This document shows positions 1-64,000 of a DNA stretch of 64,000 nt, piece after piece; position 1 is the stretch's first letter, and each line of letters starts with the position of its first letter. The notes beneath the pieces were generated by a model, which made no database searches, was not told the origin of the DNA, and worked only from the letters and a program-made list of their open reading frames with translations. The stretch covers positions 2,097 through 66,096 of the forward strand of contig JANJUM010000097.1 of the NCBI GenBank assembly GCA_024710585.1, in the 5' to 3' direction. The stretch comes from Desulforhopalus sp. (GTDB lineage Bacteria; Desulfobacterota; Desulfobulbia; Desulfobulbales; Desulfocapsaceae). Position numbers and translations under genes: made by a program.

Positions 1-710
1 TTGGTTTTCAGCTTGATCAGCGCCTGGCTGTGCAGCTGGCTGACGCGACCCTCGGAGAGGTCCATGGCCTCGGCGATCTCCTTCTGGGTCAGCTCTTCGT
101 AGTAGTACAGGGAGATGACGATGCGTTCCTTTTCGGTAAGCTGGCCGAGCACCTGGGCGATGGTGGCGGTGAGCTGCTGGTCCTCGATACGGGCGCCCGG
201 CGCAGCCTGCGGCCGATCGTCGGTAAGATTGTCGAGGAAGGAACGCCCCTCTTCGGAGTGGTCGAGGCTCTCGTTGAGGCTGACGCAGCCGAGATGGTTG
301 ACCTCGACGAGGACGGCGCGGTACTCGTCGAGGGACAAGTCCATGGCCCCCGCCACCTCGTGCTCTTCCGGCTCGCGGCCGAGACGCATTTCGAGGTCGG
401 CGATGGTCCGGCCGATGCGGTTGTGCTTGTCGCGCAGGGAGCGCGAGAACCAGTCGAGCTTGCGCATCTCGTCAAAGATGGCGCCGCGGATACGGTACTC
501 GGCGAATGTCTTGAAGAGTATGTTCTTGGCCGGGTCGTACTTGTTGGCGGCGTCGAGGAGGCCGAGCATGCCGGCGCTCCTGATGTCGTCGCGGCTCATG
601 AAGGACGGCACCTGGGTGACCATGCGCCGCGTGATGATATCCACCAGGTAGAGGTGGTCCTGGATGAGCTGCGAGCGATTGTCGAGATGCGGCGGGCGAC
701 CGTAGAGCAT
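1..710 (-). CDS. fliA: RNA polymerase sigma-28 factor FliA (3' end runs off the window)
   Basis: Not in the ORF track (no stop inside the window). Manual translation from ATG at 710 gives MLYGRPPHLDNRSQLIQDHLYLVDIITRRM...GLLDAANKYDPAKNILFKTFAEYRIRGAIFDEMRKLDW...YYYEELTQKEIAEAMDLSEGRVSQLHSQAL, i.e. sigma70-family regions 2 and 4 of FliA type. Lies directly after flhG. Confidence 0.95.
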   Translation of the reverse strand, partial: MLYGRPPHLDNRSQLIQDHLYLVDIITRRMVTQVPSFMSRDDIRSAGMLGLLDAANKYDPAKNILFKTFAEYRIRGAIFDEMRKLDWFSRSLRDKHNRIGRTIADLEMRLGREPEEHEVAGAMDLSLDEYRAVLVEVNHLGCVSLNESLDHSEEGRSFLDNLTDDRPQAAPGARIEDQQLTATIAQVLGQLTEKERIVISLYYYEELTQKEIAEAMDLSEGRVSQLHSQALIKLKT

Positions 711-716
711 GCTGTC

Positions 717-1616
717 CTAGCCTCCCATGTGCAACAGTTTCTTCCAGAAGAACTGGAGGTTGCCCTTGGGCACCGCCTGGGTCGGCTCTGAGCAGATGCG
801 GCCGGCGAGCTGGCGGAAGGCCTGGGTTATCTTCGACTGCGGGAAGAGCTCGCTGATCACCTTCTGCTTGCGGATCGACTCCACCATCTGCCGGTCGTCG
901 GGGATCGAGCCGAGATAGTCGATGGAGATGTCGAGGTAGCGGTTGGCGACCATGGTCAGCTTGCGGTAGACGTCGAGGGCGTCGTCCTCGTTGAGGATCT
1001 GGTTGACGACCAGGTTGAAATTCTTCTCGTGGTACTGGGTGGAGAGGAGCTTCATCAGGGCGTAGGCGTCGGTGATCGCCGTCGGCTCGGGGGTGGTGAT
1101 GACGACGATCTCCTGGGCGGCGGTGTTGAAGTAGGTGACGTTCTCGGAGATGCCGGCCTCGGTGTCGATGAGCACGAAGTCGAAGTGGTTCTGGATGGCG
1201 TCGAGGCCGTCGAGGAGGCGCAGCTTCTGGCGCGAGTCGAGGTTGGTGAAGTTCTGGATGCCCGAGCCGGCCGGGAGGATTTTGATGCCCAGCGGCCCGT
1301 CGACCATGATCTGCTGCAGTTCCTGTTCGCCGGAGAAGAAGTTGTTGAGATTGTAGAGAGGCGAAATGCCGAAAACCACGTCGATATTGGCGAGGCCGAG
1401 GTCGGCGTCGAGGATCAGCACCTTCTTGCCCATGGAGGCGAGCATATAGGCGAGGTTGGCGACGACGGCAGTCTTGCCGACGCCGCCCTTGCCGCTGGTG
1501 ATGGAGTAGACGCTGGTCGGCGCCTCCACCTTCTGCGGCAGGCCGTTGTGGCGATGGGAGTTGAGGTCGCGGAGCGTCTTGGCCTGATCGCCCGCCATGC
1601 GGGAGATATTAGTCAT
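717..1616 (-). CDS. flhG: MinD/ParA-family flagellar number regulator FlhG (FleN)
   Basis: Deviant Walker A SGKGGVGKT, DADLGLANID and ITDAYALMK motifs; sits between flhF and fliA. Confidence 0.93.
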   Translation of the reverse strand: MTNISRMAGDQAKTLRDLNSHRHNGLPQKVEAPTSVYSITSGKGGVGKTAVVANLAYMLASMGKKVLILDADLGLANIDVVFGISPLYNLNNFFSGEQELQQIMVDGPLGIKILPAGSGIQNFTNLDSRQKLRLLDGLDAIQNHFDFVLIDTEAGISENVTYFNTAAQEIVVITTPEPTAITDAYALMKLLSTQYHEKNFNLVVNQILNEDDALDVYRKLTMVANRYLDISIDYLGSIPDDRQMVESIRKQKVISELFPQSKITQAFRQLAGRICSEPTQAVPKGNLQFFWKKLLHMGG

Positions 1617-3030
1617 GCATCGATCCTTGCTGTGGATTCATGATCAGCTCGGCGGCGAGCTTGGCGGTGGCGGTCATGAGGTCTTCCGGGACTCTCTGGC
1701 CATTGGCGAAAAATGACAGCGGGCTGGGGTTTTGTATCTGAACGTTGAGAACTGCCCCGAGGGTGGCGCATTCGTCGATCTTGGTATAGATGGTATGAGT
1801 GATGCCCAAGGGGCGGAAGCGCTCGATGGCGTCGAGCAGCTCCTGCTCGCGGGTGGTGGCGGAGAGCACCAGATGCTTGTCGATGTTCTGCTGCGCCGGG
1901 AAGAAGAGGCACAGCTCCTCGATGGACATGCTGTCGCGCGGGCTGCGCCCGGCGGTGTCGATGAGGATCAGCTCCTTGTCGCGGTGGCGCTCCAGGGCCT
2001 GCTGCAGCTGCTCCGGGGTGATGACCACCTCCACCGGCAGGTCCATGATTTCGCCGTAGACTTTGAGCTGCTCCACCGCGGCGATGCGATAGGTGTCGAT
2101 GGTGATCATCGCCACTGAGCGCGAGTGCCTGCCGAGGTAGGAGGCGGCGATCTTGGCCAGGGTGGTGGTCTTGCCGACCCCTGTGGGGCCGACCAGGGCG
2201 ATGCGCCGTGGCCCGGCCTGGCTGGCGGAGAAGGGCGGGTCGACCTGGAAGAGGTCACGGATGGTGTCCTTGATGGCGGCGACGATGACTTCCTCGCTGC
2301 CCAGCTCGCGTTCGGTAAGGCTCTCGCGGAGAAAGCCGGCGATGGTTCGCGCCGTCTCGACGTTGACGCCCCGCTCGACGAGGAGCGACAGGGGTCGGTC
2401 GCCATGGATGGCGGCGTTGTGATAGCGGGCGCCGTTTTCCCCGCTGCGCACCGACAGCTGGCGCGTCGCAGGGGCCGGGCGGGCGGCCTCCTGCTCGCCT
2501 ATCAGGGCGATGCGCCCGGCGAGGCTCTTGACCAGGTCCTTGAGCTCGTTGACTTCGTTCTGCAGGTCCGGCTCCGGCTTGACGGGGGAGCTGTCAGCGC
2601 TCTTCTGCTGTTGCGACGGGGTATCCAGAGGGGCGGAGCGGCCAGCCTGGCCGCTTTCCGCCGACATGCGTCCCGCCGGGCTGTAGCCGTTGAAGAAGAG
2701 GCCCTTGCCACCAGGCTCGTCGAGGGAATCGTCGACCACCGAGCGCAGCGAAGATGTCGACGCTGCCCCGCCTTGCTCCTGCCTCCGGCCATTATTGCCA
2801 TGACGTTCGCCGAAAGGTGCGGCGGAGGCCGGCTGGCGCTGCTCGGCCTTTTTATCGGCATAAGGCGTGTCGATGGCGGCGGTGATTTCCAGCATCGGCT
2901 TGCCGAGGAGGCCGAGCTTGCCGGCACGCACCGTCCTGGTGGAGAGAATGAGGGCGTCGGGGCCGAGCTCCTTCTTGACCATCTTCAGCCCTGAGGCCAT
3001 GTCCGTTGCTTCGAAGACTCTAACTTGCAT
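1609..3030 (-). CDS. flhF: Flagellar SRP-type GTPase FlhF
   Basis: GPTGVGKTTT, DTYRIAAVEQL, DTAGR and TKID motifs; N-terminal VFEATDMASGLKMVKKELG; canonical flhA-flhF-flhG-fliA order. Confidence 0.95.
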   Translation of the reverse strand: MQVRVFEATDMASGLKMVKKELGPDALILSTRTVRAGKLGLLGKPMLEITAAIDTPYADKKAEQRQPASAAPFGERHGNNGRRQEQGGAASTSSLRSVVDDSLDEPGGKGLFFNGYSPAGRMSAESGQAGRSAPLDTPSQQQKSADSSPVKPEPDLQNEVNELKDLVKSLAGRIALIGEQEAARPAPATRQLSVRSGENGARYHNAAIHGDRPLSLLVERGVNVETARTIAGFLRESLTERELGSEEVIVAAIKDTIRDLFQVDPPFSASQAGPRRIALVGPTGVGKTTTLAKIAASYLGRHSRSVAMITIDTYRIAAVEQLKVYGEIMDLPVEVVITPEQLQQALERHRDKELILIDTAGRSPRDSMSIEELCLFFPAQQNIDKHLVLSATTREQELLDAIERFRPLGITHTIYTKIDECATLGAVLNVQIQNPSPLSFFANGQRVPEDLMTATAKLAAELIMNPQQGSMHD

Positions 3031-5119
3031 CGAGGGTCACCGTGCCGAGGGAGCGGATTTTCAGGTTGGGCACCACTTCGTTATGGGAAATGATCGCCAG
3101 GGCCGGGTAATAGCGTTCAGTGAGGCTGCGCACGTAGGGGCGGATCTGCGGTGCGCTGAGCAGCACCGGGCGGCTGCCACCCTCGAAAAGGGGGATGCAC
3201 CTGCCGATGGAATCGAGGATGCGCTGGGCGATGATCGGGTCGATGGCGAGGTAGCTGCCGGTCTCCTTATGCTGAATGGAGCCGCGGATGGCCTCCTCTG
3301 CCGGCCGCGCCAGGGTGATGACCGGGATGACGCCGTTGACGGCCAGATCGGAGCTGATGGTGCGCGCCAGGGCGTGGCGCACGTACTCGGTGAGCACGTC
3401 AGTATCGTGGGTGGCGGCGGCCCAGTCGGCCATGGTCTCGAGGATGGTGCGCAGGTCGCGGATGGAGACGCCCTCCTTGAGCAGGTTCTGCAGCACGCGC
3501 ATGATGGTGCCCAGGGAGAGCACGTTGGGCACCAGTTCCTCGACCAGCTTGGGATAGTGCTTGGCGAGGTTGTCGAGCAGGGCCTGGACTTCCTGGCGGC
3601 CGATGAGCTCGTGGCTGTGCTGCTTGATGATCTCGCTGATATGGGTGGCCATGACGGTGGTGCAGTCGACCACGGTGTAGCCGGCCATCTGCGCGCGGTC
3701 CTTCTTGTCGGAGGTGATCCAGATGGCGGGCAGGCCGAAAGCCGGCTCGACGGTAGCGATACCGCGGATGGTCTCGGTGACCAGGCCGGGGTCCATGGCC
3801 ATGTAATGGCCGGGCATCATCTCCGCCGAGGCCACCCTGACCCCTTTGAGGGAGAAGGTGTACTGGTTGGGGTTGAGCTGCAGGTTGTCGCGGATGTGCA
3901 CCGGCGGAACGATGAAGCCATTGTTCATGGCGAACTGTTTTCTGATCGACTGGATGCGGTTGAGCAGTTCGCCGTCCTGGGCGGCGTCGACGAAGGGGAT
4001 CAGCCCGTAGCCGACCTCGAGTTGCAGCATGTCGACATGGAGCATCTCCTCGTAGTTCTCCTCGCGTTTGGCGGGGGCCTGGGCCGGCTTCTCCTCCACC
4101 TCCTCCACTTCCTCGGCCTTGCGTTTCTTGTCGAGATGGAAGGCGAGAAAGGCCATCGACATGGCAAGCAGCATGAACGGCACGAAGGGCAGGCCGGGGA
4201 TGATGGCGAAGGCGACGAGAATCGCCGCCACCACCCAGATGGCCACCGTGCTCGAGGTGAACTGCTTCTGCAGGTCGCTGCCGAAATCTTTTTAGCCGGT
4301 GCTGCGGGTGACGAGGAGGCCGGCGGCGGTGGAGATGATCAGGGCGGGAATCTGTCCGACCAGGCCGTCGCCGACGGTGAGGATGGTATAGTTGGCGGCG
4401 GCGTCGGCCATGGCCATGTCTTTCTGCACCACGCCGATGATGAAGCCCGCACCGACGTTGATCAGGGTGATGATGATGCCGGCGATGGCATCGCCCTTGA
4501 CGAACTTCGAGGCACCGTCCATGGCGCCGTGGAAGTTGGCCTCCTTGGCGATGTTCTCCCGGCGGCTGCGCGCCTCGGCCTCGTTGATGAGGCCGGCGTT
4601 GAGGTCGGCGTCGATGGCCATCTGCTTGCCGGGCATGGCGTCGAGGGTGAAGCGCGCCGCGACCTCGGCGACCCTGCCGGCACCCTTGGTGATGACCATG
4701 AAATTGATGATCACCAGAATGACGAAGATCACCACCCCGACCACATAGTTGCCGCCGACGACGAACTGCCCGAAGGCCTGGATGACGTGGCCGGCCGCCG
4801 CCGGACCTTCGTCGCCGCGGAGGAGGATGAGGCGCGTCGAGGCGACGTTCAGCGACAGCCGGAACATGGTGGTGACCAGCAGCAGCGAGGGGAAGATGGA
4901 GAAGTCGGTGGCCTTGGCGGTATAGAGGCTGAGGATGAGGATGAGCAGGGCGACGGTGATGCTCAGGGTAAGGAAGAGATCAAGCACCAGCGGCGGCATG
5001 GGAATGATCATCATCATCAGGATGGCGACCAGGCCAAAGGCGGCCATTACATCGCTGCGGCCAAGCAGCTGCTTGTAATCGTAGGTAGCCAGGGCGTTCT
5101 GGATGGTGGTCAGTTCCAT
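3020..5119 (-). pseudogene. flhA: Flagellar export gate protein FlhA interrupted by one in-frame TAA at 4292-4294
   Basis: ORFs 4292-5119 (TM part with the FHIPEP signature [23 protein letters not shown]) and 3020-4246 (last TM helices plus cytoplasmic domain) are in the same frame. The junction reads ACC GGC TAA AAA GAT TTC GGC = T-G-*-K-D-F-G. Read through, the frame is 699 codons plus stop, a normal FlhA length. Confidence 0.9.
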
Positions 5120-6189
5120 CAGCGGGTCTTGCCTTTCAGTGAATAGACATGGGCGAGAATCTCGGCGACGGCCTTGAAGAGATGCTCGGGGATCGATGCT
5201 CCCAGATCGAGTTTATGCAATATCCGAGCCACGGGCGGGTTCTCGATGACAGGTACGCCATGCTCCTCGGCTATGGCGCGGATCTTCTGGGCGAGGTAGT
5301 CGGCGCCCTTGGCGACGACCTGGGGGGCGTCCATTTCCTCGGAATGGTAGCGCAGGGCGACGGCGAAGTGGGTCGGGTTGGTGACTACCACATCGGCGCC
5401 GGGGACTTCGGCCATCATGCGCTTGCGCGCCATCTCCTGCTGGATGGAACGGATCTGTGCCTTGATGTGGGGGTCGCCTTCGCTTTCCTTGAACTCCTCC
5501 TTGAGCTCCTGCTTGGTCATCTTCATTTTCTCCTCCATCTCCCAGCGCACATAGAGGAAGTCGAGGAAGGCGAGGAGGATGAGGACGGCGCAGATCTTGG
5601 CCATGATCAATGCCGCCACCCGGCCGAGGAAGCGCAGGGTGGTGGTGATATCGGTGTCGACGAGGATGAGCGCCTCGCGAAAGTTGTCGAGCACGGTGGA
5701 GTAGGACACCCAGCCGATGAGCAGCACCTTGAGCAGCGATTTGAGCAGCTCGACGATGGCGCGCTTGGAGAAGAGCCGACCGATGCCGGCGAAGGGGTCG
5801 AGCTTGGCGAAATCGGGGATCAGCGGCTTGGCGGTGAGCAACCAGCCGAACTGGAAGAAGCCGGAGAAAAAGGATACCACCATGACCAGCAGGAAGAGAG
5901 GGGCAAGCATCAGGCCGATCTCCTTGAGGAGAAAGGCGGCCAGCGACAGGGTGGAGGCGGCGGTGACACGAAATTCGCCACTGGCCTGCCACAGCGCAAA
6001 GAGCATCTCGGTCAGACCCTTCCAGAAGGTCGGCAGGTACATCAGCCAGAAGAGCAGGCCAAGGGTGAGCAGGGCGGCGGTCTGCACCTCGCGGCTCTGC
6101 GCTACCTGGCCCTTGTTGCGAAAGTCCTCGCGTCGCTTGGTTGTCGGGTCTTCGGTACGTTCGCCGCCGGCGGGGCTTTCTTCGGCCAT
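5119..6189 (-). CDS. flhB: Flagellar export protein FlhB
   Basis: ERTEDPT N-terminus, four TM segments, autocleavage motif TNPTH. Confidence 0.96.
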
Positions 6190-6273
6190 GATGTCAGGGG
6201 CGCAAGGGGGGGTGAACGGGTAAGGGGCAAAGCGGCGTGGCCCGCAGAGCCCGGTAGCGGTTACCCGGTATTT

Positions 6274-6289
6274 TGCAAGATACGCGCCC
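6274..6289 (-). promoter_or_regulatory. Candidate sigma54 -24/-12 promoter for flhB-flhA-flhF-flhG-fliA
   Basis: Minus strand GGGCGCGTATCTTGCA compared with consensus TGGCACG-N4-TTGCW; exact GG-N10-GC spacing; in the fliR-flhB gap. Confidence 0.55.
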
Positions 6290-6326
6290 GGCGGGGGGAG
6301 GGTGAATGGATTTGGCTGGTGCCGTT

Positions 6327-7109
6327 CTAAAAGGCGAGATAGCTGAGGATGGTCGCCAGTCGTTCCGGGAGAGTGTCAAATTCTCGTCGAACCAGGGTCG
6401 CGATGAGATCGAGTGTCAAAGCGATGACAATGAAGCCGATGCCGATGTTGAGCGGGAAGGAAAGCAGGAAGACGTTGAGCTGGGGGAAGACCCGGGCGAG
6501 GATGCCGAGGATCAGTCCGGAGAAGAGCAGCACGGCCAGCACCGGGGCGCTGAACTGCACGCCGATGATGAACATGTGCGAGGCGAGCCGCATGAGGTAG
6601 GGAATCGCCTCGCCGCCGACGGCGAACTGGCCGGGGGGCAGCAGCTGGTAGGAGGTGACCACGGCGCGCAGAAAGATGTGGTGGCCGTCGATGGCGAGAA
6701 AGACGAGGATGGCGAAGACGTTCTGGAACTGCGAGATGAGCTCCACCTGGCGTTCGCTCTGCGGGTCGTAGACGTTGGCCGAGGCGAAGCCCATCTGGAA
6801 GCCGACCACCGAGGCGCCGAATTCGACGGCGGTGAAGATGAGGCGGGTGGCCAGCGCCAGCAGCAGGCCGACCAGGGTCTCGGAGAGCACGAGGAGGAGC
6901 AGCGCCAGGGGGGTGAAGTCGGCCTGGGGGACGGCATCCTGCATGAGCGGATAGAGCAGCAGCGAGGCGACCAGTACGAGCATGGTCTTGACCCGGCCAG
7001 GGGTCTGCGCCGAGGCAAGCACCGGGATGGCGCCGATGAAGCCGGCGACCCGTGCCAGCACCACCAGGAAGATCTGCAACTGCGCCACCGGCAGCAGGGG
7101 GAAGTCCAT
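6327..7109 (-). CDS. fliR: Flagellar export protein FliR
   Basis: Hydrophobic; FQMGFASANVYDP, LAIDGHH and PQLNVF motifs. Start re-set to ATG 7109 (MDFPLLP). Confidence 0.93.
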   Translation of the reverse strand: MDFPLLPVAQLQIFLVVLARVAGFIGAIPVLASAQTPGRVKTMLVLVASLLLYPLMQDAVPQADFTPLALLLLVLSETLVGLLLALATRLIFTAVEFGASVVGFQMGFASANVYDPQSERQVELISQFQNVFAILVFLAIDGHHIFLRAVVTSYQLLPPGQFAVGGEAIPYLMRLASHMFIIGVQFSAPVLAVLLFSGLILGILARVFPQLNVFLLSFPLNIGIGFIVIALTLDLIATLVRREFDTLPERLATILSYLAF

Positions 7110-7114
7110 GATCG

Positions 7115-7378
7115 CTACAGGGTGGCCATCGTCTCGAAGAGGCCGATGGTAAAGACCGTCATCACCTTGATCAGCCACGGCCCGAAGAGCAGCATGGCGA
7201 GGAAGACGGCGACGATTTTGGGGACGAAGCTCAGCGTCTGCTCGTTGATCTGCGTCGCCGCCTGGAAGATGGAGACGAGCAGGCCGACGACCATGCCGAT
7301 GACGAGCATCGGCGCCGACACCATGAGAATGGTCTGGATCGCCTTGCGGCAGATATCGACGGCCTGTTCCGGACTCAT
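7115..7378 (-). CDS. fliQ: Flagellar export protein FliQ
   Basis: C-terminal 87 aa of track ORF 7115-8353: MSPEQAVDICRKAIQ...FQAATQINEQTLSFVPKI; GAGGAGG RBS upstream of ATG 7378. Confidence 0.95.
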   Translation of the reverse strand: MSPEQAVDICRKAIQTILMVSAPMLVIGMVVGLLVSIFQAATQINEQTLSFVPKIVAVFLAMLLFGPWLIKVMTVFTIGLFETMATL

Positions 7379-7419
7379 CGCGACCTCCTCAGGACGCGGC
7401 GCAGCTCCCTGCGACGGGG

Positions 7420-8181
7420 TCAGTTGAAACTCTTGATGAGGGAGCCGACAACGAGGCTCCAGCCATCGACGAGCACGAAGAGCAGCAGCTTGAAGGGCAT
7501 GGAGATGATCACCGGCGGCAGCATCATCATGCCCATGGACATCAGCACCGAGGCGACGATCATGTCGATGACGAGAAAGGGGATATAGATCATGAAGCCC
7601 ATCATGAAGGCGCGCTTCAACTCGGAGAGCATGAAGGCCGGGACCAGGGTGGTGGTGGGGATGTCTTCGGCCTCCACCGGCTCGTCCTTCATGGTGATCT
7701 CGGCCAGCAGGGTGAGTTCCTCCTCGCGCACCTGGCTGAGCATGAACTCGCGCAACGGGGCGATGCCGCGCTGCAGGGCGACGTCCTGGCTGATCTGCTC
7801 GGCGAGATAGGGCTGCAGGGCCTGTTCGTTGATCTTGCTCAGGGTCGGTGACATGATGAAGAAGGTGAGGAAGAGGGCAAGGCCGAGAAGGATCTGCGTC
7901 GGCGGCATGTTCTGCGTGCCCATGGCCTGGCGGATGAAGCCGAGGACGATGATGATGCGCGTGAAACAGGTGGTCATGAGGAGGATCGACGGTGCCAGGG
8001 AAAGCACGGTGATCAGCATCAGCACCTGGATGGCGGTGGAGATCTGCCGTGGCGACTGCGCCTCCTCGACGCCGAAGGTCACCGTGGGGACGGTAACGGC
8101 CAGGGCGGTAGAGGCGAGCAGCAGGACCAGGGGCAGCGCCACGGCGAGAGGGGCGATAGGGCGGAGCATGGCGGCGTTCAT
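7420..8181 (-). CDS. fliP: Flagellar export protein FliP
   Basis: LLMTTCFTRIIIVL, PAFMLSELKRAF and MGMMMLPP...LPFKLLLFVLVDGW-type motifs. Start set at ATG 8181, which overlaps the fliO stop (ATGA). Confidence 0.95.
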   Translation of the reverse strand: MNAAMLRPIAPLAVALPLVLLLASTALAVTVPTVTFGVEEAQSPRQISTAIQVLMLITVLSLAPSILLMTTCFTRIIIVLGFIRQAMGTQNMPPTQILLGLALFLTFFIMSPTLSKINEQALQPYLAEQISQDVALQRGIAPLREFMLSQVREEELTLLAEITMKDEPVEAEDIPTTTLVPAFMLSELKRAFMMGFMIYIPFLVIDMIVASVLMSMGMMMLPPVIISMPFKLLLFVLVDGWSLVVGSLIKSFN

Positions 8182-8591
8182 GGGCTCTGGTCCTTGCCGA
8201 CCGAGGCCAGGGCGGCGGCGAAGGTGGCGCTCTCCTGCGGGGGCAGGGTGGCGAGATGGCTGATGCTGTCGCCACTGAGGCCGAGGAGGTGCTCCTGCCC
8301 CCTGACGCGCACCAGGCAAAGCGACTTCCTGCCGCCGAGCGGCTTGATCTCAACGATGGCGATCTGCTTTTCGGGGCTGGCGGCGAGCAGCGAAAAGCGC
8401 TTGCGCAGCAGGGCGTAGAGGATGAGAATGATGGCGGCGACGATGCCCAGCCCCCAGAAGACGCGGAAGTAGCTCTCCATCTCGATCAGCGCCGAGGTCG
8501 CGGCCAGGGCTGGGGAAGCGCTGGCCAGGGCTGCCGGAAAGGTCGCCGCAGAAGAGAAGCGGCGGAGGCGGCTGGTGTTGGTCGATGCCAT
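8178..8591 (-). CDS. fliO: Flagellar protein FliO/FliZ
   Basis: One TM helix followed by IVEIKPLGGRKSLCLVRVRGQEHLLG; lies between fliN and fliP. Confidence 0.85.
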   Translation of the reverse strand: MASTNTSRLRRFSSAATFPAALASASPALAATSALIEMESYFRVFWGLGIVAAIILILYALLRKRFSLLAASPEKQIAIVEIKPLGGRKSLCLVRVRGQEHLLGLSGDSISHLATLPPQESATFAAALASVGKDQSP

Positions 8592-8603
8592 GGCGCAGGG
8601 TAC

Positions 8604-8969
8604 TCAGCCGAGGTTCTCGATGCGGTCGGAGGTGCTGATGACGTCGGTGAGACGGATGCCGAACTTGTCACCGACGAGCACCGCTTCACCCCTGGCAATG
8701 AGGCGGGAGTTGACGTAGAGATCGAGGGGCTCGCCGGCGAGCTTGTCGAGCTCGATGACATAGCCCTCGCCCATTTTCAGCAGGTCGCGGAGGAGGATCT
8801 TGCTGCGCCCGACTTCCACCGAAATCTGCAGGGGGATATCGTAGAGGAAGTCGAGGCCGCGGCCGTCGGCGTCAGCGATCCCGGCGGATCTCGGGCTGCC
8901 GGGGGAGTCGTTCTGCAGCAGTTCCTTGATTTCTTCCGGGGCCGGTCGACTGTTTCCTGGATTGGCCAT
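8604..8969 (-). CDS. fliN: Flagellar switch protein FliN
   Basis: LDFLYDIPLQISVEVG...ELDKLAGEPLDLYVNSRLIARGEAV SpoA domain. Confidence 0.96.
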   Translation of the reverse strand: MANPGNSRPAPEEIKELLQNDSPGSPRSAGIADADGRGLDFLYDIPLQISVEVGRSKILLRDLLKMGEGYVIELDKLAGEPLDLYVNSRLIARGEAVLVGDKFGIRLTDVISTSDRIENLG

Positions 8970-8984
8970 GGTGGTGGTCCTTGT

Positions 8985-9965
8985 TCATTGGTGGACGGAG
9001 ACGAGGCTGATCGCCTTTTTGCCGTTATTATGGCCGGGGATGGCCGAGAATTTCCAGCGGTCCTCGACCAGCACCTTGAGCGGCGCATTGGGGTTGTATT
9101 CGAGGGGGAGAATGTCTCCCTCCTTGAGGGCGAGAATCTGCTTGATGGTCAGATCGATGGTGCCGGAAAGAGCGGTGACTGAGGCTGCCACCTCCCTGAC
9201 CTCCTCTTCGAGGACGCTCTGCCAGGAGGACTTGAGCAGCGTGGGGATGTTGAGCAGCTCGCGCAATGCGTCACGCAGTGGTTCGAGGGTGGCGAAGGGG
9301 AAGAGCAGGTGCAGTTCCCCGCTATGGTCGCCGACCTTGACGTTGAAGGTGCCGACGATGACCTCCGATTCCGGCTCGACGATGGACACCAGGCGGGCGT
9401 TGTTCTCGAGCTTGACCAGCGAGGCGCGCATCTCCAGCAGCTGCGCGAAGGCCTTATTGAGGTCGCCGCAGACGTCGTTGAGGATGGCCTTGAGGATATT
9501 GAGCTCCAGGGGAGTGAGCTTGCGGTCGAGGTGCAGGGGCTGCAACTCCGAAGAGGCGCCAAGCATGATCTCCAGCACCGAGAAGGAGAGCACCGGGTCG
9601 AGGATGATCATCGCCCCGTATTTGAGGGGGTTGAGGTCGAGTATGCCGATGGCCCCGGGATTGCTCTTGTCGGCCATGAACTTCTGGAACTCGTAGCTCT
9701 CGAGGGCGGTGCGGGTGATGGTGAAGGAGCGCTGCAGCTGGTTGCTGATCGAGGTGGCGTAGGTGCGGCAGAAGCTGTCGAGGATAATGTCGAAGTTGGG
9801 GATGCGGAACTGGGTGGTGTCCGGCCTGGTCAGCTGAAAGAGGTTGGCCGGGGTGCACTGAAGGTTTGGTTCGCTGCGCCGCTCGTCGACGTCGAGGGGC
9901 ACGCGCCCCTCGCGGATGGCCTGGAGCAGGTCGGCGATCTCCGCCTTGCTGAGGATCGGTTCCAT
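8985..9965 (-). CDS. fliM: Flagellar switch protein FliM
   Basis: N-terminal CheY-binding LSKAEIADLL motif, CheC-like middle domain, SpoA C-terminus. Confidence 0.93.
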   Translation of the reverse strand: MEPILSKAEIADLLQAIREGRVPLDVDERRSEPNLQCTPANLFQLTRPDTTQFRIPNFDIILDSFCRTYATSISNQLQRSFTITRTALESYEFQKFMADKSNPGAIGILDLNPLKYGAMIILDPVLSFSVLEIMLGASSELQPLHLDRKLTPLELNILKAILNDVCGDLNKAFAQLLEMRASLVKLENNARLVSIVEPESEVIVGTFNVKVGDHSGELHLLFPFATLEPLRDALRELLNIPTLLKSSWQSVLEEEVREVAASVTALSGTIDLTIKQILALKEGDILPLEYNPNAPLKVLVEDRWKFSAIPGHNNGKKAISLVSVHQ

Positions 9966-9984
9966 GGGCTCCTGTTCCCCTTGA

Positions 9985-10503
9985 TTACTGCACCACGAAG
10001 TTGGTGAAGTAGACCGCCCGCACCTTGCCGCTCTTGAGGAAGGTGTTGATCTTGCTGGTGATTTCCGCTTTAAGCTGCTTCTTGCCCTGCAGGTCCTGGA
10101 GCTCTTCGAAGGTCTTGCTGCCGATGAGCAGGAGCACCGCGTCGCGCACCTGGGGCATACGTTTTTCCACCTCGCCCTTGCCTTCCTCGCTGGTCATCTC
10201 GAGGACCAGCGAGGCCTTGACGTAATGCGCGGTATCGCCGCTGATGATGTTGACGATGAACTCTTCGATGGTCACCTGCGGGCCGATATCGGCCTGGGCG
10301 CTGAGTTCGGGGACCGGCACCTGCTTGGCCGGGTCCTTGGACTCCTTGGCCTCGTCAGCGCTCTTTTTCATGAGCAGATAGGCGGTGACGCCGCCGCCGA
10401 CGAGGAGCAGCAGGACCAACACCGCGACAATGATGATCACCAGTTTTTTCTTGCCGCCGCTGGGGGCTTCCGCGGCCTCTTTCTTCTTTTCAGCCATAGC
10501 CAT
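9985..10503 (-). CDS. fliL: Flagellar basal body protein FliL
   Basis: N-terminal TM helix, then EEFIVNI...RDAVLLLIGSKT...VYFTNFVVQ. The true start may be the second ATG at 10497 (better RBS spacing). Confidence 0.93.
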   Translation of the reverse strand: MAMAEKKKEAAEAPSGGKKKLVIIIVAVLVLLLLVGGGVTAYLLMKKSADEAKESKDPAKQVPVPELSAQADIGPQVTIEEFIVNIISGDTAHYVKASLVLEMTSEEGKGEVEKRMPQVRDAVLLLIGSKTFEELQDLQGKKQLKAEITSKINTFLKSGKVRAVYFTNFVVQ

Positions 10504-10536
10504 GCCTCGGGAAGGGGGGGATGATGCCGAAGTACT

Positions 10537-10552
10537 TGCAAAGATCGCGCCT
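10537..10552 (-). promoter_or_regulatory. Candidate sigma54 promoter for fliL-fliR
   Basis: Minus strand AGGCGCGATCTTTGCA immediately after the motB stop; exact spacing. Confidence 0.6.
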
Positions 10553-11349
10553 TAAAGAGGGGCGAGGGCGTTCCGAGGGGAGGTTTTTCCGCCGGAGCCG
10601 CCGGGCTTGTTGAGGCGCAGGACGAAATCGACGCGGCGGTTGATGGCCCGGGTGGCATCGTCCATGTTGCGGATGACCGGGCGATCCTTGCCGTAGCCGA
10701 CGGCGCCCATGCGGTCGAGGGGCAGCAGGTCGCTCTCTTTGAAGAAGCGCAGCACCGAGACGGAACGGGCCACTGAGAGGTCCCAGTTGCCGTCGGCGAT
10801 GCCGGCTACGGGCGTGTCGTCGGTATGGCCCTCGATGCGTACATCCATGGGCAGGGGGCGGATGATATCGGCGACATTCCTCAGGATGGGGTAGGACTGC
10901 GGGGCGATCTGCGCCTTGCCGGGTTCGAAGAGCACCGAATCGTTGATGCGCAGCACCAGGGCCTCGTCGTCGGTCTTCTGCAGGCCGACACTGTCCTGGA
11001 GGCGCATCGAGTCGAGCTGCGATTTGACCTTCTCGTAGATCTTCTCCACCGAGGGCGCGGTGATCGGAGCGAATTCGACCTTGGGCTGCTTGGGGAACAC
11101 CGGCACCACGAACTCCACCTGGGACGAGGGGTCCTTCCCGGTAAGGGCGGAGCGGATGGAGGCGGCGGCGGCGGTGAAATTGACCTTGTTGGTGGTCGAC
11201 ATCGACTGCAGCAGCACGAAGAAGGTAAGCAGCAGGGTGACCAGGTCGGAAAAGGTCACCAGCCAGGCCGGCGCCCCTTCCGGGCAGCTCTGCTTCTTAC
11301 ATTTCTTCGGCGTCTCTTCGCCCTTGTCCTTGTTCTTCTCTTCGGCCAT
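10552..11349 (-). CDS. motB: Stator protein MotB/PomB (OmpA-like peptidoglycan-binding domain)
   Basis: WLVTFSDLVTLLLTFFVLL TM with the conserved Asp; EGHTDD, NWDLSVARS and NRRVDF motifs. Start re-set to ATG 11349 (MAEEKNK). Confidence 0.95.
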   Translation of the reverse strand: MAEEKNKDKGEETPKKCKKQSCPEGAPAWLVTFSDLVTLLLTFFVLLQSMSTTNKVNFTAAAASIRSALTGKDPSSQVEFVVPVFPKQPKVEFAPITAPSVEKIYEKVKSQLDSMRLQDSVGLQKTDDEALVLRINDSVLFEPGKAQIAPQSYPILRNVADIIRPLPMDVRIEGHTDDTPVAGIADGNWDLSVARSVSVLRFFKESDLLPLDRMGAVGYGKDRPVIRNMDDATRAINRRVDFVLRLNKPGGSGGKTSPRNALAPL

Positions 11350-11359
11350 GCTGGTGTGC

Positions 11360-12127
11360 CTACTTGTTGAACATCGACTCGCGCAGCTTTGGAGCGATGA
11401 AAGCATGGAGCTTCTGCTCCATGATGCGCGGGTTTTCCCCGGAGAGGATCGACTGCATGCCCTCGATGATCAGGGTCTTGACGAGGACTTCGGAAGTGGA
11501 GCGGCCCTTGAGTTTGCCGGAGATGGGCAGGCAGATGACGTTGGCGATGACCGCCCCGTAGAAGGTGGTGATCAGGGCCACCGCCATGGCCGGACCGATG
11601 GCCGAGGGGTCGCTCATGTTCTGCAGCATCTGCACCAGGCCGATGAGGGTACCGATCATGCCCATGGCCGGGGCGTAGGCGGCAAGGGTGCTGAAAATTG
11701 CCGCCCCCTGCTCGTGGCGCATCTGGATGTACTCGATTTCGGTATTGAGCATGTCCCTGAGGGTGGCAGGCTCCTGCCCGTCCACCGCCATCTGCATGGC
11801 CTTCTTGAGGAAGTCGTCCTGCACTGCCTCCATGGCACCCTGCAGGGCGAGGATACCTTCCTTGCGCGCCTTGTTGGCATATTCCATAAGCTGGGTGATA
11901 AGGGCGTTGATGGCCATCTCCTGCACGAAAACGGCTTTTTTACCGACCGACACCGCCAGGGCGATCTCTTTGAAGGGGTAGTGGATGAGGGTGCAGCCGA
12001 TGGTGCCGCCGAAGACGATCAGCACCGAGGGGATGTCGATGAAAATGGTCAGCGGGCCACCCATCATGATCGCCCAGAGCACCAGGCCGAAGGTGGTCAG
12101 CAAACCAATTATTGTTGCGAGATCCAA
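11360..12127 (-). CDS. motA: Stator protein MotA/PomA
   Basis: ARKEGILAL, APAMGMIGTLIGLVQML and AVALITTFYG motifs; TTG start with a GGGAGG RBS. Confidence 0.95.
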   Translation of the reverse strand: MDLATIIGLLTTFGLVLWAIMMGGPLTIFIDIPSVLIVFGGTIGCTLIHYPFKEIALAVSVGKKAVFVQEMAINALITQLMEYANKARKEGILALQGAMEAVQDDFLKKAMQMAVDGQEPATLRDMLNTEIEYIQMRHEQGAAIFSTLAAYAPAMGMIGTLIGLVQMLQNMSDPSAIGPAMAVALITTFYGAVIANVICLPISGKLKGRSTSEVLVKTLIIEGMQSILSGENPRIMEQKLHAFIAPKLRESMFNK

Positions 12128-12233
12128 TCGTTACCTCCCTTTCGCGAACGCCTCCCCGGGGCTGCGCTTGCGGCAGCGGAAGAGGGCGGGATTTCCTGCT
12201 GAAACTTCGTGCCCTTATCATAGACTGGCGTCT

Positions 12234-12249
12234 TGCAAAACTCAAGCCC
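12234..12249 (-). promoter_or_regulatory. Candidate sigma54 promoter for motA-motB
   Basis: Minus strand GGGCTTGAGTTTTGCA, about 105 nt upstream of motA. Confidence 0.5.
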
Positions 12250-12475
12250 GGCCTGAGGCTCCTGTCAAGAAAGGGGCCTCGAGGCAAAGAGCAGGGAGGG
12301 CGAGTGGACGGGGACTGGGAGGTTGTGGCGAGGGGTAGTGCGAGGTGAGGCAGAAGCGATAGCCGAGCAAGGGATGGAAGGAGACCTCAAATGAAGCGCG
12401 GGAGACGGCATGGCGAGAGGTGCCGGGACCTCATCGCTGTCGTCCCCCGCGCGGGGTGTGCCAAATATTTGACGA

Positions 12476-13744
12476 TTACCGTTTGAGGTTGATGAGTTCG
12501 CCGAGAAGCTCGTCGACGGTGGTGATGATCTTCGAATTGGCCTGGAAGCCGCGCTGGGCGGTGATCATGCGCACGAACTCGGCACCCATGTCGACGTTGG
12601 ACTGCTCCAGGGAGTTGGTGAACACCTTGCCCAGTTCCGGGCCGGGGATGCCGGTTCGAGCCGGGCCGGAGGCGGAGGTCTCCGTGTAGAGGTTGCTGCC
12701 CGCCAGCTGCAGGCCATTGGGGTTGACGAACTTGCCCAGCACCAGCTGGGCGATCTTGGTCTGCTCGCCGTTGGAGTAGGAGGCGATGACGATGCCGTCG
12801 CCGTCGATGTCGACACCGGTGAGGTTACCGGCGCCGAAACCGTTCTGGTCCTGGGAGATGACCACCGACTCGGAGTTGAACTGGGTGGTGTCGAAGTTTA
12901 CCTCGATGGCGGTGGGGGTGGTGCCGTTGCCCCAGTCGAGGGCCACGGTGTTGGCGGTGGTCTTCTGCGGCGGGTCGAGGGCGGCGTTAGTCAAAATACC
13001 GTCATTGGTGAAGGTCAGTGTCGTCCATACCGCCGGGGGATCGGGGTTGACCACTCCGGCGTTATCTTCGTAGCTATAGTAGACATCCCAGGTATTGTTG
13101 GCGGTTTTCTTGAAATAGGTGGAGAGCAGGTGGGGGTTGCCGAGGCTGTCATAAATTTGAACAGAAGAGGAATAGTTGTAGCTGTCGGCGTCGTCGTAGG
13201 CGAAGGCGACGGCGTTGATGGGCTCGGCGGAATCGAGGTTGGTGGTCAGCTTGAGTTCGTTGGTGACCTGCCCCTGGATGAGGCCGCTGCTCTGTACGCG
13301 GATGGAACTTGCGTCACCCGGAAGCAGTTCGCCGTTAGCATCAAACTGCTTGCCCATCACCTGCAGCCCTTCGGGGTTGACCAGGTAGCCGTCGTCGTCG
13401 AAGCGGAAGGCGCCGGCGCGGGAGTAGTAATTGGTCTCGTCGCCAGGTTCCTTGAGGATGAAGAAGCCTTCGCCTTCGATGGCCACGTCGAGGCCCGACT
13501 CGGTGGACTCGAAAGTGCCCTGGCTGAAGACCTGGTCGACCTTGGACATGCCGACACCGCGACCAACCTGGGAGGAGCCGCCGGAGCCGTTGATGGTCGA
13601 GGAGAGGAGGTCGGAGAAGACCGTCCGCGACCCTTTGAAGCCGACGGTGTTGGTGTTGGCCAGGTTGTTGCCGATGACGCTCATCGCCTGGGAGTTGGTG
13701 TTCAGCCCGCTGACGCCGCTGTACAGTGCGCTTGAGATACCCAT
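12476..13744 (-). CDS. flgE: Flagellar hook protein FlgE
   Basis: VIGNNLANTNTVGFKGSR N-terminus; LEQSNVD...MITAQRGFQANSKIITT C-terminus. Confidence 0.96.
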   Translation of the reverse strand: MGISSALYSGVSGLNTNSQAMSVIGNNLANTNTVGFKGSRTVFSDLLSSTINGSGGSSQVGRGVGMSKVDQVFSQGTFESTESGLDVAIEGEGFFILKEPGDETNYYSRAGAFRFDDDGYLVNPEGLQVMGKQFDANGELLPGDASSIRVQSSGLIQGQVTNELKLTTNLDSAEPINAVAFAYDDADSYNYSSSVQIYDSLGNPHLLSTYFKKTANNTWDVYYSYEDNAGVVNPDPPAVWTTLTFTNDGILTNAALDPPQKTTANTVALDWGNGTTPTAIEVNFDTTQFNSESVVISQDQNGFGAGNLTGVDIDGDGIVIASYSNGEQTKIAQLVLGKFVNPNGLQLAGSNLYTETSASGPARTGIPGPELGKVFTNSLEQSNVDMGAEFVRMITAQRGFQANSKIITTVDELLGELINLKR

Positions 13745-13828
13745 GTCGTTCTCCTCTCCTTCTCTTACCTTAGGGGCGTGGCGCCCGTGGTGTTCGTTTT
13801 GTCGTGGTGTCGTGGCAGCGACGTATGA

Positions 13829-14650
13829 TTATAACAGTTCTTCGGCGGTGGCTGCGGTGTTGGCCAGGTTTTCCGCCGTCTCCGCCATCGCTTCGCTGGC
13901 GGCCGCCACCTCTTCGGCGGTGGAGGAGACGGTCTCTTCTTCCTCGTCCTCGGCGCTGACCGTGGATGCCCTGGCGCCGGGCTCGTAGACGCCGATGATG
14001 GCATTGAAGGCGACCTCGCCGGCTTTCGTCACCAGGGTGCCGCCGCCGCTGCCGCCGAGGTCGACGCCGGTGACTTCGGATTTGACCAGGGGCGTGGCGG
14101 CGACGCTCTCGCCTTCGGTGGCCTTGGCGCTGACGACGATCTTGTATTTGCCGATAGGGGCGGTGCTGCCATCAGCGGTCAGCCCGTTCCAGGTAAAATA
14201 GTGGTTGCCGGCGGTAAGCTCGGTGCCCTTGATGGTTGCCTGGGTGACACCGTTCAGCTGCAGCTGCAGGGTGACCTCGCTGGCAGAGCCGTCCAGCTGA
14301 TAGCCGATCTCCACCGGCGAGCCGTCGAAGGCGAAGGAGGACGAGGTGTAGGCGACCTCCTTGCCGATGGTGGAGAGCGTCGACAGCCGGTCGGAATTGG
14401 CGTTGGAAGTGACCAGGTTGTTCATGCTCTCGTTGAGGGTGAAGAGCTGCTCGAGCGAGCTGAACTGCGCCAGCTGGGCGGTGAACTCGGTGGGGTCGTC
14501 GGGGTTGAGCGGGTCCTGGTTCTGCAACTGGGCGACGAGCAGCATGAGGAAGTCCTGCTTGCCCATGATCGCCTCATTCTTGTCGCGGGCGGTGGTCTTG
14601 CCGGTGGAGGCGGTCGAGGCCTGGTTGATGGATTCGATATAGCTGCCCAT
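13829..14650 (-). CDS. flgD: Hook capping protein FlgD
   Basis: [36 protein letters not shown] signature. Confidence 0.96.
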
Positions 14651-14663
14651 GGCGAACTCCCTG

Positions 14664-16169
14664 TTATGCTTTGACGTCGAGTCCGGCGGCGGGTTGCGGC
14701 GTCGTCAGTCCCTCCATGGAGAAGACCGCGCCGTCATTCTGTCCGTCTGACGTGGAGGGCGGATTGTAGTCACTGCCCCCGAAGAGCTGCTGGTCGAAGA
14801 GATTGAAGTCGTCAACCGAGCGCGAGGAGGTGGAGACGAGGATCTCGTCGATGGAGAAGCCCTGGCTCTCGAGCACGGTGCGCAGGCGGTTCATGTTCTT
14901 TTCGAGGATATCCTGGGCGACCTGGGTGGAAGCGACGACGTTGGCCCGGACCGTACCGTTCTTCACCGAGAGGTCGATGCGCAACTCGCCCAGCTCGGCG
15001 GGGTGCAGCTGCAGGTTGATGCGGGTGTCGGCATCACGGCGGCTGATCTGGAAGCGCTCGGCTATCTGGCGGATGACCTCCTCCCGCTGAACCATGGTGC
15101 CGGAGGGCAGCAGCAGGGGCCGGCTGCTGTCATACGCCTGGGGTCTGAGGGCCTCCTGAGCCATGGCCAGGGGCTGCGTGAAGGCGCTGGGGCTGTCGCC
15201 TGGCAGGGAACCTGTGCCGGTGGCGAGAGTGGCGTCGACGGCGGCCTTGGCGGTCTGGCCAGGACTCTGCTGCTGTTGTTGCTGGCCTTCGCTGGCATTG
15301 TTCTGTTTTTCCTGCTGCGCTTCAAGCGCCATGCGCCCTTCGATGTACTGCTGCTGCAGGCTGAGCCGTGCCGGTTGGCTGGGCGCGCTGGTCTCGCCGC
15401 CCGCGGCGACGCGAGGCAGGCCAAGCGGCAGGCTCTCCTGTGCCTCGCCGCCTTCGCCCTGGAGGATAACGGTAATCGGGGTCTGGGCCTGGGCTTCGCT
15501 GCGCAGGGAAATCTCGCCGGAGGCGGTGGAGATGCTGGTGGTTCTCGATGCGCTGGAGATGGAGATGTCGACAGGCTTGTCGCCGCTGTCGATGATCTGC
15601 TGCAGCTGCTGGAGCAGCGGGTTCTCGCCGGCGCGGCTTTGGCCGGCATTGCCATTGGCCTTCTCCCCAGTGGAGAGGACGGCAGCGGCACCCTGTGCGC
15701 CATGCTCGGCGGCGGCAAGTAGCGCTGCGGCAGCCTGGGAAAGGCCCGGTGCGTTACCCCCGGCCAAGGGTCCGGTCGGTGCAGTGGCTGAGGGCAGCGA
15801 GGCGTTGGCTGCCGTTGCGTTCTCGGCGTTCGCCGCGGGGGAAGCGGCCGAAGACTGTGCCGCGAGAGCGGCCATGAGCATCTCGCCCAGGGTTGCTGCG
15901 CTGGCCATTTTGCTTGTCGCCGCGTAAGACTCGCCACCCTCTTGGAATACCGTCTTTTCCTTTACCTCGCCCTGCGCCGAGCTGTTTTCGCTGCTGTTCT
16001 GCGCCTCGCCCCGGGCTCCGTCCCGGGTGGACTGTGTGGTGTTTTTGATAGCCTGGTCGAGGTGCGGGGAAAACGAGGAAGAGGCGGCGGGGGCGGCGGG
16101 AGAGGCACTGGGGGCTGGGGCCTGGGGGGCGATGGGGGCGATGGCGAGTTGCGGCATGGCGTCATTCAA
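14664..16169 (-). CDS. fliK: Hook-length control protein FliK
   Basis: Ala/Ser/Gln/Pro-rich N-terminus; C-terminal [20 protein letters not shown]3S4 domain; precedes flgD. Confidence 0.9.
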
Positions 16170-16758
16170 GCTGAAGGGTTGAGAAGGTGGCGCTGAGCTC
16201 CGTTGCCTTCTGTTTGGCGAGCTGGTCGAGAACCCTGGCCGCCGCCTTGGTCTTCATGGCGTCGAGGATATCGGCGGCCAGCCGCTGATCGAGACCGCTC
16301 ATGGCCTGGGCTGCCTTGATCGGGGTCATCTTGTCATAGATGGCGGCAAGTTCGTCAATACGCTTCTTTTCCGCCTCCGTCTTCGCCGCCAGCAGATTGT
16401 CGATTTTCTTCTGCAGTGTGGCCAGTTCTTCCAGCTTGCGGTCGATGTCGGCAAGTTTCTTATCGACGCCCTCCTCGAGGGTCTTTAGTTCCTTTTTGCG
16501 CAGATCGAGGTCTTCCCATTCGCGGCGCAGGGAGGCTCGCTCGCTGAGGATGGCCTCGGCGATGCGCCGCTCTTCCACCGAGGAGAAGGCGCGCGGCGCC
16601 TCTTCCGCGGAGGGCGTTCCGCCAGGCGTTTCTACGGCGGGGCTCTCAGCGGCAGGTTCGTCGGCGGCTGCCGCGGCCAGGGGCGCAGGGTGGAGCAGGA
16701 GGAGGAGAGAGAAGGTCAGCAGGCGGCAAAGAGGAGGGGTTGCAGGTTTATGTCTCAT
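16162..16758 (-). CDS. MotE-like (MgtE_N-type) exported flagellar protein: signal peptide, coiled coil, helical C-domain
   Basis: Hydrophobic leader (LLTFSLLLLLHPAPLAAA), long coiled coil, C-terminal LAAIYDKMTPIKAAQAMSGLDQRLAADILDAMKTKAAARVL; lies between fliJ and fliK. ATG 16758 preferred over the track's TTG 16776. Confidence 0.75.
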   Translation of the reverse strand: MRHKPATPPLCRLLTFSLLLLLHPAPLAAAAADEPAAESPAVETPGGTPSAEEAPRAFSSVEERRIAEAILSERASLRREWEDLDLRKKELKTLEEGVDKKLADIDRKLEELATLQKKIDNLLAAKTEAEKKRIDELAAIYDKMTPIKAAQAMSGLDQRLAADILDAMKTKAAARVLDQLAKQKATELSATFSTLQLE

Positions 16759-16814
16759 ATCGGAAATATTATGCAAAAGGTTGATCAGGCGTAATTATGC
16801 GCATGTTTAATGCT

Positions 16815-17255
16815 TCACCTTTCATGGTCTTCATGGCGGAGAATGGCGATCTCGTCGAGCATGGCCGTTTCCTTCTTTTCAAGATAAAGGGCCCACTCGC
16901 GGTTCTGGCGCTCCTTGAGCTTCTCCATGATCTGCCGCTCCCGCACGCGGCGCACCAGTTGCTTCTGCTCGGCGGCGACGATCTTGATCTTCTCGGCGAG
17001 GTTCTTGGCGATGGCGGCGACGTTGCTCCTTACCTGGGCGATACGCTCCTCGTAGCGGATGAGTTCATCGATGGCCATGCCCTGCTGCTGCTTTTCTTCG
17101 CTCTCCTGGCAGAGCCCGGCGAGCAGCTCTTCCTCCGCGGCGAGGCGTTCCTCCATCTGTCGCTGCACGCGCCGGGCCTCGAGGAAGCGTTGCTGCGCCA
17201 GGTCTTCGAGGCGTTTGCGATAGGTGAGGACGTTGTCGAGGGAGAAGGGTTTCAT
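16815..17255 (-). CDS. fliJ: Flagellar export protein FliJ
   Basis: MKPFSLDNVLTYRKRLED...coiled coil...LDEIA; directly after fliI. Confidence 0.88.
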   Translation of the reverse strand: MKPFSLDNVLTYRKRLEDLAQQRFLEARRVQRQMEERLAAEEELLAGLCQESEEKQQQGMAIDELIRYEERIAQVRSNVAAIAKNLAEKIKIVAAEQKQLVRRVRERQIMEKLKERQNREWALYLEKKETAMLDEIAILRHEDHER

Positions 17256-17304
17256 CGTCGTTATCCCTGTTGCCGTTCACCAAAAAGGGAGGCGTCTGCC
17301 ACCG

Positions 17305-18657
17305 CTAGGTGCGGTCCGACTGGCGGCGGTTCTTGGGCGCCGGCTCCTCGTCGCGGCGTTCGCCGAGCAGCGTGCCAAGTTGTTCGATGGTGTGCTGCAG
17401 GTTGTCGGTTTCGGCGAAGCCCTGTCGGAGGAAGGTGTTGATGGCATCGATCTTGCCGATGGCGTAGTCTATTTTGGCGTTGGATCCCTTGACATAGGCG
17501 CCGATATTGATGAGGTCCTCGCCTTCGGCGTAGCGCGCCAGAACCTCGCGGGCCTTGCCGGCAAGCTCGAGATGTCGCGGCGAGACGATGTCGCGCATGA
17601 CGCGGCTGGCCGAGTTGAGCACGTCGATGGCCGGGAAGTGGTTCCGGGCGGCGATGGCCCGCGACAGGACGATATGGCCGTCGAGGATGGAACGCACCGA
17701 GTCGGCCACCGGCTCGGTCATGTCGTCGCCATCGACGAGCACCGTGTAGAGCCCGGTGATCGAGCCTTTGTCGCGGAAACGGCCGGCCCGCTCGAGGAGC
17801 TTGGGCAGGGTGGCGAAGACCGAAGGGGTGTAGCCTTTGGTGGTCGGCGGTTCGCCGACGGCCAGTCCGATCTCGCGCATGGCCATGGCAAAGCGGGTCA
17901 CCGAGTCCATCATCAGCAGGACATTCTTGCCCTTGTTGCAGAAGTATTCGGCGATGGCGGTAGCGACGAAGGCGCCGCGCATGCGCAAAAGCGGCGACTG
18001 GTCGGAGGTGACGACGACGATCACCGAGCGCGCCAGACCCTCGCGGCCGAGGTCGCGTTCGATGAATTCGCGCACCTCGCGACCACGCTCGCCAATGAGG
18101 GCGATAACGTTGATATCGGCCTTGGCGAACTTGGCCATCATGCCGAGGAGGACGCTCTTGCCGATCCCCGAGCCGGCCATGATGCCCATGCGCTGTCCCA
18201 TGCCGCAGGTGAGCAGGCCGTTGATGGCGCGGATGCCGAGATCGAGGGGGTCGGTAATGTTCTGGCGCTCCATCGGCCCCGGGGGCAGGGCGTAAAGAGG
18301 TTGTTCCTTCTCCAGGGTGGGCCGGGGCAGGCCATCCTGGGGCGCCTCCATGGCGTCGATGACCCGGCCGAGGAGGTTGTTGCCGACCCTGATGGTGGCA
18401 CTGTCGCGCACCACACGGATCAGGCTGCCCGGGCCGAGGCCACGGATCTCACCGAGCGGCATGAGCAGGGCCTTATGGTCGCGGAAGCCGACGATCTCCC
18501 CAAAGATGGCGCCTTTGCCGTCCATCTGGCTGATCTCGCATAGCGAGCCTATGCTGGCATGGGGACAGAAGCCTTCGATGACCAGGCCGACGATGCGGGT
18601 AACCTTGCCCCAGACCTTGATGGTCTGCAGAGTTTTGACGAAGTTGCTGTCCAGCAT
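17305..18657 (-). CDS. fliI: Flagellar export ATPase FliI
   Basis: GQRMGIMAGSGIGKS Walker A, ALIGERGREVREF, DSVTRFAMA, SILDGHIVLSR. Confidence 0.97.
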   Translation of the reverse strand: MLDSNFVKTLQTIKVWGKVTRIVGLVIEGFCPHASIGSLCEISQMDGKGAIFGEIVGFRDHKALLMPLGEIRGLGPGSLIRVVRDSATIRVGNNLLGRVIDAMEAPQDGLPRPTLEKEQPLYALPPGPMERQNITDPLDLGIRAINGLLTCGMGQRMGIMAGSGIGKSVLLGMMAKFAKADINVIALIGERGREVREFIERDLGREGLARSVIVVVTSDQSPLLRMRGAFVATAIAEYFCNKGKNVLLMMDSVTRFAMAMREIGLAVGEPPTTKGYTPSVFATLPKLLERAGRFRDKGSITGLYTVLVDGDDMTEPVADSVRSILDGHIVLSRAIAARNHFPAIDVLNSASRVMRDIVSPRHLELAGKAREVLARYAEGEDLINIGAYVKGSNAKIDYAIGKIDAINTFLRQGFAETDNLQHTIEQLGTLLGERRDEEPAPKNRRQSDRT

Positions 18658-18741
18658 CGCCTGCCATACTCCCCCGGCGGGGCTTTCTGATTCCGCTGCC
18701 GGTCGCTAGATTTCCCCGCCGCTGCCATCCCGCGGCGGATT

Positions 18742-19539
18742 TTATTGCCGCTTTCTGATCTCCTCGCGGATCAGCTCGAGCTGCCCTGCGATGGTCGCGT
18801 CGATGGTGCAGTTGTCGGATTCGATAGAGACGCCCCCTTTTTCGATGGTGGCATCCTTCTTGATGACGATGTTGTTGAGGCCGCTGATGGAGGCGATGAT
18901 GTCCACCGCGCGGGCGTTGAGGATCTCGTAGTCGTCGGGGTTTATATGGATGGTATATTCGTCTGATTTGACCGCCAGATGGAGGGCTTCCTCGATGGTG
19001 GCGACGAGGGTGTGGTCCTGCTCGCGCAGGGAGAGCCGGAGGACGCGCTCGGCCACCGTCAGGGCGAACTCGAGCAGTTCCCCGCCACTGTTGGCGATGA
19101 GCGTGGCGCGCAGGTCATCGAGCTGGCTGCAGGCCTGCATGAGGGCGGCAGTCGCGGTGCCGAACTCCTTTTCCGCCAGCGCCTGGCCCTCGGCTATTCC
19201 TCTCCGGTACGCTTCCTCGGCGCGTTTGTCGGACTCGACACGTTCGATATAGCGCGTCAGGTCGACCGCCGGCTTGGCCGCGGGCGGGGGCGGTTCTGGG
19301 GGTGCTTTGTCCGCCTGTGGCGGAGGTGGGCCGGGCGGGGGCCCTTGCGCCGGTGCGGCTGGTGGCGGCCGCCGGGCCTTGTCGGCGGGACGGGCTTCGT
19401 CGGAAAGCTGCCGGCTGGTAAAGGGCGAGGGCTGCGGAGTGGGCGATGGCACCCAGCCTTCGGCGTTGCGGTCACCGGTCTTGACCAGCTCTTCCGCCTT
19501 GAAGGAAGGTGAATGCTTGTAATATTTAGACAAGCTCAT
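18742..19539 (-). CDS. fliH: Flagellar assembly protein FliH
   Basis: AxxxGxxxG repeat (AYRRGIAEG), Pro-rich linker, IHINPDDY...GGVSIES C-domain. Confidence 0.9.
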   Translation of the reverse strand: MSLSKYYKHSPSFKAEELVKTGDRNAEGWVPSPTPQPSPFTSRQLSDEARPADKARRPPPAAPAQGPPPGPPPPQADKAPPEPPPPAAKPAVDLTRYIERVESDKRAEEAYRRGIAEGQALAEKEFGTATAALMQACSQLDDLRATLIANSGGELLEFALTVAERVLRLSLREQDHTLVATIEEALHLAVKSDEYTIHINPDDYEILNARAVDIIASISGLNNIVIKKDATIEKGGVSIESDNCTIDATIAGQLELIREEIRKRQ

Positions 19540-20530
19540 CGCCGCCTCCGGTGCCGAGGACGAGCTTGCCTTCCTCTTCGAGCTTCATGGCGATCTTGAC
19601 GATGGCCTGCTGCATCATCTCCACCTCGGAGAGCCGCACCGGGCCCATGGCTTCGAGGTCGTCCTTGATCATCTCCGCGGCACGGGTCGACATGTTGGCG
19701 AAGATCTTCTCCTTCATCTGTTCCGAGGCGGTCTTCAGGGCAAGGGTGAGCGAGTCGTTGTTGACCTCGCGCAGGATCATCTGCAGCGAGCGGCCGTCGA
19801 GGGTGATGAGGTGCTCGAAGGTGAACATCTTCTTGCGGATCTCCTCGGCCATTTCCGGGTCGGTCTGTTCCATCTCGTCGAGGATTTCCGACTCGAGGTT
19901 GTTCTTCATATGGTTGAGGATGCCGACCACCGCGTCGACGCCGCCGACTTTCTTGTGGGCCTTGCCGGAAACGAGGCCGATCTCGCGGTGCAGGGCATCC
20001 TCGATGCGGGTGATGACCTCGGGGGAGACCTTTTCGATCTTGGAGATGCGGTACACGACGTCGGAGCGCATCTTCTCGGGAAGGTGGGTGAGGATCTCCG
20101 CGGCATGCTCGATATGCTGGGTGGAGAGCACCAGGGCCACGGTCTGCGGGTGTTCCTGCTCGAGCAGGCCGGCGACCATGCGTGGCGCCATGAGGGCGAT
20201 GGTTTCCAGGGACTTGGTCTCGGTGCCGGAAATGAACTGGTCGAGGAGGAAGTTGGCGCGCTGTTCCCCCGGGGTGGCGGCGATGGCTTTCTTAGCGAAA
20301 TCGCCCCCCTTGACGAAGAGGCCGGCGTAGCGTTTCTGTGCGTCGCGGAAGGCGTTGAAGACCTTCTCTTTGACGTCGAGGGGGATGTGCTCGATGGTCG
20401 CCATGGTGCGGGTCACCTGGCGGATCTCGTCGTCGGAGAGCTCTTCGAAAATCCTCGCCGTCGCCTCCTCGCCGATGCAGATGAGCAATACGGCGGCGCG
20501 GTTCAGTCCGGTCAGCGTTTCAAGTCCCAT
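19526..20530 (-). CDS. fliG: Flagellar switch protein FliG
   Basis: EHPQTVALVLS, MFTFEHL and LGPVRLSEVE-type torque helix (MGPVRLSEVE). Confidence 0.97.
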   Translation of the reverse strand: MGLETLTGLNRAAVLLICIGEEATARIFEELSDDEIRQVTRTMATIEHIPLDVKEKVFNAFRDAQKRYAGLFVKGGDFAKKAIAATPGEQRANFLLDQFISGTETKSLETIALMAPRMVAGLLEQEHPQTVALVLSTQHIEHAAEILTHLPEKMRSDVVYRISKIEKVSPEVITRIEDALHREIGLVSGKAHKKVGGVDAVVGILNHMKNNLESEILDEMEQTDPEMAEEIRKKMFTFEHLITLDGRSLQMILREVNNDSLTLALKTASEQMKEKIFANMSTRAAEMIKDDLEAMGPVRLSEVEMMQQAIVKIAMKLEEEGKLVLGTGGGDELV

Positions 20531-20536
20531 CTCTGG

Positions 20537-22174
20537 CTACCCTTCCTGTATCCAGTTTTTGACGATGAAGGCGGTGGGCACCTGGTTGGTGAGCACCTCG
20601 CGGCGCAGGGCGGTGATGGCGTCGTCCACCGGGAGGATGGGCTCCTCCGGCTCCTGCATCTCCAGTTGCCGCTGTTTCTCGCGCTGCTCCTGCTCCAACT
20701 GCTCCACCGTCTTGTAGTGCTCCTTGACCTCGCCTTTCATGGTCTTGATGACCGGGCGGACGAGGAGGAAATAGAGAAGGAGCATACCGAGAACTATAAG
20801 GCCGTATTTGGCGAGCGGCAGGTACTGATAGATGAAGTTGGCCGGGGGAGCGGTCACTCCCTCGCCTTCGGCGGAATCGAGGAAGGGCATGGAGGTGACG
20901 GTGATGACGTCGCCCCGCGCCGGCACCAGGCCGATAGCCGAGGCCACCATGTTCTCTATCGACTTGAGCTCCTCGGCGCTGCGTGGCACGGTCTCCGCCG
21001 GTTTGCCCTCGGTGGCCTCGGCCGGCGGCTTGTCGGCGACGAGCACCGAAACCGACAGCTTGTTGATGGTGCCGGTGGGGTTGACGATACGGCTGACCGT
21101 CTTGCTGATCTCGTAGTTGGTGGTGCGCGAATTTTTATTGGAGGTCGAGCCGGCGCCAATGGCCGCCGACTCCGGCCCCTGCAGGTTGGATTGCACCCCG
21201 GGGATGCCCCCGGGCGATTCGCTGCCATTCGATTCCTGGTTGACCTGCTCGCTGCGCACCACCGGGTCGTCGGCGTCAAACAGCTCCTGGGTCTTTTCGA
21301 CTTTGGAGAAGTCGAGATTGGCCGAGACGCGCACCATGGCGTGATCCTTGCCCATGGTCTTGTCGAGGAGGTCCTGGGCGCGAATCTCCAGGCTGTTTTC
21401 CACCTGGCGCTGATAATTGAGGGTGTCGAGGGAGACGAGGCTGCTGCCGTCGTCTTCCTTAAGGCCTTCGAGGATGACGCCATTAGCGTCGATGACCTTG
21501 ACGTTGGCCGGTTCCAGGTCGGCCACCGAACCGGCGACGAGATGAATGATGCCCTGCACCTGCTTCTTGTCGAGGGACTTGCCGGGCACCAGGGTGACGA
21601 TGACCGAGGCGCTGGCCTCCTTCTGTTGGCTCTTGAGGAGGCGTTTTTCCGGCAGCGCCAGATGCACCCGGGTGGATTCCACCGGAGCCAGGGTGGAGAC
21701 GGTGCGGGCCAGCTCGCCCTGCAGCGCCCGGGTATAGTTGACCTTCTGCACGTAGTCGGAGAGGGCGAAGCTCTGCTGGTCGAAGACCTCGAAGCCGACG
21801 CCGCCACCCGCGGGCAGGCCGTTGCTTGCCAGGTCGAGGCGCGTCTGGTAGAGCTGGTCCGCAGGCACCCAGATATCCTTGCCGTCGTTGCGCAGGCTGT
21901 AGTCGATTTTCTGGTTCTTCAGCCAGGTTGACACCGCCCCGGCGTCGTGCATCGACAGGTTGGCGTAGAGCAGTTGCTGCCCGGCGGTGCGTGCCTGCAG
22001 CAGCAGGACGACGGAGAGGGCGAGGGCGACGAGCAGCACGGCAGCGGTGGCGATTTTGCGCGACAAGGGCCAGTCGCGGATCAATGCCATGAGATTCTTG
22101 CGTTCCGGGGCCCGTGGAATATCGGGGACGGCGCTCATCCCCTGAGCTGGAATCGTCGCGTTTTCTACTGCCAT
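20537..22174 (-). CDS. fliF: Flagellar MS-ring protein FliF
   Basis: Two TM segments; VGFEVFD, ALQGELARTV and VHLALPE...ASASV motifs. Confidence 0.96.
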   Translation of the reverse strand: MAVENATIPAQGMSAVPDIPRAPERKNLMALIRDWPLSRKIATAAVLLVALALSVVLLLQARTAGQQLLYANLSMHDAGAVSTWLKNQKIDYSLRNDGKDIWVPADQLYQTRLDLASNGLPAGGGVGFEVFDQQSFALSDYVQKVNYTRALQGELARTVSTLAPVESTRVHLALPEKRLLKSQQKEASASVIVTLVPGKSLDKKQVQGIIHLVAGSVADLEPANVKVIDANGVILEGLKEDDGSSLVSLDTLNYQRQVENSLEIRAQDLLDKTMGKDHAMVRVSANLDFSKVEKTQELFDADDPVVRSEQVNQESNGSESPGGIPGVQSNLQGPESAAIGAGSTSNKNSRTTNYEISKTVSRIVNPTGTINKLSVSVLVADKPPAEATEGKPAETVPRSAEELKSIENMVASAIGLVPARGDVITVTSMPFLDSAEGEGVTAPPANFIYQYLPLAKYGLIVLGMLLLYFLLVRPVIKTMKGEVKEHYKTVEQLEQEQREKQRQLEMQEPEEPILPVDDAITALRREVLTNQVPTAFIVKNWIQEG

Positions 22175-22292
22175 CTTGCCTTCCTCTGTCGTTCGTTATC
22201 GCTGTCTTCGGTCGCCCTGCAGATGTGCGGCGCTGGTCCGCAGTTTCTCCCTTCACCCCGTCGGTGGTGCGTGGTGAGGGGCCCGCGAGGAC

Positions 22293-22589
22293 TCAGATCT
22301 GCATGCGCATGATCTCTTCGTAGGCGGTCAGCGCCTTGTTACGCATCTGCACGAGCATGCGCAGCGAGATATCGGCCTGTTCCACGGCGAGCACCACCTC
22401 GTGGAGGTGGCTGGCCTCGCCTTTGTGCAGGGCGGCGATGGCCTGGTCGCCGTTCTGCTGCATGTCATTGACCTTGCCGAGCATGTTGTCGAGCATCTTG
22501 CCGAACTCGCTCCCGGCACGGGCGACGTCGCCGCCCGGGGAACTGGTCGCAGCCGGTGGCAGCATAGGCGGGAGAGACGTGATCTTCAT
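22293..22589 (-). CDS. fliE: Hook-basal body protein FliE
   Basis: LHEVVLAVEQADISLRMLVQMRNKALTAYEEIMRMQI. Confidence 0.95.
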   Translation of the reverse strand: MKITSLPPMLPPAATSSPGGDVARAGSEFGKMLDNMLGKVNDMQQNGDQAIAALHKGEASHLHEVVLAVEQADISLRMLVQMRNKALTAYEEIMRMQI

Positions 22590-22592
22590 GGC

Positions 22593-23024
22593 TTACCTCC
22601 CCAGTTCCAGGGCCTTGAGGGCCATGCGCTTGGCGCTCTTGACCACGGTGGCGTTGGCTTGGTAGGAGCGCGTCGCCGACATCATGTCGACCATCTCCTC
22701 CATGTGGTTGACGTTGGGCATGGCAACATAGCCCTCGCCATCGGCGTCGGGATGCGAGGGGTTGTAGACCTTGCGCGGCGGGGTCTGGTCCTCGATGATT
22801 TTTTTGACCTCGACCCCCTGGGTGGCGCGGCGCAGGTTGCCGTCGAGCTGATCCTTGAAGGACAGGGGGGTGCTCTGGAAATAGACGGACTTCTTTTTAT
22901 AGGGGCCGCCTTCCGGGGTGGAGGTGGTCTCAATGTTGGCCAAATTGGAGCTGACGGTGTCGAGTCTGCGGCTCTGCGCGCGCATCGCCGAGCCGCTGAT
23001 CTTGAAGGTATTGAGAAAGTCCAT
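22593..23024 (-). CDS. flgC: Basal-body rod protein FlgC
   Basis: SSNLANIETT...GGPYKKK and YNPSHPDADGEGYVAMPNVN motifs. Confidence 0.97.
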   Translation of the reverse strand: MDFLNTFKISGSAMRAQSRRLDTVSSNLANIETTSTPEGGPYKKKSVYFQSTPLSFKDQLDGNLRRATQGVEVKKIIEDQTPPRKVYNPSHPDADGEGYVAMPNVNHMEEMVDMMSATRSYQANATVVKSAKRMALKALELGR

Positions 23025-23051
23025 GTTCTCTCCGCTGGTTCAGGGGGGCGG

Positions 23052-23468
23052 CTATTGGCCGCCGGTGATGGCGTAGCTGAGCTGGCCCATCTTTTTTTTG
23101 AGGAGCTGCGCCGCGGTCTCGTAGAGGAGCTGGTTCTCGGAGAGGTCGAGCATCTCCTGGTTGACGCTGACGCTGTTGCGGTCGCCGATGCCGCTCCGGT
23201 CGACGGTGGTGACGATGTTGCCGCTGACCTGCTCGACGGCGGCCGGGCGCAGGGCGATATGATCACTATGGGAGGTGGACAGGGCAAGACCCTGGCCGGC
23301 GCCGATGGCGCTGGCGAGATCCTCCTCGAAGTCGAAACGGCTGGCAGAGTATCCTGGCGTTTCGGCGTTGGCGATGTTGGCGGCGATGACCTCGGCCTTT
23401 TTCGCCCTCAGATCGAGGACCTTGCCGAGAAGGCGCATGTTCTGGTCGAAAGGCTGCATCATGTCCAT
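23052..23468 (-). CDS. flgB: Basal-body rod protein FlgB
   Basis: IAANIANAETPGY and DRNSVSVNQEM motifs; AAGGAGA RBS. Confidence 0.96.
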   Translation of the reverse strand: MDMMQPFDQNMRLLGKVLDLRAKKAEVIAANIANAETPGYSASRFDFEEDLASAIGAGQGLALSTSHSDHIALRPAAVEQVSGNIVTTVDRSGIGDRNSVSVNQEMLDLSENQLLYETAAQLLKKKMGQLSYAITGGQ

Positions 23469-23492
23469 GGTGTTTCTCCTTACGCGGTGAGG

Positions 23493-25907
23493 CTAGCGAC
23501 GTTTCTTCAGTGTAGCGAATTGCAATTCCCGTTCCGCAAATTTCTTCCACAGGGGGTTCTTGCCTGTTTCGACAATTTTGCTGAAGAAACTTAGCGCTTC
23601 TTGCTCATTTCCACGGCCACGCTCGATTTCGGCGCGGCGAAAGAGAGACTGTTCGTAGAAGGGGTGGGACTCGCCGATGTCGGCGTAGAGCGGTTCAGCC
23701 CTGTCGATGGCACCGGTGCGGAAGAGCGATTCGGCGAGCATGAAGCGCTCGCGGTCGCCGAGAGGAGATTGGTGCAGGCGCAGGGTCAGCAGGACGTTCT
23801 CGGCCCGCTGATAGTCTTCCAGGCGGAAGTGGATGGCGGCGGCTACGGCGAGCATGTCGACGTCTTCGGGAAGCGGATCAGGCAGCAGGCGCAGGGCCTC
23901 CTGCAGGCGGCCGTCGGCGGCGAGGGCGCGCAGACGGAGGAGGAGAATGGCCTGGCGATCCTCGCCTTCAGGGTAATTGTAGAGATACTGGGAGCCATAG
24001 TCTTCCACCAGGCTGTAGCTTCCCTGATCGAAAGCCGCCGAGATCATGGGGAGATAATGGCGCTCGCGGATTTCCGGCCCGGAGACCTCGATGAGGTAGA
24101 GATAGAGTTTCTGGGCCTCGTCAAAGAGGCCGATGCGGTGATAGGCTTGGGCGATATCGCCGAGAAATTTCTTGTCGATCCAGTTTTTCTGGAAGAATTC
24201 GCGATGTTGCCTGGCGAGCACCAGGGCTTCGACATACTTGCCGCCTTCGGCGAGCCGCTTGATCTCCTGGGGCAGCAGGTCGATGAGCAGGGCCTGTGCC
24301 GAGATTCTGACATCCCCGGTGAGAAACTCGCGCAGCAGGGTCTGCAGCAGTTCTATGGCCTCCGCCTCCTTTCCGAGCCGGGAATGCAGCAGAGCCTGCT
24401 TGAACATGGCCTCTTCACGTATCGCTCTATTGGGTGCCTGTGTGGCGATCTCGGTGTATCTCTCCAGGGCGCTGCGGGCGGAGTCGGGGCTGCCGAGGTA
24501 GGAGAGGTCGGTCTTCTTCATGGCGGCACGCAGACCGGCTTCGCCATCGGGGTAGGCGGACTCGAGTTGGGCGAAGCCGGCTTGCAGGGCCGCCCTGTCC
24601 TCGCCACCTTTGTTGAGGCGCGCCATAAGCTTGCGATAGGATGCCAGACCGAGTTGTTCCTTGTCTACGAGCAGCGCCTCGAGTCTTTGGTAGCAGTCCG
24701 CCGCCTCCCCATAGACTTTCTGCTGATAGAGGGCGCTGCAATAGCCGTTGAGCGAGTAAGGCATGGTGGCAAGAGGGGCCGCATCGCGCTGCAGGCGATA
24801 GGCGGCGAAGGCCTTGATCGGCTGGTTTATGGCATGCCAGTAGTCGGCATGGCGGATACGCACGATCTGCCGCAGTTCTTCGGGAAGGGCGATGTCGTCA
24901 CGGAGGAGCAGTTCGTTGAGGCGCTTGTGCTTGCCGGAGGCGAGCGCAGCGTCGACCTGGCCGACATAGACATGGGCGGCGATGGGGCTGCCTTTGCCCA
25001 TGGTCTTTTCAAGGGCCTGAAACTCGTATTCGGCGATGTTGGCGTCCTCGTGACGGGCCTTGAGGAAGATGAGCAGGTAATTGGCGTAACTCCCGAGAAG
25101 TTCGTCGGGATAGCCCTCTTTGAGCAGATACAGCTGTCGATAGGCACCGGGGAAGTCGCCGGCGTGCAGCAGGGCCTCGCCAAGGCTGAGGGCGAGGATT
25201 TTCTGGGCCTCTATCTCAGCAGCCTGGGGCAGTTTGGTGAGGATCGCCTCGCCGAGTTGAACCCAGGCTCCCTTGGCGGCCAGTTCCATGGTCTCGGCGG
25301 GCAAGAGCGAGAGGTTGCCGTCGCGGCCAGGGGGCAGGAAGCTGGCGATGGGGAAGGGCGGCGGCGTGAAGCGCACCGGAACTTCGAGCGCCAGCGGCGC
25401 CTCGTAGCTGGAGAAAAAGGATCGCCAATCGGCCCTGTAGGGGCTCTGCAAGGTGGGGTTGGTATAGTCCACCGGGACGCGGTCGAGTTCCTGCACCCCC
25501 TTGAGGCGTTCGGCCAGTTCCTCGTAGGTTTTGCTGTATTCATTGCCGAGGAGGATTTCGCAGACGATCTTGTCGTCGCGATTCTTGGTGAGGGAGAATC
25601 GTTGTGGCTTGTAGCGGAAAAAGAGGGAAAGGATGAGCTCGTCACCCTCACGTCGTGGCAAAATTTTGACAATGTCTGCGTCGGGGGGAAAGAGCTCGAG
25701 CTTTTCTTCGGCGCTGGCTCCGGAAAAGATGAGGTCGAGACGGCGGTTGCTGGCAAACGTCGAGAACTTCGGCGGCTCGTCGAAGGTCAAATAGAGCTGC
25801 ACCACGTCGCGGGTATCGAGACGCGATACCTTGAGCAGGCGAGATGCCTCGACGCTGTGCGGCAGGAGGAGCACGAGGAGCATGGAGAGTATTTGCAGCA
25901 GCTTCAT
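23493..25907 (-). CDS. Large exported TPR-repeat protein with an N-terminal AMIN-like beta domain; heads the flgB operon
   Basis: Signal peptide MKLLQILSMLLVLLLPHSVEA; beta-rich VQLYLTFDEPPKF...LDLIF segment; many TPR-like helices (e.g. LAESLFRTGAIDRAEPLY, ALSFFSKIVE). Confidence 0.8.
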   Translation of the reverse strand: MKLLQILSMLLVLLLPHSVEASRLLKVSRLDTRDVVQLYLTFDEPPKFSTFASNRRLDLIFSGASAEEKLELFPPDADIVKILPRREGDELILSLFFRYKPQRFSLTKNRDDKIVCEILLGNEYSKTYEELAERLKGVQELDRVPVDYTNPTLQSPYRADWRSFFSSYEAPLALEVPVRFTPPPFPIASFLPPGRDGNLSLLPAETMELAAKGAWVQLGEAILTKLPQAAEIEAQKILALSLGEALLHAGDFPGAYRQLYLLKEGYPDELLGSYANYLLIFLKARHEDANIAEYEFQALEKTMGKGSPIAAHVYVGQVDAALASGKHKRLNELLLRDDIALPEELRQIVRIRHADYWHAINQPIKAFAAYRLQRDAAPLATMPYSLNGYCSALYQQKVYGEAADCYQRLEALLVDKEQLGLASYRKLMARLNKGGEDRAALQAGFAQLESAYPDGEAGLRAAMKKTDLSYLGSPDSARSALERYTEIATQAPNRAIREEAMFKQALLHSRLGKEAEAIELLQTLLREFLTGDVRISAQALLIDLLPQEIKRLAEGGKYVEALVLARQHREFFQKNWIDKKFLGDIAQAYHRIGLFDEAQKLYLYLIEVSGPEIRERHYLPMISAAFDQGSYSLVEDYGSQYLYNYPEGEDRQAILLLRLRALAADGRLQEALRLLPDPLPEDVDMLAVAAAIHFRLEDYQRAENVLLTLRLHQSPLGDRERFMLAESLFRTGAIDRAEPLYADIGESHPFYEQSLFRRAEIERGRGNEQEALSFFSKIVETGKNPLWKKFAERELQFATLKKRR
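23521..23536 (-). promoter_or_regulatory. Candidate internal sigma54 promoter for flgB, inside the 3' end of the TPR gene
   Basis: Minus strand CGGAACGGGAATTGCA with exact spacing, about 50 nt upstream of the flgB start. Confidence 0.4.
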
Positions 25908-25918
25908 GTCTCGCTCTT

Positions 25919-25934
25919 TGCAATATTGGTACCA
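25919..25934 (-). promoter_or_regulatory. Candidate sigma54 promoter of the TPR-flgB-fliE-fliF operon
   Basis: Minus strand TGGTACCAATATTGCA, a close match to TGGCAC-N5-TTGCA. Confidence 0.65.
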
Positions 25935-26356
25935 ATGTGGGGCGTTCGGCCGATCAGGCTGCAGACTGCCCGGCCGATGACCTCAGGAGGCGTTGCGCTG
26001 GCCGAAGGCGTCTTCGCGAGCAATATCATGGCGGCATGGTGCGGCGACGTCGCCGCATCGCCATATGCCTTCAGTGAGAAGGATATATGCCTTGCATAGT
26101 CTTACTGGGATCCATGTAACAGGCTATGCCAAAATTCCGACTCGGCGTGAGAGGGGCGCCCTCGGTTAAAAATTTTTTACGAGATGTTTGATTTTTGAGC
26201 ACCCTTCCTGATAAGATTCACCAGGTTTGGGCGTGGCAAGTGGTAGGTTGAGCCGCGCCCCATGAAAAACACAAGGCGAAGGTGGCAGAAAAGGGTGAAT
26301 TCCCGGCCAGCGGCAGTCGTCGCAGGGTCGCGCCAATAGACAACGAGGAGATCGTA

Positions 26357-26728
26357 ATGGGAAAAAACGTACTGCTGGTAGATGACTCGAGCACCATGAG
26401 AAAAATCATCGGACGTTCCCTGCGCCAGGCGGGGATCGACTTCGAAAACATCTACGAGGCCTCCGATGGTCTCGAGGCCCTCGAGGTCCTCGAAAGCAAG
26501 AAAGTCGACATCGTCCTCAGCGACATCAACATGCCCAATATGGACGGCATCTCCTTCCTGCGCGAGAAGGCCGCCCGTCCCGGCATCAAGGACATCCCGG
26601 TGCTGATGATCTCCACCGAGACCGGCGACGACATCATCGGCGAGGCCAAGTCCCTCGGCGCCCTGGGCTCGATCAAAAAGCCCTTTACCCCCGACAAGGT
26701 CAACGAGGTCCTCGGGCCACTGCTGTAG
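26357..26728 (+). CDS. cheY: Single-domain response regulator CheY
   Basis: LLVDDS, phosphoacceptor LSDINMP, MIST and KKPF motifs intact. Start re-set to ATG 26357 behind GAGGAG. Confidence 0.88.
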   Translation: MGKNVLLVDDSSTMRKIIGRSLRQAGIDFENIYEASDGLEALEVLESKKVDIVLSDINMPNMDGISFLREKAARPGIKDIPVLMISTETGDDIIGEAKSLGALGSIKKPFTPDKVNEVLGPLL

Positions 26729-26806
26729 AGAGGTGTTTCGCGCCCGCAGGCCAAGTTGGCCCGCGCCGGCCGCAGCTGAGGGACAATCACAACGCAAGGA
26801 GACACT

Positions 26807-27256
26807 GTGCGTGAGAGAATAATCGAATCCGCCAAGGAAATTTTCTCGTCGATGCTGATGATGGAGATCGTCGAGGTGGAGAGTGACGAGAGCGGGGCAT
26901 TGCCCCTCGTGGACAGCATCTCGGGGGTTATCGGCCTCGCCGGGACCCATAAGGGGGTACTGGCCATACACCTGCCCCATGTGGTGGCCATAGCCGTCAC
27001 CTCAAGCTTCCTCGGCATGGACGTCGAGGAGATGAACAGCGATGTCGAGGACGCCGTGGGCGAGCTGGCCAATATGCTCGGCGGCAACGTCAAGTCGATC
27101 CTCTCGGAGAAGGGCAGGGATATAAACCTTTCTCTGCCGACCACCATTTCCGGTCGCCAGTACGATTACCAGTCGAACAAGGAAGCGGATAGAACATTTA
27201 TCAGGTTTCAGTGCGAACCTGGCGAATTTGCGGTGGAACTGCTGCTTGAAAAATAG
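26807..27256 (+). CDS. cheX: Chemotaxis phosphatase CheX (copy 1)
   Basis: ISGVIGLAG and DAVGELANMLGG (E-x2-N active-site motif), LSLPTTISG. Confidence 0.88.
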   Translation: MRERIIESAKEIFSSMLMMEIVEVESDESGALPLVDSISGVIGLAGTHKGVLAIHLPHVVAIAVTSSFLGMDVEEMNSDVEDAVGELANMLGGNVKSILSEKGRDINLSLPTTISGRQYDYQSNKEADRTFIRFQCEPGEFAVELLLEK

Positions 27257-27348
27257 CCGTCGCACGGTTTCGCAGGAATGTTCGCACAAAGGCGGCTTCA
27301 CTCACCCTGAACCGCCTTTTCTTTTGTCAATGTCGAGGGATGCGTCTC

Positions 27349-27819
27349 ATGATAGATCAGGCAGCGGTCGGCGACGAAATCGTCAAAGGAGCCAGGGATG
27401 TCTTTTCAACCATGCTCATGGTCGAACTGGAGAGTGAGGAGACGCTGCTCAACCAGCGCCTCGCCCTCCACTCCAATCTTTCATCGATGATAGGTCTCGG
27501 CGGGGGGATCCGCGGGGTGCTCGCCGTGCACTGCCCGGCATCGGTGGCCAAGGCCATCACCTCGACCTTTCTCGGCATGGACGTCGAGGAACTCGACGAA
27601 GACGTCAAAGACGCCATCGGCGAGATCGCCAACATGGTCGCCGGCAATCTCAAGGTCTCTCTGGCCGAGAACGGCGTGGCCATCGAACTCGCCATCCCTA
27701 CCTCGGTGGTCGGCGAATCCTTCAATATCACCGGTGTTGCCAAGGCGCAGAGGGTGGTCGTACCGCTGCGCATGAATGGCGAACTCTTCTCTATTGAACT
27801 GATGTACGTGGTCAACTGA
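27349..27819 (+). CDS. cheX: Chemotaxis phosphatase CheX (copy 2)
   Basis: LSSMIGLGG and DAIGEIANMVAG (E-x2-N), LAIPTSVVG. ATG 27349 preferred for RBS spacing (track start 27340). Confidence 0.88.
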   Translation: MIDQAAVGDEIVKGARDVFSTMLMVELESEETLLNQRLALHSNLSSMIGLGGGIRGVLAVHCPASVAKAITSTFLGMDVEELDEDVKDAIGEIANMVAGNLKVSLAENGVAIELAIPTSVVGESFNITGVAKAQRVVVPLRMNGELFSIELMYVVN

Positions 27820-27996
27820 TCGCCAGGTGGCCAGTATTGTCCCGTGCCATAGGTATCGTGGGATGACGAATGCTTTGCTTGCGAGGTGATGGCCAGGCGA
27901 TCTGCACGAGAAAAATAGCCAAGGAATTGAAATTGCTGAAAGAAATATGGCTGGATATTGGTGCGACGACAAAGGACTGGCACCCGCCATGGCTTG

Positions 27997-28012
27997 CGGC
28001 ACGGATGATGCA
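27997..28012 (+). promoter_or_regulatory. Possible sigma54 promoter upstream of the triple-CheC gene
   Basis: CGGCACGGATGATGCA: GGCACG matches, but the -12 element is ATGC rather than TTGC. Confidence 0.4.
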
Positions 28013-28047
28013 TGCAAGAGGCGCAAGAAGTTTCTCCAGTCGTGTCT

Positions 28048-28074
28048 TAACCTCCCTGTCACCACTGCCGATAT
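28048..28074 (+). promoter_or_regulatory. Candidate sigma28 (FliA) promoter upstream of the triple-CheC gene
   Basis: TAAC-N15-GCCGATAT compared with consensus TAAA-N15-GCCGATAA/T. Confidence 0.65.
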
Positions 28075-28129
28075 GAGAGACATCCTTTCACTTTCCACAC
28101 CATAACCCGGGGTGTTTCGCCAGCAGGCC

Positions 28130-30577
28130 ATGGACCAGCGTAAACGCATAGACAAGATACTCGACGCCGTCGAGAAGAAGATCCAGAACGAAGTCGCCAC
28201 CCTTCTTGGCAGCGACTTCTCCGTCATTGGCGGTGAACGAGGGCTGTTTTCCAAGGAAGAGGTCTTCTCCCGCCTCCAGGGCAAGCAGGTGCTCGCCCAC
28301 CTCGATGTCGCCGGTGACCACGTCGGCAAAGGGGCCATCCTCGTCGCCATCAAAGACGCCATCCGCCTTGGCGGGACGCTGATCATGCTCCCCGACCTCG
28401 AACTGCAGGAGGTGGTCGGTCGGGAGGAGTATCGTGAGGAACTGGAAGACTCTTATGGCGAGATCGCCAATATCATAGCCGGCTCGGTGACCAAAGCCTT
28501 CGAGGAGATGTATCCCGGGGCTTGCCGTTTCATCCGCAAAGAGCAGGAGGTGGTTGTCCCGACGAAGGTGGATGCGGAGAGCGACGCGCCCATCGTCAGT
28601 CAGCGCTACTACCAGAGCCTGTTTTCCATGCTCCTCGACGGCAAGCAGCTGGGCGATCTCGTCCTGCTCATGCCGGCCGCCTCCTTCGACCTCGACGATG
28701 CCGCCCCGCCCAAAGCCGAGGCGGATGACACGGCAGCGGCCAAAGAAAGCCCCGCCCCCGCCCCGGCAGCCGCACCGGGCAGTGAAACTCCAGCCTCCGC
28801 GACCGACACCCGGCCGGCCGACAAGCCCAAAGTCGATTTCGACAAGCAGAAGAAACGTATCGACAAGCTGCTCGCCGAGTGCGAGAAGCGCCTGGCGGTG
28901 GAGATCGGCGCCCTGCTCAGCGCCGAGGTCGGTCTCGAAAAAGTCGAAAACCGACTCCTCGACAAGGAGAAATTCTTCTCCGAGGTCGCCAGTGGCAAAC
29001 AGATCATTGCCGACATGAATGTCGCTGGCGAAGGGCAGGAGGCCTGCTATTTCTCCATCGGCATCAAAGACGCGATCCACCTCGGCGGCATTCTCATCAT
29101 GCTGCCGCCGACGGAACTGACCAGCGTCATCGGCGAAGAAGATTTCAGCGACGACACCCAGGATGCTTATGGCGAGGTGGCCAATATCGTCTCCGGCGTC
29201 TATACCGCGGTGTTCGAGGAGCAGTATACGGCGAAGTTGCGCTTCGTCAAAAAGGGCATCCGCCAGGTGGTGCCCGCCAAGGTGGATGTTCATTCGCCGG
29301 AACCGTTCGCCGACGGTGCCTACTACTGCCAGACCATGCAGCTGATCATCACCGGCAAGCCCTCCGGCGAGGTGCATATGCTCTTTCCGGCCGGACTGCT
29401 GCAGCTCGAGCGCGAAATTTCCGCCCCTGTGGTGGGAAAAAAGGCCGAGCCTGCCCCCTCTCCTGCACCCGAGGAGAAGAAGGCGGAGGCTCCCCCCGCT
29501 CCGCTTGCCGCGAGTCCAGCGCCAACGGGCAGGGCGCCTTCAGCGGACAAGGGTGCGGCGGAGAAACAGAAACGCCTGGTGGACAAGCTGCTCGCCGCCT
29601 GCCGCGATCAGGTTGCGGCGGAGGTGACGGCACTGCTTGGCACCGAGGTGACCCTCGGCGACCAGCGCAACCAGGTGATCACCAAGGAGTCGTTCTTTTT
29701 CGAGGAGGTCTCCGGCAAGCAGGTCATCAGCCACTTCGAGGTGGCAGGGGATGCCGAAGGCAAAAGTTATCTCGTCGTTGGGCTGCGCGACGCCATCCGC
29801 GTTGGCGGGGTGCTGATCATGCTCCCCAGCCAGGAGTTGGAGTCGGTGGTTGCCGACGAGGTTTTCGGGGAAGATACCGCAGACGCCTATGGCGAGATCG
29901 CCAATATCATCGCCGGGGTTTATACGGCGGTGTTCGAAGAGCAGTACTCCAAGCGCATCCGCTTCATCAAGAAGGAGGTCGAGCAGGTGGTGCCGATGAA
30001 AGTCGACATCGCCTCGAACAGCCCCTTCCCCGACGGTTCCTACTACCATTCCAGCTGCACCCTGGGCATCGGCGACCAGACCTACGGCAAGATCGGTCTC
30101 GTCTTTCCCCTCGACATCCTCGGCCTCGAGGGCCTGCTGGCCGCGGACGAGGGATATGTGATGGAGGATGCCGGCGGCGTCGAGCCGGTCGCAGCCCCCT
30201 TGGCACAGCATGGCAGCCTCGACATCCTCCTCGTCGGCGACGACGACACCGAAGCGATCAAGATCGCCGGAGTGCTCGAGGCCAGGGGCTATGTCGTCAA
30301 ACGCCTCTCCTTCAAGGACAACGTCCACAATTACCTGCCCGGCGAAATCAAGGCGGTATTCCTGGTCATGCGCGAGGTCAACGAGCAGGCCTTTGGCGCG
30401 GCCATCAAAATCAGCGCCGCCTGCCGGCTGCCACTGATTGCCGCCGGGCCGGGGTGGACACGGAGCAAGGTTATCAAGGCGGTGCGTTACGGGATTCGCG
30501 ACATCCTGCTGACGCCAGCTTCGGCCACGGATGTCGAGGAGAGCGTCGCCAACAACCTCCTCAAGCTGGCCGCGTGA
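28130..30577 (+). CDS. Multidomain protein: three tandem CheC/CheX-like domains plus a C-terminal degenerate receiver domain
   Basis: Three repeats of about 240 aa, each with D-[SA]-Y-G-E-[IV]-A-N-I (Glu codons at 28460, 29174, 29894), joined by Pro/Ala-rich linkers. The C-terminal REC fold has Val at the phosphoacceptor position (KAVFLVM) and Thr at the conserved Lys (LLTP). Start is ATG 28130 or GTG 28112. Confidence 0.8.
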   Translation: MDQRKRIDKILDAVEKKIQNEVATLLGSDFSVIGGERGLFSKEEVFSRLQGKQVLAHLDVAGDHVGKGAILVAIKDAIRLGGTLIMLPDLELQEVVGREEYREELEDSYGEIANIIAGSVTKAFEEMYPGACRFIRKEQEVVVPTKVDAESDAPIVSQRYYQSLFSMLLDGKQLGDLVLLMPAASFDLDDAAPPKAEADDTAAAKESPAPAPAAAPGSETPASATDTRPADKPKVDFDKQKKRIDKLLAECEKRLAVEIGALLSAEVGLEKVENRLLDKEKFFSEVASGKQIIADMNVAGEGQEACYFSIGIKDAIHLGGILIMLPPTELTSVIGEEDFSDDTQDAYGEVANIVSGVYTAVFEEQYTAKLRFVKKGIRQVVPAKVDVHSPEPFADGAYYCQTMQLIITGKPSGEVHMLFPAGLLQLEREISAPVVGKKAEPAPSPAPEEKKAEAPPAPLAASPAPTGRAPSADKGAAEKQKRLVDKLLAACRDQVAAEVTALLGTEVTLGDQRNQVITKESFFFEEVSGKQVISHFEVAGDAEGKSYLVVGLRDAIRVGGVLIMLPSQELESVVADEVFGEDTADAYGEIANIIAGVYTAVFEEQYSKRIRFIKKEVEQVVPMKVDIASNSPFPDGSYYHSSCTLGIGDQTYGKIGLVFPLDILGLEGLLAADEGYVMEDAGGVEPVAAPLAQHGSLDILLVGDDDTEAIKIAGVLEARGYVVKRLSFKDNVHNYLPGEIKAVFLVMREVNEQAFGAAIKISAACRLPLIAAGPGWTRSKVIKAVRYGIRDILLTPASATDVEESVANNLLKLAA

Positions 30578-30592
30578 GGGCCTGCCGCACTA

Positions 30593-32050
30593 TCAGTCCT
30601 TAAGCCACAGCCCGTCGATATCCTTTTTCTTGATCTTCTCCAGCAAGGTGGTGCGTTTGAGGTTGAGCAGACGCGCCGCCTCCTTCTTGTTGCCTTCGCT
30701 CAGTCGCAGCGCTTGCAGGATGAGACGTGTCTCGAAGTCGTTGATGACCTCGTTGAAGTCGATGCAGCCTTTGTCCCAGGCCAGGTCGAGAGAGGATGTG
30801 CCGGCGAACGGGGTGTCGCTTGCCGGGGGGGGATTGCCGGGCTCCGCGACATCTTCAGGGATGTCAAGGTCATGGAATTTCTCCGGAAGGTCGGCGAACT
30901 GCACCGTCTTGCCACTATAGAGCACGCTCATGTGCTGGATGAGATTCTCCAACTCGCGGACATTGCCGCGCCAGTGATAGTGGCGCAGGGCGGCCATGGC
31001 CCGAGGTGCGAAGAAAAAGGCCTCTCTGCCGCGCTGCAGGCAATACTTGTCGATGAAGTTGTCGACGAGAAGGGGGATGTCGTCGGCCCTCTGGCGCAGC
31101 GAGGGGATGTGCAGCGGAATGACGCTGAGGCGATAGTAGAGGTCCTCACGGAAGCTGCCTTCGCCAACGAGTTTTTCCAGGTCGCAGTGGGTTGCGGCGA
31201 GGATGCGCGTGTTTACCGGGATGGCCTTGTAGGCGCCCACCGGCTCGAATTCCTTCTCCTGCAGCACGCGCAGGAGCTTGGCCTGCAGCGAAGACTTCAT
31301 GTCGCCGATCTCGTCGAGAAACAGCGTGCCCTGATCGGCGTACTGGATACGGCCGATTTTGTTGGCGGCGGCGCCGGTGAAGGCGCCCTTGGTATAGCCG
31401 AAGAGTTCGCTCTCGAGGAGATCGTCGGGGATGGCGGCGCAGTTCACCGGGACGAAGTTTTTACCGCGCCTGCGGCTTTCGGCATGGATGGCCTTGGCGA
31501 CCATTTCCTTGCCGGTGCCCGATTCGCCACGAATGAGCACCGTGCTCTGGTCGTCTTCGGCGATGCGCTCGATCATGCTAAAGAGATTCTGCATGACCTC
31601 GGTGGCGCCCATCATGCCATGGAAGTCCTTCCGGTCGGCTGGCGATGAGGCCTGCAGCCGGTTCGCCACTGGCTGCAGGCGAGTGCAGACGCGTCGCAGG
31701 GCGGCCCGGGTTTCCACCGGGTCGATGGGTTTATGGACGAAAAAGAACAGGTCGAGAGAGAGTACATCCCTGATCAACTGCGGTCGGCCGGCGGGGATGA
31801 TCGGCAGGATGGCCAGTTCGGGGAAGCGCTGGCGCAGAGAGGCGAGCAACTGCAGGCTGTGCGGGGCGTCGGAGAGTTCGAGGTCGAGGAGAAGGACCTC
31901 CACCGCATTGCCGCCGAGTGCCGCCTGCAGTTCCTCGGGAGAGGAGGCGTGCAGCAGAGTGCAGTGGTAATGAGACCGCAAGGCCTCGGCATACCTCGCC
32001 AGGCCGGTTATTTCTCTGTCGGCAATAAGTATTGTCGGGGGTGCAGCCAT
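30593..32050 (-). CDS. Sigma54-dependent enhancer-binding protein, FleQ/FlrA-like (atypical REC-AAA+-HTH)
   Basis: GESGTGKE Walker A, GAFTGA, LFLDEIGD, WRGNVRELEN, Fis-type HTH ending LKRTTLLEKI; adjacent to the flagellar cluster. Confidence 0.9.
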   Translation of the reverse strand: MAAPPTILIADREITGLARYAEALRSHYHCTLLHASSPEELQAALGGNAVEVLLLDLELSDAPHSLQLLASLRQRFPELAILPIIPAGRPQLIRDVLSLDLFFFVHKPIDPVETRAALRRVCTRLQPVANRLQASSPADRKDFHGMMGATEVMQNLFSMIERIAEDDQSTVLIRGESGTGKEMVAKAIHAESRRRGKNFVPVNCAAIPDDLLESELFGYTKGAFTGAAANKIGRIQYADQGTLFLDEIGDMKSSLQAKLLRVLQEKEFEPVGAYKAIPVNTRILAATHCDLEKLVGEGSFREDLYYRLSVIPLHIPSLRQRADDIPLLVDNFIDKYCLQRGREAFFFAPRAMAALRHYHWRGNVRELENLIQHMSVLYSGKTVQFADLPEKFHDLDIPEDVAEPGNPPPASDTPFAGTSSLDLAWDKGCIDFNEVINDFETRLILQALRLSEGNKKEAARLLNLKRTTLLEKIKKKDIDGLWLKD

Positions 32051-32103
32051 GGGTACCTTGTCGCCGGCCTTGGTGCGCGATGCGTGGGAGTGGTTCCGCC
32101 CCT

Positions 32104-32550
32104 TCAGGGCGCCTGTATGAGGTCGGCCAGCCTGCTCGAGGTGCGCCGCATGTTGAGGCTGAGCAACCTGGCGATTTTGCGGATCACCTTGATGCCGAGA
32201 GGCGGGTGCCGCTCAGCCAGAAGATCGAAGGCGCGGTCGGTGAGGGTCACCAGGGTCGCCGCCTGCCTGGCGATGACCGTGGCAGAGCGCGGCGACTTGT
32301 CGATGAGCGCCATCTCGCCGATGGAGGCCCCTTTGGTGAGTCGCGCCAGAGTCACGTAATCCCCGCTCTCACGACGCTTCTGCACCTCGAGGATGCCGTT
32401 GACGACGAAGCCGAGAAATGTGCCGGGATCCCCTTCGACGAAGAGGTACTCGCCGCGCTGCAGATGAATGTAGCTCATATGCCTGGCCAGCGTGGACAAC
32501 TCGTCGACGTTGAGGCTCAGGAAGATCGGCAGATGCTCGAGGAAGGACAT
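32104..32550 (-). CDS. Stand-alone cyclic-nucleotide-binding domain protein
   Basis: YLFVEGDPG...GASIGEMALIDKSPRSATVIA phosphate-binding cassette; no HTH. Start re-set to ATG 32550 behind GAGGA. Confidence 0.88.
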   Translation of the reverse strand: MSFLEHLPIFLSLNVDELSTLARHMSYIHLQRGEYLFVEGDPGTFLGFVVNGILEVQKRRESGDYVTLARLTKGASIGEMALIDKSPRSATVIARQAATLVTLTDRAFDLLAERHPPLGIKVIRKIARLLSLNMRRTSSRLADLIQAP

Positions 32551-33043
32551 GGTCTCTTCCTCGCTTTTCCTCATGGCGTTGGCGGGCATGGGCGACGTCG
32601 TCCGGGCTCGAGGTTGAAAAAGGGGTGTGCGCGGTGACTCGTGCCGCGATGCGGGAGAATTGCGGCGCCGCATCCCCCGGGGAGCGCCTTCTCTTCATCG
32701 CTGGCGCAGCGATCGCTTTGAAGTGAGTGTCGACGAAAGCCGCGGCCCCTTTCGAAAGTTCCAGCATATCATAGGAAAAGGATGGAAAACAATAGCGTTT
32801 TCCATTTGCTGCCGGGCCTTTCGTTCTCTCTGGGGGAAGATGTGCCTTGAACGGGATGCGCCATATGTTCCCTCCGATGGCATGGCGCAGTTCGAAACGA
32901 AGAGACCGGCCATGCCGTTGAGAGTGAAGGTTCATTGATATCGTTCATTTTTTTGACAGAAGAGGGAAGCTTTTGATAACAATGCCCGCCAGGCCCGGGG
33001 CCAGCGAACGTTTGAAGGACTCCGCTGAAACTTCAGCCTGCCG

Positions 33044-33073
33044 TTGACACCTTTTCCCTCGATGCTGTATGTT
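33044..33073 (+). promoter_or_regulatory. Possible sigma70 promoter for the pentapeptide-repeat gene
   Basis: TTGACA-N18-TATGTT, about 80 nt upstream of ATG 33151. Confidence 0.4.
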
Positions 33074-33150
33074 TCGTAGCCCTTTCCTCCTATATCCGCT
33101 CACCTTTTATCAGCCCCCACATCTGGGGAAGCAACCTGGAAACGACGCCT

Positions 33151-34875
33151 ATGAACAGCAAGAAACATCTCCTCGCCTTGACCCGATCGGGTGCCTTGAC
33201 CCTTATGGCCTTCGCCGCAGGCATGGCGCAGGCCTCGCCGGAAAAGACGGTCGAGGACAATGTCGCCAAGCTGCAGCAGGAGAAAAGCTGTAAAGGGTGC
33301 AATCTTGCCGGAGCAAATCTCAGCCGGCTGGAACTCGTTGGAGCGGACCTCGAAGGGGCTGATATCTCAGGGGCAAGGGTTACCTTGACCAACCTGTCGC
33401 GAGCCAATCTGCGCAATGCCAACCTGCGCGGCACCATCTTCGGCGGCAGCGACCTCAGTGAAGCCGATCTACGCGGCGCCGATCTACGCGGCGCCTCCCT
33501 GGACAGCTCCTACCTTGAAGGGGCCCGGTTTGACGGAGAGTTCGTAAGCGCCCGGCCTTATGTCGATGTCGGTGTCACCGATGTCGAGCAGCAGGTCTTT
33601 GTTCCCGATCAAGCCATTCCCAAGAAGGCCCCGGAACCAGGAGCAGCTTCCCTGGGGCGCGCTGAAGAGATGGCGGCTTCTCAGGGCGAGACAGTGCCAA
33701 AGATGGTTGGCAGCGTCGCGCCAGTGAAGAAGGCAGCCCCTCCGGTGATGGCCATGGTCGGGGGGGAGGCGGCTGCGGCGCGACCCGCCGCCGACCGTGC
33801 TGCTGCGGGGGGGACGGTGCAACGGCTGGCAAGCGACAAGGGCGAAGTGTCTCCGATGGAGGGGCAGGCTGCGCCAGCGTCTCGGCAAAGCAGGGATACG
33901 AGCGAGGAAACGCCGACTGCCGTGGCAAAGCCCCAGGAACCACAGAAGGCCAAGGCGGCGCCGCAACCCCCGCCGGCGGTAGACCTTGACCTCGAGAAGG
34001 CCGCCGAGATCGCCCGGGCAGAACGGGACGGCCAAGCGGCTGAGGAGTCACGCCAAGCGGCAGAAGAAAAACGCATCGCTGAAGAAAGAGTGGCTGTCGA
34101 GAAGAAGCGGGCCGAGGAGGCGCAGGCGGCTGAAGAAAAGCGTATTGCCGCAGCCAGGGAGGCCGAGAAAGTGGCCGTCGAGAAACTCCGGGCCGAGCAG
34201 GCGAAAAAGGCTGAGGAAGAACAGCGGCTCGTCGAGGCGAGGAAGAAGGAAGAGGCCCGCAAGGCGGAAGAAGAGCGGAAAATAGCTGAAGAACAGAAGG
34301 CCGCCGCCGAAAAGGAGGCTGAGGAAGTTGCCAGAGCGGCAAAGGCCAGAAAGGCTGAAGAAGCGAAGCAGGCCGAAGCGGCGAGAAAAGCTGACGAGGA
34401 GAAGAAAGCCCAGGCGGCCAGAACAGCCCAGGAGGAGAAGAGGGCCGAGGAGCGCAAGATTGCCGCCGCCAAGAAAGCCGAAGGCGGCAAGGTGAGCGAA
34501 ACGGTCAAGCAGGCAGCCGACTCCGCCGGGGGAAGCGACAGGATTGCCCAACTCCTCGACAGCAGGAAATGTTTTGCCTGTAAGCTGGTCGACTGCGACC
34601 TTGCGGGGAAAAATCTCGCCGGAGCCGACCTCGAGAAGGCCGATCTCAGTCGCTGCAATCTCGAAGGGGCTAAACTCGACGAGGCCAACCTCAAGGGAGC
34701 CATCCTGCGCAACGCCAATATGAAGGAGGCCTCCTTGAAAAACGCCGATCTCTACAAGGCCGATCTCAGCGCGGCCGATCTCACTGGCGCCAAGGTCAAG
34801 GGGGCCATGTTCGACGAGGCCCGGGTCAAGGATACCATCGGCCTGAAGGAAGCGCGACTGGCCGCCGAAGAATAA
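33151..34875 (+). CDS. Secreted protein with two pentapeptide-repeat domains joined by a Pro/Ala linker and a long E/A/K charged helix
   Basis: Signal peptide ending AQA; A(D/N)LxG-type pentapeptides at about aa 50-130 and aa 475-560, each preceded by CxxC (CKGC, CFAC); a TolA-like AEEKR/AEEAK region between them. Confidence 0.85.
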   Translation: MNSKKHLLALTRSGALTLMAFAAGMAQASPEKTVEDNVAKLQQEKSCKGCNLAGANLSRLELVGADLEGADISGARVTLTNLSRANLRNANLRGTIFGGSDLSEADLRGADLRGASLDSSYLEGARFDGEFVSARPYVDVGVTDVEQQVFVPDQAIPKKAPEPGAASLGRAEEMAASQGETVPKMVGSVAPVKKAAPPVMAMVGGEAAAARPAADRAAAGGTVQRLASDKGEVSPMEGQAAPASRQSRDTSEETPTAVAKPQEPQKAKAAPQPPPAVDLDLEKAAEIARAERDGQAAEESRQAAEEKRIAEERVAVEKKRAEEAQAAEEKRIAAAREAEKVAVEKLRAEQAKKAEEEQRLVEARKKEEARKAEEERKIAEEQKAAAEKEAEEVARAAKARKAEEAKQAEAARKADEEKKAQAARTAQEEKRAEERKIAAAKKAEGGKVSETVKQAADSAGGSDRIAQLLDSRKCFACKLVDCDLAGKNLAGADLEKADLSRCNLEGAKLDEANLKGAILRNANMKEASLKNADLYKADLSAADLTGAKVKGAMFDEARVKDTIGLKEARLAAEE

Positions 34876-34998
34876 CGGTTCGCCCGCCTTCTCTGACGGG
34901 GGCTGGCGAATGGCAGACCGGTATGGAGAAAACCCCGTGCCGGTTCGCCAGGGAGATAAGGGTCGTCCTCGCGAAGACGTTCCCGACGAAGGGCTCTC

Positions 34999-35568
34999 TC
35001 AGCCTCTGTTGATGATATCGATCGCCCGGTCGATGCGCTGCTCCTCTTCCAGTTCGACATCGCGAAGGATAGTCTCGATATCGTTGAGGTTTTGCTGCAG
35101 GCGGGCGACCAGCATCTCGAGATGCTGGATGGTCGCAGCGGCGACATTCTCGGTGGTGTCCATGGCCAGCTGCAAATCCTGGGCGCTGCGCAGGATGGTC
35201 TGCATGTTGGCGATCTTGTCGATGCGCAGGAAGAGTTCGTCGAAGTTGATCGGTTTTTCGAGATAGTCCGCCGCCCCCTTCTTCATCGCCTGCACCGCCG
35301 TATTGACCGAGGAGTGCGCAGTGATGAGCAGCACCTCGGTGCGGCTGTTGATCTCCTTGGCGAGTTCCAGCACCTCTATTCCGCCCAGATCCCCGGGCAT
35401 CATCAGGTCGGTGATGACCACATCGTAAAAGCGTTGCCGCATCATGCGCTCGGCGGCATAGCCATCCTCGGCGACGTCCACCTGATAGCGTTCCTTCTTC
35501 AGCCGCTGCTCGAGCAGGTGCCGGACCACCGGATCATCGTCGACGACCAGTATGGAGAGATTTTTCAT
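34999..35568 (-). CDS. Response regulator: REC plus a short coiled-coil tail, no DNA-binding domain
   Basis: VVDDD, ITDLMMP, ITAHSS, LEKP. Start re-set to ATG 35568, 14 nt after the cheR stop. Confidence 0.88.
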   Translation of the reverse strand: MKNLSILVVDDDPVVRHLLEQRLKKERYQVDVAEDGYAAERMMRQRFYDVVITDLMMPGDLGGIEVLELAKEINSRTEVLLITAHSSVNTAVQAMKKGAADYLEKPINFDELFLRIDKIANMQTILRSAQDLQLAMDTTENVAAATIQHLEMLVARLQQNLNDIETILRDVELEEEQRIDRAIDIINRG

Positions 35569-35582
35569 GGGCGCGCCTCGCT

Positions 35583-36416
35583 CTATTGCTTTTGGTAAAA
35601 AATGGTGCGGAGATGTCGCTTGGGCACGAACCGGGAACATACCCCGGTGAGCGACTCCGTCGAGCCGATGAGGAGATAGCCGTCATCCGCCAGGCAATCG
35701 GCCAGCTTGTTGAAGAGTTTTTTACGGTCTTCGAGAGTGAAGTAGATGGCGACGTTGCGGCAGAAGATGATGTCGAACTTGCCGAGGGAGGAGAGGGGCT
35801 GCATGAGGTTGAATTTCTTGAAGGTAACCATGGCCCTGATCTCATCCTTGATCTTCCACGAGTCGCCGAAGAGGTTGAAATATTTCTGCAGGTATTTCTT
35901 GTCGAGGCCGCGCTCGATCTCGAAGCGGTTGTACTTGCCGTAACTTGCCTGGGCGATGGCGGCATCGGAGATATCCGTGCCCAACAGGTTGAAAGAGTAG
36001 TTGGCGGCGTCGCGCAGCAGTTCCTTGATGATGATGGCGATGGAATAAAGCTCCTGCCCGGTGGAGGCGGCGGCGCTCCAGATGCGCACCGGCACGCGCC
36101 CCCCGGCCCGCGGGGTGCGGGCGTCGATAACCTCGGGAAGGATCTTGTGCTGCAACAGCTCGAAGGGCCCCTTGTCGCGGAAGAACAAGGTCTCGTTGGT
36201 GGTAATGGCATCGACAATTGCCTTCTCGATGACCTTGCTGCCGTCCTGCCGGGCCTTGGCCTGCAGTTCCTGGTAGGACTTGCAGCCATAGCTTTCGGCC
36301 ACCGAACTGAGGCGCGTCTCGAACAGATAGGCCTTGCTCTGGTCGAGAAAAATTCCCGATATCTCCTGGATGTATTGCGCCACGAGCTTGAGTTCGGCGG
36401 GATTGATCTTTATCAT
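35583..36416 (-). CDS. cheR: Chemotaxis methyltransferase CheR
   Basis: TTNETLFFRD, RIWSAAASTGQELYS, GTDIS, FDIIFCRNV. Confidence 0.96.
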   Translation of the reverse strand: MIKINPAELKLVAQYIQEISGIFLDQSKAYLFETRLSSVAESYGCKSYQELQAKARQDGSKVIEKAIVDAITTNETLFFRDKGPFELLQHKILPEVIDARTPRAGGRVPVRIWSAAASTGQELYSIAIIIKELLRDAANYSFNLLGTDISDAAIAQASYGKYNRFEIERGLDKKYLQKYFNLFGDSWKIKDEIRAMVTFKKFNLMQPLSSLGKFDIIFCRNVAIYFTLEDRKKLFNKLADCLADDGYLLIGSTESLTGVCSRFVPKRHLRTIFYQKQ

Positions 36417-36462
36417 GGTCGCTCGCTGGTCGAGGGTGGGGGGCAGGGGAGTGGCGCCTTCA

Positions 36463-37584
36463 TCATTTCACACTGGCGACGATCTCGGCGGCGATGCGCT
36501 GCAGTGGCGTCACCACATCGACATAGCCCAGTTCCGCCGGGGCTTTGGGCATGCCGTAGACGACGCACGAGGCCTCGTCCTGACCAATGACATAGGCGCC
36601 TTTCTGCTTGAGGATTCCCAGCCCCTGGGTGCCGTCCGAGCCCATGCCGGTCATGATCACCGCCGTCGTCCGGCCGACGTAGTAATCGGCCACGGAGCGG
36701 AAGAGGTAGTCCACCGAAGGGCGGCAGGAATTCTCCGGGGGGTCGTCGGTGATCTTGATGCGCCGGTTGAGGCCGTCGGTGCCGGCGGTGAGCTTCATCT
36801 GCTTGCCGCCTGGTGCGATATAGACCATGTTGGGGAGGATGTTCTCGCCGTTGACCGCCTCTTTCACCGTCAACTGGCATTTCTTGTCGAGGCTCGCCGC
36901 AAGCGATTTGGTAAATACCGGCGGCATGTGCTGGACGATGAGCACCGGCACGCCGAGATCGCCGGGGAGCTGCGGCAGCATCTGGTTGAGGGCGTTGGGC
37001 CCGCCGGTGGAAATGCCAATAACGACGATCTCCGATTTGCCGCGACGCTGCACCGAAGGTTTGGCGATGGCCGCCGGCCGCGCCAGCGGCGCAGTCGCGG
37101 GCCGAGACAGGGCAGTGGCTGGAGCGGGCGAGGGCCTGCTCCGGCCGTAGAGGAGCTGCGTGGCGTGGCGCGACCTGGAAAACGCCTTGAACATCGGCTC
37201 CAGGGCGGCGCGCAGCTCCCGCTTGCTCTCTGTCTGGTTCTTGCTTTGCGGCTTGAGGATGAAGTCGAAGGCGCCGAGTTCGAGGGCGCGCATGGTCATG
37301 TCGCTGCCTTCCGAGGTCAGCGTCGAGACCATGATGGCGCCAATGCCAGGGTGCTTCTTTTGCAGCTCGGCCAGGACCTCGATGCCGTTCATCTCTGGCA
37401 TCTCGATGTCGAGGGTGAGGATGTCGGGCTTTAAGGTGGCGATTTTCGCCAAGGCGATCTTGCCGTTATGGGCCACCCCGGCGAGCTCTACACCGGGGAT
37501 CTCGTCAACGATATCTGAGACCGCCTTACGATAGACGATGGTGTCGTCGACCACCAGTACACGCAGGTTCTTGCTGCCGATCAT
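36463..37584 (-). CDS. cheB: Chemotaxis methylesterase CheB (REC plus esterase)
   Basis: LDIEMP REC; GISTGGP, VQHMP, RPSVDYLF, MTGMGSDG catalytic motifs. Confidence 0.97.
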   Translation of the reverse strand: MIGSKNLRVLVVDDTIVYRKAVSDIVDEIPGVELAGVAHNGKIALAKIATLKPDILTLDIEMPEMNGIEVLAELQKKHPGIGAIMVSTLTSEGSDMTMRALELGAFDFILKPQSKNQTESKRELRAALEPMFKAFSRSRHATQLLYGRSRPSPAPATALSRPATAPLARPAAIAKPSVQRRGKSEIVVIGISTGGPNALNQMLPQLPGDLGVPVLIVQHMPPVFTKSLAASLDKKCQLTVKEAVNGENILPNMVYIAPGGKQMKLTAGTDGLNRRIKITDDPPENSCRPSVDYLFRSVADYYVGRTTAVIMTGMGSDGTQGLGILKQKGAYVIGQDEASCVVYGMPKAPAELGYVDVVTPLQRIAAEIVASVK

Positions 37585-37590
37585 CGTCGC

Positions 37591-38049
37591 CTAGTCCTCG
37601 AAGCTGAGCACCTTGTCGACGTTGAGAATGCCGATGAGGGTGTTGTCGGTTTTATAGACGCCGGTGAAGTACTCGCCCTGAATGCCGCGCATATTGGCTG
37701 GCGCCGGCTCGCGGCGCTCCATGTCGGCGGAAACGACGTCGCTGATCTTGCGTACCAGCAGTCCTACCGCCCCACCGGACGAGTTGACGATGATGTTGCG
37801 CGGGTCCTGGGAGAGGTCGGTGGCGCCCAGGCCGAGCTTGAGGCCGAGGTCGATGATGGTGACGATCTGGCCGCGAAGGTTGAGGATGCCGACGACATAG
37901 TCCGGCGCCTGGGGCACCTTGGTCATCTGCATCAGTTTATTGATCTCCTGCACCTTGAGGATGTCCATGCCGCACAGGGCATCCCCGACAAAGAAGGTGG
38001 CGAGCTCGACTATCCGTTTGCTGTCTCCGATCGATCTGCTGTCAGCCAT
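37591..38049 (-). CDS. cheW: Chemotaxis coupling protein CheW
   Basis: ILKVQEI...TKVPQAPDYVVGILNLRGQIVTIIDL. Confidence 0.96.
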   Translation of the reverse strand: MADSRSIGDSKRIVELATFFVGDALCGMDILKVQEINKLMQMTKVPQAPDYVVGILNLRGQIVTIIDLGLKLGLGATDLSQDPRNIIVNSSGGAVGLLVRKISDVVSADMERREPAPANMRGIQGEYFTGVYKTDNTLIGILNVDKVLSFED

Positions 38050-38103
38050 AGTTATACCATAGTGGGAGGGCGAAGTGTCGGGCGGCGCTGGGCCGCCCCG
38101 GAA

Positions 38104-41028
38104 TCAATGCCTGCGCTTGACGTAATCGTGTACCGAGACCATCAGTCGCTCCTTGTCGAGCTTGATGTGGTATTCGTTGACGCCGACCGCCTGGCCCCTG
38201 GCGACGTCTTCTGCCGAGGCCAGGGTGGTCAGGGCGATGATCGGCAGCTTGCCGAATTTTTCGTCCTGGCGGATGCGCTGGGTGAGATCGAAGCCATTCA
38301 TATTGGGCATTTCGATATCGGTGACCAGCATGGTGATCTGGTCGCCGTACTCGTGCAGCTTGTCCCAGGCTTCTACCCCATCCTCGGCCTCGACGACATC
38401 GTAGCCGACCTCGGTCATGTACCCCTTGACCTGGTTGCGGAAGAACTTGGAGTCCTCGGCGATGAGGATGGTCGGCGCCTTGACGTCGCCTTCCGGCTCG
38501 AAGACCACTTTCTCGCGTTCGACGAACCACTGCGGATAAAGGGCCTGGGCCATCTCGTAGACGTTGACCAGCATGGTGGTGTGCTGGTCGATAATGATCG
38601 AGCCCATGATCCCCGGCTGGCTGAGGGTGACGTCGTCGATGTCGGCGTTGACCTCGATGGCGTCGATAGGACCGATGGCGAGAAGGCCCACCGCCCTTTT
38701 GGCGATATTGAAGACGATGACCAGCAGGTTGTCGTGGTCGGCCAGCGGTTTCACCGAGGCCATGTCGTCGATGCACATCAGGCTGAGGCTGCCGCCGCGG
38801 TACTTCATGACCCGCTTGCCGCCAAGGTCTTCTATATCGTTGCGGCTGATCTTCTCGATGCGTTCCACCTGGTTGAGCGGCACGGCGAAGTGTTCGGTCT
38901 CCGAGCTCTTGAAGATGAGCAGTGACTGGCGGTCTTTCTGGGCGCGCAGGGCGTCGGCCTCGGCCTTGGCCACCTCGGAGGCGCGGTCCGAGCCATCGAG
39001 GGAGGTGAGGCGTGCCATGCGCGCCAGGTTGGCGACGTCGAGGATGAGAGCGATGCGGCCATCACCCATGATGGTCGCTCCGGCGTAGCCCTTGCATTGT
39101 TGGAGATGACGACCGAGGGGCTTGATGACGATTTCTTCCGAGTCGAGCAGACGGTCGACGATGAGGCCGTATTTCATCGCCCCGGTGGAGACGACGACGA
39201 TGTTGAGGGCGCTGGAGGCAGAGTTGCGACGGTCGAGCACCGAGCGTGGCGGATGGTCGTTCCTCCCTCCTTGCCGCTTGTCTTGTTCGTTCTGGCTGCG
39301 GAACAGCGGCGATTCCTTGCTGCGGCGATCGGCGGTGTTCTCGCGACGGTCCGGCTTGACTTCTTCGTTGTTGAGGTCGTAATAAGTGCGTTCGATGCCG
39401 ATGACGTCGGCGAGGCGGATGAGCGGCAGCAGGGTGCCACGCAGGCGCACTACCTCGGCGTCGCCGACGCGCTCAACACGGTTTTGCACCTGGGCAGCGG
39501 GGATGCGCAGCAGCTCCTCGAGGTTGACCTGGGGGATAGCGTAGCGCTCGCCTCCTGTTTCGATGATCTGACAGGGGATGATCGCCAGGGTCAGCGGCAG
39601 CTTGATGGAGATGGTGGTGCCGGCGCCCTTGGTGGAAATGATGTCGACGTGTCCCCCCAGCTGGTCAAGGTTGGTCTTGACGACGTCCATGCCAACACCG
39701 CGGCCGGAAACATCGGTCACCTCCTTGGCGGTGGAGAAGCCGGGAAGGAAGATGAGGTTGATCTTCTCCTTATCCGACATCACCTGGGCCTGTTCCGGCG
39801 AGAGCAGGCCCTTGCTGACGGCACTGGCGGCAAGGGCTTCGCCGTCGAGGCCCTTGCCGTCGTCGCTAATCTCGATGACTACCTGGCCGGCTTCGTGATA
39901 GGCCTTGAGCACCACCAGGCCGATCTCGGACTTGCCGATGCGTTTGCGGTCAGCAGGCTTCTCGATACCGTGATCGACCGAATTGCGCACCAGATGGGTG
40001 AGGGGGTCGTTGATGGCCTCGATGATGGTTTTGTCGAGTTCGACGTCCTTGCCGACAATGGTCAGGTCGATGGTTTTGCCGAGCTTCTTGGCGAGGTCGC
40101 GCACCACCCGCGGGAACTTGCTGAAGACGTTGCCGATGGGCTGCATGCGGGTGAGCATGATCGCTTCCTGCAGTTCCGAGGTAATGAGGTCGATACGTTG
40201 GCCGACCGCCTCGGCGTTGCGCAGGTCGTCGCTGCCAATAGTCTGCAGGAGTTGGTTGCGGCTCAGTACCAGTTCGCCGGCGAGATTCATCAGGGAGTCG
40301 AGCAGGCTGACATGCACGCGCAGAGTGGTCTCGGTCTTGGCAGGCGGCCCAGCCGTCTTGCTGCGGCTTCCGCCACGCGCCGGAGCGGTAAAGTCGTTGG
40401 CGTCGGTACTGTCGTCCTCTATATTGTCGCCGTTGGCCTCAATGTCGTCGTCTTCGGCGTCTGCCTCGGCTTCGACGATGCTTTCCGCCTGAGTTGCGGG
40501 TGGCTCCGGTGGGGCGGGAGTCTCCGCCAGAGGAACTGGTTTAGACTCCACACTGGCCGGGGCTTTCGCCGGCGCCGGTGGTTCCGGGGGAGGCGCGGCT
40601 TTGGCTGCACGCTGCGGCGCGTCGACGGCAGATTGACTGTATGTGCCGTCGGCGATGGCGTTAAGCGGCACGAGGTGGGCTGAGATGTCGACCTCGTTGC
40701 TGTTATGGACGTCCTCGATCATGCTCTGCAGCTGATCGGAGGCGATCAGCAGGACATTGATAATCTCCGGCGTGGGGATGAGCTTCTTGCTGCGGATCAG
40801 CCCGAGGACATTTTCGGTGGCGTGACTGAGCTCCTGAATGGTGGTCAGGCCCATGAAGCCGGCGCCGCCCTTGATCGAATGGGCAGCACGGAAGACTTTG
40901 TTGACGAGGTCTTCGTCGATATCGGCGCCACGTTCCTCGATAGCCAGCAGGTCGTTTTCGATGTCCGCCAGATGTTCCAAGGATTCTTCGATAAAGCCCT
41001 GCAAGATTTCGTCGTCTTCGATTTCCAT
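38104..41028 (-). CDS. cheA: Hybrid chemotaxis kinase CheA (HPt-dimer-HATPase-CheW-CheW-REC)
   Basis: FRAAHSIKG HPt His; HLVRNSVDHG, SDDGKG, LPGFST and GRGVGMDVV boxes; two CheW-like domains; C-terminal REC (AEDS, VTDIEMP). Confidence 0.96.
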   Translation of the reverse strand: MEIEDDEILQGFIEESLEHLADIENDLLAIEERGADIDEDLVNKVFRAAHSIKGGAGFMGLTTIQELSHATENVLGLIRSKKLIPTPEIINVLLIASDQLQSMIEDVHNSNEVDISAHLVPLNAIADGTYSQSAVDAPQRAAKAAPPPEPPAPAKAPASVESKPVPLAETPAPPEPPATQAESIVEAEADAEDDDIEANGDNIEDDSTDANDFTAPARGGSRSKTAGPPAKTETTLRVHVSLLDSLMNLAGELVLSRNQLLQTIGSDDLRNAEAVGQRIDLITSELQEAIMLTRMQPIGNVFSKFPRVVRDLAKKLGKTIDLTIVGKDVELDKTIIEAINDPLTHLVRNSVDHGIEKPADRKRIGKSEIGLVVLKAYHEAGQVVIEISDDGKGLDGEALAASAVSKGLLSPEQAQVMSDKEKINLIFLPGFSTAKEVTDVSGRGVGMDVVKTNLDQLGGHVDIISTKGAGTTISIKLPLTLAIIPCQIIETGGERYAIPQVNLEELLRIPAAQVQNRVERVGDAEVVRLRGTLLPLIRLADVIGIERTYYDLNNEEVKPDRRENTADRRSKESPLFRSQNEQDKRQGGRNDHPPRSVLDRRNSASSALNIVVVSTGAMKYGLIVDRLLDSEEIVIKPLGRHLQQCKGYAGATIMGDGRIALILDVANLARMARLTSLDGSDRASEVAKAEADALRAQKDRQSLLIFKSSETEHFAVPLNQVERIEKISRNDIEDLGGKRVMKYRGGSLSLMCIDDMASVKPLADHDNLLVIVFNIAKRAVGLLAIGPIDAIEVNADIDDVTLSQPGIMGSIIIDQHTTMLVNVYEMAQALYPQWFVEREKVVFEPEGDVKAPTILIAEDSKFFRNQVKGYMTEVGYDVVEAEDGVEAWDKLHEYGDQITMLVTDIEMPNMNGFDLTQRIRQDEKFGKLPIIALTTLASAEDVARGQAVGVNEYHIKLDKERLMVSVHDYVKRRH

Positions 41029-41110
41029 ATTGTGCTCCTGCGTGAGGTTGATTGTCCTGCTCCTTCACCGATGGTTATACATGGCGAACGGGGAATGTAC
41101 AGGCGGGAGC

Positions 41111-41136
41111 AAAAAAAAATCGCAACAACAGGTTGC
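41111..41136 (-). terminator. Possible intrinsic terminator after the FKBP gene
   Basis: Minus strand GCAAC-CTGTT-GTTGC-GA followed by T9; the stem is short. Confidence 0.45.
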
Positions 41137-41181
41137 CTAGGAAGGGCGCCGCGACCTGAGGCCGCGGCAAGGCGGGGAATC

Positions 41182-41640
41182 TCAGCTCGGGGTGCCGGGA
41201 TTGGCGGAGATTTCAAGGAGAGTGAGGCTATAAGTGAGGTGATGGCCGGCCAGTGGGTGGTTGTAGTCGACGGTAAGGCGACTGCCTTCCACTGCGATGA
41301 CTGTTGCCGGAACCTGGGCCTCGCCCCCCTCCCGGTTCACACGGAGTTGGACGATCATGCCAGGTTTTGGCTTTAGCTGGTCGATAAGTTGCTGGCTATC
41401 GATGGTCTGCAACAACTCTTTGAGCCTCGGGCCATAGCCCTCCTCAGGGGGGATGCGGATTTTTTTCGTCTCGCCGACTTTCATGGCTAGAATGCCGGCT
41501 TCAAGGGTTGGCGGCAAGTCGGAATTACCGAGAACCGCTTGAGCCGGCTTGCCTTCCTCTGAAGCGATGAAGACCTCGCCATTGTCAAGCAGGCCTGTGT
41601 AGGTGAAAACAACCAGATCGTTGGGGTTGGGGGTGGACAT
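41182..41640 (-). CDS. FKBP-type peptidyl-prolyl isomerase, SlyD-like without the His-rich tail
   Basis: IRIPPEEGYGPR and VDYNHPLAGHHLTY motifs with an IF insert. Start re-set to ATG 41640 behind GAGGAGA. Confidence 0.9.
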   Translation of the reverse strand: MSTPNPNDLVVFTYTGLLDNGEVFIASEEGKPAQAVLGNSDLPPTLEAGILAMKVGETKKIRIPPEEGYGPRLKELLQTIDSQQLIDQLKPKPGMIVQLRVNREGGEAQVPATVIAVEGSRLTVDYNHPLAGHHLTYSLTLLEISANPGTPS

Positions 41641-41978
41641 GGGTGTCACGTCTCCTCGAGTTTTGATAGATGTGGGCAAGGAAGGCGGGGCCTCCTATGG
41701 ATTTCTTATAAGCCAGCATACTATAGGGAGGTACTCTTTCAATGCAAGGGGCAAGAAAGGATGGGTGGGCTTGCCTGGTAGAACGCGGCAGGGGGAGAAG
41801 GCAAGGAAGATGGAAAAACCACGACCTGCGGATTTCTTTACACCGTTATCTCAACAGGTTCCATGGTCTGTGCGAAAGTTAACCTTTGTGTTCTTGTTGG
41901 GATGACCTTGGTGCAGCCGGGGCGAGATGAATATGCAGGAAAAGCAGTCAGATATGCAAGCGCTCATGAGGGTGGCAG

Positions 41979-42019
41979 TACGTCATATTCGTCATGGCGC
42001 CCATGGCGAATATGACGTA
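41979..42019. repeat. 19-bp inverted repeat with a 3-nt loop
   Basis: TACGTCATATTCGTCATGG-CGC-CCATGGCGAATATGACGTA; one mismatch, which is a G-U pair on the plus strand. Confidence 0.9.
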
Positions 42020-42157
42020 TCGGTCGATACCGCGTAACCACGAGAGCATGACTTTCTGGTTGAAAGGGTGCCAATCGGACTTTGTCTTTTGCGCCAACCA
42101 GGGTGATGAGAAGAGAATCGCTGTTGGAACGTAACCAGACCAGGATTGGTGTGGTTC

Positions 42158-42817
42158 TCAGAGGCAAAAGTTATCCCGGTGCCGCTCACCTTGACAACCT
42201 TTTTTCTGCCTGCGGGATGCAATCAGACCAGCTATGCCGATGCCGAAGAGGGTCATGCTTACTGGTTCTGGAACAGGGGCCGCTTCAGTTGTGGTAAGGT
42301 TTGCTATACCGATATACGCTCCAGAAAGAGTGAAATACTTTATCTGGGCAGTGGTTTCGAGGAAGCCATAGAACATTCCCGAATTATTACCGCCCCCCGT
42401 TGAGAAGTTGACCGTTGTGGTTTCTATAAGAGCGCTTGTTGAATCATAAGCCGATATGACAGGGGTGCCATAGCCTGGAGCGTAATTTATAAAGCCGCCG
42501 ACTCCGGTTATGGGGGTCGTGAACTCAAATGTCATCGTGGAAGTCCTGTCGTTGGTGCCGGCCATTATCAATCCTTGGCCCCAGTAGCCATTCGAGTTAA
42601 ATCCATAACCGTTGTCATAGCCGAATACAGATTGATCATATTCGCTGTACCACGTAATTCCTTCTCCAAAATTCTTGGGACCTGTGCCGAAGTAATCGAT
42701 ATTCGGCATCGAATTTATTGTTCCGCCGGGCAACGAATTGACAACAGTCGAGTTTGACATCTCTGCTGCCGCAAAAAACAGCAAACAAGTTGCCGCTCCA
42801 ATCAACAAGCTTTTCAA
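42158..42817 (-). CDS. PEP-CTERM sorting-domain protein (3rd in operon)
   Basis: Signal peptide; Thr/Gly/Ser-rich beta body; C-terminal VPEPVSMTLFGIGIAGLIASRRQKK; TTG start with GGGAGA RBS. Confidence 0.9.
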   Translation of the reverse strand: MKSLLIGAATCLLFFAAAEMSNSTVVNSLPGGTINSMPNIDYFGTGPKNFGEGITWYSEYDQSVFGYDNGYGFNSNGYWGQGLIMAGTNDRTSTMTFEFTTPITGVGGFINYAPGYGTPVISAYDSTSALIETTTVNFSTGGGNNSGMFYGFLETTAQIKYFTLSGAYIGIANLTTTEAAPVPEPVSMTLFGIGIAGLIASRRQKKGCQGERHRDNFCL

Positions 42818-42913
42818 AATTTATTCTCCCTGATTCTTCTTAAAGCTTCTCTTCACTTGATAAATTTCACAAGGGTCGTGAAAAACAAAGTCTTCTCGCC
42901 CGTAAATGTGAAC

Positions 42914-43495
42914 TCATTTCTTTCGCCGTACAACTGCGAGTCCGACAATGCCAACTCCAATGAGAAACACCGTCGCCGGTTCGGGTGTTTGGCTAACGCT
43001 CATTCTGTACTCTATATTGTCAATAATCTCGATGAGAGGTGTGTCGTAATAGATCTCGGCATAGTTGAAGAGGCCCGTTCCGGCTAAAGACTGATTCATT
43101 TTGTCGTCCCAGTTTGCAGTAAGGGAATAGGTCGCAACCGATTGCCCGTCGAGGTAGAGATCTAAATGCATCTTGCCGAATGGTGATCCGAAGCCAGGGT
43201 GGTCGTTGCCAAACTCAAATGAAAGATAATCGTAGTATCTTGAGAATGAGAGTTGCAATTTGCTGAGATCGTCCCTAAAAACGGCAAGCGCGTTTGAATA
43301 GTTCGATTCCGAGAACGATCCTGTCAGAAGACCAGCGCCAATAGAATCTGTGAGAGTGACGTCACCGATCGTAAAGCTTGCGCCACTGAAATTGATTCCG
43401 GTGAAATCGATAATGGTCGCCTGGGCTGTTCCGAATGTGCAAAAAATGGCGACGCCAATGGCAATTCGTTGCAAAGATGGTTTCATGATATTCAT
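42914..43495 (-). CDS. PEP-CTERM sorting-domain protein (2nd in operon)
   Basis: Signal peptide ending AQA; C-terminal TPEPATVFLIGVGIVGLAVVRRKK. The start may be ATG 43486. Confidence 0.92.
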   Translation of the reverse strand: MNIMKPSLQRIAIGVAIFCTFGTAQATIIDFTGINFSGASFTIGDVTLTDSIGAGLLTGSFSESNYSNALAVFRDDLSKLQLSFSRYYDYLSFEFGNDHPGFGSPFGKMHLDLYLDGQSVATYSLTANWDDKMNQSLAGTGLFNYAEIYYDTPLIEIIDNIEYRMSVSQTPEPATVFLIGVGIVGLAVVRRKK

Positions 43496-43570
43496 TCCTT
43501 GTGGCGAGTGTTCCTAAAAGCTATGTATATCTGAAATGCTATGATACAAGCTCTGTGGTTGTTTCTTCGG

Positions 43571-44362
43571 TTACTGGCGACCTTTTCTCCTGCATGCAGC
43601 CGCTAAACCGATTATTCCGACGCCAAAGATGAGCATGGCGGCCGGTTCGGGAACCGGATTGAGGTCATGGGAATAAACATATGAGAGGATATTTTCACGT
43701 AGCTCAAGCGAGTACGGTGATTGATAGTTTACTGTCGTCATGCCTCCGAACATGACGTAACCTGCCCCATAGTTCATTTCCGCCAAGACCATTTCACTCC
43801 TTTCGTCACTTGTGATGAGACCGGTCACTCCAGCGCCATAAAAGGTTGCATGGCTGAAGAAATTACCTGTAAATTGATATCCAGTGTTTCCGTACGGGCC
43901 GGTAAAGATCGGATGCAAAGGATCGGATCCAGTCACGTTACGCGACACATAAGTGTTGTCTAGATTGAAATTGAGGTGGATTCCGCCGAAACCAAGATCC
44001 ATCCCATCGCCTTCGTTGGGTGCGGAATTGATAAAGAGGCGACCGCCACTTGAAACCCAGTTTTCTACGGCTGCTCCGTTGGCAGCGAGAAAGTTTTCCA
44101 GTTCGTCAGCCGTAAAATCGCCACCCTCCATAAAGATGAAGGATGTCAACGTGGAAAAGAGAATGTCGGTGTTGACGGTTTCGTAGCGAAGATCAGCCCA
44201 GTTTCCTGCGCTGAAGACCGCGTTCATGGCCTGTTCGTTGCTGCTTTGATACCACGGTTGTCCTACATTTGAGCGCAGATAGGTGATGGAACTGGCATCT
44301 GCAAACGCCGCTGCTCCAATCATCAGTGCACCCACCGCTACAGCAGCCCAAATACCCCTCAT
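43571..44362 (-). CDS. PEP-CTERM sorting-domain protein (1st in operon)
   Basis: Signal peptide; alpha/beta body with WVSSGGRLFI; C-terminal VPEPAAMLIFGVGIIGLAAACRRK; AAGGAGG RBS. Confidence 0.92.
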   Translation of the reverse strand: MRGIWAAVAVGALMIGAAAFADASSITYLRSNVGQPWYQSSNEQAMNAVFSAGNWADLRYETVNTDILFSTLTSFIFMEGGDFTADELENFLAANGAAVENWVSSGGRLFINSAPNEGDGMDLGFGGIHLNFNLDNTYVSRNVTGSDPLHPIFTGPYGNTGYQFTGNFFSHATFYGAGVTGLITSDERSEMVLAEMNYGAGYVMFGGMTTVNYQSPYSLELRENILSYVYSHDLNPVPEPAAMLIFGVGIIGLAAACRRKGRQ

Positions 44363-44435
44363 AATCCAACCTCCTTGAATACGTAAAAATACTTATTACC
44401 TAACCCATAGAAACTAGTTTGTAGTATAAAAGCCT

Positions 44436-44451
44436 AGCAATTATAATACCA
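44436..44451 (-). promoter_or_regulatory. Candidate sigma54 promoter of the PEP-CTERM operon
   Basis: Minus strand TGGTATTATAATTGCT with exact spacing, 74 nt upstream of the start. Confidence 0.6.
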
Positions 44452-44529
44452 GATATTTTCTGCTTGTGGGGAGGCTGGTAATACAGGTGTAATCCATTTT
44501 ATTGCTTGTTGATGGAGCATCAAACAGAG

Positions 44530-44563
44530 CGGAAATCCGGAAATAGTGTACGGAAAACCGGAA
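44530..44563. promoter_or_regulatory. Phased direct repeat, candidate upstream activator sequence
   Basis: CGGAAATCCGGAA (44530) and CGGAAAACCGGAA (44551), 21-bp period, about 80 bp upstream of the sigma54 motif. Confidence 0.5.
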
Positions 44564-44762
44564 GATGCGGGGGCCGAGGTTGTTGGGCATCGCTTGCCCA
44601 GATCAATTCTCATGAGAGAAATCCTTGCATGAAACCTGCGAATCATGGCGTGCGTTGCACCGATACAGCAATCTGCCTGAAGGCGTTAAGCCCATCGCTT
44701 GCATGGTGTTTCAGCGCAGGCGCCCCGTTCTTGTCCTGGCTGGACAAAACTTCCTCGACTGC

Positions 44763-44791
44763 TTGACAAAGGCGCATGGGCTGTCTAGTTT
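44763..44791 (+). promoter_or_regulatory. Candidate sigma70 promoter for hisI-hisG-engB
   Basis: TTGACA-N17-TAGTTT, about 50 nt before hisI. Confidence 0.55.
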
Positions 44792-44841
44792 TAGCGTCTT
44801 TTTAGAGTGCACTTCAGATAATTCTCCTGGTAAAAACGACC

Positions 44842-45228
44842 ATGACCTCCCTCAATTTTCAAAAATCCCCGGATGGGTTGCTGCCCGCCGTGGCTCAGGA
44901 CTGGCAGAGCAAAGAGGTGCTGATGCTCGCCTATATCAACGAAACCGCTTGGGAAAGGACCCTGGCGACTGGAAAGGCCCATTACTGGAGCCGCTCCCGC
45001 AACTCGCTGTGGCTGAAGGGCGAAAGCTCGGGGCATGTGCAGCTCATCCGTGAAATCCTCGTCGACTGTGACGAGGACACCGTCATCTACCTGGTTGAAC
45101 AGCTGGGCGGTGCTGCCTGTCATACCGGACATCGCTCGTGTTTTTATCGTCGCCTGCAAGACGACGAGCTGGTTGCGATCGGCGAGAAGGTCTTCGATCC
45201 GGAGACCGTTTACGGCAGGAAAAAGTAA
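44842..45228 (+). CDS. hisI: Phosphoribosyl-AMP cyclohydrolase
   Basis: [24 protein letters not shown] and [11 protein letters not shown] metal-binding motifs. Confidence 0.96.
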
Positions 45229-45269
45229 CGCCGCGAAGTGGGCGAGAAGAGAAGAAGGAGAACGCGATA

Positions 45270-46142
45270 ATGAAACAGCTGAAACTGGGATTGCCGAAAG
45301 GCAGCCTCGAAGTGGCCACCATAGAACTTTTCGAGAAAGCCGGCTGGCTGATCAAACCGGCAGCGCGCAACTACTTTCCGAAGATTGACGATCCCGAACT
45401 TGATTGCTCTATCTGCCGGCCTCAGGAGATGTCCCGCTATGTCGAAGGCGGCATGCTCGATGCCGGCATCACCGGCAAGGACTGGACCATGGAGAACGAC
45501 TCGGACACGGTCCTCGTCTGCGACCTCATCTATTCCAAGGTGAGCAAGCGTCCGACCCGCTGGGTCATCGCCGTCGCCGGCGATTCGGAGGTCAGAACCA
45601 TCAATGACCTTCACGGCAAGAAAATCTCCACCGAACTGGTCAACGTCACCCGCCGCTTTTTCGCCGACAAGGGTATCGATGTCGACATCGAGTTCTCCTG
45701 GGGAGCCACCGAGGCCAAGGTGGTTTCCGGCCTCGCCGACGCCATCGTCGAGGTCACCGAGACGGAAAGCACCATTCGCGCCCATGGGCTGCGCATCATC
45801 CACGAACTGATGCAGTCCAACACCCAGTTCATCGCCAATCGAGCGGCCTGGGAAGATCCATGGAAGAGGGAAAAAATCGAGAATATCGCCCTGCTCCTGC
45901 AGGGGGCCCTGCGCGCCGACCGAATCGTCGGTCTCAAGATGAACGTCCCCGACGCCATCATCGAAGAAATCGTCGCCATCCTGCCGAGCATCAACGCCCC
46001 CACTGTCGCCAGCCTCTACAACCAGGACTGGTACTCGGTGGAGACGGTGGTTTCCGAGGACATCGTCCGCGATCTTATCCCCAAGTTGAAGAAACTCGGG
46101 GCAGAGGGCATCATCGAATATTCGCTCAACAAGGTCATCTGA
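45270..46142 (+). CDS. hisG: ATP phosphoribosyltransferase (long form)
   Basis: [43 protein letters not shown] and a C-terminal regulatory domain. Start re-set to ATG 45270 behind AAGGAG. Confidence 0.96.
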
Positions 46143-46154
46143 GAGAGAGCGTCC

Positions 46155-46763
46155 ATGGCCCTCGAATTCCATAACGTCGAGTTTTTGCTCAGCGTCCATA
46201 ACCGGCAGCAGTTGCCCGAGCCGCTGTTGCCGGAGGTGGCCTTCGCCGGGCGCTCCAACGTCGGCAAGTCGAGCCTCATCAACACCCTCATCAGTCGCAA
46301 GAGTCTCGTCAAGGTCAGCGCCCGTCCTGGCAAGACCCAAGGGCTCAACTTCTTCAACGTCGACGGGCAATTCTATCTCGTCGACCTTCCCGGCTATGGC
46401 TACGCCAAGGTGCCGAGGGCCATGCAGGACGCCTGGCAAGGCCTGATCAGTTCCTATGTGGAGACCCGCAAGAGCCTCAAGGGAGTGGTGGTCATCCTTG
46501 ACATTCGCCACGAAGCCAAGACCCAGGATGGCCAGATACTCACCTGGCTGCGGGAGCACAACATCCCGCGACTGCCGGTGTATACCAAGATCGACAAGCT
46601 CTCCGGCAGCCTGCGCGAGCAGCACGCGCGCGCCCTCGACGCCGGTCATGGCATCCGGCCGGAGGAGCGGGTGCTCTTTTCGGCCAAATCGGGTCAGGGC
46701 CGGGAGCGTCTTCTCACCATGCTTGAACGCTTGCTTTTCGCTACACCCATACCACCTCTCTGA
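46155..46763 (+). CDS. engB: Ribosome-biogenesis GTPase EngB/YihA/YsxC
   Basis: GRSNVGKSSLIN, PGKTQ, DLPGYG and TKID G-motifs. Confidence 0.95.
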   Translation: MALEFHNVEFLLSVHNRQQLPEPLLPEVAFAGRSNVGKSSLINTLISRKSLVKVSARPGKTQGLNFFNVDGQFYLVDLPGYGYAKVPRAMQDAWQGLISSYVETRKSLKGVVVILDIRHEAKTQDGQILTWLREHNIPRLPVYTKIDKLSGSLREQHARALDAGHGIRPEERVLFSAKSGQGRERLLTMLERLLFATPIPPL

Positions 46764-47174
46764 TTTCCGGTTTTCGCGACGTTCGACATCGTTCAGGCGA
46801 ACTGCAGTGTCGTTTTGTCCACCCTCTGTTGCCCATTGCTGAGAAAGGACTCACTTCGCCGAACCTCGCCCCTCTTCGGCCTTTGGCGAAAACGTAAGCG
46901 GTGAGCCCAAACGAGCCTGGGCGCCTTTTCGCCGATAGCGTCAGCCTCGCACCATGCGCCTTGACCGTAAAAAAGGCACATACATGGGGCGAAGTCCCCC
47001 CGTGCCAGCTCGTCCGGTGCGAAATTGCTTGGCCTTTTTTCGCTGTCATCGCTATGATTTGCATCATGGCCTCTTCTCTGGGCCAGGCCTTGTCATTATC
47101 TCCACCCCAAAGGGGCGGCGGCACTTCTCTCGGCAAGTCTTGCCAAGGCCGATTTTCAACTCTGTGGAGGACCA

Positions 47175-48878
47175 ATGCAGGAACTTTCCAAATCGCAGAA
47201 GGCGCGCATCGCCATAAGAACCTTTAAAATACTCGCCGACTCCATGACGTTGCAGGGCTCCTACCGTCCCTCGGGGCGTATCGGTGAAAAGCTTGCCGAG
47301 GCCTTGAAACAGCTCAGTCCGGAGATCTACGGCTCGATGTCGGACAACCGGGTGGTCGAGCTGCAGGGCCTGCAGTATGTCTTCGATCGCATGCCCAAGG
47401 GCATCGAGCGCTGCACGAGGATCACCCTCACCGCCCAGGAGGACTTCCACGACACCTCGTTTGCGCGCATCGTGCCCCTTAAACGGCGTCGTGTTTCCTA
47501 TGCCGTATCGGAGAAAGAATACTGCTTTGTCATTACCACCGGTAAGAGCGAGATATACGATATCCTCACCCATATCACGTTCCTTAACATCGAAGCGTGG
47601 AAGATCTACCGCCAGGTCTCCAGCCGCGGTGATGGCGTCAGCTCGGAATGGAGCGAACTCGAGCGTGTCGTCACCCAAGAAGGCGCCCCGGAGGGGGAAG
47701 AGCTCGAGCGGGCCCTGTGGAACCTCTCGATCATCCTCGGACGCACCTACAAGGAGACCCGTGACGCTTATGAGTACCTGGAGAGGAACCGTCTCGAGCA
47801 TGACAGCAACAGCAGCCTGTTTGAGATCATCTACGGTATCGGGCGCCGGGTTATGGACGAGCAGCGTGAAAAGCGCAACGAGTTGGTGGTCTATTTCACA
47901 CCCTCACTGCACGAGATGATCGACCACCAGAGCCATGCCGCCCTGTGGGCCACAAGGCTGCGCCAGACCTTGCGCCGTCTCGAGTACGAGAAACGGCCGA
48001 TACATATCGTCAGCGCCAATATGCATTCGATGCGCAATCTCATCTACGGGCCGGGGGCGTTGACCGAGATTGGCCACAAGGTTCCCGAGGATCTTTACGC
48101 CATGGTGCGTGCCGTGCGTGATCGTGACCGCGAAGTAGAGGAATATGCGCAGCGCCACGGATTCACCTACCTCGCCGACACCTCGGGTTCGACCATCGAC
48201 GTCAATATCATCGATCTGGCGCAGCTGCACGGATGTCCTCTTCATCCTGCGCTGGGCATCGACTGCGAACAGCTGCTCATCAGCCGCCCGCTGCTGCTGG
48301 TCATCGACTATGCCTTCGGCACCCAGGCGTTCGATATCATGGACGAGCTGCTCCACCCCGAGGAAAGCAACGGCGCGGAGCAGTCCCTTGAAATCGCCTC
48401 CATTTCCATCATGGGCAAGGCCGGGGTCTTGCCGGGGAAAAAGGGCGACATCATGCTGGCCACCGCCCATGTCATGGAGGGCACGGCCGACAACTATATC
48501 GTCGCCAATGACCTCTCCGCCGCCGATTTCGACTCCGGGGTAACGGTTTTCACCGGGCCGATGGTCACCGTTCTCGGCACATCGCTACAGAACCGCGACG
48601 TGCTGCAGCGTTTCCACACCTCGTCGTGGCGGGCCATTGGCCTGGAGATGGAGGGCGGCCATTACCAGAAGGCGATCAGCGGGGCCATCATCCAGGGGCA
48701 TATCCCGGCCAACATGAAGACACGATATGCCTACTATGCCTCGGACAACCCGCTGCAGAGCGGCCAGACACTGGCCTCCGGGCCGATGGGGGACGAAGGC
48801 ATCGTCCCCACCTACATGATTTCCAAGGTCATCCTCGAAAAGATCGTTGCCCATGAATACGCCCAACGGCCAGCGTAA
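47175..48878 (+). CDS. Uncharacterised protein, DUF6909-like, with a C-terminal purine/AMP nucleosidase-like fold
   Basis: C-terminal IMGKAGVL...GDIMLA, GPMVTVLGTSLQN, IGLEMEG and YYASDNPL resemble PNP/UDP-phosphorylase family motifs. DUF6909 is from recall of the LSPEIYGSM...ELQGLQYV segment and is unverified. GGAGGA RBS. Confidence 0.65.
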   Translation: MQELSKSQKARIAIRTFKILADSMTLQGSYRPSGRIGEKLAEALKQLSPEIYGSMSDNRVVELQGLQYVFDRMPKGIERCTRITLTAQEDFHDTSFARIVPLKRRRVSYAVSEKEYCFVITTGKSEIYDILTHITFLNIEAWKIYRQVSSRGDGVSSEWSELERVVTQEGAPEGEELERALWNLSIILGRTYKETRDAYEYLERNRLEHDSNSSLFEIIYGIGRRVMDEQREKRNELVVYFTPSLHEMIDHQSHAALWATRLRQTLRRLEYEKRPIHIVSANMHSMRNLIYGPGALTEIGHKVPEDLYAMVRAVRDRDREVEEYAQRHGFTYLADTSGSTIDVNIIDLAQLHGCPLHPALGIDCEQLLISRPLLLVIDYAFGTQAFDIMDELLHPEESNGAEQSLEIASISIMGKAGVLPGKKGDIMLATAHVMEGTADNYIVANDLSAADFDSGVTVFTGPMVTVLGTSLQNRDVLQRFHTSSWRAIGLEMEGGHYQKAISGAIIQGHIPANMKTRYAYYASDNPLQSGQTLASGPMGDEGIVPTYMISKVILEKIVAHEYAQRPA

Positions 48879-50709
48879 GGCGGCCTCGCCGCTGCTCGGT
48901 TTCTCTCCGTGGATTCTTCTCCTCGCCGGCATCCTCCTTCTGCTGCTGCTGGGGATTTTCGGGGTGAGCAACTACCAGCGCGAAATGGAACTGCTCGGCA
49001 AGTCAATGGAGCAGCGCGCCTTGACTCTCGTCCGCTTCATCAACAGCGCCGCCCGCGAGGGATTGCGGCAGAGGCTGCGCACCGAGGAACGGGCTGGCTG
49101 GGAAGAGCAGATGCGCGAAGTCATGGAACAAGCCGCCGAGCAGCCCGGGGTGGTGGCGGTGCGCCTCGTCGACCCGGCGGGGGCGATTCTGCTGGCCGCC
49201 GGGGAGGGCGCCGATAACGGCCGCCAGCTCGGGCCTGCTGCGATGGAGCTTCTCGGCAGGCTGGGCCAGGAAGAGGAGCAGGGGGTGGTGTCGCGCATCG
49301 TCGACAGGAAGGAGAGTGGCGCAGGTTATCGCTACCAGGTGGCGGCGTGGCAGGTCCCGCCCGCCTTGCGCGAGCGCTTTCCCGAGGGGGGGCATATGAC
49401 TGCCGGGCGCCGCATGGCGATGATGCGCCGCCACGTCGATCAGGGTCATTTCCTGGCCTGGCAGGAAGAGCTGCGGCGGCTGCGCGACCGTTCGCTGGTC
49501 TTTGTCGTCGAGCTCGATTTCCAGCACTTCTCCGGGTCCCTGCAGCGCCAGGTGCTGCAACTGGTGCTGCTCACCGTGGTCACCCTGCTGGTGGCCATCG
49601 CCGGCGGCCTGTCATATCTTACCCTCAAAGGCCTGCGCGGCTCGCAGCAGCGGCTCGGGGCGATGCATGCCTTTACCGATCGTCTCGTCTCGGCGTTGCC
49701 CATCGGCCTGATCGCCACCGACCGCCAGGGGCTGATCCGTCTTTGCAATTCAAGTGCCGCGGAGATCCTCGGTATCGAAGGTGAGCGTCTTGTCGGCAAG
49801 CTGCCCCAGGCATGCCTGCCGCCCATGGTTGCCGGGGCCTTCCGTGGGGAAAAGCTGGCCGCTGGCCTTCCCGGGCCGACGGAACTGGTCTACGACCATG
49901 ACCCGAAACGGGTGCTGATCCTGCAGCTGTCGACCATGGCGGTGTACGACGACCGCCAGAAACCGGATGGCGAAGTGTTGCTCCTGCGCGATCTTACCGC
50001 CATTCGCTCCCTGGAGAAGGAATTGCGGCGCAGCGAGCGTCTTGCCGCCCTCGGCAAAATGGCCGCGGGTGTGGCGCATGAACTGCGCAATCCGCTCAGT
50101 TCGATCAAGGGTCTGGCGATGGTTCTCAAAGAGCGGCGGGAGAAAGGCGAGGGTGGGGGCGAGAGCGCCGATCTCCTCGTCAAAGAGGTGGAACGGCTCA
50201 ATCGCAGCATCGGCGAGCTGCTCGACTATGCCCGTCCGGCAAAGCTCCACCTCGGTGAAGTCGCCCCGAACGAGCTCGTCGGCAAGTCGGTGTCCCTGGT
50301 GCAGGCCGATGCCGGCAGTCTGGGCATCGACATCAGGGTCGATGTTCCCGACGACCTGCCACCTCTGCCGGTCGATGTCGACAAGCTCAACCAGGTGCTG
50401 CTCAATCTTCTGCTCAACGCCGTCCAGGCGATGCCCAATGGCGGGATCCTTGACATCACTGCACGATGTCGCAATGGGGAGTTCACGCTCACTCTGCGCG
50501 ACAACGGCGAGGGCATCGCCGCGGAAGATCTGCCGCGCATCTTCGATCCCTATTTCACCACCAAGGGCAGCGGCACCGGCCTTGGCCTGGCCATCTCCGC
50601 CAAGATCGTCGAAGAGCATGGCGGCGCTATCGTCGTCGACAGCCGCCGCGGGCAATACACCGAAGTCGTTCTCACCCTGCCGTTGTCGGCTGGCAAGGTC
50701 GCTGGCTAG
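48853..50709 (+). CDS. Membrane sensor histidine kinase with PAS domain (ZraS/NtrB-like)
   Basis: Two TM segments, periplasmic loop, PAS; AAGVAHELRNPL H-box, NLLLNAVQA, DNGEG, YFTTK, GTGLGL. Confidence 0.93.
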   Translation: MNTPNGQRKAASPLLGFSPWILLLAGILLLLLLGIFGVSNYQREMELLGKSMEQRALTLVRFINSAAREGLRQRLRTEERAGWEEQMREVMEQAAEQPGVVAVRLVDPAGAILLAAGEGADNGRQLGPAAMELLGRLGQEEEQGVVSRIVDRKESGAGYRYQVAAWQVPPALRERFPEGGHMTAGRRMAMMRRHVDQGHFLAWQEELRRLRDRSLVFVVELDFQHFSGSLQRQVLQLVLLTVVTLLVAIAGGLSYLTLKGLRGSQQRLGAMHAFTDRLVSALPIGLIATDRQGLIRLCNSSAAEILGIEGERLVGKLPQACLPPMVAGAFRGEKLAAGLPGPTELVYDHDPKRVLILQLSTMAVYDDRQKPDGEVLLLRDLTAIRSLEKELRRSERLAALGKMAAGVAHELRNPLSSIKGLAMVLKERREKGEGGGESADLLVKEVERLNRSIGELLDYARPAKLHLGEVAPNELVGKSVSLVQADAGSLGIDIRVDVPDDLPPLPVDVDKLNQVLLNLLLNAVQAMPNGGILDITARCRNGEFTLTLRDNGEGIAAEDLPRIFDPYFTTKGSGTGLGLAISAKIVEEHGGAIVVDSRRGQYTEVVLTLPLSAGKVAG

Positions 50710-51902
50710 CGGGGGGAAAGTACGTTTTTCCGTGGAGATGAAACGAGGAGAACCGCCGAGACAATGGCGAAGAAGTGGCCGGGGTGGGAGTCGAAGAGAA
50801 ACGAGTTCATCAGGCAACCCACGGCCATGGCCACCACCACCCCCTGAAGAAGATGGCGGCGCGGTGGGGCGAGCCGCAGCGAGGCGGCCAGCTGCGTTAC
50901 CAGCAGAGCGATGAAGAGGGCCAGGGCAACCAGGCCACCCTGCACGGTGAGCATCAGGTACTCGTTGTGGGGATTGTCGGTGCTCTGCGTTTCGCTGCCC
51001 TCGATGAGCTTTTCCTGCACCGTCTTAAAGGAGCCGGTGCCATGGCCGAGCAGCGGCTTCTCGGTGATGAGCTGCAGACTGTTGCGCCACCAGTCGAAAC
51101 GCATCCCCAGGGAGGTACGCGAGGAGTCGGCCTGGTAGGTGCGGACTTCCTCGATGGCCTCGTGCACCCGTGTCGAAAAGTTGCCCGAGGTGACATAGAT
51201 CGCCGCTACCGCGGCTACCGCCAGCATCGCCGCCGGCAGCCACTTCTTCCACGAGAGACGCTGCACCAGGATCAAGGCCAGCAGGGTGAGATAGAGGAGC
51301 ATGCCGGTGCGTCCGGGAGCGATATAGAAGAGGTTGGCGCTGGCCAGCATGAAAAGCGCCAGCCACGGCAGCATGGCGACCCGCGACGCAAAGGCGCGGT
51401 GCAGGGCCCAAAAGGAGAGCATGGCCATGAAGAGGCTGTGGGTAATGTGGTAGACCAGGGAATGGCCGAATTTTCCAGGAGGGAGCAGTTCGAAATAGAT
51501 GCCGTACGAGGCAGTCATTAACACCACGCAGCCAGCGATGAACGCATCTTCGGCGACTCGTGCCGCGCCCTCGTTGTCGCGGAACAGCGACAGCACCATG
51601 ACGAGATACACGAGTTCGCGATATTTTTTAAGTACTGACAGGGCGTCGTCACTGTCCGTCGGGCCATAGAAGACGCCGATGGCGAGGAGGGCGAACAGGG
51701 CCAGGGCGCACAGTGCCGCGGGCTGGGAGGCCAACAGTTGCGGCAGCCTCCTTATCTCGCCGGAAAACACCCAGCAGACCAGCGCCAGGGTCGCGGTGGC
51801 CCCCATCAGCGAGGTCGAGAAGGGGATGAACAGGCAGGAGAGGACGACGAAGAAGATGCCGCAGCTGTTGGCGCGATGACAAAAACGGGAGACGCTCTGC
51901 AT
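50706..51902 (-). CDS. O-antigen ligase (WaaL/Wzy_C) family protein
   Basis: Many TM segments; GRTG, SLGMRFDWW, PLLGHGTGSF and NPHNEYL motifs; in an operon with msbA. Confidence 0.88.
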   Translation of the reverse strand: MQSVSRFCHRANSCGIFFVVLSCLFIPFSTSLMGATATLALVCWVFSGEIRRLPQLLASQPAALCALALFALLAIGVFYGPTDSDDALSVLKKYRELVYLVMVLSLFRDNEGAARVAEDAFIAGCVVLMTASYGIYFELLPPGKFGHSLVYHITHSLFMAMLSFWALHRAFASRVAMLPWLALFMLASANLFYIAPGRTGMLLYLTLLALILVQRLSWKKWLPAAMLAVAAVAAIYVTSGNFSTRVHEAIEEVRTYQADSSRTSLGMRFDWWRNSLQLITEKPLLGHGTGSFKTVQEKLIEGSETQSTDNPHNEYLMLTVQGGLVALALFIALLVTQLAASLRLAPPRRHLLQGVVVAMAVGCLMNSFLFDSHPGHFFAIVSAVLLVSSPRKNVLSPR

Positions 51903-51949
51903 GGTGCGTGGCCGATGGGTTCGCGGCAGGGGCGGTGCTGCCGGTGGGT

Positions 51950-53677
51950 TCAGGTATATTGCATGGTGTAGAGCTGCTCGTACTCGCCATGCCTGGCCAT
52001 AAGGCTGTCATGGGTGCCCTCTTCGACGATGACCCCGTCCTTGATGACGATGATCCTGGTGGCGTTCTTGATTGTCGACAGGCGATGGGCGATGACGAAG
52101 GTGGTGCGGTCTTTCATGAGGTTGTCCAGGGCCTTCTGCACCTCCCGCTCCGACTCGCTGTCAAGGGCCGAAGTGGCCTCGTCGAGGATGAGGATCGGGG
52201 CATTCTTGAGGATGGCGCGGGCAATGGAGAGGCGCTGCCTCTCGCCGCCGGAGAGACGCGCCCCGCCTTCGCCGATGATGGTGTCGAAACCCTGCGGCAG
52301 GGCGAGGATGAAGTCGAGGGCGTAGGCGGCCCGGGCCGCTTCGCGAATTGCCTCGTCGCTGGCCTGGAGATCGCCGTAGGCGATATTGTTGCGCACGGTG
52401 TCGTTGAAGAGGATGGTCTGCTGGGTGACCATGGCGATCTGCCGCCTCAGCGAGGCCACGGTGACGTCGCGGATATCGATGGCGTCGATGGTGATGCTGC
52501 CTTCCCGGATCTCCAGAAAGCGCGGGATGAGGTTGGTAAAGGTGGTCTTGCCGCCGCCGCTTGGCCCGACGATGGCCAGGGCCTCGCCCGCCGGCACGCG
52601 GATGTTGATGTTCGACAACACGGCCGTCTGGTCGTCGTAGCGGAAGGTGAGATCCTTGAAGACGATCTCTTTGCTAAAAGGGGGCAGGGGATAAGCCCCC
52701 GGCCTATCGCCGATTTCCGGCTCGACATCGAGGATGGCGAAGACCCGCGAGGCCGCCGCCATGCCCTGCTGGATGGTGGAGTTGATGCGCGTCACCCCCT
52801 TGACCGGCTCGTAGGCGGCGATGAGGGCGGTAAGAAAGGCAAAAAAGGTGCCCGGGGTGGCGGTTCCGGCGATGACCTCCTTGCCGCCGAACCAGATGAT
52901 CAGGGCGATGGCGCCGCCACCGATGAACTCCATCAGCGGGTGTTGCAGGCAGCGGTACTTGGCGTCCTTCAAGGTCAGCGAAAAGAGCTTGCCTACCTGG
53001 CGCAGGAAGCGCTCGCCTTCATAGGACTCGCGGGTGAAGGCCTTGACGATGCGGCTGCCGGTGATGGTTTCGTGGAGGATGTTGGAGACCCCGGCCACCT
53101 CCTCCTGTGTTCTGGTGCTCAAGCGCCGGAAGAGCTTGCCGAATTTGACGATGGGATAGGCGGCGATGGGCAGGACGATGAAGGACACCATGGCCAGCCG
53201 CCAGTTCATGAAGAAAACGACTCCGAGGAGGATGACGACCTGGAAGAAGTCACGCACCGAACCGACCAGGGCATTGGAGACAGCCTGTTGCAATAGACTG
53301 ACATCGTTGATGATGCGCGACATCAGGGTGCCGGTGGGCATGGTGTTGAAAAAGGACAGCGACTGGCGGTGGATGTGGTTGAAGATCTGCACGCGAAAGT
53401 CGCGGATCACCGACTGGCCGACCTGCTCGAGGAGAAAGGTGTAGAGGTAGTAGAAGATTCCCTTGAGAAAGAAGATGACCAGCACCACTAGCGGCAGCAT
53501 CTTGAGGAAAAAGATGTTCTTTTCCATGAAGATCTTGTCGAGCAGGTCCTTGACGAGATAGGCCTGGGCACCGGTGAAGCAGGCGACGAAGATCATCGAC
53601 AGCATGGCGACGATGAGCTTGAGCCGATAGGGACGGATGACCAGAAGGAGCCGGTGGAGAATTTCTGTATTGCTCAT
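51950..53677 (-). CDS. msbA: Lipid A export ABC transporter MsbA
   Basis: ABC TM domain, GPSGGGKT, LSGGERQR, ILDEATSALD; follows a lipid A acyltransferase. Start re-set to ATG 53677. Confidence 0.88.
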   Translation of the reverse strand: MSNTEILHRLLLVIRPYRLKLIVAMLSMIFVACFTGAQAYLVKDLLDKIFMEKNIFFLKMLPLVVLVIFFLKGIFYYLYTFLLEQVGQSVIRDFRVQIFNHIHRQSLSFFNTMPTGTLMSRIINDVSLLQQAVSNALVGSVRDFFQVVILLGVVFFMNWRLAMVSFIVLPIAAYPIVKFGKLFRRLSTRTQEEVAGVSNILHETITGSRIVKAFTRESYEGERFLRQVGKLFSLTLKDAKYRCLQHPLMEFIGGGAIALIIWFGGKEVIAGTATPGTFFAFLTALIAAYEPVKGVTRINSTIQQGMAAASRVFAILDVEPEIGDRPGAYPLPPFSKEIVFKDLTFRYDDQTAVLSNINIRVPAGEALAIVGPSGGGKTTFTNLIPRFLEIREGSITIDAIDIRDVTVASLRRQIAMVTQQTILFNDTVRNNIAYGDLQASDEAIREAARAAYALDFILALPQGFDTIIGEGGARLSGGERQRLSIARAILKNAPILILDEATSALDSESEREVQKALDNLMKDRTTFVIAHRLSTIKNATRIIVIKDGVIVEEGTHDSLMARHGEYEQLYTMQYT

Positions 53678-53824
53678 GCGATGACGGTGAAATGCAGGAA
53701 TGGGGGCCGGCCACTGGGGCATTGCCGGACCCGGTGCCGCGAACGTCCTACTAATACACCAGCAGCGGCGATTTCAGAAGGACTATTTGCCGAAGGGGGT
53801 TGGCCGGCCTGGTTTTGCCGGGGG

Positions 53825-54748
53825 TTACAGGAAGATCTGTCTCAGGCTTCGCCTCACCGCCTGATAGCCCTTTTTGCTCCACAGGCGGTGGAAGAGGCTG
53901 AACCACTGTTCGGGGTAGGCGCGTATGAAGGGTTCGTAGAGGCGCAGGCAGCGGGTGGAGATATCGGCCACCGCCTGGTCGTCCATGGCCTCGTAGCGGG
54001 GCAGCTGCACTTCGTCGAAGTCGATATGCAGCTCGCCATCCTTCATGTAGTAGACGCTGGTGAACACCGGCGCCCCGGTGCGCAGATGGAGCATGGCGGT
54101 GCCCCTGGCACAGGCCAGGGGGCGACCGAAGAAGGGTACCGAGATGCCGCGACTGGTGTAGCTTTGGTCGAGGCTGATGATGAGCAGGCGGTTGCGCTGC
54201 AATGCCTCCTGGTAGGCCTTCATGCCGTCGTAGCTGCTGAGGTGCTCGAGGCTCGTGCCATGGCGGCAGCGCTGGCGGACGAAGAAGGCGTCGGAGAGGG
54301 GATTGCTCTGTTTCTGGTAGATGAGGCTGGTGGGCAGGCCGCTCATGTTGAACCAGGCGAAGTAGGCCTCGAACCATGAGGCGTGCAGAGTGGTGAGGAT
54401 CACCCCCTTGCCGCCGGAAAGGGCACGGTCGATCTTGTCGCGACCGGTGATGCGCGTGTTGCGCACCAGGTCGCTCAGCTTGCGGCGGTGGAGGATGAAC
54501 ACCAGACCGAAGGTCCTGGTGAACTGCAGGTAGACCCGTCGCAGGAGACGCAACTTATCGCCATGGGATTTTTCAGGGAAGACCGTCGACAGGTTGCTGT
54601 AGGCGACAGAGAGGCGGAAAGGGAAGACGACCCAGGCGAGGTAGCCGAGGGTCGAACACAGGGCGAGGATCACCGGGACCGGCAGCAGGTTGATGACGAA
54701 GATGGTCGAGCGCAGGAGGGAGTATTCGAGACGGTGCTTCGTTTTCAT
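53825..54748 (-). CDS. Lipid A late acyltransferase (LpxL/HtrB family)
   Basis: H-x4-E catalytic motif (HASWFE), SLDQ...VPFFG, YPEQWF..HRLW. Confidence 0.88.
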   Translation of the reverse strand: MKTKHRLEYSLLRSTIFVINLLPVPVILALCSTLGYLAWVVFPFRLSVAYSNLSTVFPEKSHGDKLRLLRRVYLQFTRTFGLVFILHRRKLSDLVRNTRITGRDKIDRALSGGKGVILTTLHASWFEAYFAWFNMSGLPTSLIYQKQSNPLSDAFFVRQRCRHGTSLEHLSSYDGMKAYQEALQRNRLLIISLDQSYTSRGISVPFFGRPLACARGTAMLHLRTGAPVFTSVYYMKDGELHIDFDEVQLPRYEAMDDQAVADISTRCLRLYEPFIRAYPEQWFSLFHRLWSKKGYQAVRRSLRQIFL

Positions 54749-54970
54749 CGTTGTATCAATATTTTATAAGAAACGGCAGAGAGGCCGTTCATGCCAGGCG
54801 AGCAACTTCTACACCACCCGCAGGCGGAAAAAAAGCCATTTTTTCAAGATCAGCCGATTTTTTGCCTTCATCTTCGCCGTAGCGAGGGTTTCGCATCGCA
54901 CTGCAGGGCTTATAATGAAAGAGAACCGCTCCCCCGGCAGCAGCCGACAACCTTCAGCCATTTGTCTACC

Positions 54971-57835
54971 ATGACTTTCGCCAGGACCGATACGCAGCGG
55001 CGCAGCACGCTGCTTTTCTTAGCCATTCTCGCCCTTTTCTTTCTTCTCCCGTCCAGGGCCGAGAGCGACCTCACTGCCGATTCGCTGTGCTGGCCCAGGG
55101 ACTGGCCATGGCAGGGCAGCGATCTCGACGTCGATCCATCGCTGACGGCAGGGGTGCTCGACAATGGCCTGCGTTATATCGTCAAGGAAAACAGCGAGCC
55201 GCGCGGCCGGGTGGCGGTCCACCTCCTCATCGGCGCCGGTTCCCTCCATGAGGACGATGATCAGCGCGGCCTGGCCCACTACCTCGAGCATATGATGTTC
55301 AAGGGGTCGCGGACCTACCCGCCCGGGACCCTGGTGAATTACTTCCAGTCCATCGGCATGGATTTCGGGAATGACGCCAACGCCCATACCGCCTTCGACC
55401 GCACTGTCTACAATCTTTTCCTGCCTTCCGGAAAGGAAGAAGAGCTGCGTCGCGGCCTGCTGGTGCTCGCCGACTACGCACGCCATGCCACGCTGGGCGA
55501 GCAGCAGGTTAACGAGGAGCGCGGGGTCATCCTCGCCGAGAAGCGCGCTCGCGATTCGGCCTCCTATCGTACCCAGGTGGCGGTCATGGAGTACGCCTTT
55601 CGCGGCACGCGGCTGGCGGAGCGGATGGTCATCGGCAGCGAGGAGGTTCTGCGGAGGGCCGACAGCAAGGCCCTGCGTGTCTTCTATGATCGCTGGTACC
55701 GCCCAGAGAATATGACGCTGGTGGTGGTCGGCGATGTCGACCGCCACCAGGCGGCGCGTGTCATCGGGGAACAGTTCGGCCCGCTGACTGCCTCGGGACC
55801 GGAACCGCTCTGCGCCCCCTTCGGCGGTCTGCAGCACAGTGGCGTCGAGGTCTTCCATCATTACGAGCCGGAATTGGGCAAGACCAATGTCTCCATCGAG
55901 ACCTTCTGGCCCCGCCAGCCGCAGAGAGATTCCACCTCCTTTGCCGCCGCCGAGATCACCCGCATCGTTGGAGACCTGATCGTCGGCTATCGTCTGGAAC
56001 GACTTCAGGAAGATGCCGATGCCCCCTTCACCCAGGCGCTCTACACCTCAGGGGATCTGGTGCAGCGCATCGGCTACGGCACCATCTCGGCCCAGACCGA
56101 CCAGGCCAGGTGGCGGTCGACCCTGGCCCAGCTCGACCGCACCCTGCGCCAGGCCCTGCTCTATGGCTTCAGTGAGGAGGAACTGCAGCGGGCCCGCGAA
56201 GAGGTGCTGGCCGAGCTCGATGCGCGGGTGGCCACTGCCAACAGCGAGGACTCGCGACGGCTGGCATCGCTGCTCGTCGACCACCTCGCCAGCTACCGTG
56301 TCTACCAGTCGCCGCAGCAGGAGCGCCAGCTTTACGGGGGCATTCTCGACAAGCTCTCCCTGGCGGAGGTCAATGAGGCCTTTCGCCAGCTGTGGAGTCA
56401 CGACAGCCGTCTGGTGTCGGTGACCGGCGACGCGCGGCTGGAAGGGGCGCCCCAGGAGCAGATCCGCGAGGCCTATGGGGCACTGCAGGAGGATGCGCCG
56501 GACGAGTTCCGGCATCATCGGCAAAAGCCATTCCCCTACCTTTCCCTGGCAGCGTCTTCAATCATGGCGCGGGAGGAAAGGCAGCTTGCCGCCATCGACA
56601 GCGAGCAGGTGGTGTTTGCCAACAACCTCGTGCTCAACCTCAAGCGCACACCCTTTCGTGAGAAGAGTTTCAACATTATCGCCGCGTTCGGCGCAGGCGA
56701 GCAGAGTGAACCCCTCCCCGGCATGGCGATGATCGGCGAGGATACCGTCAACCTCTCGGGGACCGGCGCCATGACCCAGGCCGAGGTCGAGCGGCTCCTT
56801 GCCGGCAGCTCCGTCAACCTGCGTTTTCGCATCGGCGAGTCTGCCTTCACCTGGGTGGGCGGCGCCCTCGAAAAAGACGCCGAGCTGTTGCTGCAGTTGC
56901 TCCACACCGTGCTATATGATCCCGGATGGCGGAAAAGCCGCTTCGACCTGGCGATGAAGAACGCCGAGCAGCTCTACCAGAAGAAGGAGCGCGATATCGA
57001 GGGGGCCATGGCCCTCCATGTCACCCCCTTCCTCGCCGGCGGCAACGTCCATTTCGGTCTGGTGCCGTGGCAGGAGGTGGCTCGGCTGACCTATGACGGC
57101 GTGGCGGCATGGCTGGCGGCCTCTATGCCGCCACGCGACCTGGAGCTGACCGTGGTCGGAGATTTCCAGCGTGACGACATGGTTCGCCTGGTGGAGCGCT
57201 ACTTCGCCGGGGTCACGCTTCAGGCGCCGCAGGCCGTTTTTGGCAAGCACATCGACTTTCCCGCGGGAGACAAGCTCGAGGTGGCGGTTGACACCTCGAT
57301 CGACAAGGCCTTGCTGGTGCTCGCCTGGCCCACCGACGACGCCTGGGACATCGCTCGCACCCGCCGTCTGCTGGTGCTGGCGACGATACTCGATGACCGT
57401 CTGCGCAAGGTCGTCCGCGAGAAGCTGGGGGCGGCCTACTCACCCTCGGCGGCGAGCTTTGCGAGCAGGGTCTATCCCGGCTATGGCTATCTCTATGCGC
57501 AGATTCTCGTCTCCCCCGGGGACGAAGAGACCATCGCCAAGGAGATCCGTGACATCGCCGAGGACATGCGCCGTAACGGCATCGATGAGGAGGAACTGCA
57601 GCGCGGCCGGAAACCGACCCTGACCTCGATCGGCGATACCATCAGGACCAATGGCTACTGGCTGTCTTCAGTGCTTCACCTCTCCAGTCGCCACCCCGCA
57701 CAGCTGGAGTGGCCGACAACCATAGTCGACGATTTTGCCGCAATCACCACAGAGGATATCAACCGTCTCGCCGCGAAATATCTCGACAACAGGCGGGTGG
57801 CCGAGGCGCGGGCCTTTCCCCGGCAGCACAAGTAG
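54971..57835 (+). CDS. Periplasmic M16-family zinc peptidase (PqqL-like)
   Basis: LDNGLRY, GSLHE, inverted zinc motif HYLEH, NAHT; signal peptide after a re-set start at ATG 54971. Confidence 0.92.
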   Translation: MTFARTDTQRRSTLLFLAILALFFLLPSRAESDLTADSLCWPRDWPWQGSDLDVDPSLTAGVLDNGLRYIVKENSEPRGRVAVHLLIGAGSLHEDDDQRGLAHYLEHMMFKGSRTYPPGTLVNYFQSIGMDFGNDANAHTAFDRTVYNLFLPSGKEEELRRGLLVLADYARHATLGEQQVNEERGVILAEKRARDSASYRTQVAVMEYAFRGTRLAERMVIGSEEVLRRADSKALRVFYDRWYRPENMTLVVVGDVDRHQAARVIGEQFGPLTASGPEPLCAPFGGLQHSGVEVFHHYEPELGKTNVSIETFWPRQPQRDSTSFAAAEITRIVGDLIVGYRLERLQEDADAPFTQALYTSGDLVQRIGYGTISAQTDQARWRSTLAQLDRTLRQALLYGFSEEELQRAREEVLAELDARVATANSEDSRRLASLLVDHLASYRVYQSPQQERQLYGGILDKLSLAEVNEAFRQLWSHDSRLVSVTGDARLEGAPQEQIREAYGALQEDAPDEFRHHRQKPFPYLSLAASSIMAREERQLAAIDSEQVVFANNLVLNLKRTPFREKSFNIIAAFGAGEQSEPLPGMAMIGEDTVNLSGTGAMTQAEVERLLAGSSVNLRFRIGESAFTWVGGALEKDAELLLQLLHTVLYDPGWRKSRFDLAMKNAEQLYQKKERDIEGAMALHVTPFLAGGNVHFGLVPWQEVARLTYDGVAAWLAASMPPRDLELTVVGDFQRDDMVRLVERYFAGVTLQAPQAVFGKHIDFPAGDKLEVAVDTSIDKALLVLAWPTDDAWDIARTRRLLVLATILDDRLRKVVREKLGAAYSPSAASFASRVYPGYGYLYAQILVSPGDEETIAKEIRDIAEDMRRNGIDEEELQRGRKPTLTSIGDTIRTNGYWLSSVLHLSSRHPAQLEWPTTIVDDFAAITTEDINRLAAKYLDNRRVAEARAFPRQHK

Positions 57836-58065
57836 CGGGGCGGGGGAGGTCAAACTGCGGTGCGGCGGGCGGGCTCTGACTCCGTGCCGGGAGGTGCTGG
57901 TGGTGACCATGGCGGTGGCGTGACGATCCCCGGAGACCGCCATATTGCAGACGATCTGCCTGAAAAGAGTTGCCGCAGAGCTCTTTAGTGTGTGGCTAAC
58001 AGTTCGAAGCGAAAGGAAATAATTCGTGGCTGCGCGTTTTTTGCGGTGAGCTTACGTGCAAGGGA

Positions 58066-58074
58066 TGCTATAGT
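58066..58074 (+). promoter_or_regulatory. Possible extended -10 promoter for the PilZ gene
   Basis: TGcTATAGT about 50 nt upstream of ATG 58126. Confidence 0.35.
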
Positions 58075-58125
58075 TGTCGGGTAGGAATTTGAGAGCACTC
58101 CACTTCGGCTTTTACGAGGGCTGCC

Positions 58126-58518
58126 ATGAACACCACGCATCACACCCCCTCCGATTTCGGCCTCGGCCGCAGCTCGCGCCGGCACCGCCGCGCCGGCCTT
58201 GCCGGTTTTGTCGGCGATCTCTGCGATGGCAAGGCCGTCTACGGCTGCCATCTCGTTGATGTCTCCCTGGGCGGTTTCCGGGTCACCGACCTGCCCGAGA
58301 CCTTCGTCGCATGCCGGCATAACTACGTAGCCGTTCTCTCCGGGGGTGGCGCCCATTACCGCATCGTCGCCAAACCGTGCTGGAAACGACCAGGCAAGGT
58401 CTCCGGCCGTATCGACATCGGCTTCAAGATCCTCGACGCCCCGTGGAGATGGATCGAATTCGTCATGAACGAGATTCCTGCGGGGGGCGACGACCCCGGC
58501 TTCCCTCGCTCCTCCTGA
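58126..58518 (+). CDS. Stand-alone PilZ-domain protein (c-di-GMP receptor)
   Basis: RxxxR (RRHRR) and DxSxxG (DVSLGG) motifs; C-terminal IGFKI beta strand. Confidence 0.88.
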   Translation: MNTTHHTPSDFGLGRSSRRHRRAGLAGFVGDLCDGKAVYGCHLVDVSLGGFRVTDLPETFVACRHNYVAVLSGGGAHYRIVAKPCWKRPGKVSGRIDIGFKILDAPWRWIEFVMNEIPAGGDDPGFPRSS

Positions 58519-58603
58519 GGGCTACCCATTCCACCTGGTTTCCCAGCCGAACCTTCAGCAGTGGCTAGGACCGTTAAAATTCCTTTTTCTCAGTTTTCTT
58601 CTC

Positions 58604-60457
58604 TCAAAACCTCGGCCGCAGCAGGCAATGGGCATAGATCCCCCTGGGGTCGGCGAGGAAATCGAGTTCGCCGACGCGGCTGGCAAGATGGCCGGCCAGC
58701 TCGGCGAGCTGCGGCAATGGCGCCGGGGGCTGTCCCGAGGCGGAGAAGGGCACGAAGCTTGACAGAAACTCCAGCAGCTGCTCCTTGAATGTCCGTGGCG
58801 GGGCGATATACTCGGTAATGTAGTCGCTGCTGCCGGCCAGCCTGGCGGCGGCCTCGATGGCTTCCTCGAGACCGCCGAGCTTGTCGACAAGACCAAGATC
58901 GCGAGCCATGCGTCCGCTATAGACACGTCCCTCGGCCAGTTCGCCGACTTTCTTGCGATCGAGGTCGCGGGCCTCGGCGACGAGGTCGAGAAAGCGGCCG
59001 TAACTGTGCGCCACCGCCTGCTGAATGGCCTTCTTGAGAGGTTCGGGCAGGGGTTGGGTGAGGTCGAGCCCCGCCGCCAGCGGCGTGGTGCCGGTGCCAT
59101 CGCTGCGAACACCCACCGTGGCCAGGGTCTTCTCGAAGGTGGGGATGGCCCCGAAAATGCCGATGGAGCCGGTGATGGTCGCCTCCGCAGCCCAGATCTC
59201 GTCGGCATCGGCGGCGACCCAGTAGCCCCCCGAGGCGGCCACCGAGCCCATCGACACCACCACCGGTTTGCCCTTTTTCTGTACCAGGAGGAGTTCCTGG
59301 CGGATGACTTCCGAGGCGAAGGCCGATCCGCCCCCCGAGTTGATACGCAACACCAGGGCCTTGACCTGCCTGTCGTCGCGCGCCTGGCGGATAGATTCCG
59401 CCAGGGTGTCGCCGCCGATGAAGCCTGGGGGCTGTTTGCCGGGGAGGATATTGCCCTCGGCGACGATCAGCCCGATCTTGTCCCCATCCCAAGGGATGGG
59501 GTCGTAAGCGGGGATGACGCGGTCGGCGTATTCAGCCAAGCTGACCAGGGCTGGTTTGCCCTTATGGTCTTTGGCCAGGGAGGCGAGGTAGCTGTCCACC
59601 TCGTCCCGTGTGGCGAGTCTGTCGACAAGCCCTGTTTTCTCAGCCAGTCGCGCCGTATCGCCATCCACCTCCCGCAGAGCATCGTCGATGGCATTGGTGT
59701 AGGCGACGAGCCGAGCGCGATCGATATTGCGGCGTGTTGCGACGCCGTCGAGATAGAGTCCCCACAGGGCGGAGAGCCAGGCATCGTTCTGGCGGCGGTC
59801 TTCCGCCGACATGTCGTCCCTGGTGAAGGGCTCCAGGGCCGATTTGTACTCTCCGACCTTGAAGACGTTGTAATTGATGGCCAGCTTCTCCATGGCCTGA
59901 CGGAAATAGAGGCGGTAGACTCCAAAGCCATGCAACTCGACGCCCCCCATCGGATTGAGGAAGATCTTGTCGGAATAGGAGGCGAGGAAATACTGGCTCT
60001 GGGTGTAATAATCGCCCGCAGCGACAACTGTCTTGCCGGTCTCCTTGAACCTGCTCAGGCTCTCGCCAACCGTCTGCAGCTGATCGAGGCCGGCGCTGTC
60101 GAATTCCTTGAGGTCGAGGAGCAGGGCGACGATCTGGCCATCGGCGGCGGCACTGTCGATGGTGTCGAGTAGCGTCTGCAGGACGGTCTCACCGGCGCTG
60201 CTTTCGGGTTCGAGCTGGTCGCGCATGAGCTTTTCGACGGCGTTCTGGGCGCGTCGCGCCTCGACGATGTCGCCCTGCACCTGGAGATGGAGGATGGCGC
60301 GCTCCGGCAGTGGCTTGCCGCCGGGGGAGAACAGGGCGACGAGGACGACGAGGAGCACGGCGATGAATACCAGGTTGAAGAGCAGGTTCCTCACCAGGGT
60401 GAAGATCCTGCCAACGGCGCGGAAGATGTTGAATATGGCGAGGGCGAGGTCTTTCAT
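58604..60457 (-). CDS. sppA: Signal peptide peptidase SppA (67K type)
   Basis: N-terminal TM helix, VGEYKSALEP, RINSGGGS, SVAASGGYW, TGSIG. Start re-set to ATG 60457. Confidence 0.94.
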   Translation of the reverse strand: MKDLALAIFNIFRAVGRIFTLVRNLLFNLVFIAVLLVVLVALFSPGGKPLPERAILHLQVQGDIVEARRAQNAVEKLMRDQLEPESSAGETVLQTLLDTIDSAAADGQIVALLLDLKEFDSAGLDQLQTVGESLSRFKETGKTVVAAGDYYTQSQYFLASYSDKIFLNPMGGVELHGFGVYRLYFRQAMEKLAINYNVFKVGEYKSALEPFTRDDMSAEDRRQNDAWLSALWGLYLDGVATRRNIDRARLVAYTNAIDDALREVDGDTARLAEKTGLVDRLATRDEVDSYLASLAKDHKGKPALVSLAEYADRVIPAYDPIPWDGDKIGLIVAEGNILPGKQPPGFIGGDTLAESIRQARDDRQVKALVLRINSGGGSAFASEVIRQELLLVQKKGKPVVVSMGSVAASGGYWVAADADEIWAAEATITGSIGIFGAIPTFEKTLATVGVRSDGTGTTPLAAGLDLTQPLPEPLKKAIQQAVAHSYGRFLDLVAEARDLDRKKVGELAEGRVYSGRMARDLGLVDKLGGLEEAIEAAARLAGSSDYITEYIAPPRTFKEQLLEFLSSFVPFSASGQPPAPLPQLAELAGHLASRVGELDFLADPRGIYAHCLLRPRF

Positions 60458-60543
60458 GGCTGCCGAGGGAGTGGGTTGGGAAGGGAACATTTGTCGTGGC
60501 CCCCTATCATACAAAAAAGCGGGGCCAGTTCAATCGGCAAAAC

Positions 60544-61620
60544 TCACCCTTGTTCCATAAACGGCAATTTCAGCTGGCGGGGCGTCGTTCTGGCCTCAAC
60601 CAGCCTGGCCAGCGACAGTCCAAGGAGCCTGACCTTGACCTTGCCGATCAGGGTGCTGCGCAGGAGCCCGGGCAGCAGGGCGAGCATTTCGGTTCTCTCG
60701 CGGATGGGGAGGCGGGTGGTCACCGAACGGGTGATGGTGGCGAAATCGTGGTAGCGGACCTTGAGGGTCAGGGTGTGGCCGCCCTGGTTCTTGTGCCGCA
60801 ACGAGGCCTCGATATCCCTGGCCAGGGCGTCGAGGATGAGGTCGATCTCGGCCAGGTCGTCGCTGTCGCGGGCCAGGGTGGTCTCGCTGCCGATTGACTT
60901 GCGCGGGCGCAAGGGCTCCACCGGGCGGTCGTCGATGCCGCGGACGATGTCGTGGAGGAAGGAGCCGACCTTGCCGAAGTGGAGGAGGAGGTCGGCTTCG
61001 GACCAGGAGCGTAACTGGCGGCCGTTGGTGATGCCAAGGCGCAGCATCTTCTGTTCGGTGACCTCGCCCACCCCGTAAAACTTGCGGATGGGAAGCTCGT
61101 CGAGGAAAGACTGCGCCTCTCCCGGAGGCACCGTGGTCAGGCCGCGCGGTTTGCGGAAGTCGGAGGCCACCTTGGCGAGGAATTTGTTGTAGGACACCCC
61201 GGCGGAAGCGGTCAGCTGCAGCTCATCGAAGATCCTCCGGCAGATTTCCCCGGCGAGCAGGGTCGCCGAAGGGTGCAGATCACTGAGGAGGGTGACGTCG
61301 AGGAAGGCCTCGTCGAGGGAAAGCGGTTCGACCACCGGGGTGTAGCTGCGGAAAATGGCCATGATGCGCGAGGAGACCTCGACATAGCGTTCCATGCGCG
61401 GCGGGGTGAAGATGGCCCCCGGGCAGAGCTTGGCGGCGCGGCGGCAGGGCATGGCGGAACGGATGCCGTAGCGGCGCGCCTCGTAGGAGCAGGCGGCGAC
61501 CACCCCCCGACCCCTGGGGTCGCCGCCGACGATCAGCGGCCTGCCCCGCAAGGAAGGGTTGTCACGCTGCTCGATGGAGGCATAGAAGGCATCCATGTCG
61601 ATGTGGATGATCTTGCGCAT
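60544..61620 (-). CDS. dinB: DNA polymerase IV
   Basis: IHIDMDAFYASIEQRD, SYEARRYG, SLDEAFLD, KVASDFRKP. Start re-set to ATG 61620. Confidence 0.96.
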   Translation of the reverse strand: MRKIIHIDMDAFYASIEQRDNPSLRGRPLIVGGDPRGRGVVAACSYEARRYGIRSAMPCRRAAKLCPGAIFTPPRMERYVEVSSRIMAIFRSYTPVVEPLSLDEAFLDVTLLSDLHPSATLLAGEICRRIFDELQLTASAGVSYNKFLAKVASDFRKPRGLTTVPPGEAQSFLDELPIRKFYGVGEVTEQKMLRLGITNGRQLRSWSEADLLLHFGKVGSFLHDIVRGIDDRPVEPLRPRKSIGSETTLARDSDDLAEIDLILDALARDIEASLRHKNQGGHTLTLKVRYHDFATITRSVTTRLPIRERTEMLALLPGLLRSTLIGKVKVRLLGLSLARLVEARTTPRQLKLPFMEQG

Positions 61621-61811
61621 CAACGTTGGGGCTGGGGAGAAATGAGAACGTGGCGATCCAGCGCCAGAGGTGCGAAAAGCGGCTCCGGGCGACATCAGAT
61701 GGTGCCGGATCGCCGCTTTGCTGGTACAGTCTCGGTGGCGACGGGGAGGAGTTACCGCTAAGGGCGCTCCCAGTCGCTTTGACGTCACCGCAGGCAACGA
61801 CAGAGGAAGGT

Positions 61812-62483
61812 ATGGAAAAAAAACACATCTTGCAAGGGAGTTTTCTCTTTGGCGGGCTGCCGTCCCGCCAGATCGACGATATTGCCGCCATCGCCGTGGA
61901 AAAGAGCTATGAGAAAGGGGAGACCATCTTCCTCGAGGGGGATCGCGGCATCGGCTTTTTCATGGTCGGCGAGGGCCGCGTGAAGATCTTCAAGGTCTCC
62001 TCGGGGGGCAAGGAGCACATCCTGCATATCTTCGGCGAAGGCGAGCCCTTCGGTGAGGTGCCGGTCTTCCACGGGCAGCCGTTCCCCGCCAACGCCGAAG
62101 CGCTGATGCGCACGCGCACCCTGTTCTTTCCCCGCGACCGCTTCGTCCACCTCGTCGAGGCCAATCCGACCATGGCCCTCAATATGCTGGCGGTGCTCTC
62201 CATGCGGCTGCGCCGCTTCGCCGCGCAGATCGAGAACCTCTCCCTCAAGGAGGTGCCGGCGCGGCTCGCCGGCTATCTCCTCTACCTCAGCGAGGAGCAG
62301 GACGGTGCCGAAGTGGTGCAGCTCGACATTTCCAAAGGGCAGCTGGCCAGCCTGCTCGGCACCATCCCCGAGACGCTGTCGCGCATCTTCGCCAAGATGA
62401 GCGAGGAGGGGCTGATCAAGGTCAACGGCCGGCTCATCCACCTCCTCGACCGCGACGGTCTTGGCGACAGGGGCGAAGGCTGA
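61812..62483 (+). CDS. Crp/Fnr-family transcriptional regulator (HcpR/Dnr-like)
   Basis: cNMP-like domain (FGEVPVF), HTH LASLLGTIPETLSRI; no N-terminal FNR Cys cluster. Start re-set to ATG 61812. Confidence 0.92.
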   Translation: MEKKHILQGSFLFGGLPSRQIDDIAAIAVEKSYEKGETIFLEGDRGIGFFMVGEGRVKIFKVSSGGKEHILHIFGEGEPFGEVPVFHGQPFPANAEALMRTRTLFFPRDRFVHLVEANPTMALNMLAVLSMRLRRFAAQIENLSLKEVPARLAGYLLYLSEEQDGAEVVQLDISKGQLASLLGTIPETLSRIFAKMSEEGLIKVNGRLIHLLDRDGLGDRGEG

Positions 62484-62494
62484 GCCGGCAATTG

Positions 62495-62511
62495 TGGCAA
62501 AAGGTTTGCCA
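62495..62511. promoter_or_regulatory. Palindrome that matches the sigma54 spacing on both strands, upstream of GT2
   Basis: TGGCAAA-AGG-TTTGCCA; the plus strand reads TGGCAA-N5-TTGC. Confidence 0.45.
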
Positions 62512-62644
62512 AAGGCTTGTCCCGCGGCAACAAATGCTTGACGGAAACAGCGGAGTTCGTTACCTAGGGCCTCCGGAAGACCTGGCTTTTTCCACCCGCC
62601 GCCGTTCGCCGGGAAATGAGGCCGGCGTAACATAACACGACACG

Positions 62645-63586
62645 ATGACCGCAACGAGACCATCCGCACCGCTACTTTCGGTAGTCATCCCCGCCTATAA
62701 CCACGAACGCTTCATCGGCGCCGCCGTCGACAGCGTCCTCGGCCAGACCGTCGACGATCTCGAGCTCCTGGTCATCGACGACGGCTCCACCGATTCCACC
62801 GGCGAGATCGTCAGGAGCTATATCGACCCTCGGCTGACCTACCTGCACCAGGAAAATCAGGACGCCTACAACACCATCAACCGCGGCCTGGGGCTGGCGC
62901 GGGGCCGCTTCGTCGCCATCCTCAACTCCGACGATGTCTACGAGCGGACGCGCTGCGAGCGGCTGCTGCAGGCCTGCAAGGAACGCGAGGCGGAGTGCCT
63001 CTTCACCGACGTGGTGCCGATTTCCGACACCGGCGAGGTCTTCACCGACCCCGAGTTCGGGTGGAACCTCTGGCACAGCAAGAACCGCGCCTGGTACTTC
63101 GCCTGCCGCGACCTCTATGCCGCCTTCCTCAAGGGCAACTTCATGGTCACCACCTCCAACCTCTTCATGACCGCCAGGGCGGTGGAGACGGTGGGCAAGT
63201 TCTGTTCGCTGCGCTATCTGCACGACTACGACTACATCTTCCGCATGATGCTGGCCTTCCCCAAGGGGGTGCACTATCTCGACGACGAGAAGTTGCTCTT
63301 CTACCGCATCCACTCCGGCAACACCCTTGGCGAGGCGGCCATAACCGGGCGCCTGCAGGACCAGGAGCTGATCTCCACCTACCTGGCGGCGAAGCTCCCC
63401 GAAGATTACCGGCTCTATGCCAGCGCCGGGGCAGAGCGCCTCGTCGAGCTCGGCCGTGAGCTGCACGAGGTGCGCACGTCCCTGGCCGCTGCCACGCCGC
63501 AAGGGGTGCGCCCGGCTCTCAGGCAGCTTTTGAAGAGCCTCAAGATCTGGGCCGCCAAGACCATCGGCAGCGGCCGCCGCCCATAA
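62645..63586 (+). CDS. Glycosyltransferase family 2
   Basis: SVVIPAYN, VIDDGSTD, TINRGLGLARG, LNSDD, HDYDY. Confidence 0.93.
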   Translation: MTATRPSAPLLSVVIPAYNHERFIGAAVDSVLGQTVDDLELLVIDDGSTDSTGEIVRSYIDPRLTYLHQENQDAYNTINRGLGLARGRFVAILNSDDVYERTRCERLLQACKEREAECLFTDVVPISDTGEVFTDPEFGWNLWHSKNRAWYFACRDLYAAFLKGNFMVTTSNLFMTARAVETVGKFCSLRYLHDYDYIFRMMLAFPKGVHYLDDEKLLFYRIHSGNTLGEAAITGRLQDQELISTYLAAKLPEDYRLYASAGAERLVELGRELHEVRTSLAAATPQGVRPALRQLLKSLKIWAAKTIGSGRRP

Positions 63587-63594
63587 AGAGTTCC

Positions 63595-64000
63595 ATGAAC
63601 GTCAGGACCTTCCACTCGCTGGACAAGCTCATCGCCGTTGGCCGGGCCCGCGCCGCCGACAAGGACGTCATCTCCTTCGACCTCTTCGACACCCTGCTGG
63701 TGCGGCGCATCCACGACCCCGACCTGGTCAAGCTGCCGGTGGCGCGCTATATCGCCAGCCTCGCGGCGGCCTGCGGCCGCCGCATCGGCGAACGGGAGGT
63801 GCAGAGACTGCGTGACGACATCGAGAGGCGCCAGCGCCAGGAGACCGGGGAGCGTTTCGACGACCACGAGGCCTGCTACCCGCGCTTCATGGAAGAATTG
63901 CTGCGGCAGATCTTCGCCGACCGCTATGAAAACGGCCTGCTCGATCGGGTCACCGACTTCGAGCTGACCATGGAAAACGCCATGCTGGTGCCGCGCCAGC
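63595..64000 (+). CDS. HAD-superfamily hydrolase, 5' part only (runs off the window)
   Basis: Manual translation MNVRTFHSLDKLIAVGRARAADKDVISFDLFDTLLVRRIHDP..., with HAD motif I (FDLFDT); typical of polysaccharide gene clusters. Confidence 0.75.
   Translation, partial: MNVRTFHSLDKLIAVGRARAADKDVISFDLFDTLLVRRIHDPDLVKLPVARYIASLAAACGRRIGEREVQRLRDDIERRQRQETGERFDDHEACYPRFMEELLRQIFADRYENGLLDRVTDFELTMENAMLVPRQ

What the first reader, a model, noticed from the sequence alone, without database searches (positions are those of the whole stretch)
3020..5119. One ochre codon knocks out flhA inside an otherwise intact 25-kb flagellar cluster
Seen: the frame reads ...T-R-S-T-G-TAA-K-D-F-G-S-D-L... at 4292-4294 with no frameshift, and every other flagellar gene in the window looks full length. 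Established: FlhA is essential for flagellar type III export, so a true stop should abolish flagella. Inference: a single G>T change from GAA (Glu) is the simplest origin. It could be a very recent loss of motility (e.g. culture adaptation), a polymorphism, or a sequencing error. A split FlhA re-starting at GTG 4246 is less likely, because the break lies before the last TM helices.
Basis: partly seen in the sequence, partly recalled or inferred. Interest (0 to 1): 0.62.

Follow-up and report, generated by a model that had tools for sequence, protein, structure and literature searches.

The report
Premature stop codon in flhA
One stop codon really does cut the essential flagellar export gene flhA in this draft genome, but it is a private, very recent single-base change (a young null allele or a sequence error), not a new way of building or decoding the protein.

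Summary
flhA (minus strand, 5119..3020) has an in-frame TAA at 4294..4292 (codon 276), with no indel. The other 25 or so flagellar genes of the ~26-kb cluster are full length.

All 36 related genomes with a match, and 102 further loci, lack a stop here. Congeners have Glu (GAA/GAG). The closest relative (92% nucleotide identity) has an intact 699-aa FlhA that is 99% identical. dN/dS is 0.010 before the stop and 0.023 after it, so the lesion is much younger than the split from that relative, or it is not real.

TAA is a normal terminator here (18% of 744 orthologous gene ends). No ochre-suppressor tRNA was found. The split is not conserved, and GTG 4246 lacks a ribosome-binding site.

flhA is not unique. 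At least five other conserved genes on other contigs carry single nonsense codons. Three of those are also Glu-to-TAA, whereas 1.73 Mb of the sister genome shows none. This pattern is unexplained.

Real allele and consensus error therefore stay roughly even. As written the gene is null. Closest precedent: the flhA stop codon of Bordetella pertussis.

The parts
3020..5119 (-). flhA, complete 699-codon frame plus its TAG terminator, interrupted once
   Evidence: TIGR01398. 99% aa and 95.4% nt identity to the intact flhA of the closest relative.
4292..4294 (-). In-frame ochre codon TAA at codon 276, replacing Glu. It aligns with Asp274 of Salmonella FlhA, in the loop between TM6 and TM7.
   Evidence: Relatives have GAA/GAG (GAT in one).
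4295..5119 (-). N-terminal product as written: 275 aa, covering TM1-TM6 with the FHIPEP loop
   Evidence: profile positions 2-254 of 678.
4247..4291 (-). Fifteen in-frame codons (KDFGSDLQKQFTSST) with no start codon. They are lost to both pieces if the stop is obeyed.
3020..4246 (-). Possible C-terminal ORF from GTG 4246: 408 aa, covering TM7-TM8, the linker and the cytoplasmic ring domain. A gene caller called it as a separate protein in a public collection.
   Evidence: (P0124). SD duplex energy is only -2.2 kcal/mol.
5119..6189 (-). flhB, intact. Its TGA overlaps the flhA ATG (ATGA), so the two are translationally coupled.
1609..3030 (-). flhF, intact. It overlaps the flhA 3' end by 11 nt.
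3..25907 (-). Flagellar cluster running from fliA to flgB and the TPR gene. All genes other than flhA are full length.

Best explanation
A single, private, evolutionarily very recent base substitution (G>T, GAA Glu to TAA) sits in a flhA gene that is otherwise intact and strongly constrained.

Read by the standard bacterial code, which this genome uses, it ends FlhA after 275 residues. The product lacks TM7-TM8, the linker and the cytoplasmic nonamer-ring domain that docks export substrates and chaperones. The recorded allele should therefore abolish flagellar type III export and flagellation, while the rest of the regulon stays intact.

It is not an evolved two-piece FlhA and not a recoded codon. 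It is one of at least six single nonsense codons in conserved genes of this draft assembly.

Whether the T exists in cells (a young null allele carried by the sampled population) or only in the consensus sequence cannot be settled here. I put these at roughly 45% and 40%.

Shown: the stop, its privacy, its youth, normal TAA usage, and the other nonsense codons. Inferred: loss of function, from established FlhA biology.
For: - The stop is present with no indel, and there is only one flhA copy.
- 36 of 36 related genomes with a match have no stop at this site. Two long-read-like assemblies have unrelated frameshifts.
- Glu sits in the motif TGEKDFG in all congeners. None of 102 wider loci has a stop here.
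- Against the closest relative, 88 of 95 differing codons are synonymous.
- dN/dS is 0.010 upstream and 0.023 downstream of the stop. The window's own lineage has only 2 amino-acid changes downstream, across 963 nonsynonymous sites. That bounds a neutral phase to below about 0.0065 substitutions per site, against a pairwise dS of 0.22.
- flhA is the only interrupted gene among about 75 syntenic genes.
- TAA ends 9 flagellar genes in the window and 134 of 744 orthologous gene ends.
- No tRNA with anticodon UUA was found.
- Other private nonsense codons, each checked against orthologs: an MCP, Glu>TAA; an FAD-dependent protein, Glu>TAA; an Fe-S oxidoreductase, GAA>TAA against the closest relative; a membrane protein, TGG>TAG; an OYE-family reductase, TGG>TGA.
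- Over 1.73 Mb aligned with the sister genome, this assembly has 3 verified nonsense codons and the sister has 0.
Against: Nothing contradicts a private point substitution. What is missing is the means to split 'real' from 'error':

- No other assembly carries this species' allele.

Four of the six nonsense codons are the same change, Glu to TAA, and none is GAG>TAG. From the codon usage I estimate that a generic mutation model gives this with probability of roughly 1e-4 to 4e-4, and a pure G>T model gives GAA>TAA for all four transversion events with probability of roughly 7e-4. Neither simple mutation nor simple damage-type error predicts that pattern.

No genome-scale burst of unselected G>T changes is visible. 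Nonsynonymous C>A changes run 1523 toward this genome and 1487 toward the sister.
Confidence: 0.82

Rival explanations
1. Consensus or sequencing error. The organism's DNA has GAA, and the T is a G>T miscall (for example of the oxidised-guanine type) that entered this draft assembly together with a few dozen similar errors.
For: - The assembly is fragmented: 276 contigs with N50 of 21 kb.
- At least four private G>T nonsense codons sit in otherwise constrained genes, while the sister bin has none in 1.73 Mb.
- flhA shows no relaxed selection at all.
- mutY is intact, so no obvious in-vivo G>T mutator exists.
- Earlier notes of this scan describe assembly-private G>T stops in other metagenome bins. 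These are leads only.
Against: - The stop lies on the longest contig (86 kb). I infer this means decent coverage, where short-read consensus errors are rare.
- No excess of unselected G>T changes appears at genome scale or locally.
- A generic G>T error process should give more GAG>TAG than GAA>TAA, because GAG is 2.5 times commoner. None was seen.
Confidence: 0.4
2. The TAA is real but bypassed. A Glu-inserting ochre-suppressor tRNA (a tRNA-Glu with anticodon UUA), or unusually leaky UAA termination, yields enough full-length FlhA, so that GAA>TAA changes are tolerated.
For: - All four in-frame TAA codons found fall on Glu codons of orthologs.
- Residue 276 is a variable loop position (E/D/K/Q/S/T/G in relatives), so any inserted residue would probably work.
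- tRNA-Glu(UUC) is missing from the assembly, so its anticodon could not be inspected.
- B. pertussis is reported to be motile despite a flhA stop (PMC6520453).
- In-frame stops under purifying selection are reported as widespread in prokaryotes (PMC7918605).
Against: - No suppressor tRNA was detected.
- TAA still terminates 18% of genes. The drift away from TAA relative to the sister genome is not significant: 45 versus 28 changes, p=0.06. It also follows the general A>G bias.
- From established knowledge, UAA is read by both release factors and is the least leaky stop.
- The sites are private to this assembly, so there has been no time for selection to act.
Confidence: 0.06
3. A functional two-piece FlhA. 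The 275-aa TM1-TM6 piece and a re-initiated 404- to 408-aa piece (GTG 4246, 4234 or 4231) assemble in the membrane into a working export gate.
For: - In-frame GTG codons lie 46-61 nt after the stop. Several genuine cluster genes, including flhA and flhB themselves, also have weak Shine-Dalgarno sites and rely on coupling.
- A gene caller did call the 408-aa ORF.
Against: - The split is absent from all relatives.
- Fifteen conserved loop codons would be lost.
- The SD energy at GTG 4246 is -2.2 kcal/mol.
- The cut separates TM6 from TM7 inside one membrane domain.
- The literature cited in PMC6520453 reports that Salmonella FlhA lacking its C-terminal domain does not support assembly.
Confidence: 0.03
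4. Genetic-code change: TAA is a sense codon (Glu) in this organism.
For: In-frame TAA codons coincide with Glu positions.
Against: TAA ends genes at the same position as in orthologs: in 106 of 151 cases where the sister genome has TAA, and for 9 flagellar genes in the window. The sister genome at 92% identity uses GAG or GAA at these sites.
Confidence: 0.005

Closest known systems
Bordetella pertussis flhA in-frame stop codon (Parkhill et al. 2003, as described in Hoffman et al. 2019, PMC6520453)
   Same: A single stop codon inside flhA while the rest of the flagellar gene set is complete. The same question arises of whether the cells are truly non-flagellate.
   Different: In B. pertussis the stop is at nucleotide 1313 of 2119, in the cytoplasmic domain. 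It is fixed in all sequenced genomes and has been verified many times. Here the stop is at codon 276 inside the membrane domain, is seen in one draft assembly only, and is unverified by reads.
In-frame stop codons in otherwise constrained prokaryotic genes (Belinky et al. 2021, PMC7918605)
   Same: A nonsense codon in a gene whose two halves both show dN/dS far below 1.
   Different: That paper argues from conservation of such stops across genomes. Here the stop is private, so the low dN/dS only shows that the stop is young.
G:C>T:A (8-oxoguanine-type) changes, either as library artefacts or as GO-system mutator signatures
   Same: Four of the six nonsense codons are G>T at the first base of a Glu codon.
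   Different: mutY is intact. No genome-wide excess of unselected C>A changes was found. The restriction to GAA, never GAG, is not a known feature of that signature.

Membership tests
FlhA / SctV export-gate protein (TIGR01398, PF00771 FHIPEP) | Sequence matches the family profile over its whole length | tested here: met
   The N piece scores 450.8 bits over profile positions 2-254 and the C piece 427.8 bits over 273-678 of 678. The E-value against Salmonella FlhA 36hw is 4e-191.
FlhA / SctV export-gate protein (TIGR01398, PF00771 FHIPEP) | One uninterrupted polypeptide of about 690-700 aa joining the 8-TM domain to the cytoplasmic ring domain | tested here: not met
   TAA at codon 276. Each piece alone scores below the 772-bit cut-off.
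Evolved split gene (functional two-piece protein) | The split is conserved in related genomes | tested here: not met
   None of 36 related genomes and none of 102 wider loci has a stop at or near this site.
Evolved split gene (functional two-piece protein) | The downstream piece has its own start codon with a ribosome-binding site or a coupling overlap | tested here: inconclusive
   GTG 4246 scores -2.2 kcal/mol, and GTG 4234 and 4231 score -6.2. There is no overlap with the stop, which lies 46 nt upstream.
Stop-codon reassignment or suppression of UAA | TAA is depleted or absent as a terminator | tested here: not met
   TAA ends 134 of 744 gene ends. The sister genome has 151. Turnover is 45 versus 28, p=0.06.
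Stop-codon reassignment or suppression of UAA | A tRNA with anticodon UUA is present | tested here: inconclusive
   None among the 43 tRNAs found. However, the assembly lacks tRNA-Glu(UUC), Lys, Phe and others altogether.
Decaying pseudogene | Relaxed selection (dN/dS near 1) or several lesions | tested here: not met
   There is a single lesion. dN/dS is 0.010 and 0.023, and the window's lineage has 2 amino-acid changes downstream. It can only be a very young pseudogene.

The most novel reading that the evidence does not exclude
This uncultured Desulfobulbales bacterium carries a Glu-inserting ochre-suppressor tRNA, or otherwise reads UAA as Glu at a useful rate. GAA>TAA changes then persist in conserved genes (flhA, an MCP, an FAD-dependent protein, an Fe-S oxidoreductase) without loss of function, while TAA still serves as a terminator. 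This would be an early, ambiguous stage of stop-codon capture in a free-living bacterium.
Probability: 0.05. Interest if true: 0.75.

Novelty: new member of a known kind. Interest (0 to 1): 0.22.

Why it matters
If the allele is real, the sampled population of this sulfate-reducer relative has just lost flagellar export while still keeping about 50 motility genes intact. That would be a snapshot of the first step of motility loss, comparable to B. pertussis, and a warning against inferring motility from gene presence alone.

If the allele is an error, the lesson is practical. This draft genome carries several false or private stops, and any annotation that splits flhA into two proteins should not be propagated.

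The recurring Glu-to-TAA pattern is the only part that might lead somewhere new, either to suppression or to a context-specific error mode in metagenome bins.

Tried and rejected
- **Independent copies of the allele.** An exact look-up of the 275-aa piece found nothing. The 90% protein cluster holds only the window's own 408-aa piece plus intact proteins of the sister type. Exact-pattern scans of metagenome contigs and genome contigs found only the sister bin. A protein-guided scan of metagenome contigs found no conspecific sequence.
- **Code change or suppression.** No UUA-anticodon tRNA was found. TAA terminator usage is normal. tRNA-Glu(UUC) is absent from the assembly, so it could not be inspected.
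- **MutY-deficient mutator.** mutY is intact and scores above its cut-off.
- **Burst of unselected G>T changes.** Lineage-specific singletons in 5 kb around flhA show 3 of 40 C>A, against 4 of 35 in the sister. A nonsynonymous asymmetry seen on one contig (127 versus 86) disappeared at genome scale (1523 versus 1487). No context stood out among the 16 trinucleotide contexts.
- **Frameshift or slippage bypass.** I read the sequence at TAAAAAG directly. The alternative frames are closed or never return to frame, and a run of five A is too short for slippage.
- **False positives removed.** Of the 35 'stops' in this genome and 28 in the sister from the alignment scan, only those checked passed. 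Several high-scoring ones were misalignments or non-coding shadow frames when checked by tblastn.
Full report
**The observation**

flhA lies on the minus strand from 5119 to 3020. Its frame reads ...LVTRSTG-TAA-KDFGSDL..., with the TAA at 4294..4292, which is codon 276. The read-through frame has 699 codons and no indel relative to the closest relative's gene. Against NCBIfam TIGR01398 (FlhA), the N piece covers profile positions 2-254 and the C piece covers 273-678 of 678. The genome holds no second flhA. Aligned to Salmonella FlhA (PDB 36hw), codon 276 corresponds to Asp274. This lies in the loop after TM6 and before TM7-TM8.

**Setting**

The window is contig C141:2097-66096 of a 4.15-Mb draft with 276 contigs. 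The draft has N50 of 21 kb, 63% G+C and 95.8% estimated completeness. All close relatives returned are uncultured Desulfobulbales or Desulfocapsaceae metagenome bins.

The cluster runs in this order: fliA, flhG, flhF, flhA, flhB, fliR, fliQ, fliP, fliO, fliN, fliM, fliL, motB, motA, flgE, flgD, a FliK-sized ORF, a FlbB-like ORF, fliJ, fliI, fliH, fliG, fliF, fliE, flgC, flgB. Each gene is complete against its family profile and collinear with the closest relative.

Further flagellar genes lie on contigs C273, C208 and C110, syntenic with the relative's contig. They are intact as far as they are assembled. Of about 75 syntenic genes over 98 kb, flhA is the only one interrupted.

**Is the stop shared?**

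No. Of 41 genomes of the genus and order searched (the window's own included), 37 have a match, and the 36 other than this genome have no stop at this site. Two assemblies have unrelated frameshifts. The 11 congeners aligned have Glu in the motif TGEKDFG: six GAA, four GAG and one GAT. In 102 loci from genome and metagenome collections the position is E, D, K, Q, S, T, G, L or I, and never a stop.

The closest relative, G022 (CALGIJ01), shares 91.7% nucleotide identity over 44.6 kb. It has an intact FlhA that is 99% identical, reading GAG AAG where the window reads TAA AAA.

**Age**

Between the two genes, 88 of 95 differing codons are synonymous. dN/dS is 0.010 for codons 1-275 and 0.023 for codons 277-699, with a dS of about 0.2.

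Polarised with ten outgroups, the window's lineage has only two amino-acid changes downstream of the stop, at positions 320 and 532. The sister lineage has two or three. With 963 nonsynonymous sites downstream, even counting both changes as post-stop gives a 95% upper bound of about 0.0065 neutral substitutions per site. That is a small fraction of the lineage's roughly 0.11 synonymous divergence. The stop is therefore either very young or not real.

**Decoding alternatives**

- TAA is an ordinary terminator. It ends nine flagellar genes in the window at the orthologous position and 134 of 744 orthologous gene ends genome-wide. The sister genome has 151.
- Turnover away from TAA is 45 changes against 28 toward it. 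This is not significant (p=0.06) and follows this genome's general A>G drift.
- ARAGORN finds 43 tRNAs, including tRNA-Sec but none with anticodon UUA. However, tRNA-Glu(UUC), Lys and others are simply missing from the assembly.
- In-frame GTG codons follow the stop at 4246, 4234 and 4231. Their Shine-Dalgarno pairing is weak: -2.2, -6.2 and -6.2 kcal/mol, compared with -7 to -13 for most cluster genes.
- Fifteen conserved codons would be lost if translation re-started, and the cut would divide a single membrane domain.

**flhA is not the only casualty**

I ran a codon-usage scan of the whole assembly for stops flanked by coding sequence on both sides. I also ran a bidirectional comparison against 2.15 Mb of the sister genome, of which 1.73 Mb aligned. 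Candidates were then checked against orthologs. Six single nonsense codons in conserved genes were found:

| Gene | Location | Change |
|---|---|---|
| flhA | window 4292-4294 | Glu>TAA |
| Methyl-accepting chemotaxis protein | C229:7191-7193 | Glu>TAA |
| FAD-dependent protein | C175:41178-41180 | Glu>TAA |
| Fe-S oxidoreductase | C258:38710-38712 | GAA in the sister > TAA |
| Membrane protein | C52:975-977 | TGG>TAG |
| OYE-family reductase | C29:5229-5231 | TGG>TGA, inside one PF00724 match |

In the same aligned 1.73 Mb the sister genome has no verified nonsense codon. Many in-frame TGA codons in this genome are ordinary selenocysteine sites.

**The Glu>TAA pattern**

Four of the six events are GAA>TAA, although GAA makes up only 1.8% of codons and GAG 4.6%. 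From this codon usage I estimate the following. A generic model gives four or more of six with probability of about 1e-4 to 4e-4. A pure G:C>T:A model gives GAA>TAA for all four transversion events with probability of about 7e-4.

I looked for a cause and found none:
- mutY is intact.
- Lineage-specific singletons around flhA show no C>A excess.
- Across 362,614 codons, nonsynonymous C>A changes are symmetric between the two genomes, 1523 versus 1487. No trinucleotide context stands out.

A small burst of a few dozen unselected G>T changes genome-wide would be invisible at this resolution. Earlier notes of this scan report assembly-private G>T stops in other metagenome bins. I treated those as leads only. 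The test they suggest, a visible burst of unselected G>T, was negative here.

**Real or error?**

This could not be decided. No other assembly of this species exists in the protein, genome or metagenome collections searched.

- For a real allele: the stop lies on the longest contig, and there is no general noise of substitutions or frameshifts in 98 kb of synteny.
- For an error: selection shows no relaxation at all, the same odd change appears in four constrained genes, and the sister bin is clean.

I put a real young null allele at about 45%, consensus error at about 40%, functional bypass (suppression, read-through or split) at about 10%, and the rest unassigned.

**Consequence if real**

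The following is inferred from established FlhA biology and from the summary in PMC6520453. A 275-residue product lacking TM7-TM8 and the cytoplasmic ring cannot form the export gate. Cells with this allele should lack flagella despite carrying a complete regulon. The closest precedent is the flhA stop codon of B. pertussis. That species has nevertheless been reported to be motile (PMC6520453), so phenotype cannot be assumed from sequence alone.

**Verdict**

The feature is an ordinary private nonsense codon of unresolved authenticity. The unexplained fourfold Glu>TAA coincidence is the only thread worth pulling.

Noticed in passing
G000 contig C229:7191-7193 (outside the window): A methyl-accepting chemotaxis protein (one of about 20 in the genome) has an in-frame TAA at the conserved Glu of EEMTSTINEIA. 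Six orthologs are intact with GAA or GAG. Two of the six nonsense-hit genes thus belong to motility or chemotaxis. My rough post-hoc estimate for that by chance is about 1%.
   Followed up: yes
G000 contigs C175:41178-41180 and C258:38710-38712 (outside the window): Two more Glu>TAA codons were found, in an FAD-dependent protein and in a 1260-aa Fe-S oxidoreductase. Together with flhA and the MCP, all four in-frame TAA codons found replace Glu. No GAG>TAG was seen although GAG is 2.5 times commoner. This is unexplained.
   Followed up: yes
G000 contigs C52:975-977 and C29:5229-5231 (outside the window): Two Trp codons have become stops: TGG>TAG in a membrane protein, and TGG>TGA in an OYE-family NADH:flavin oxidoreductase. 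These are ordinary transition-type nonsense changes.
   Followed up: yes
G000 contigs C125, C95, C181, C218, C178, C271, C104, C35: Many in-frame TGA codons sit at Cys-equivalent active-site positions. The proteins include formate dehydrogenase, HdrA, MvhD, a DsbA-like CxxC protein, a rhodanese, an SQR-like protein and a CCG-domain protein. tRNA-Sec is present, so this is a rich selenoproteome, not damage. The assignments were made by motif only.
   Followed up: partly
window 2867-5146 (+): A 759-aa open frame runs antisense across the whole of flhA. It is a shadow ORF caused by the very high third-position G+C (0.9) of the real gene. Many such frames occur in the window and can mislead ORF-based reading.
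   Followed up: yes
window 14664-16169 (-) and 16162-16776 (-): The 501-aa ORF in the fliK position matches no NCBIfam model. The next ORF matches the spirochaete collar protein FlbB only weakly (E=3e-7, below the cut-off). Both are conserved in the sister genome at 85-86% identity.
   Followed up: no
Sister contig G022:C34:56035-60509, compared with G000: About 4.5 kb next to a 726-aa gene has no counterpart in this assembly, and that gene's first 173 residues end contig C208. I guess this is a flagellin-type region. The flagellar regulon here is split over at least four short contigs, so its completeness cannot be fully judged.
   Followed up: partly
G000 assembly as a whole; sister contig G022:C26:545-704: tRNA-Glu(UUC), tRNA-Lys(UUU), tRNA-Phe and tRNA-Gln(CUG) are absent from this assembly. 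In the sister bin, Glu(UUC) and Lys(UUU) sit together at a contig end. The one tRNA whose anticodon matters for the suppression idea is therefore unobserved.
   Followed up: partly
G005:C2:1806136-1808234 and G006:C20:60386-62432 (congeneric genomes): flhA is broken into several frames in these two assemblies, which have few, long contigs. This looks like long-read indel error and not biology. It shows that broken flhA genes in this genus arise from assembly quality too.
   Followed up: no

Follow-up and report, generated by a model that had tools for sequence, protein, structure and literature searches.

The gene of interest lies in an operon on the plus strand of the window, the whole 64,000-nt stretch of DNA analysed here, and encodes an 815-aa protein made up of three tandem CheC-like repeats followed by a pseudo-receiver (Table 1). 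The ATG at 28130 was preferred over the GTG at 28112 as the start codon, since orthologues share the same start Met (MxQQKRIDKIL). We found >611 full-length homologues, the closest of them 95% identical, which places the 815-aa architecture far beyond chance.

Table 1 Features of the operon and of the 815-aa protein, in window coordinates.
Feature	Position	Strand	Basis or remark
FliM, with N-terminal ILSKAEIADLL	8985-9965	-	
cheY, 123 aa, first operon gene	26357..26728	+	Pfam Response_reg 88 bits
cheX-a, 149 aa, single-domain CheX	26807..27256	+	Pfam CheX 83.8 bits; conserved in operon
cheX-b, 159 aa, single-domain CheX	27340..27819	+	Pfam CheX 84.9 bits
Sigma-28 (FliA)-type promoter-like site, TAAC-N15-GCCGATAT	28048..28074	+	56 nt upstream of start codon
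(CheC-like)x3-pseudo-receiver gene, stop codon included	28130..30577	+	ORF, translation; 815 aa
Repeat 1, residues 1-190, A-type (N-terminal) unit clade	28130..28699	+	AF2, Foldseek, unit tree
Active-site motif 1, D107-S-Y-G-E111-I-A-N114	28448..28471	+	D107, E111, N114 invariant in 71 orthologues
Linker 1, residues 191-235, Ala/Pro-rich, disordered	28700..28834	+	pLDDT <50 for 192-233
Repeat 2, residues 236-426, CheC fold, 'B1' unit clade	28835..29407	+	AF2 model, unit tree
Active-site motif 2, D345-A-Y-G-E349-V-A-N352	29162..29185	+	D345, E349, N352 invariant in 71 orthologues
Linker 2, residues 427-472, Ala/Pro/Glu/Lys-rich, disordered	29408..29545	+	pLDDT <50 for 429-472
Repeat 3, residues 473-666, CheC fold, 'B-type' (last) unit	29546..30127	+	AF2 models, unit tree
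Active-site motif 3, D585-A-Y-G-E589-I-A-N592	29882..29905	+	D585, E589, N592 invariant in 71 orthologues
Linker 3, residues 667-696, short helix then disorder	30128..30217	+	pLDDT <50 for 674-694
Pseudo-receiver, residues 697-815	30218..30574	+	AF2, Foldseek, profile vs PDB

Three DNA repeat families (D1, D3 and D6) occur in three copies each, spaced 714 and 720 nt apart, exactly as a previous sequence-only reading had it, and the protein carries three ~190-aa repeats with pairwise identities of 40/41/49% (repeat 2 shares 49% with repeat 3 and 40% with repeat 1). The repeat motifs listed in that reading are all present (IKDAIRLGGTLIMLP, IKDAIHLGGILIMLP and LRDAIRVGGVLIMLP), with two corrections: the third, LRDAIRVGGVLIMLP, opens with L and not I, and the N-terminal helix, (K/R)(K/R)xIDK(I/L)L, reads KRLVDKLL in repeat 3. 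Its Pro/Ala/Lys linkers were likewise recovered, linker 1 (composition A15 P9 K4 D4 T4) and linker 2 both being Ala- and Pro-rich and containing some Lys and Glu. Linker 3 showed pLDDT <50 in the two-domain AF2 model as well (residues 201-222 in the numbering of that model).

The full-length AF2 model contained four well-folded domains (mean pLDDT 85.6, with ~95 for each repeat), and the topology predicted for repeat 1 was alpha1-b1-b2-b3-alpha2-alpha3-alpha1'-b1'-b2'-b3'. The geometry between domains was left undefined by AF2 (pTM 0.38 at full length and 0.57 for repeat 3 plus the pseudo-receiver). Foldseek searches with the repeats returned the FliY middle domain 4hyn as the best match (E 3.4e-8, TM 0.73-0.76), together with CheC (2f9z/1xkr, E 3e-7 over ~200 aligned columns), the FliM middle domain (7dm9, TM 0.82) and CheX (1xko/3hzh); the Foldseek probability was 1.00 for 4hyn, 2f9z, 1xkr, 1xko and 3hzh. 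Each repeat is thus predicted to adopt the CheC/FliY/FliM-middle fold, the structural models agreeing with the CheC-like domains first proposed from sequence. In Pfam, CheX (PF13690) was the sole family matched by the whole protein (50.6 bits against a cut-off of 27), while single repeats scored 19-21 bits each, under the 27-bit cut-off, with alignments covering profile positions ~29-64 (5-62 for repeat 3). Neither FliM nor FliMN_C was matched in Pfam by the 815-aa protein, NCBIfam held no family for it (CheX_Thtogales gave no match), and a search of the full-length protein against PDB chain sequences returned a chance match to EutS only (E 0.5). Public assemblies yielded no record of an exactly identical protein.

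Each repeat carries one candidate active site on helix alpha1' (DSYGEIANI, DAYGEVANI and DAYGEIANI), in agreement with the single site per repeat noted before and conforming to D-x3-E-x2-N. Across 600 units from 287 family proteins the Glu was retained in 596, the Asn in 575, the Asp in 591 and the downstream Pro in 550; among three-repeat proteins, 393/399 units retained Glu and Asn together. The Asn was absent from one or both units in a few lineages, e.g. G128 and G668, and catalysis is therefore not universally required. The Asn-to-Pro spacing in the repeats is 29 residues (N114 to P144 in repeat 1) owing to an 8-residue insertion, compared with the consensus D/S-x3-E-x2-N-x21/22-P, whereas the neighbouring cheX-a and cheX-b proteins have the canonical spacing of 21-22. 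In helix alpha1 the repeats read NEVATLLG, VEIGALLS and AEVTALLG, that is E-x2-T/A with the Asn absent.

The C-terminal domain was predicted by AF2 to be a (beta-alpha)5 receiver fold with helix alpha2 shrunk to one turn. Its Foldseek receiver matches were 4dad, 1dcf and 1nxp, with 4DAD the best (E 3.7e-4, TM 0.73), and a family profile of the domain searched against PDB matched the NtrC1 receiver (1.4e-7) and H. pylori CheY1 (1.6e-7). Receiver homology was visible only with this family profile, as Pfam gave nothing for the isolated domain, Response_reg included, even at E 10. An hhalign comparison of the profile with the operon CheY, the latter entered as a single sequence, gave a probability of 16%, too low to be informative on a CheY origin of the domain. 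The phospho-acceptor Asp is absent from the end of beta3 (AVFLV-M747), and the phospho-Asp of NtrC1 lands in an insertion relative to the pseudo-receiver profile. Beta4 ends in IAA-G773, with Ala/Gly instead of Thr87, and beta5 ends in LLT795-P796 where receivers have Lys-Pro. The missing phospho-acceptor Asp and conserved Lys had been read correctly from the sequence, M747 and T795 occupying those places in a receiver fold. The acidic pair D704/D705 is the only receiver active-site feature retained, and by these residues the pseudo-receiver should be incapable of phosphorylation. Among the three Geobacterales one-repeat forms examined, Lys-Pro was present in two and M-P in the third, and the Asp was absent in 3/3. 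The most conserved surface of the pseudo-receiver is the beta4-alpha4-beta5 region, where W776-T777 is invariant; a W-T after beta4 is specific to the family. The domain was found C-terminal to the last repeat in 133/133 three-repeat, 54/57 two-repeat and 71/87 one-repeat proteins, those without it being mostly truncated-looking (short, or ending soon past the last repeat). The 815-aa protein terminates in -LAA, and an -AA end is shared by 132/133 three-repeat proteins.

The 815-aa protein belongs to an uncharacterised Desulfobacterota family, with one, two or three repeats plus the pseudo-receiver, in which repeat number has changed repeatedly. Geobacterales have one repeat, most Desulfobulbales two, and the host lineage and some others three; family lineages have diverged to ~25% identity. 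A tree of the individual units showed that the N-terminal unit has been duplicated independently at least six times; identity between sister units ranges over 57-93%, and some duplications are recent (93%). The host lineage differs in carrying a second B-type unit rather than an N-terminal-unit duplication: repeat 1 falls within the A clade (support 100/99) and the middle units of the host lineage form a clade of their own (98/99). An AU test rejected a single origin of middle units (p 8e-43), the tested group having been named after a first tree was viewed. Tree and test together speak against a single ancestral triplication, which we reject. Searches of Pfam, NCBIfam, PDB sequences and the literature revealed no characterised family with this architecture, and no description of tandem CheC/CheX domains or of a CheC-pseudo-receiver fusion was found in the literature searched; the earlier impression of an architecture unmatched among characterised proteins thus holds across these sources. 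That the protein is part of a one-, two- and three-repeat family with repeated duplications is an observation the sequence-only reading had not made.

The operon layout cheY-cheX(-cheX)-(CheC)n-pREC is shared by the one-, two- and three-repeat lineages sampled. CheY was found at the same position, at 44-84% identity, in 13/13 context loci holding the operon's upstream genes, and most lineages with two or three repeats have cheX-b, a single cheX being all that is found in Geobacterales and G353; neither cheY nor cheX is kept upstream in G128 (L031). At the Tyr106 position the operon CheY carries Ser or Ala, and it may therefore not be a classical FliM-binding CheY. The order cheY-cheX-cheX-gene is conserved, with flgB-flgC-fliE-fliF-fliG-fliH-fliI next to it and cheA-W-B-R close by. 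The sigma-28-like site was the sole match in the 64-kb window, against a chance expectation of 0.22. Similar sites lie upstream of orthologues in G461, G475 and G353 (two further genera), while G634 has the CCGATA core only and most other loci checked were without one; no sigma-54 promoter was seen by eye in the 310-nt upstream gap. Neither CheZ nor a FliY-type CheC domain was found in the organism's own genome.

Within the order, the family is almost perfectly tied to one flagellar motor type. In a phylogenetic profile of 301 genomes of the order, 106 carried the family, all in families f1, f2 and f115. A low-scoring FliM type (~120-134 bits) was present in 105 of these 106 genomes, and the family occurred in 0/119 genomes with a high-scoring FliM. 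In family f1, the 9 genomes without FliM were exactly the 9 without the (CheC)n-pREC gene.

From the architecture and predicted fold, the conserved motifs, the linkage to the operon and to flagellar genes, and the repeat dynamics, we consider that the 815-aa protein is probably a multivalent CheY-P phosphatase of the CheC/CheX/FliY (CXY) superfamily serving flagellar chemotaxis, and that the pseudo-receiver may be a docking or regulatory module. Points against this reading are the 29-residue Asn-to-Pro spacing, the CheX scores of single repeats below the cut-off, the loss of the Asn in a few lineages, the undefined interdomain geometry and the Ser or Ala in the operon CheY. The E-x2-N catalytic mechanism has been described for CheX (PMC12887009), and we infer from the retained motif that the repeats catalyse the same reaction. 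In the mechanism envisaged, the three CheC-fold domains, tethered by ~45-residue disordered Pro/Ala linkers, would each offer one catalytic helix alpha1' with D-x3-E-x2-N. If the CheX-CheY3 complex is a guide, the Glu and Asn of this helix would reach into the CheY-P active site and place the water needed for hydrolysis. More speculatively, the pseudo-receiver may keep the array of phosphatase domains at a place where CheY binds (the flagellar switch or the kinase) or, alternatively, may trap the CheY encoded in the operon. Phosphatase capacity would then depend on how many catalytic modules (1, 2 or 3) each anchor bears, a number that evolution may have tuned repeatedly.

A more specific version of this reading, which we put forward only tentatively and hold to be rather doubtful in its full form, is that the pseudo-receiver acts as a constitutive CheY decoy, by which one to three flexibly arrayed phosphatase modules are anchored at a CheY-binding site of a distinct flagellar motor lineage, namely the type with the low-scoring FliM and the PflA-like TPR protein. 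Protein level could in that case be set by ClpXP via the conserved C-terminal -LAA. If true, the family would provide a CheY-P sink located at the motor or the array, with a capacity that evolution tunes by module gain and loss. It would then represent a third independently evolved means of placing a CheY-P phosphatase, the other two being CheZ at CheA-short and FliY in the C-ring.

The pseudo-receiver might instead be an intramolecular pseudosubstrate that occupies a CheC-like site until a signal frees it, making the protein an auto-inhibited phosphatase. A CheY-like fold that lacks the phospho-acceptor and always lies C-terminal to the last repeat would suit this role, and the conserved beta4-alpha4 (GPGWTR) and beta5-alpha5 (TPA) loops flank the would-be active site, on the face that CheY shows to CheX. 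We nevertheless regard auto-inhibition as unlikely. It is weakly disfavoured by the two-domain AF2 model, in which the linker is disordered and the pseudo-receiver is not confidently docked on repeat 3 (pTM 0.57). Two or three sites are also more than a single pseudo-receiver can cover, although copy number has gone up repeatedly, and a phosphomimetic acidic residue is absent from the end of beta3.

Another possibility is a non-catalytic sponge or scaffold whose stoichiometric binding of CheY or CheY-P would buffer or concentrate it with no hydrolysis. Multivalency fits buffering, the Asn-to-Pro spacing is atypical, the catalytic Asn is gone from both units in G128, and the same operon already encodes two bona fide single-domain CheX proteins. 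A phosphatase is favoured over a sponge because of the near-universal retention of the catalytic Glu and Asn: their persistence despite such deep divergence of the family is typical of catalytic residues, whereas the non-catalytic relative FliM has lost them, and we judge a sponge to be very unlikely.

It is just as improbable that the protein is primarily a structural part of the motor, a FliM/FliY-like C-ring accessory of a particular motor type with catalysis secondary: the best fold matches do include FliY and FliM middle domains (TM 0.73-0.82), the gene in the sampled lineages lies directly beside the fliF/fliG operon and next to a PflA-like TPR gene, and it co-occurs strictly with the low-scoring FliM type, but the protein has no FliN/SpoA domain, N-terminal LSQxEIDALL peptide or FliM-type GGXG, its long disordered linkers are unlike ring subunits, its variable copy number fits poorly with a fixed ring stoichiometry, and the absence of a FliN domain together with the canonical FliM and FliN encoded in the window argues against a core C-ring subunit. 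Replacement of FliM or FliY by the 815-aa protein is ruled out by the presence of that FliM and FliN.

CheY-P phosphatases set the time resolution of chemotaxis, and their position in the cell shapes the CheY-P gradient. To our knowledge few arrangements have been characterised: CheZ at the receptor array, FliY in the C-ring, and the soluble CheC-CheD and CheX. The family described here would add a modular design, in which one to three CheC-fold modules on disordered tethers are fused to a non-phosphorylatable receiver, and which occurs only with a single type of flagellar gene cluster, in Desulfobacterota that reduce sulfate or metals. Its repeated independent duplications, some very recent, amount to a natural experiment on the selection of enzyme valency in signalling, and the one-, two- and three-module forms are ready-made constructs for this question. 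The assignment would also give a precise annotation to several hundred proteins currently labelled 'CheX', 'CheC' or 'hypothetical'.

The nearest single-site relatives compared were CheX proteins (Thermotoga maritima 1XKO; Borrelia burgdorferi CheX-CheY3 3HZH; Vibrio vulnificus 6VPW), with which the repeats share a single alpha1' site, D/S-x3-E-x2-N, and then a conserved Pro. CheX, however, is a ~150-aa stand-alone homodimer formed via a continuous beta-sheet, whereas the units here are ~190-aa, in tandem and fused to a pseudo-receiver. The units also have the full CheC/FliM topology of six strands and two long helices, with an extra ~28 residues after alpha1 and the 8-residue insertion before the Pro, and share only 22-24% identity with the neighbouring CheX proteins. 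Domain size and the pseudo-twofold alpha/beta topology are like those of CheC (T. maritima 1XKR/2F9Z; Bacillus subtilis). CheC has two active sites, on alpha1 and alpha1', whereas the repeats have that on alpha1' only, alpha1 carrying E-x2-T/A. CheC is activated by CheD via helix alpha2'; the repeats have no helix after beta3', and cheD is not at the locus (the two matching genes in the same genome lie away from it, on contigs C164 and C48).

FliY (T. maritima 4HYN; B. subtilis), the best structural match to the repeats, is similar in concept, being a CheC-type phosphatase that a fused targeting domain brings to the place of CheY-P action. In FliY a single CheC-like domain bears two sites and is accompanied by a FliN (SpoA) domain at the C-terminus and a CheY-binding peptide at the N-terminus; the 815-aa protein lacks both of these additions, its N-terminus being helix alpha1 itself, and has the pseudo-receiver. 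The FliM middle domain (7DM9, 4GC8, 2HP7) has the same fold (TM up to 0.82), but FliM has no catalytic motif and bears a GGXG FliG-binding motif and a C-terminal FliN-like domain. For the pseudo-receiver, the N-terminal domain of CpaE/TadZ (4DAD, 4DN6) is likewise a receiver fold devoid of phospho-acceptor chemistry; no specific sequence relationship to it was detected, the family profile fitting NtrC1 and CheY about equally. The atypical receiver of TadZ has been implicated in polar localisation.

The ATG at position 28130 was taken as the start of the gene, rather than the GTG upstream at 28112, because orthologues start at the same methionine (MxQQKRIDKIL). In the encoded protein, residues 1-190, 236-426 and 473-666 (repeats R1, R2 and R3) align end to end, with pairwise identities of 40% (R1-R2), 41% (R1-R3) and 49% (R2-R3). 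Conserved DNA segments present in three copies (families D1, D3 and D6) bear out the spacing of 714 and 720 nt given by the sequence-only reading. The motifs quoted there were all found, with trivial deviations (the IKDAI motif of R3 opens with Leu and its N-terminal KRxxDK helix is longer by one residue), and both linkers between repeats are rich in Ala and Pro and contain some Lys and Glu, much as described.

Coordinates of the studied gene and of other features in the window
Feature	Position	Strand	Remarks
flhA	3020-5119	-	700-codon gene, intact except for one in-frame TAA
FliN	8604-8969	-	
FliM, canonical	8985-9965	-	N-terminal CheY-binding peptide ILSKAEIADLL
TPR protein	23493-25907	-	804 aa; heads flgB-fliI operon, divergent from cheY
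cheY	26357-26728	+	Ser at the usual aromatic Tyr106 position (GALG-S-IKKPF)
Sigma-28-type site	28048-28074		TAAC-N15-GCCGATAT; 56 nt upstream of start codon
Gene for studied protein	28130-30577	+	open frame, 815 codons
C-terminal -LAA	30566-30574		last three codons of the studied gene
Sigma-54 activator	30593-32050	-	receiver domain 27.8 bits, below Pfam cut-off of 30.2

A Pfam search with the whole protein returned only CheX (50.6 bits, cut-off 27); single repeats scored ~20 bits each, with little covered beyond the active-site helix, and neither NCBIfam nor the PDB sequences gave a match to the protein. The fold was modelled with AlphaFold2 on the basis of 71 orthologues (mean pLDDT 85.6). 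Four well-folded domains are separated by three disordered stretches (192-233, 429-472 and 674-694), and the pTM is only 0.38, so that the model resembles beads on a string. All three repeats share the topology alpha1-b1-b2-b3-alpha2-alpha3-alpha1'-b1'-b2'-b3'. Foldseek matched the repeats in the PDB to the middle domain of T. maritima FliY (4hyn, E 3e-8, TM 0.73-0.76), to CheC (2f9z, 1xkr) and to FliM middle domains (7dm9, TM 0.82), with the CheX entries 1xko, 3hm4 and 3hzh ranking lower. From this topology and these matches, the modelled repeats are full-size CheC/FliM-type domains and not the shorter CheX.

The repeats resemble CheX in carrying a single D-x3-E-x2-N site, located on alpha1'; at the equivalent place alpha1 reads E-x2-T/A. 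The distance from the Asn to the conserved downstream Pro is 29 residues, owing to an 8-residue insertion, compared with the usual 21-22; the canonical spacing is seen in the two single-domain CheX neighbours. Among 600 units of 287 proteins, the motif is kept almost throughout (Glu in 596, Asp in 591, Asn in 575 and Pro in 550), and Glu and Asn occur together in 393/399 units of three-unit proteins. All nine D/E/N positions are invariant across 71 close orthologues. The Asn is replaced in a few lineages (genomes G128 and G668 and some representative proteins), sometimes in both units.

AlphaFold2 predicts a (beta-alpha)5 fold for residues 697-815, in which alpha2 is very short. Pfam Response_reg did not match this domain. 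Foldseek recovered both atypical and ordinary receivers (CpaE-like 4dad, ETR1 1dcf, PleD, and MicA 1nxp at TM 0.87), and a profile built from 34 family members matched PDB receivers including NtrC1 (1.4e-7), H. pylori CheY1 (1.6e-7) and many further CheY entries. NtrC1's phospho-acceptor Asp lies within an insertion of the profile alignment. The strands end in AVFLV-M747 (beta3), IAA-G773 (beta4) and LLT795-P796 (beta5), and the acidic pair D704/D705 is the sole survivor of the receiver site residues. The earlier call of a pseudo-receiver was thus correct: the beta3 end, at M747, has no phospho-acceptor Asp, and judged from these residues the domain is not a possible phosphorylation target. 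The best-conserved stretch of the whole protein is found here, spanning beta4-alpha4-beta5 (PLIAAGPGWTRxKVIKAVKYGxxDILLTPA); W776 and T777 in it are invariant. The C-terminal -LAA resembles an ssrA-like ClpX recognition signal, and regulated proteolysis through this end is possible. An -AA ending was seen in 132/133 three-repeat members (94 with -LAA), 24/51 two-repeat and 12/62 one-repeat members.

Full-length homologues (815-860 aa) number more than 611; they come from Desulforhopalus, Desulfopila, Desulfocastanea and Desulfomarina among others and are annotated as 'CheX', 'CheC' or 'hypothetical'. A three-repeat profile searched against 1.84 billion representative proteins retrieved only 267 clusters, in three length classes with three (~800-860 aa), two (~570-660 aa) or one unit (~330-440 aa). 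The same pseudo-receiver terminates all members sampled from these classes. In the wider count it is present in 133/133 three-unit, 54/57 two-unit and 71/87 one-unit proteins; most members without it look truncated (short, or ending soon after the last repeat). At the level of whole genomes, three-unit proteins occur in the window's genus and, within its family, in some genomes of three more genera. Two-unit proteins occur in most of the remainder of this family and also in a second one of the order, and one-unit proteins come from further families of the phylum (Geobacter, Oryzomonas, Pelotalea, Trichlorobacter and other Geobacterales or Desulfuromonadales). In P0233 (657 aa) and P0226 (673 aa), only one standard unit stands before the pseudo-receiver, and ahead of this unit come an additional, much more divergent domain of ~200 aa and a long acidic linker.

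Maximum-likelihood trees of the units (quick and careful versions) split those of Desulfobulbales into an N-terminal A clade (support 100/99) and the B units preceding the pseudo-receiver. The order is A-B-B' in the window's lineage and A-A'-B, with sister A units, in at least six others. Identity between the two A units is 93% in genome G461, 85% in G634, 79% in protein P0112, 70% in G525/G547, 63% in P0124 and 57% in P0125; G475, a close relative of G461, has two units only. In two further families of the phylum, two-unit forms come from separate duplications of their own. A single origin of all middle units was rejected by the AU test (p 8e-43) for a group named after the first tree had been seen. 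As the trees and this test show separate duplications, unit copy number is evolutionarily labile and, on these phylogenies, repeatedly raised. If they are not assembly artefacts, the one-unit proteins nested within three-unit clades (P0183 and P0176) suggest losses.

Both in the window and in orthologues of 95%, 54% and 44% identity, the gene closes an operon of the order cheY (123 aa)-cheX-cheX-gene. This operon is divergent from the 800-aa TPR gene, which is followed by flgB-flgC-fliE-fliF-fliG-fliH-fliI, and convergent with the genes for the sigma-54 activator and for a cNMP-binding protein. A few kb beyond are cheR-cheB-cheW-cheA. In a BLAST comparison of the window's proteins with 13 flanking regions of one- and two-unit lineages, the gene was directly adjoined by cheY and by one or two cheX in 12, once in the order cheX-gene-cheY; the upstream genes are lost from G128. 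A homologue of the TPR gene lies inside 8/13 flanks, directly after the gene in most Geobacterales. The sigma-54 activator, possibly a FleQ/FlrA-type flagellar master regulator, adjoins the gene in all two- and three-repeat lineages checked and not in Geobacterales. The sigma-28-type site is the sole match within the window; similar sites precede the orthologues of three more genomes, which belong to two further genera, G634 has the CCGATA core only, and most other loci checked have none. Ser or Ala occupies the Tyr106 position in 11/12 operon CheY orthologues compared, from several families, and the most divergent (G068, 44% identical) reads NNLVKKPF; this CheY may be a distinct subtype with a different output contact. 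The in-frame TAA of flhA may be a genuine nonsense mutation, or else an error of sequencing or assembly. Elsewhere in the genome there are two more CheX-like genes and, on other contigs, two cheD genes; CheZ and a FliY-type CheC domain were not found in this genome. A second non-standard CheX fusion is encoded on its contig C194 (locus L037, 1633-2625, minus strand), a 330-aa protein in which ~200 residues without a Pfam match precede a weak CheX-like part (24.7 bits, below cut-off).

Both the studied protein and Pfam FliM were searched for in one set of 301 genomes of the order. The protein was found in 106, all in families f1, f2 and f115, and 105 of these encode FliM, always of a ~120-134-bit type; the other families (119 genomes) have FliM of ~175-197 bits and the protein in none. 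The nine FliM-less genomes of f1 are exactly its nine genomes without the protein, and in f2 both searches gave the identical 37 positives. This match therefore indicates that the gene was gained, kept and lost with one particular flagellar system. The two FliM types suggest two different flagellar systems in the order, of which only the ~120-134-bit one is linked to the gene family.

In CheC-type phosphatases, Glu and Asn of the long helix enter the active site of CheY, where they orient the hydrolytic water (PMC12887009). We read the units as CheY-P phosphatase sites because the fold is retained, D/E/N/P are near-universal, and the gene has a dedicated cheY as constant partner and depends on flagella. 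The insertion into CheY is also the picture given by the CheX-CheY3 structure 3HZH. Catalysis by the units is likely, and the studied protein would form a tethered array of three CheY-P phosphatase sites. The pseudo-receiver, being unphosphorylatable, obligatory in the family and very highly conserved over beta4-alpha4-beta5, points to a conserved protein-protein contact; we tentatively prefer that it docks at a CheY-binding site or captures CheY, even if this falls short of an even chance. Were it instead a pseudosubstrate auto-inhibiting the phosphatase, one decoy could not mask three sites, and AlphaFold2 of repeat 3 with the pseudo-receiver gave no confident packing (pTM 0.57). Of the functions first proposed, phosphatase is the one favoured, the motif being kept, and this conservation argues against a pure CheY-P sponge. 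A core C-ring role is disfavoured, since the protein lacks a FliN domain, canonical FliM and FliN are already encoded and copy number varies.

Two points stand out most: modules were duplicated repeatedly and independently, and the family is closely tied to a single motor lineage. The sequence-only reading had recognised no such architecture among characterised proteins, and we likewise found no counterpart in Pfam, NCBIfam, PDB sequences or the literature searched. The domains belong to already known superfamilies; what matches no characterised protein in these searches is their arrangement, in which full-size CheC-fold modules, each with one CheX-type site, are joined in one to three copies by disordered tethers to an obligatory pseudo-receiver.
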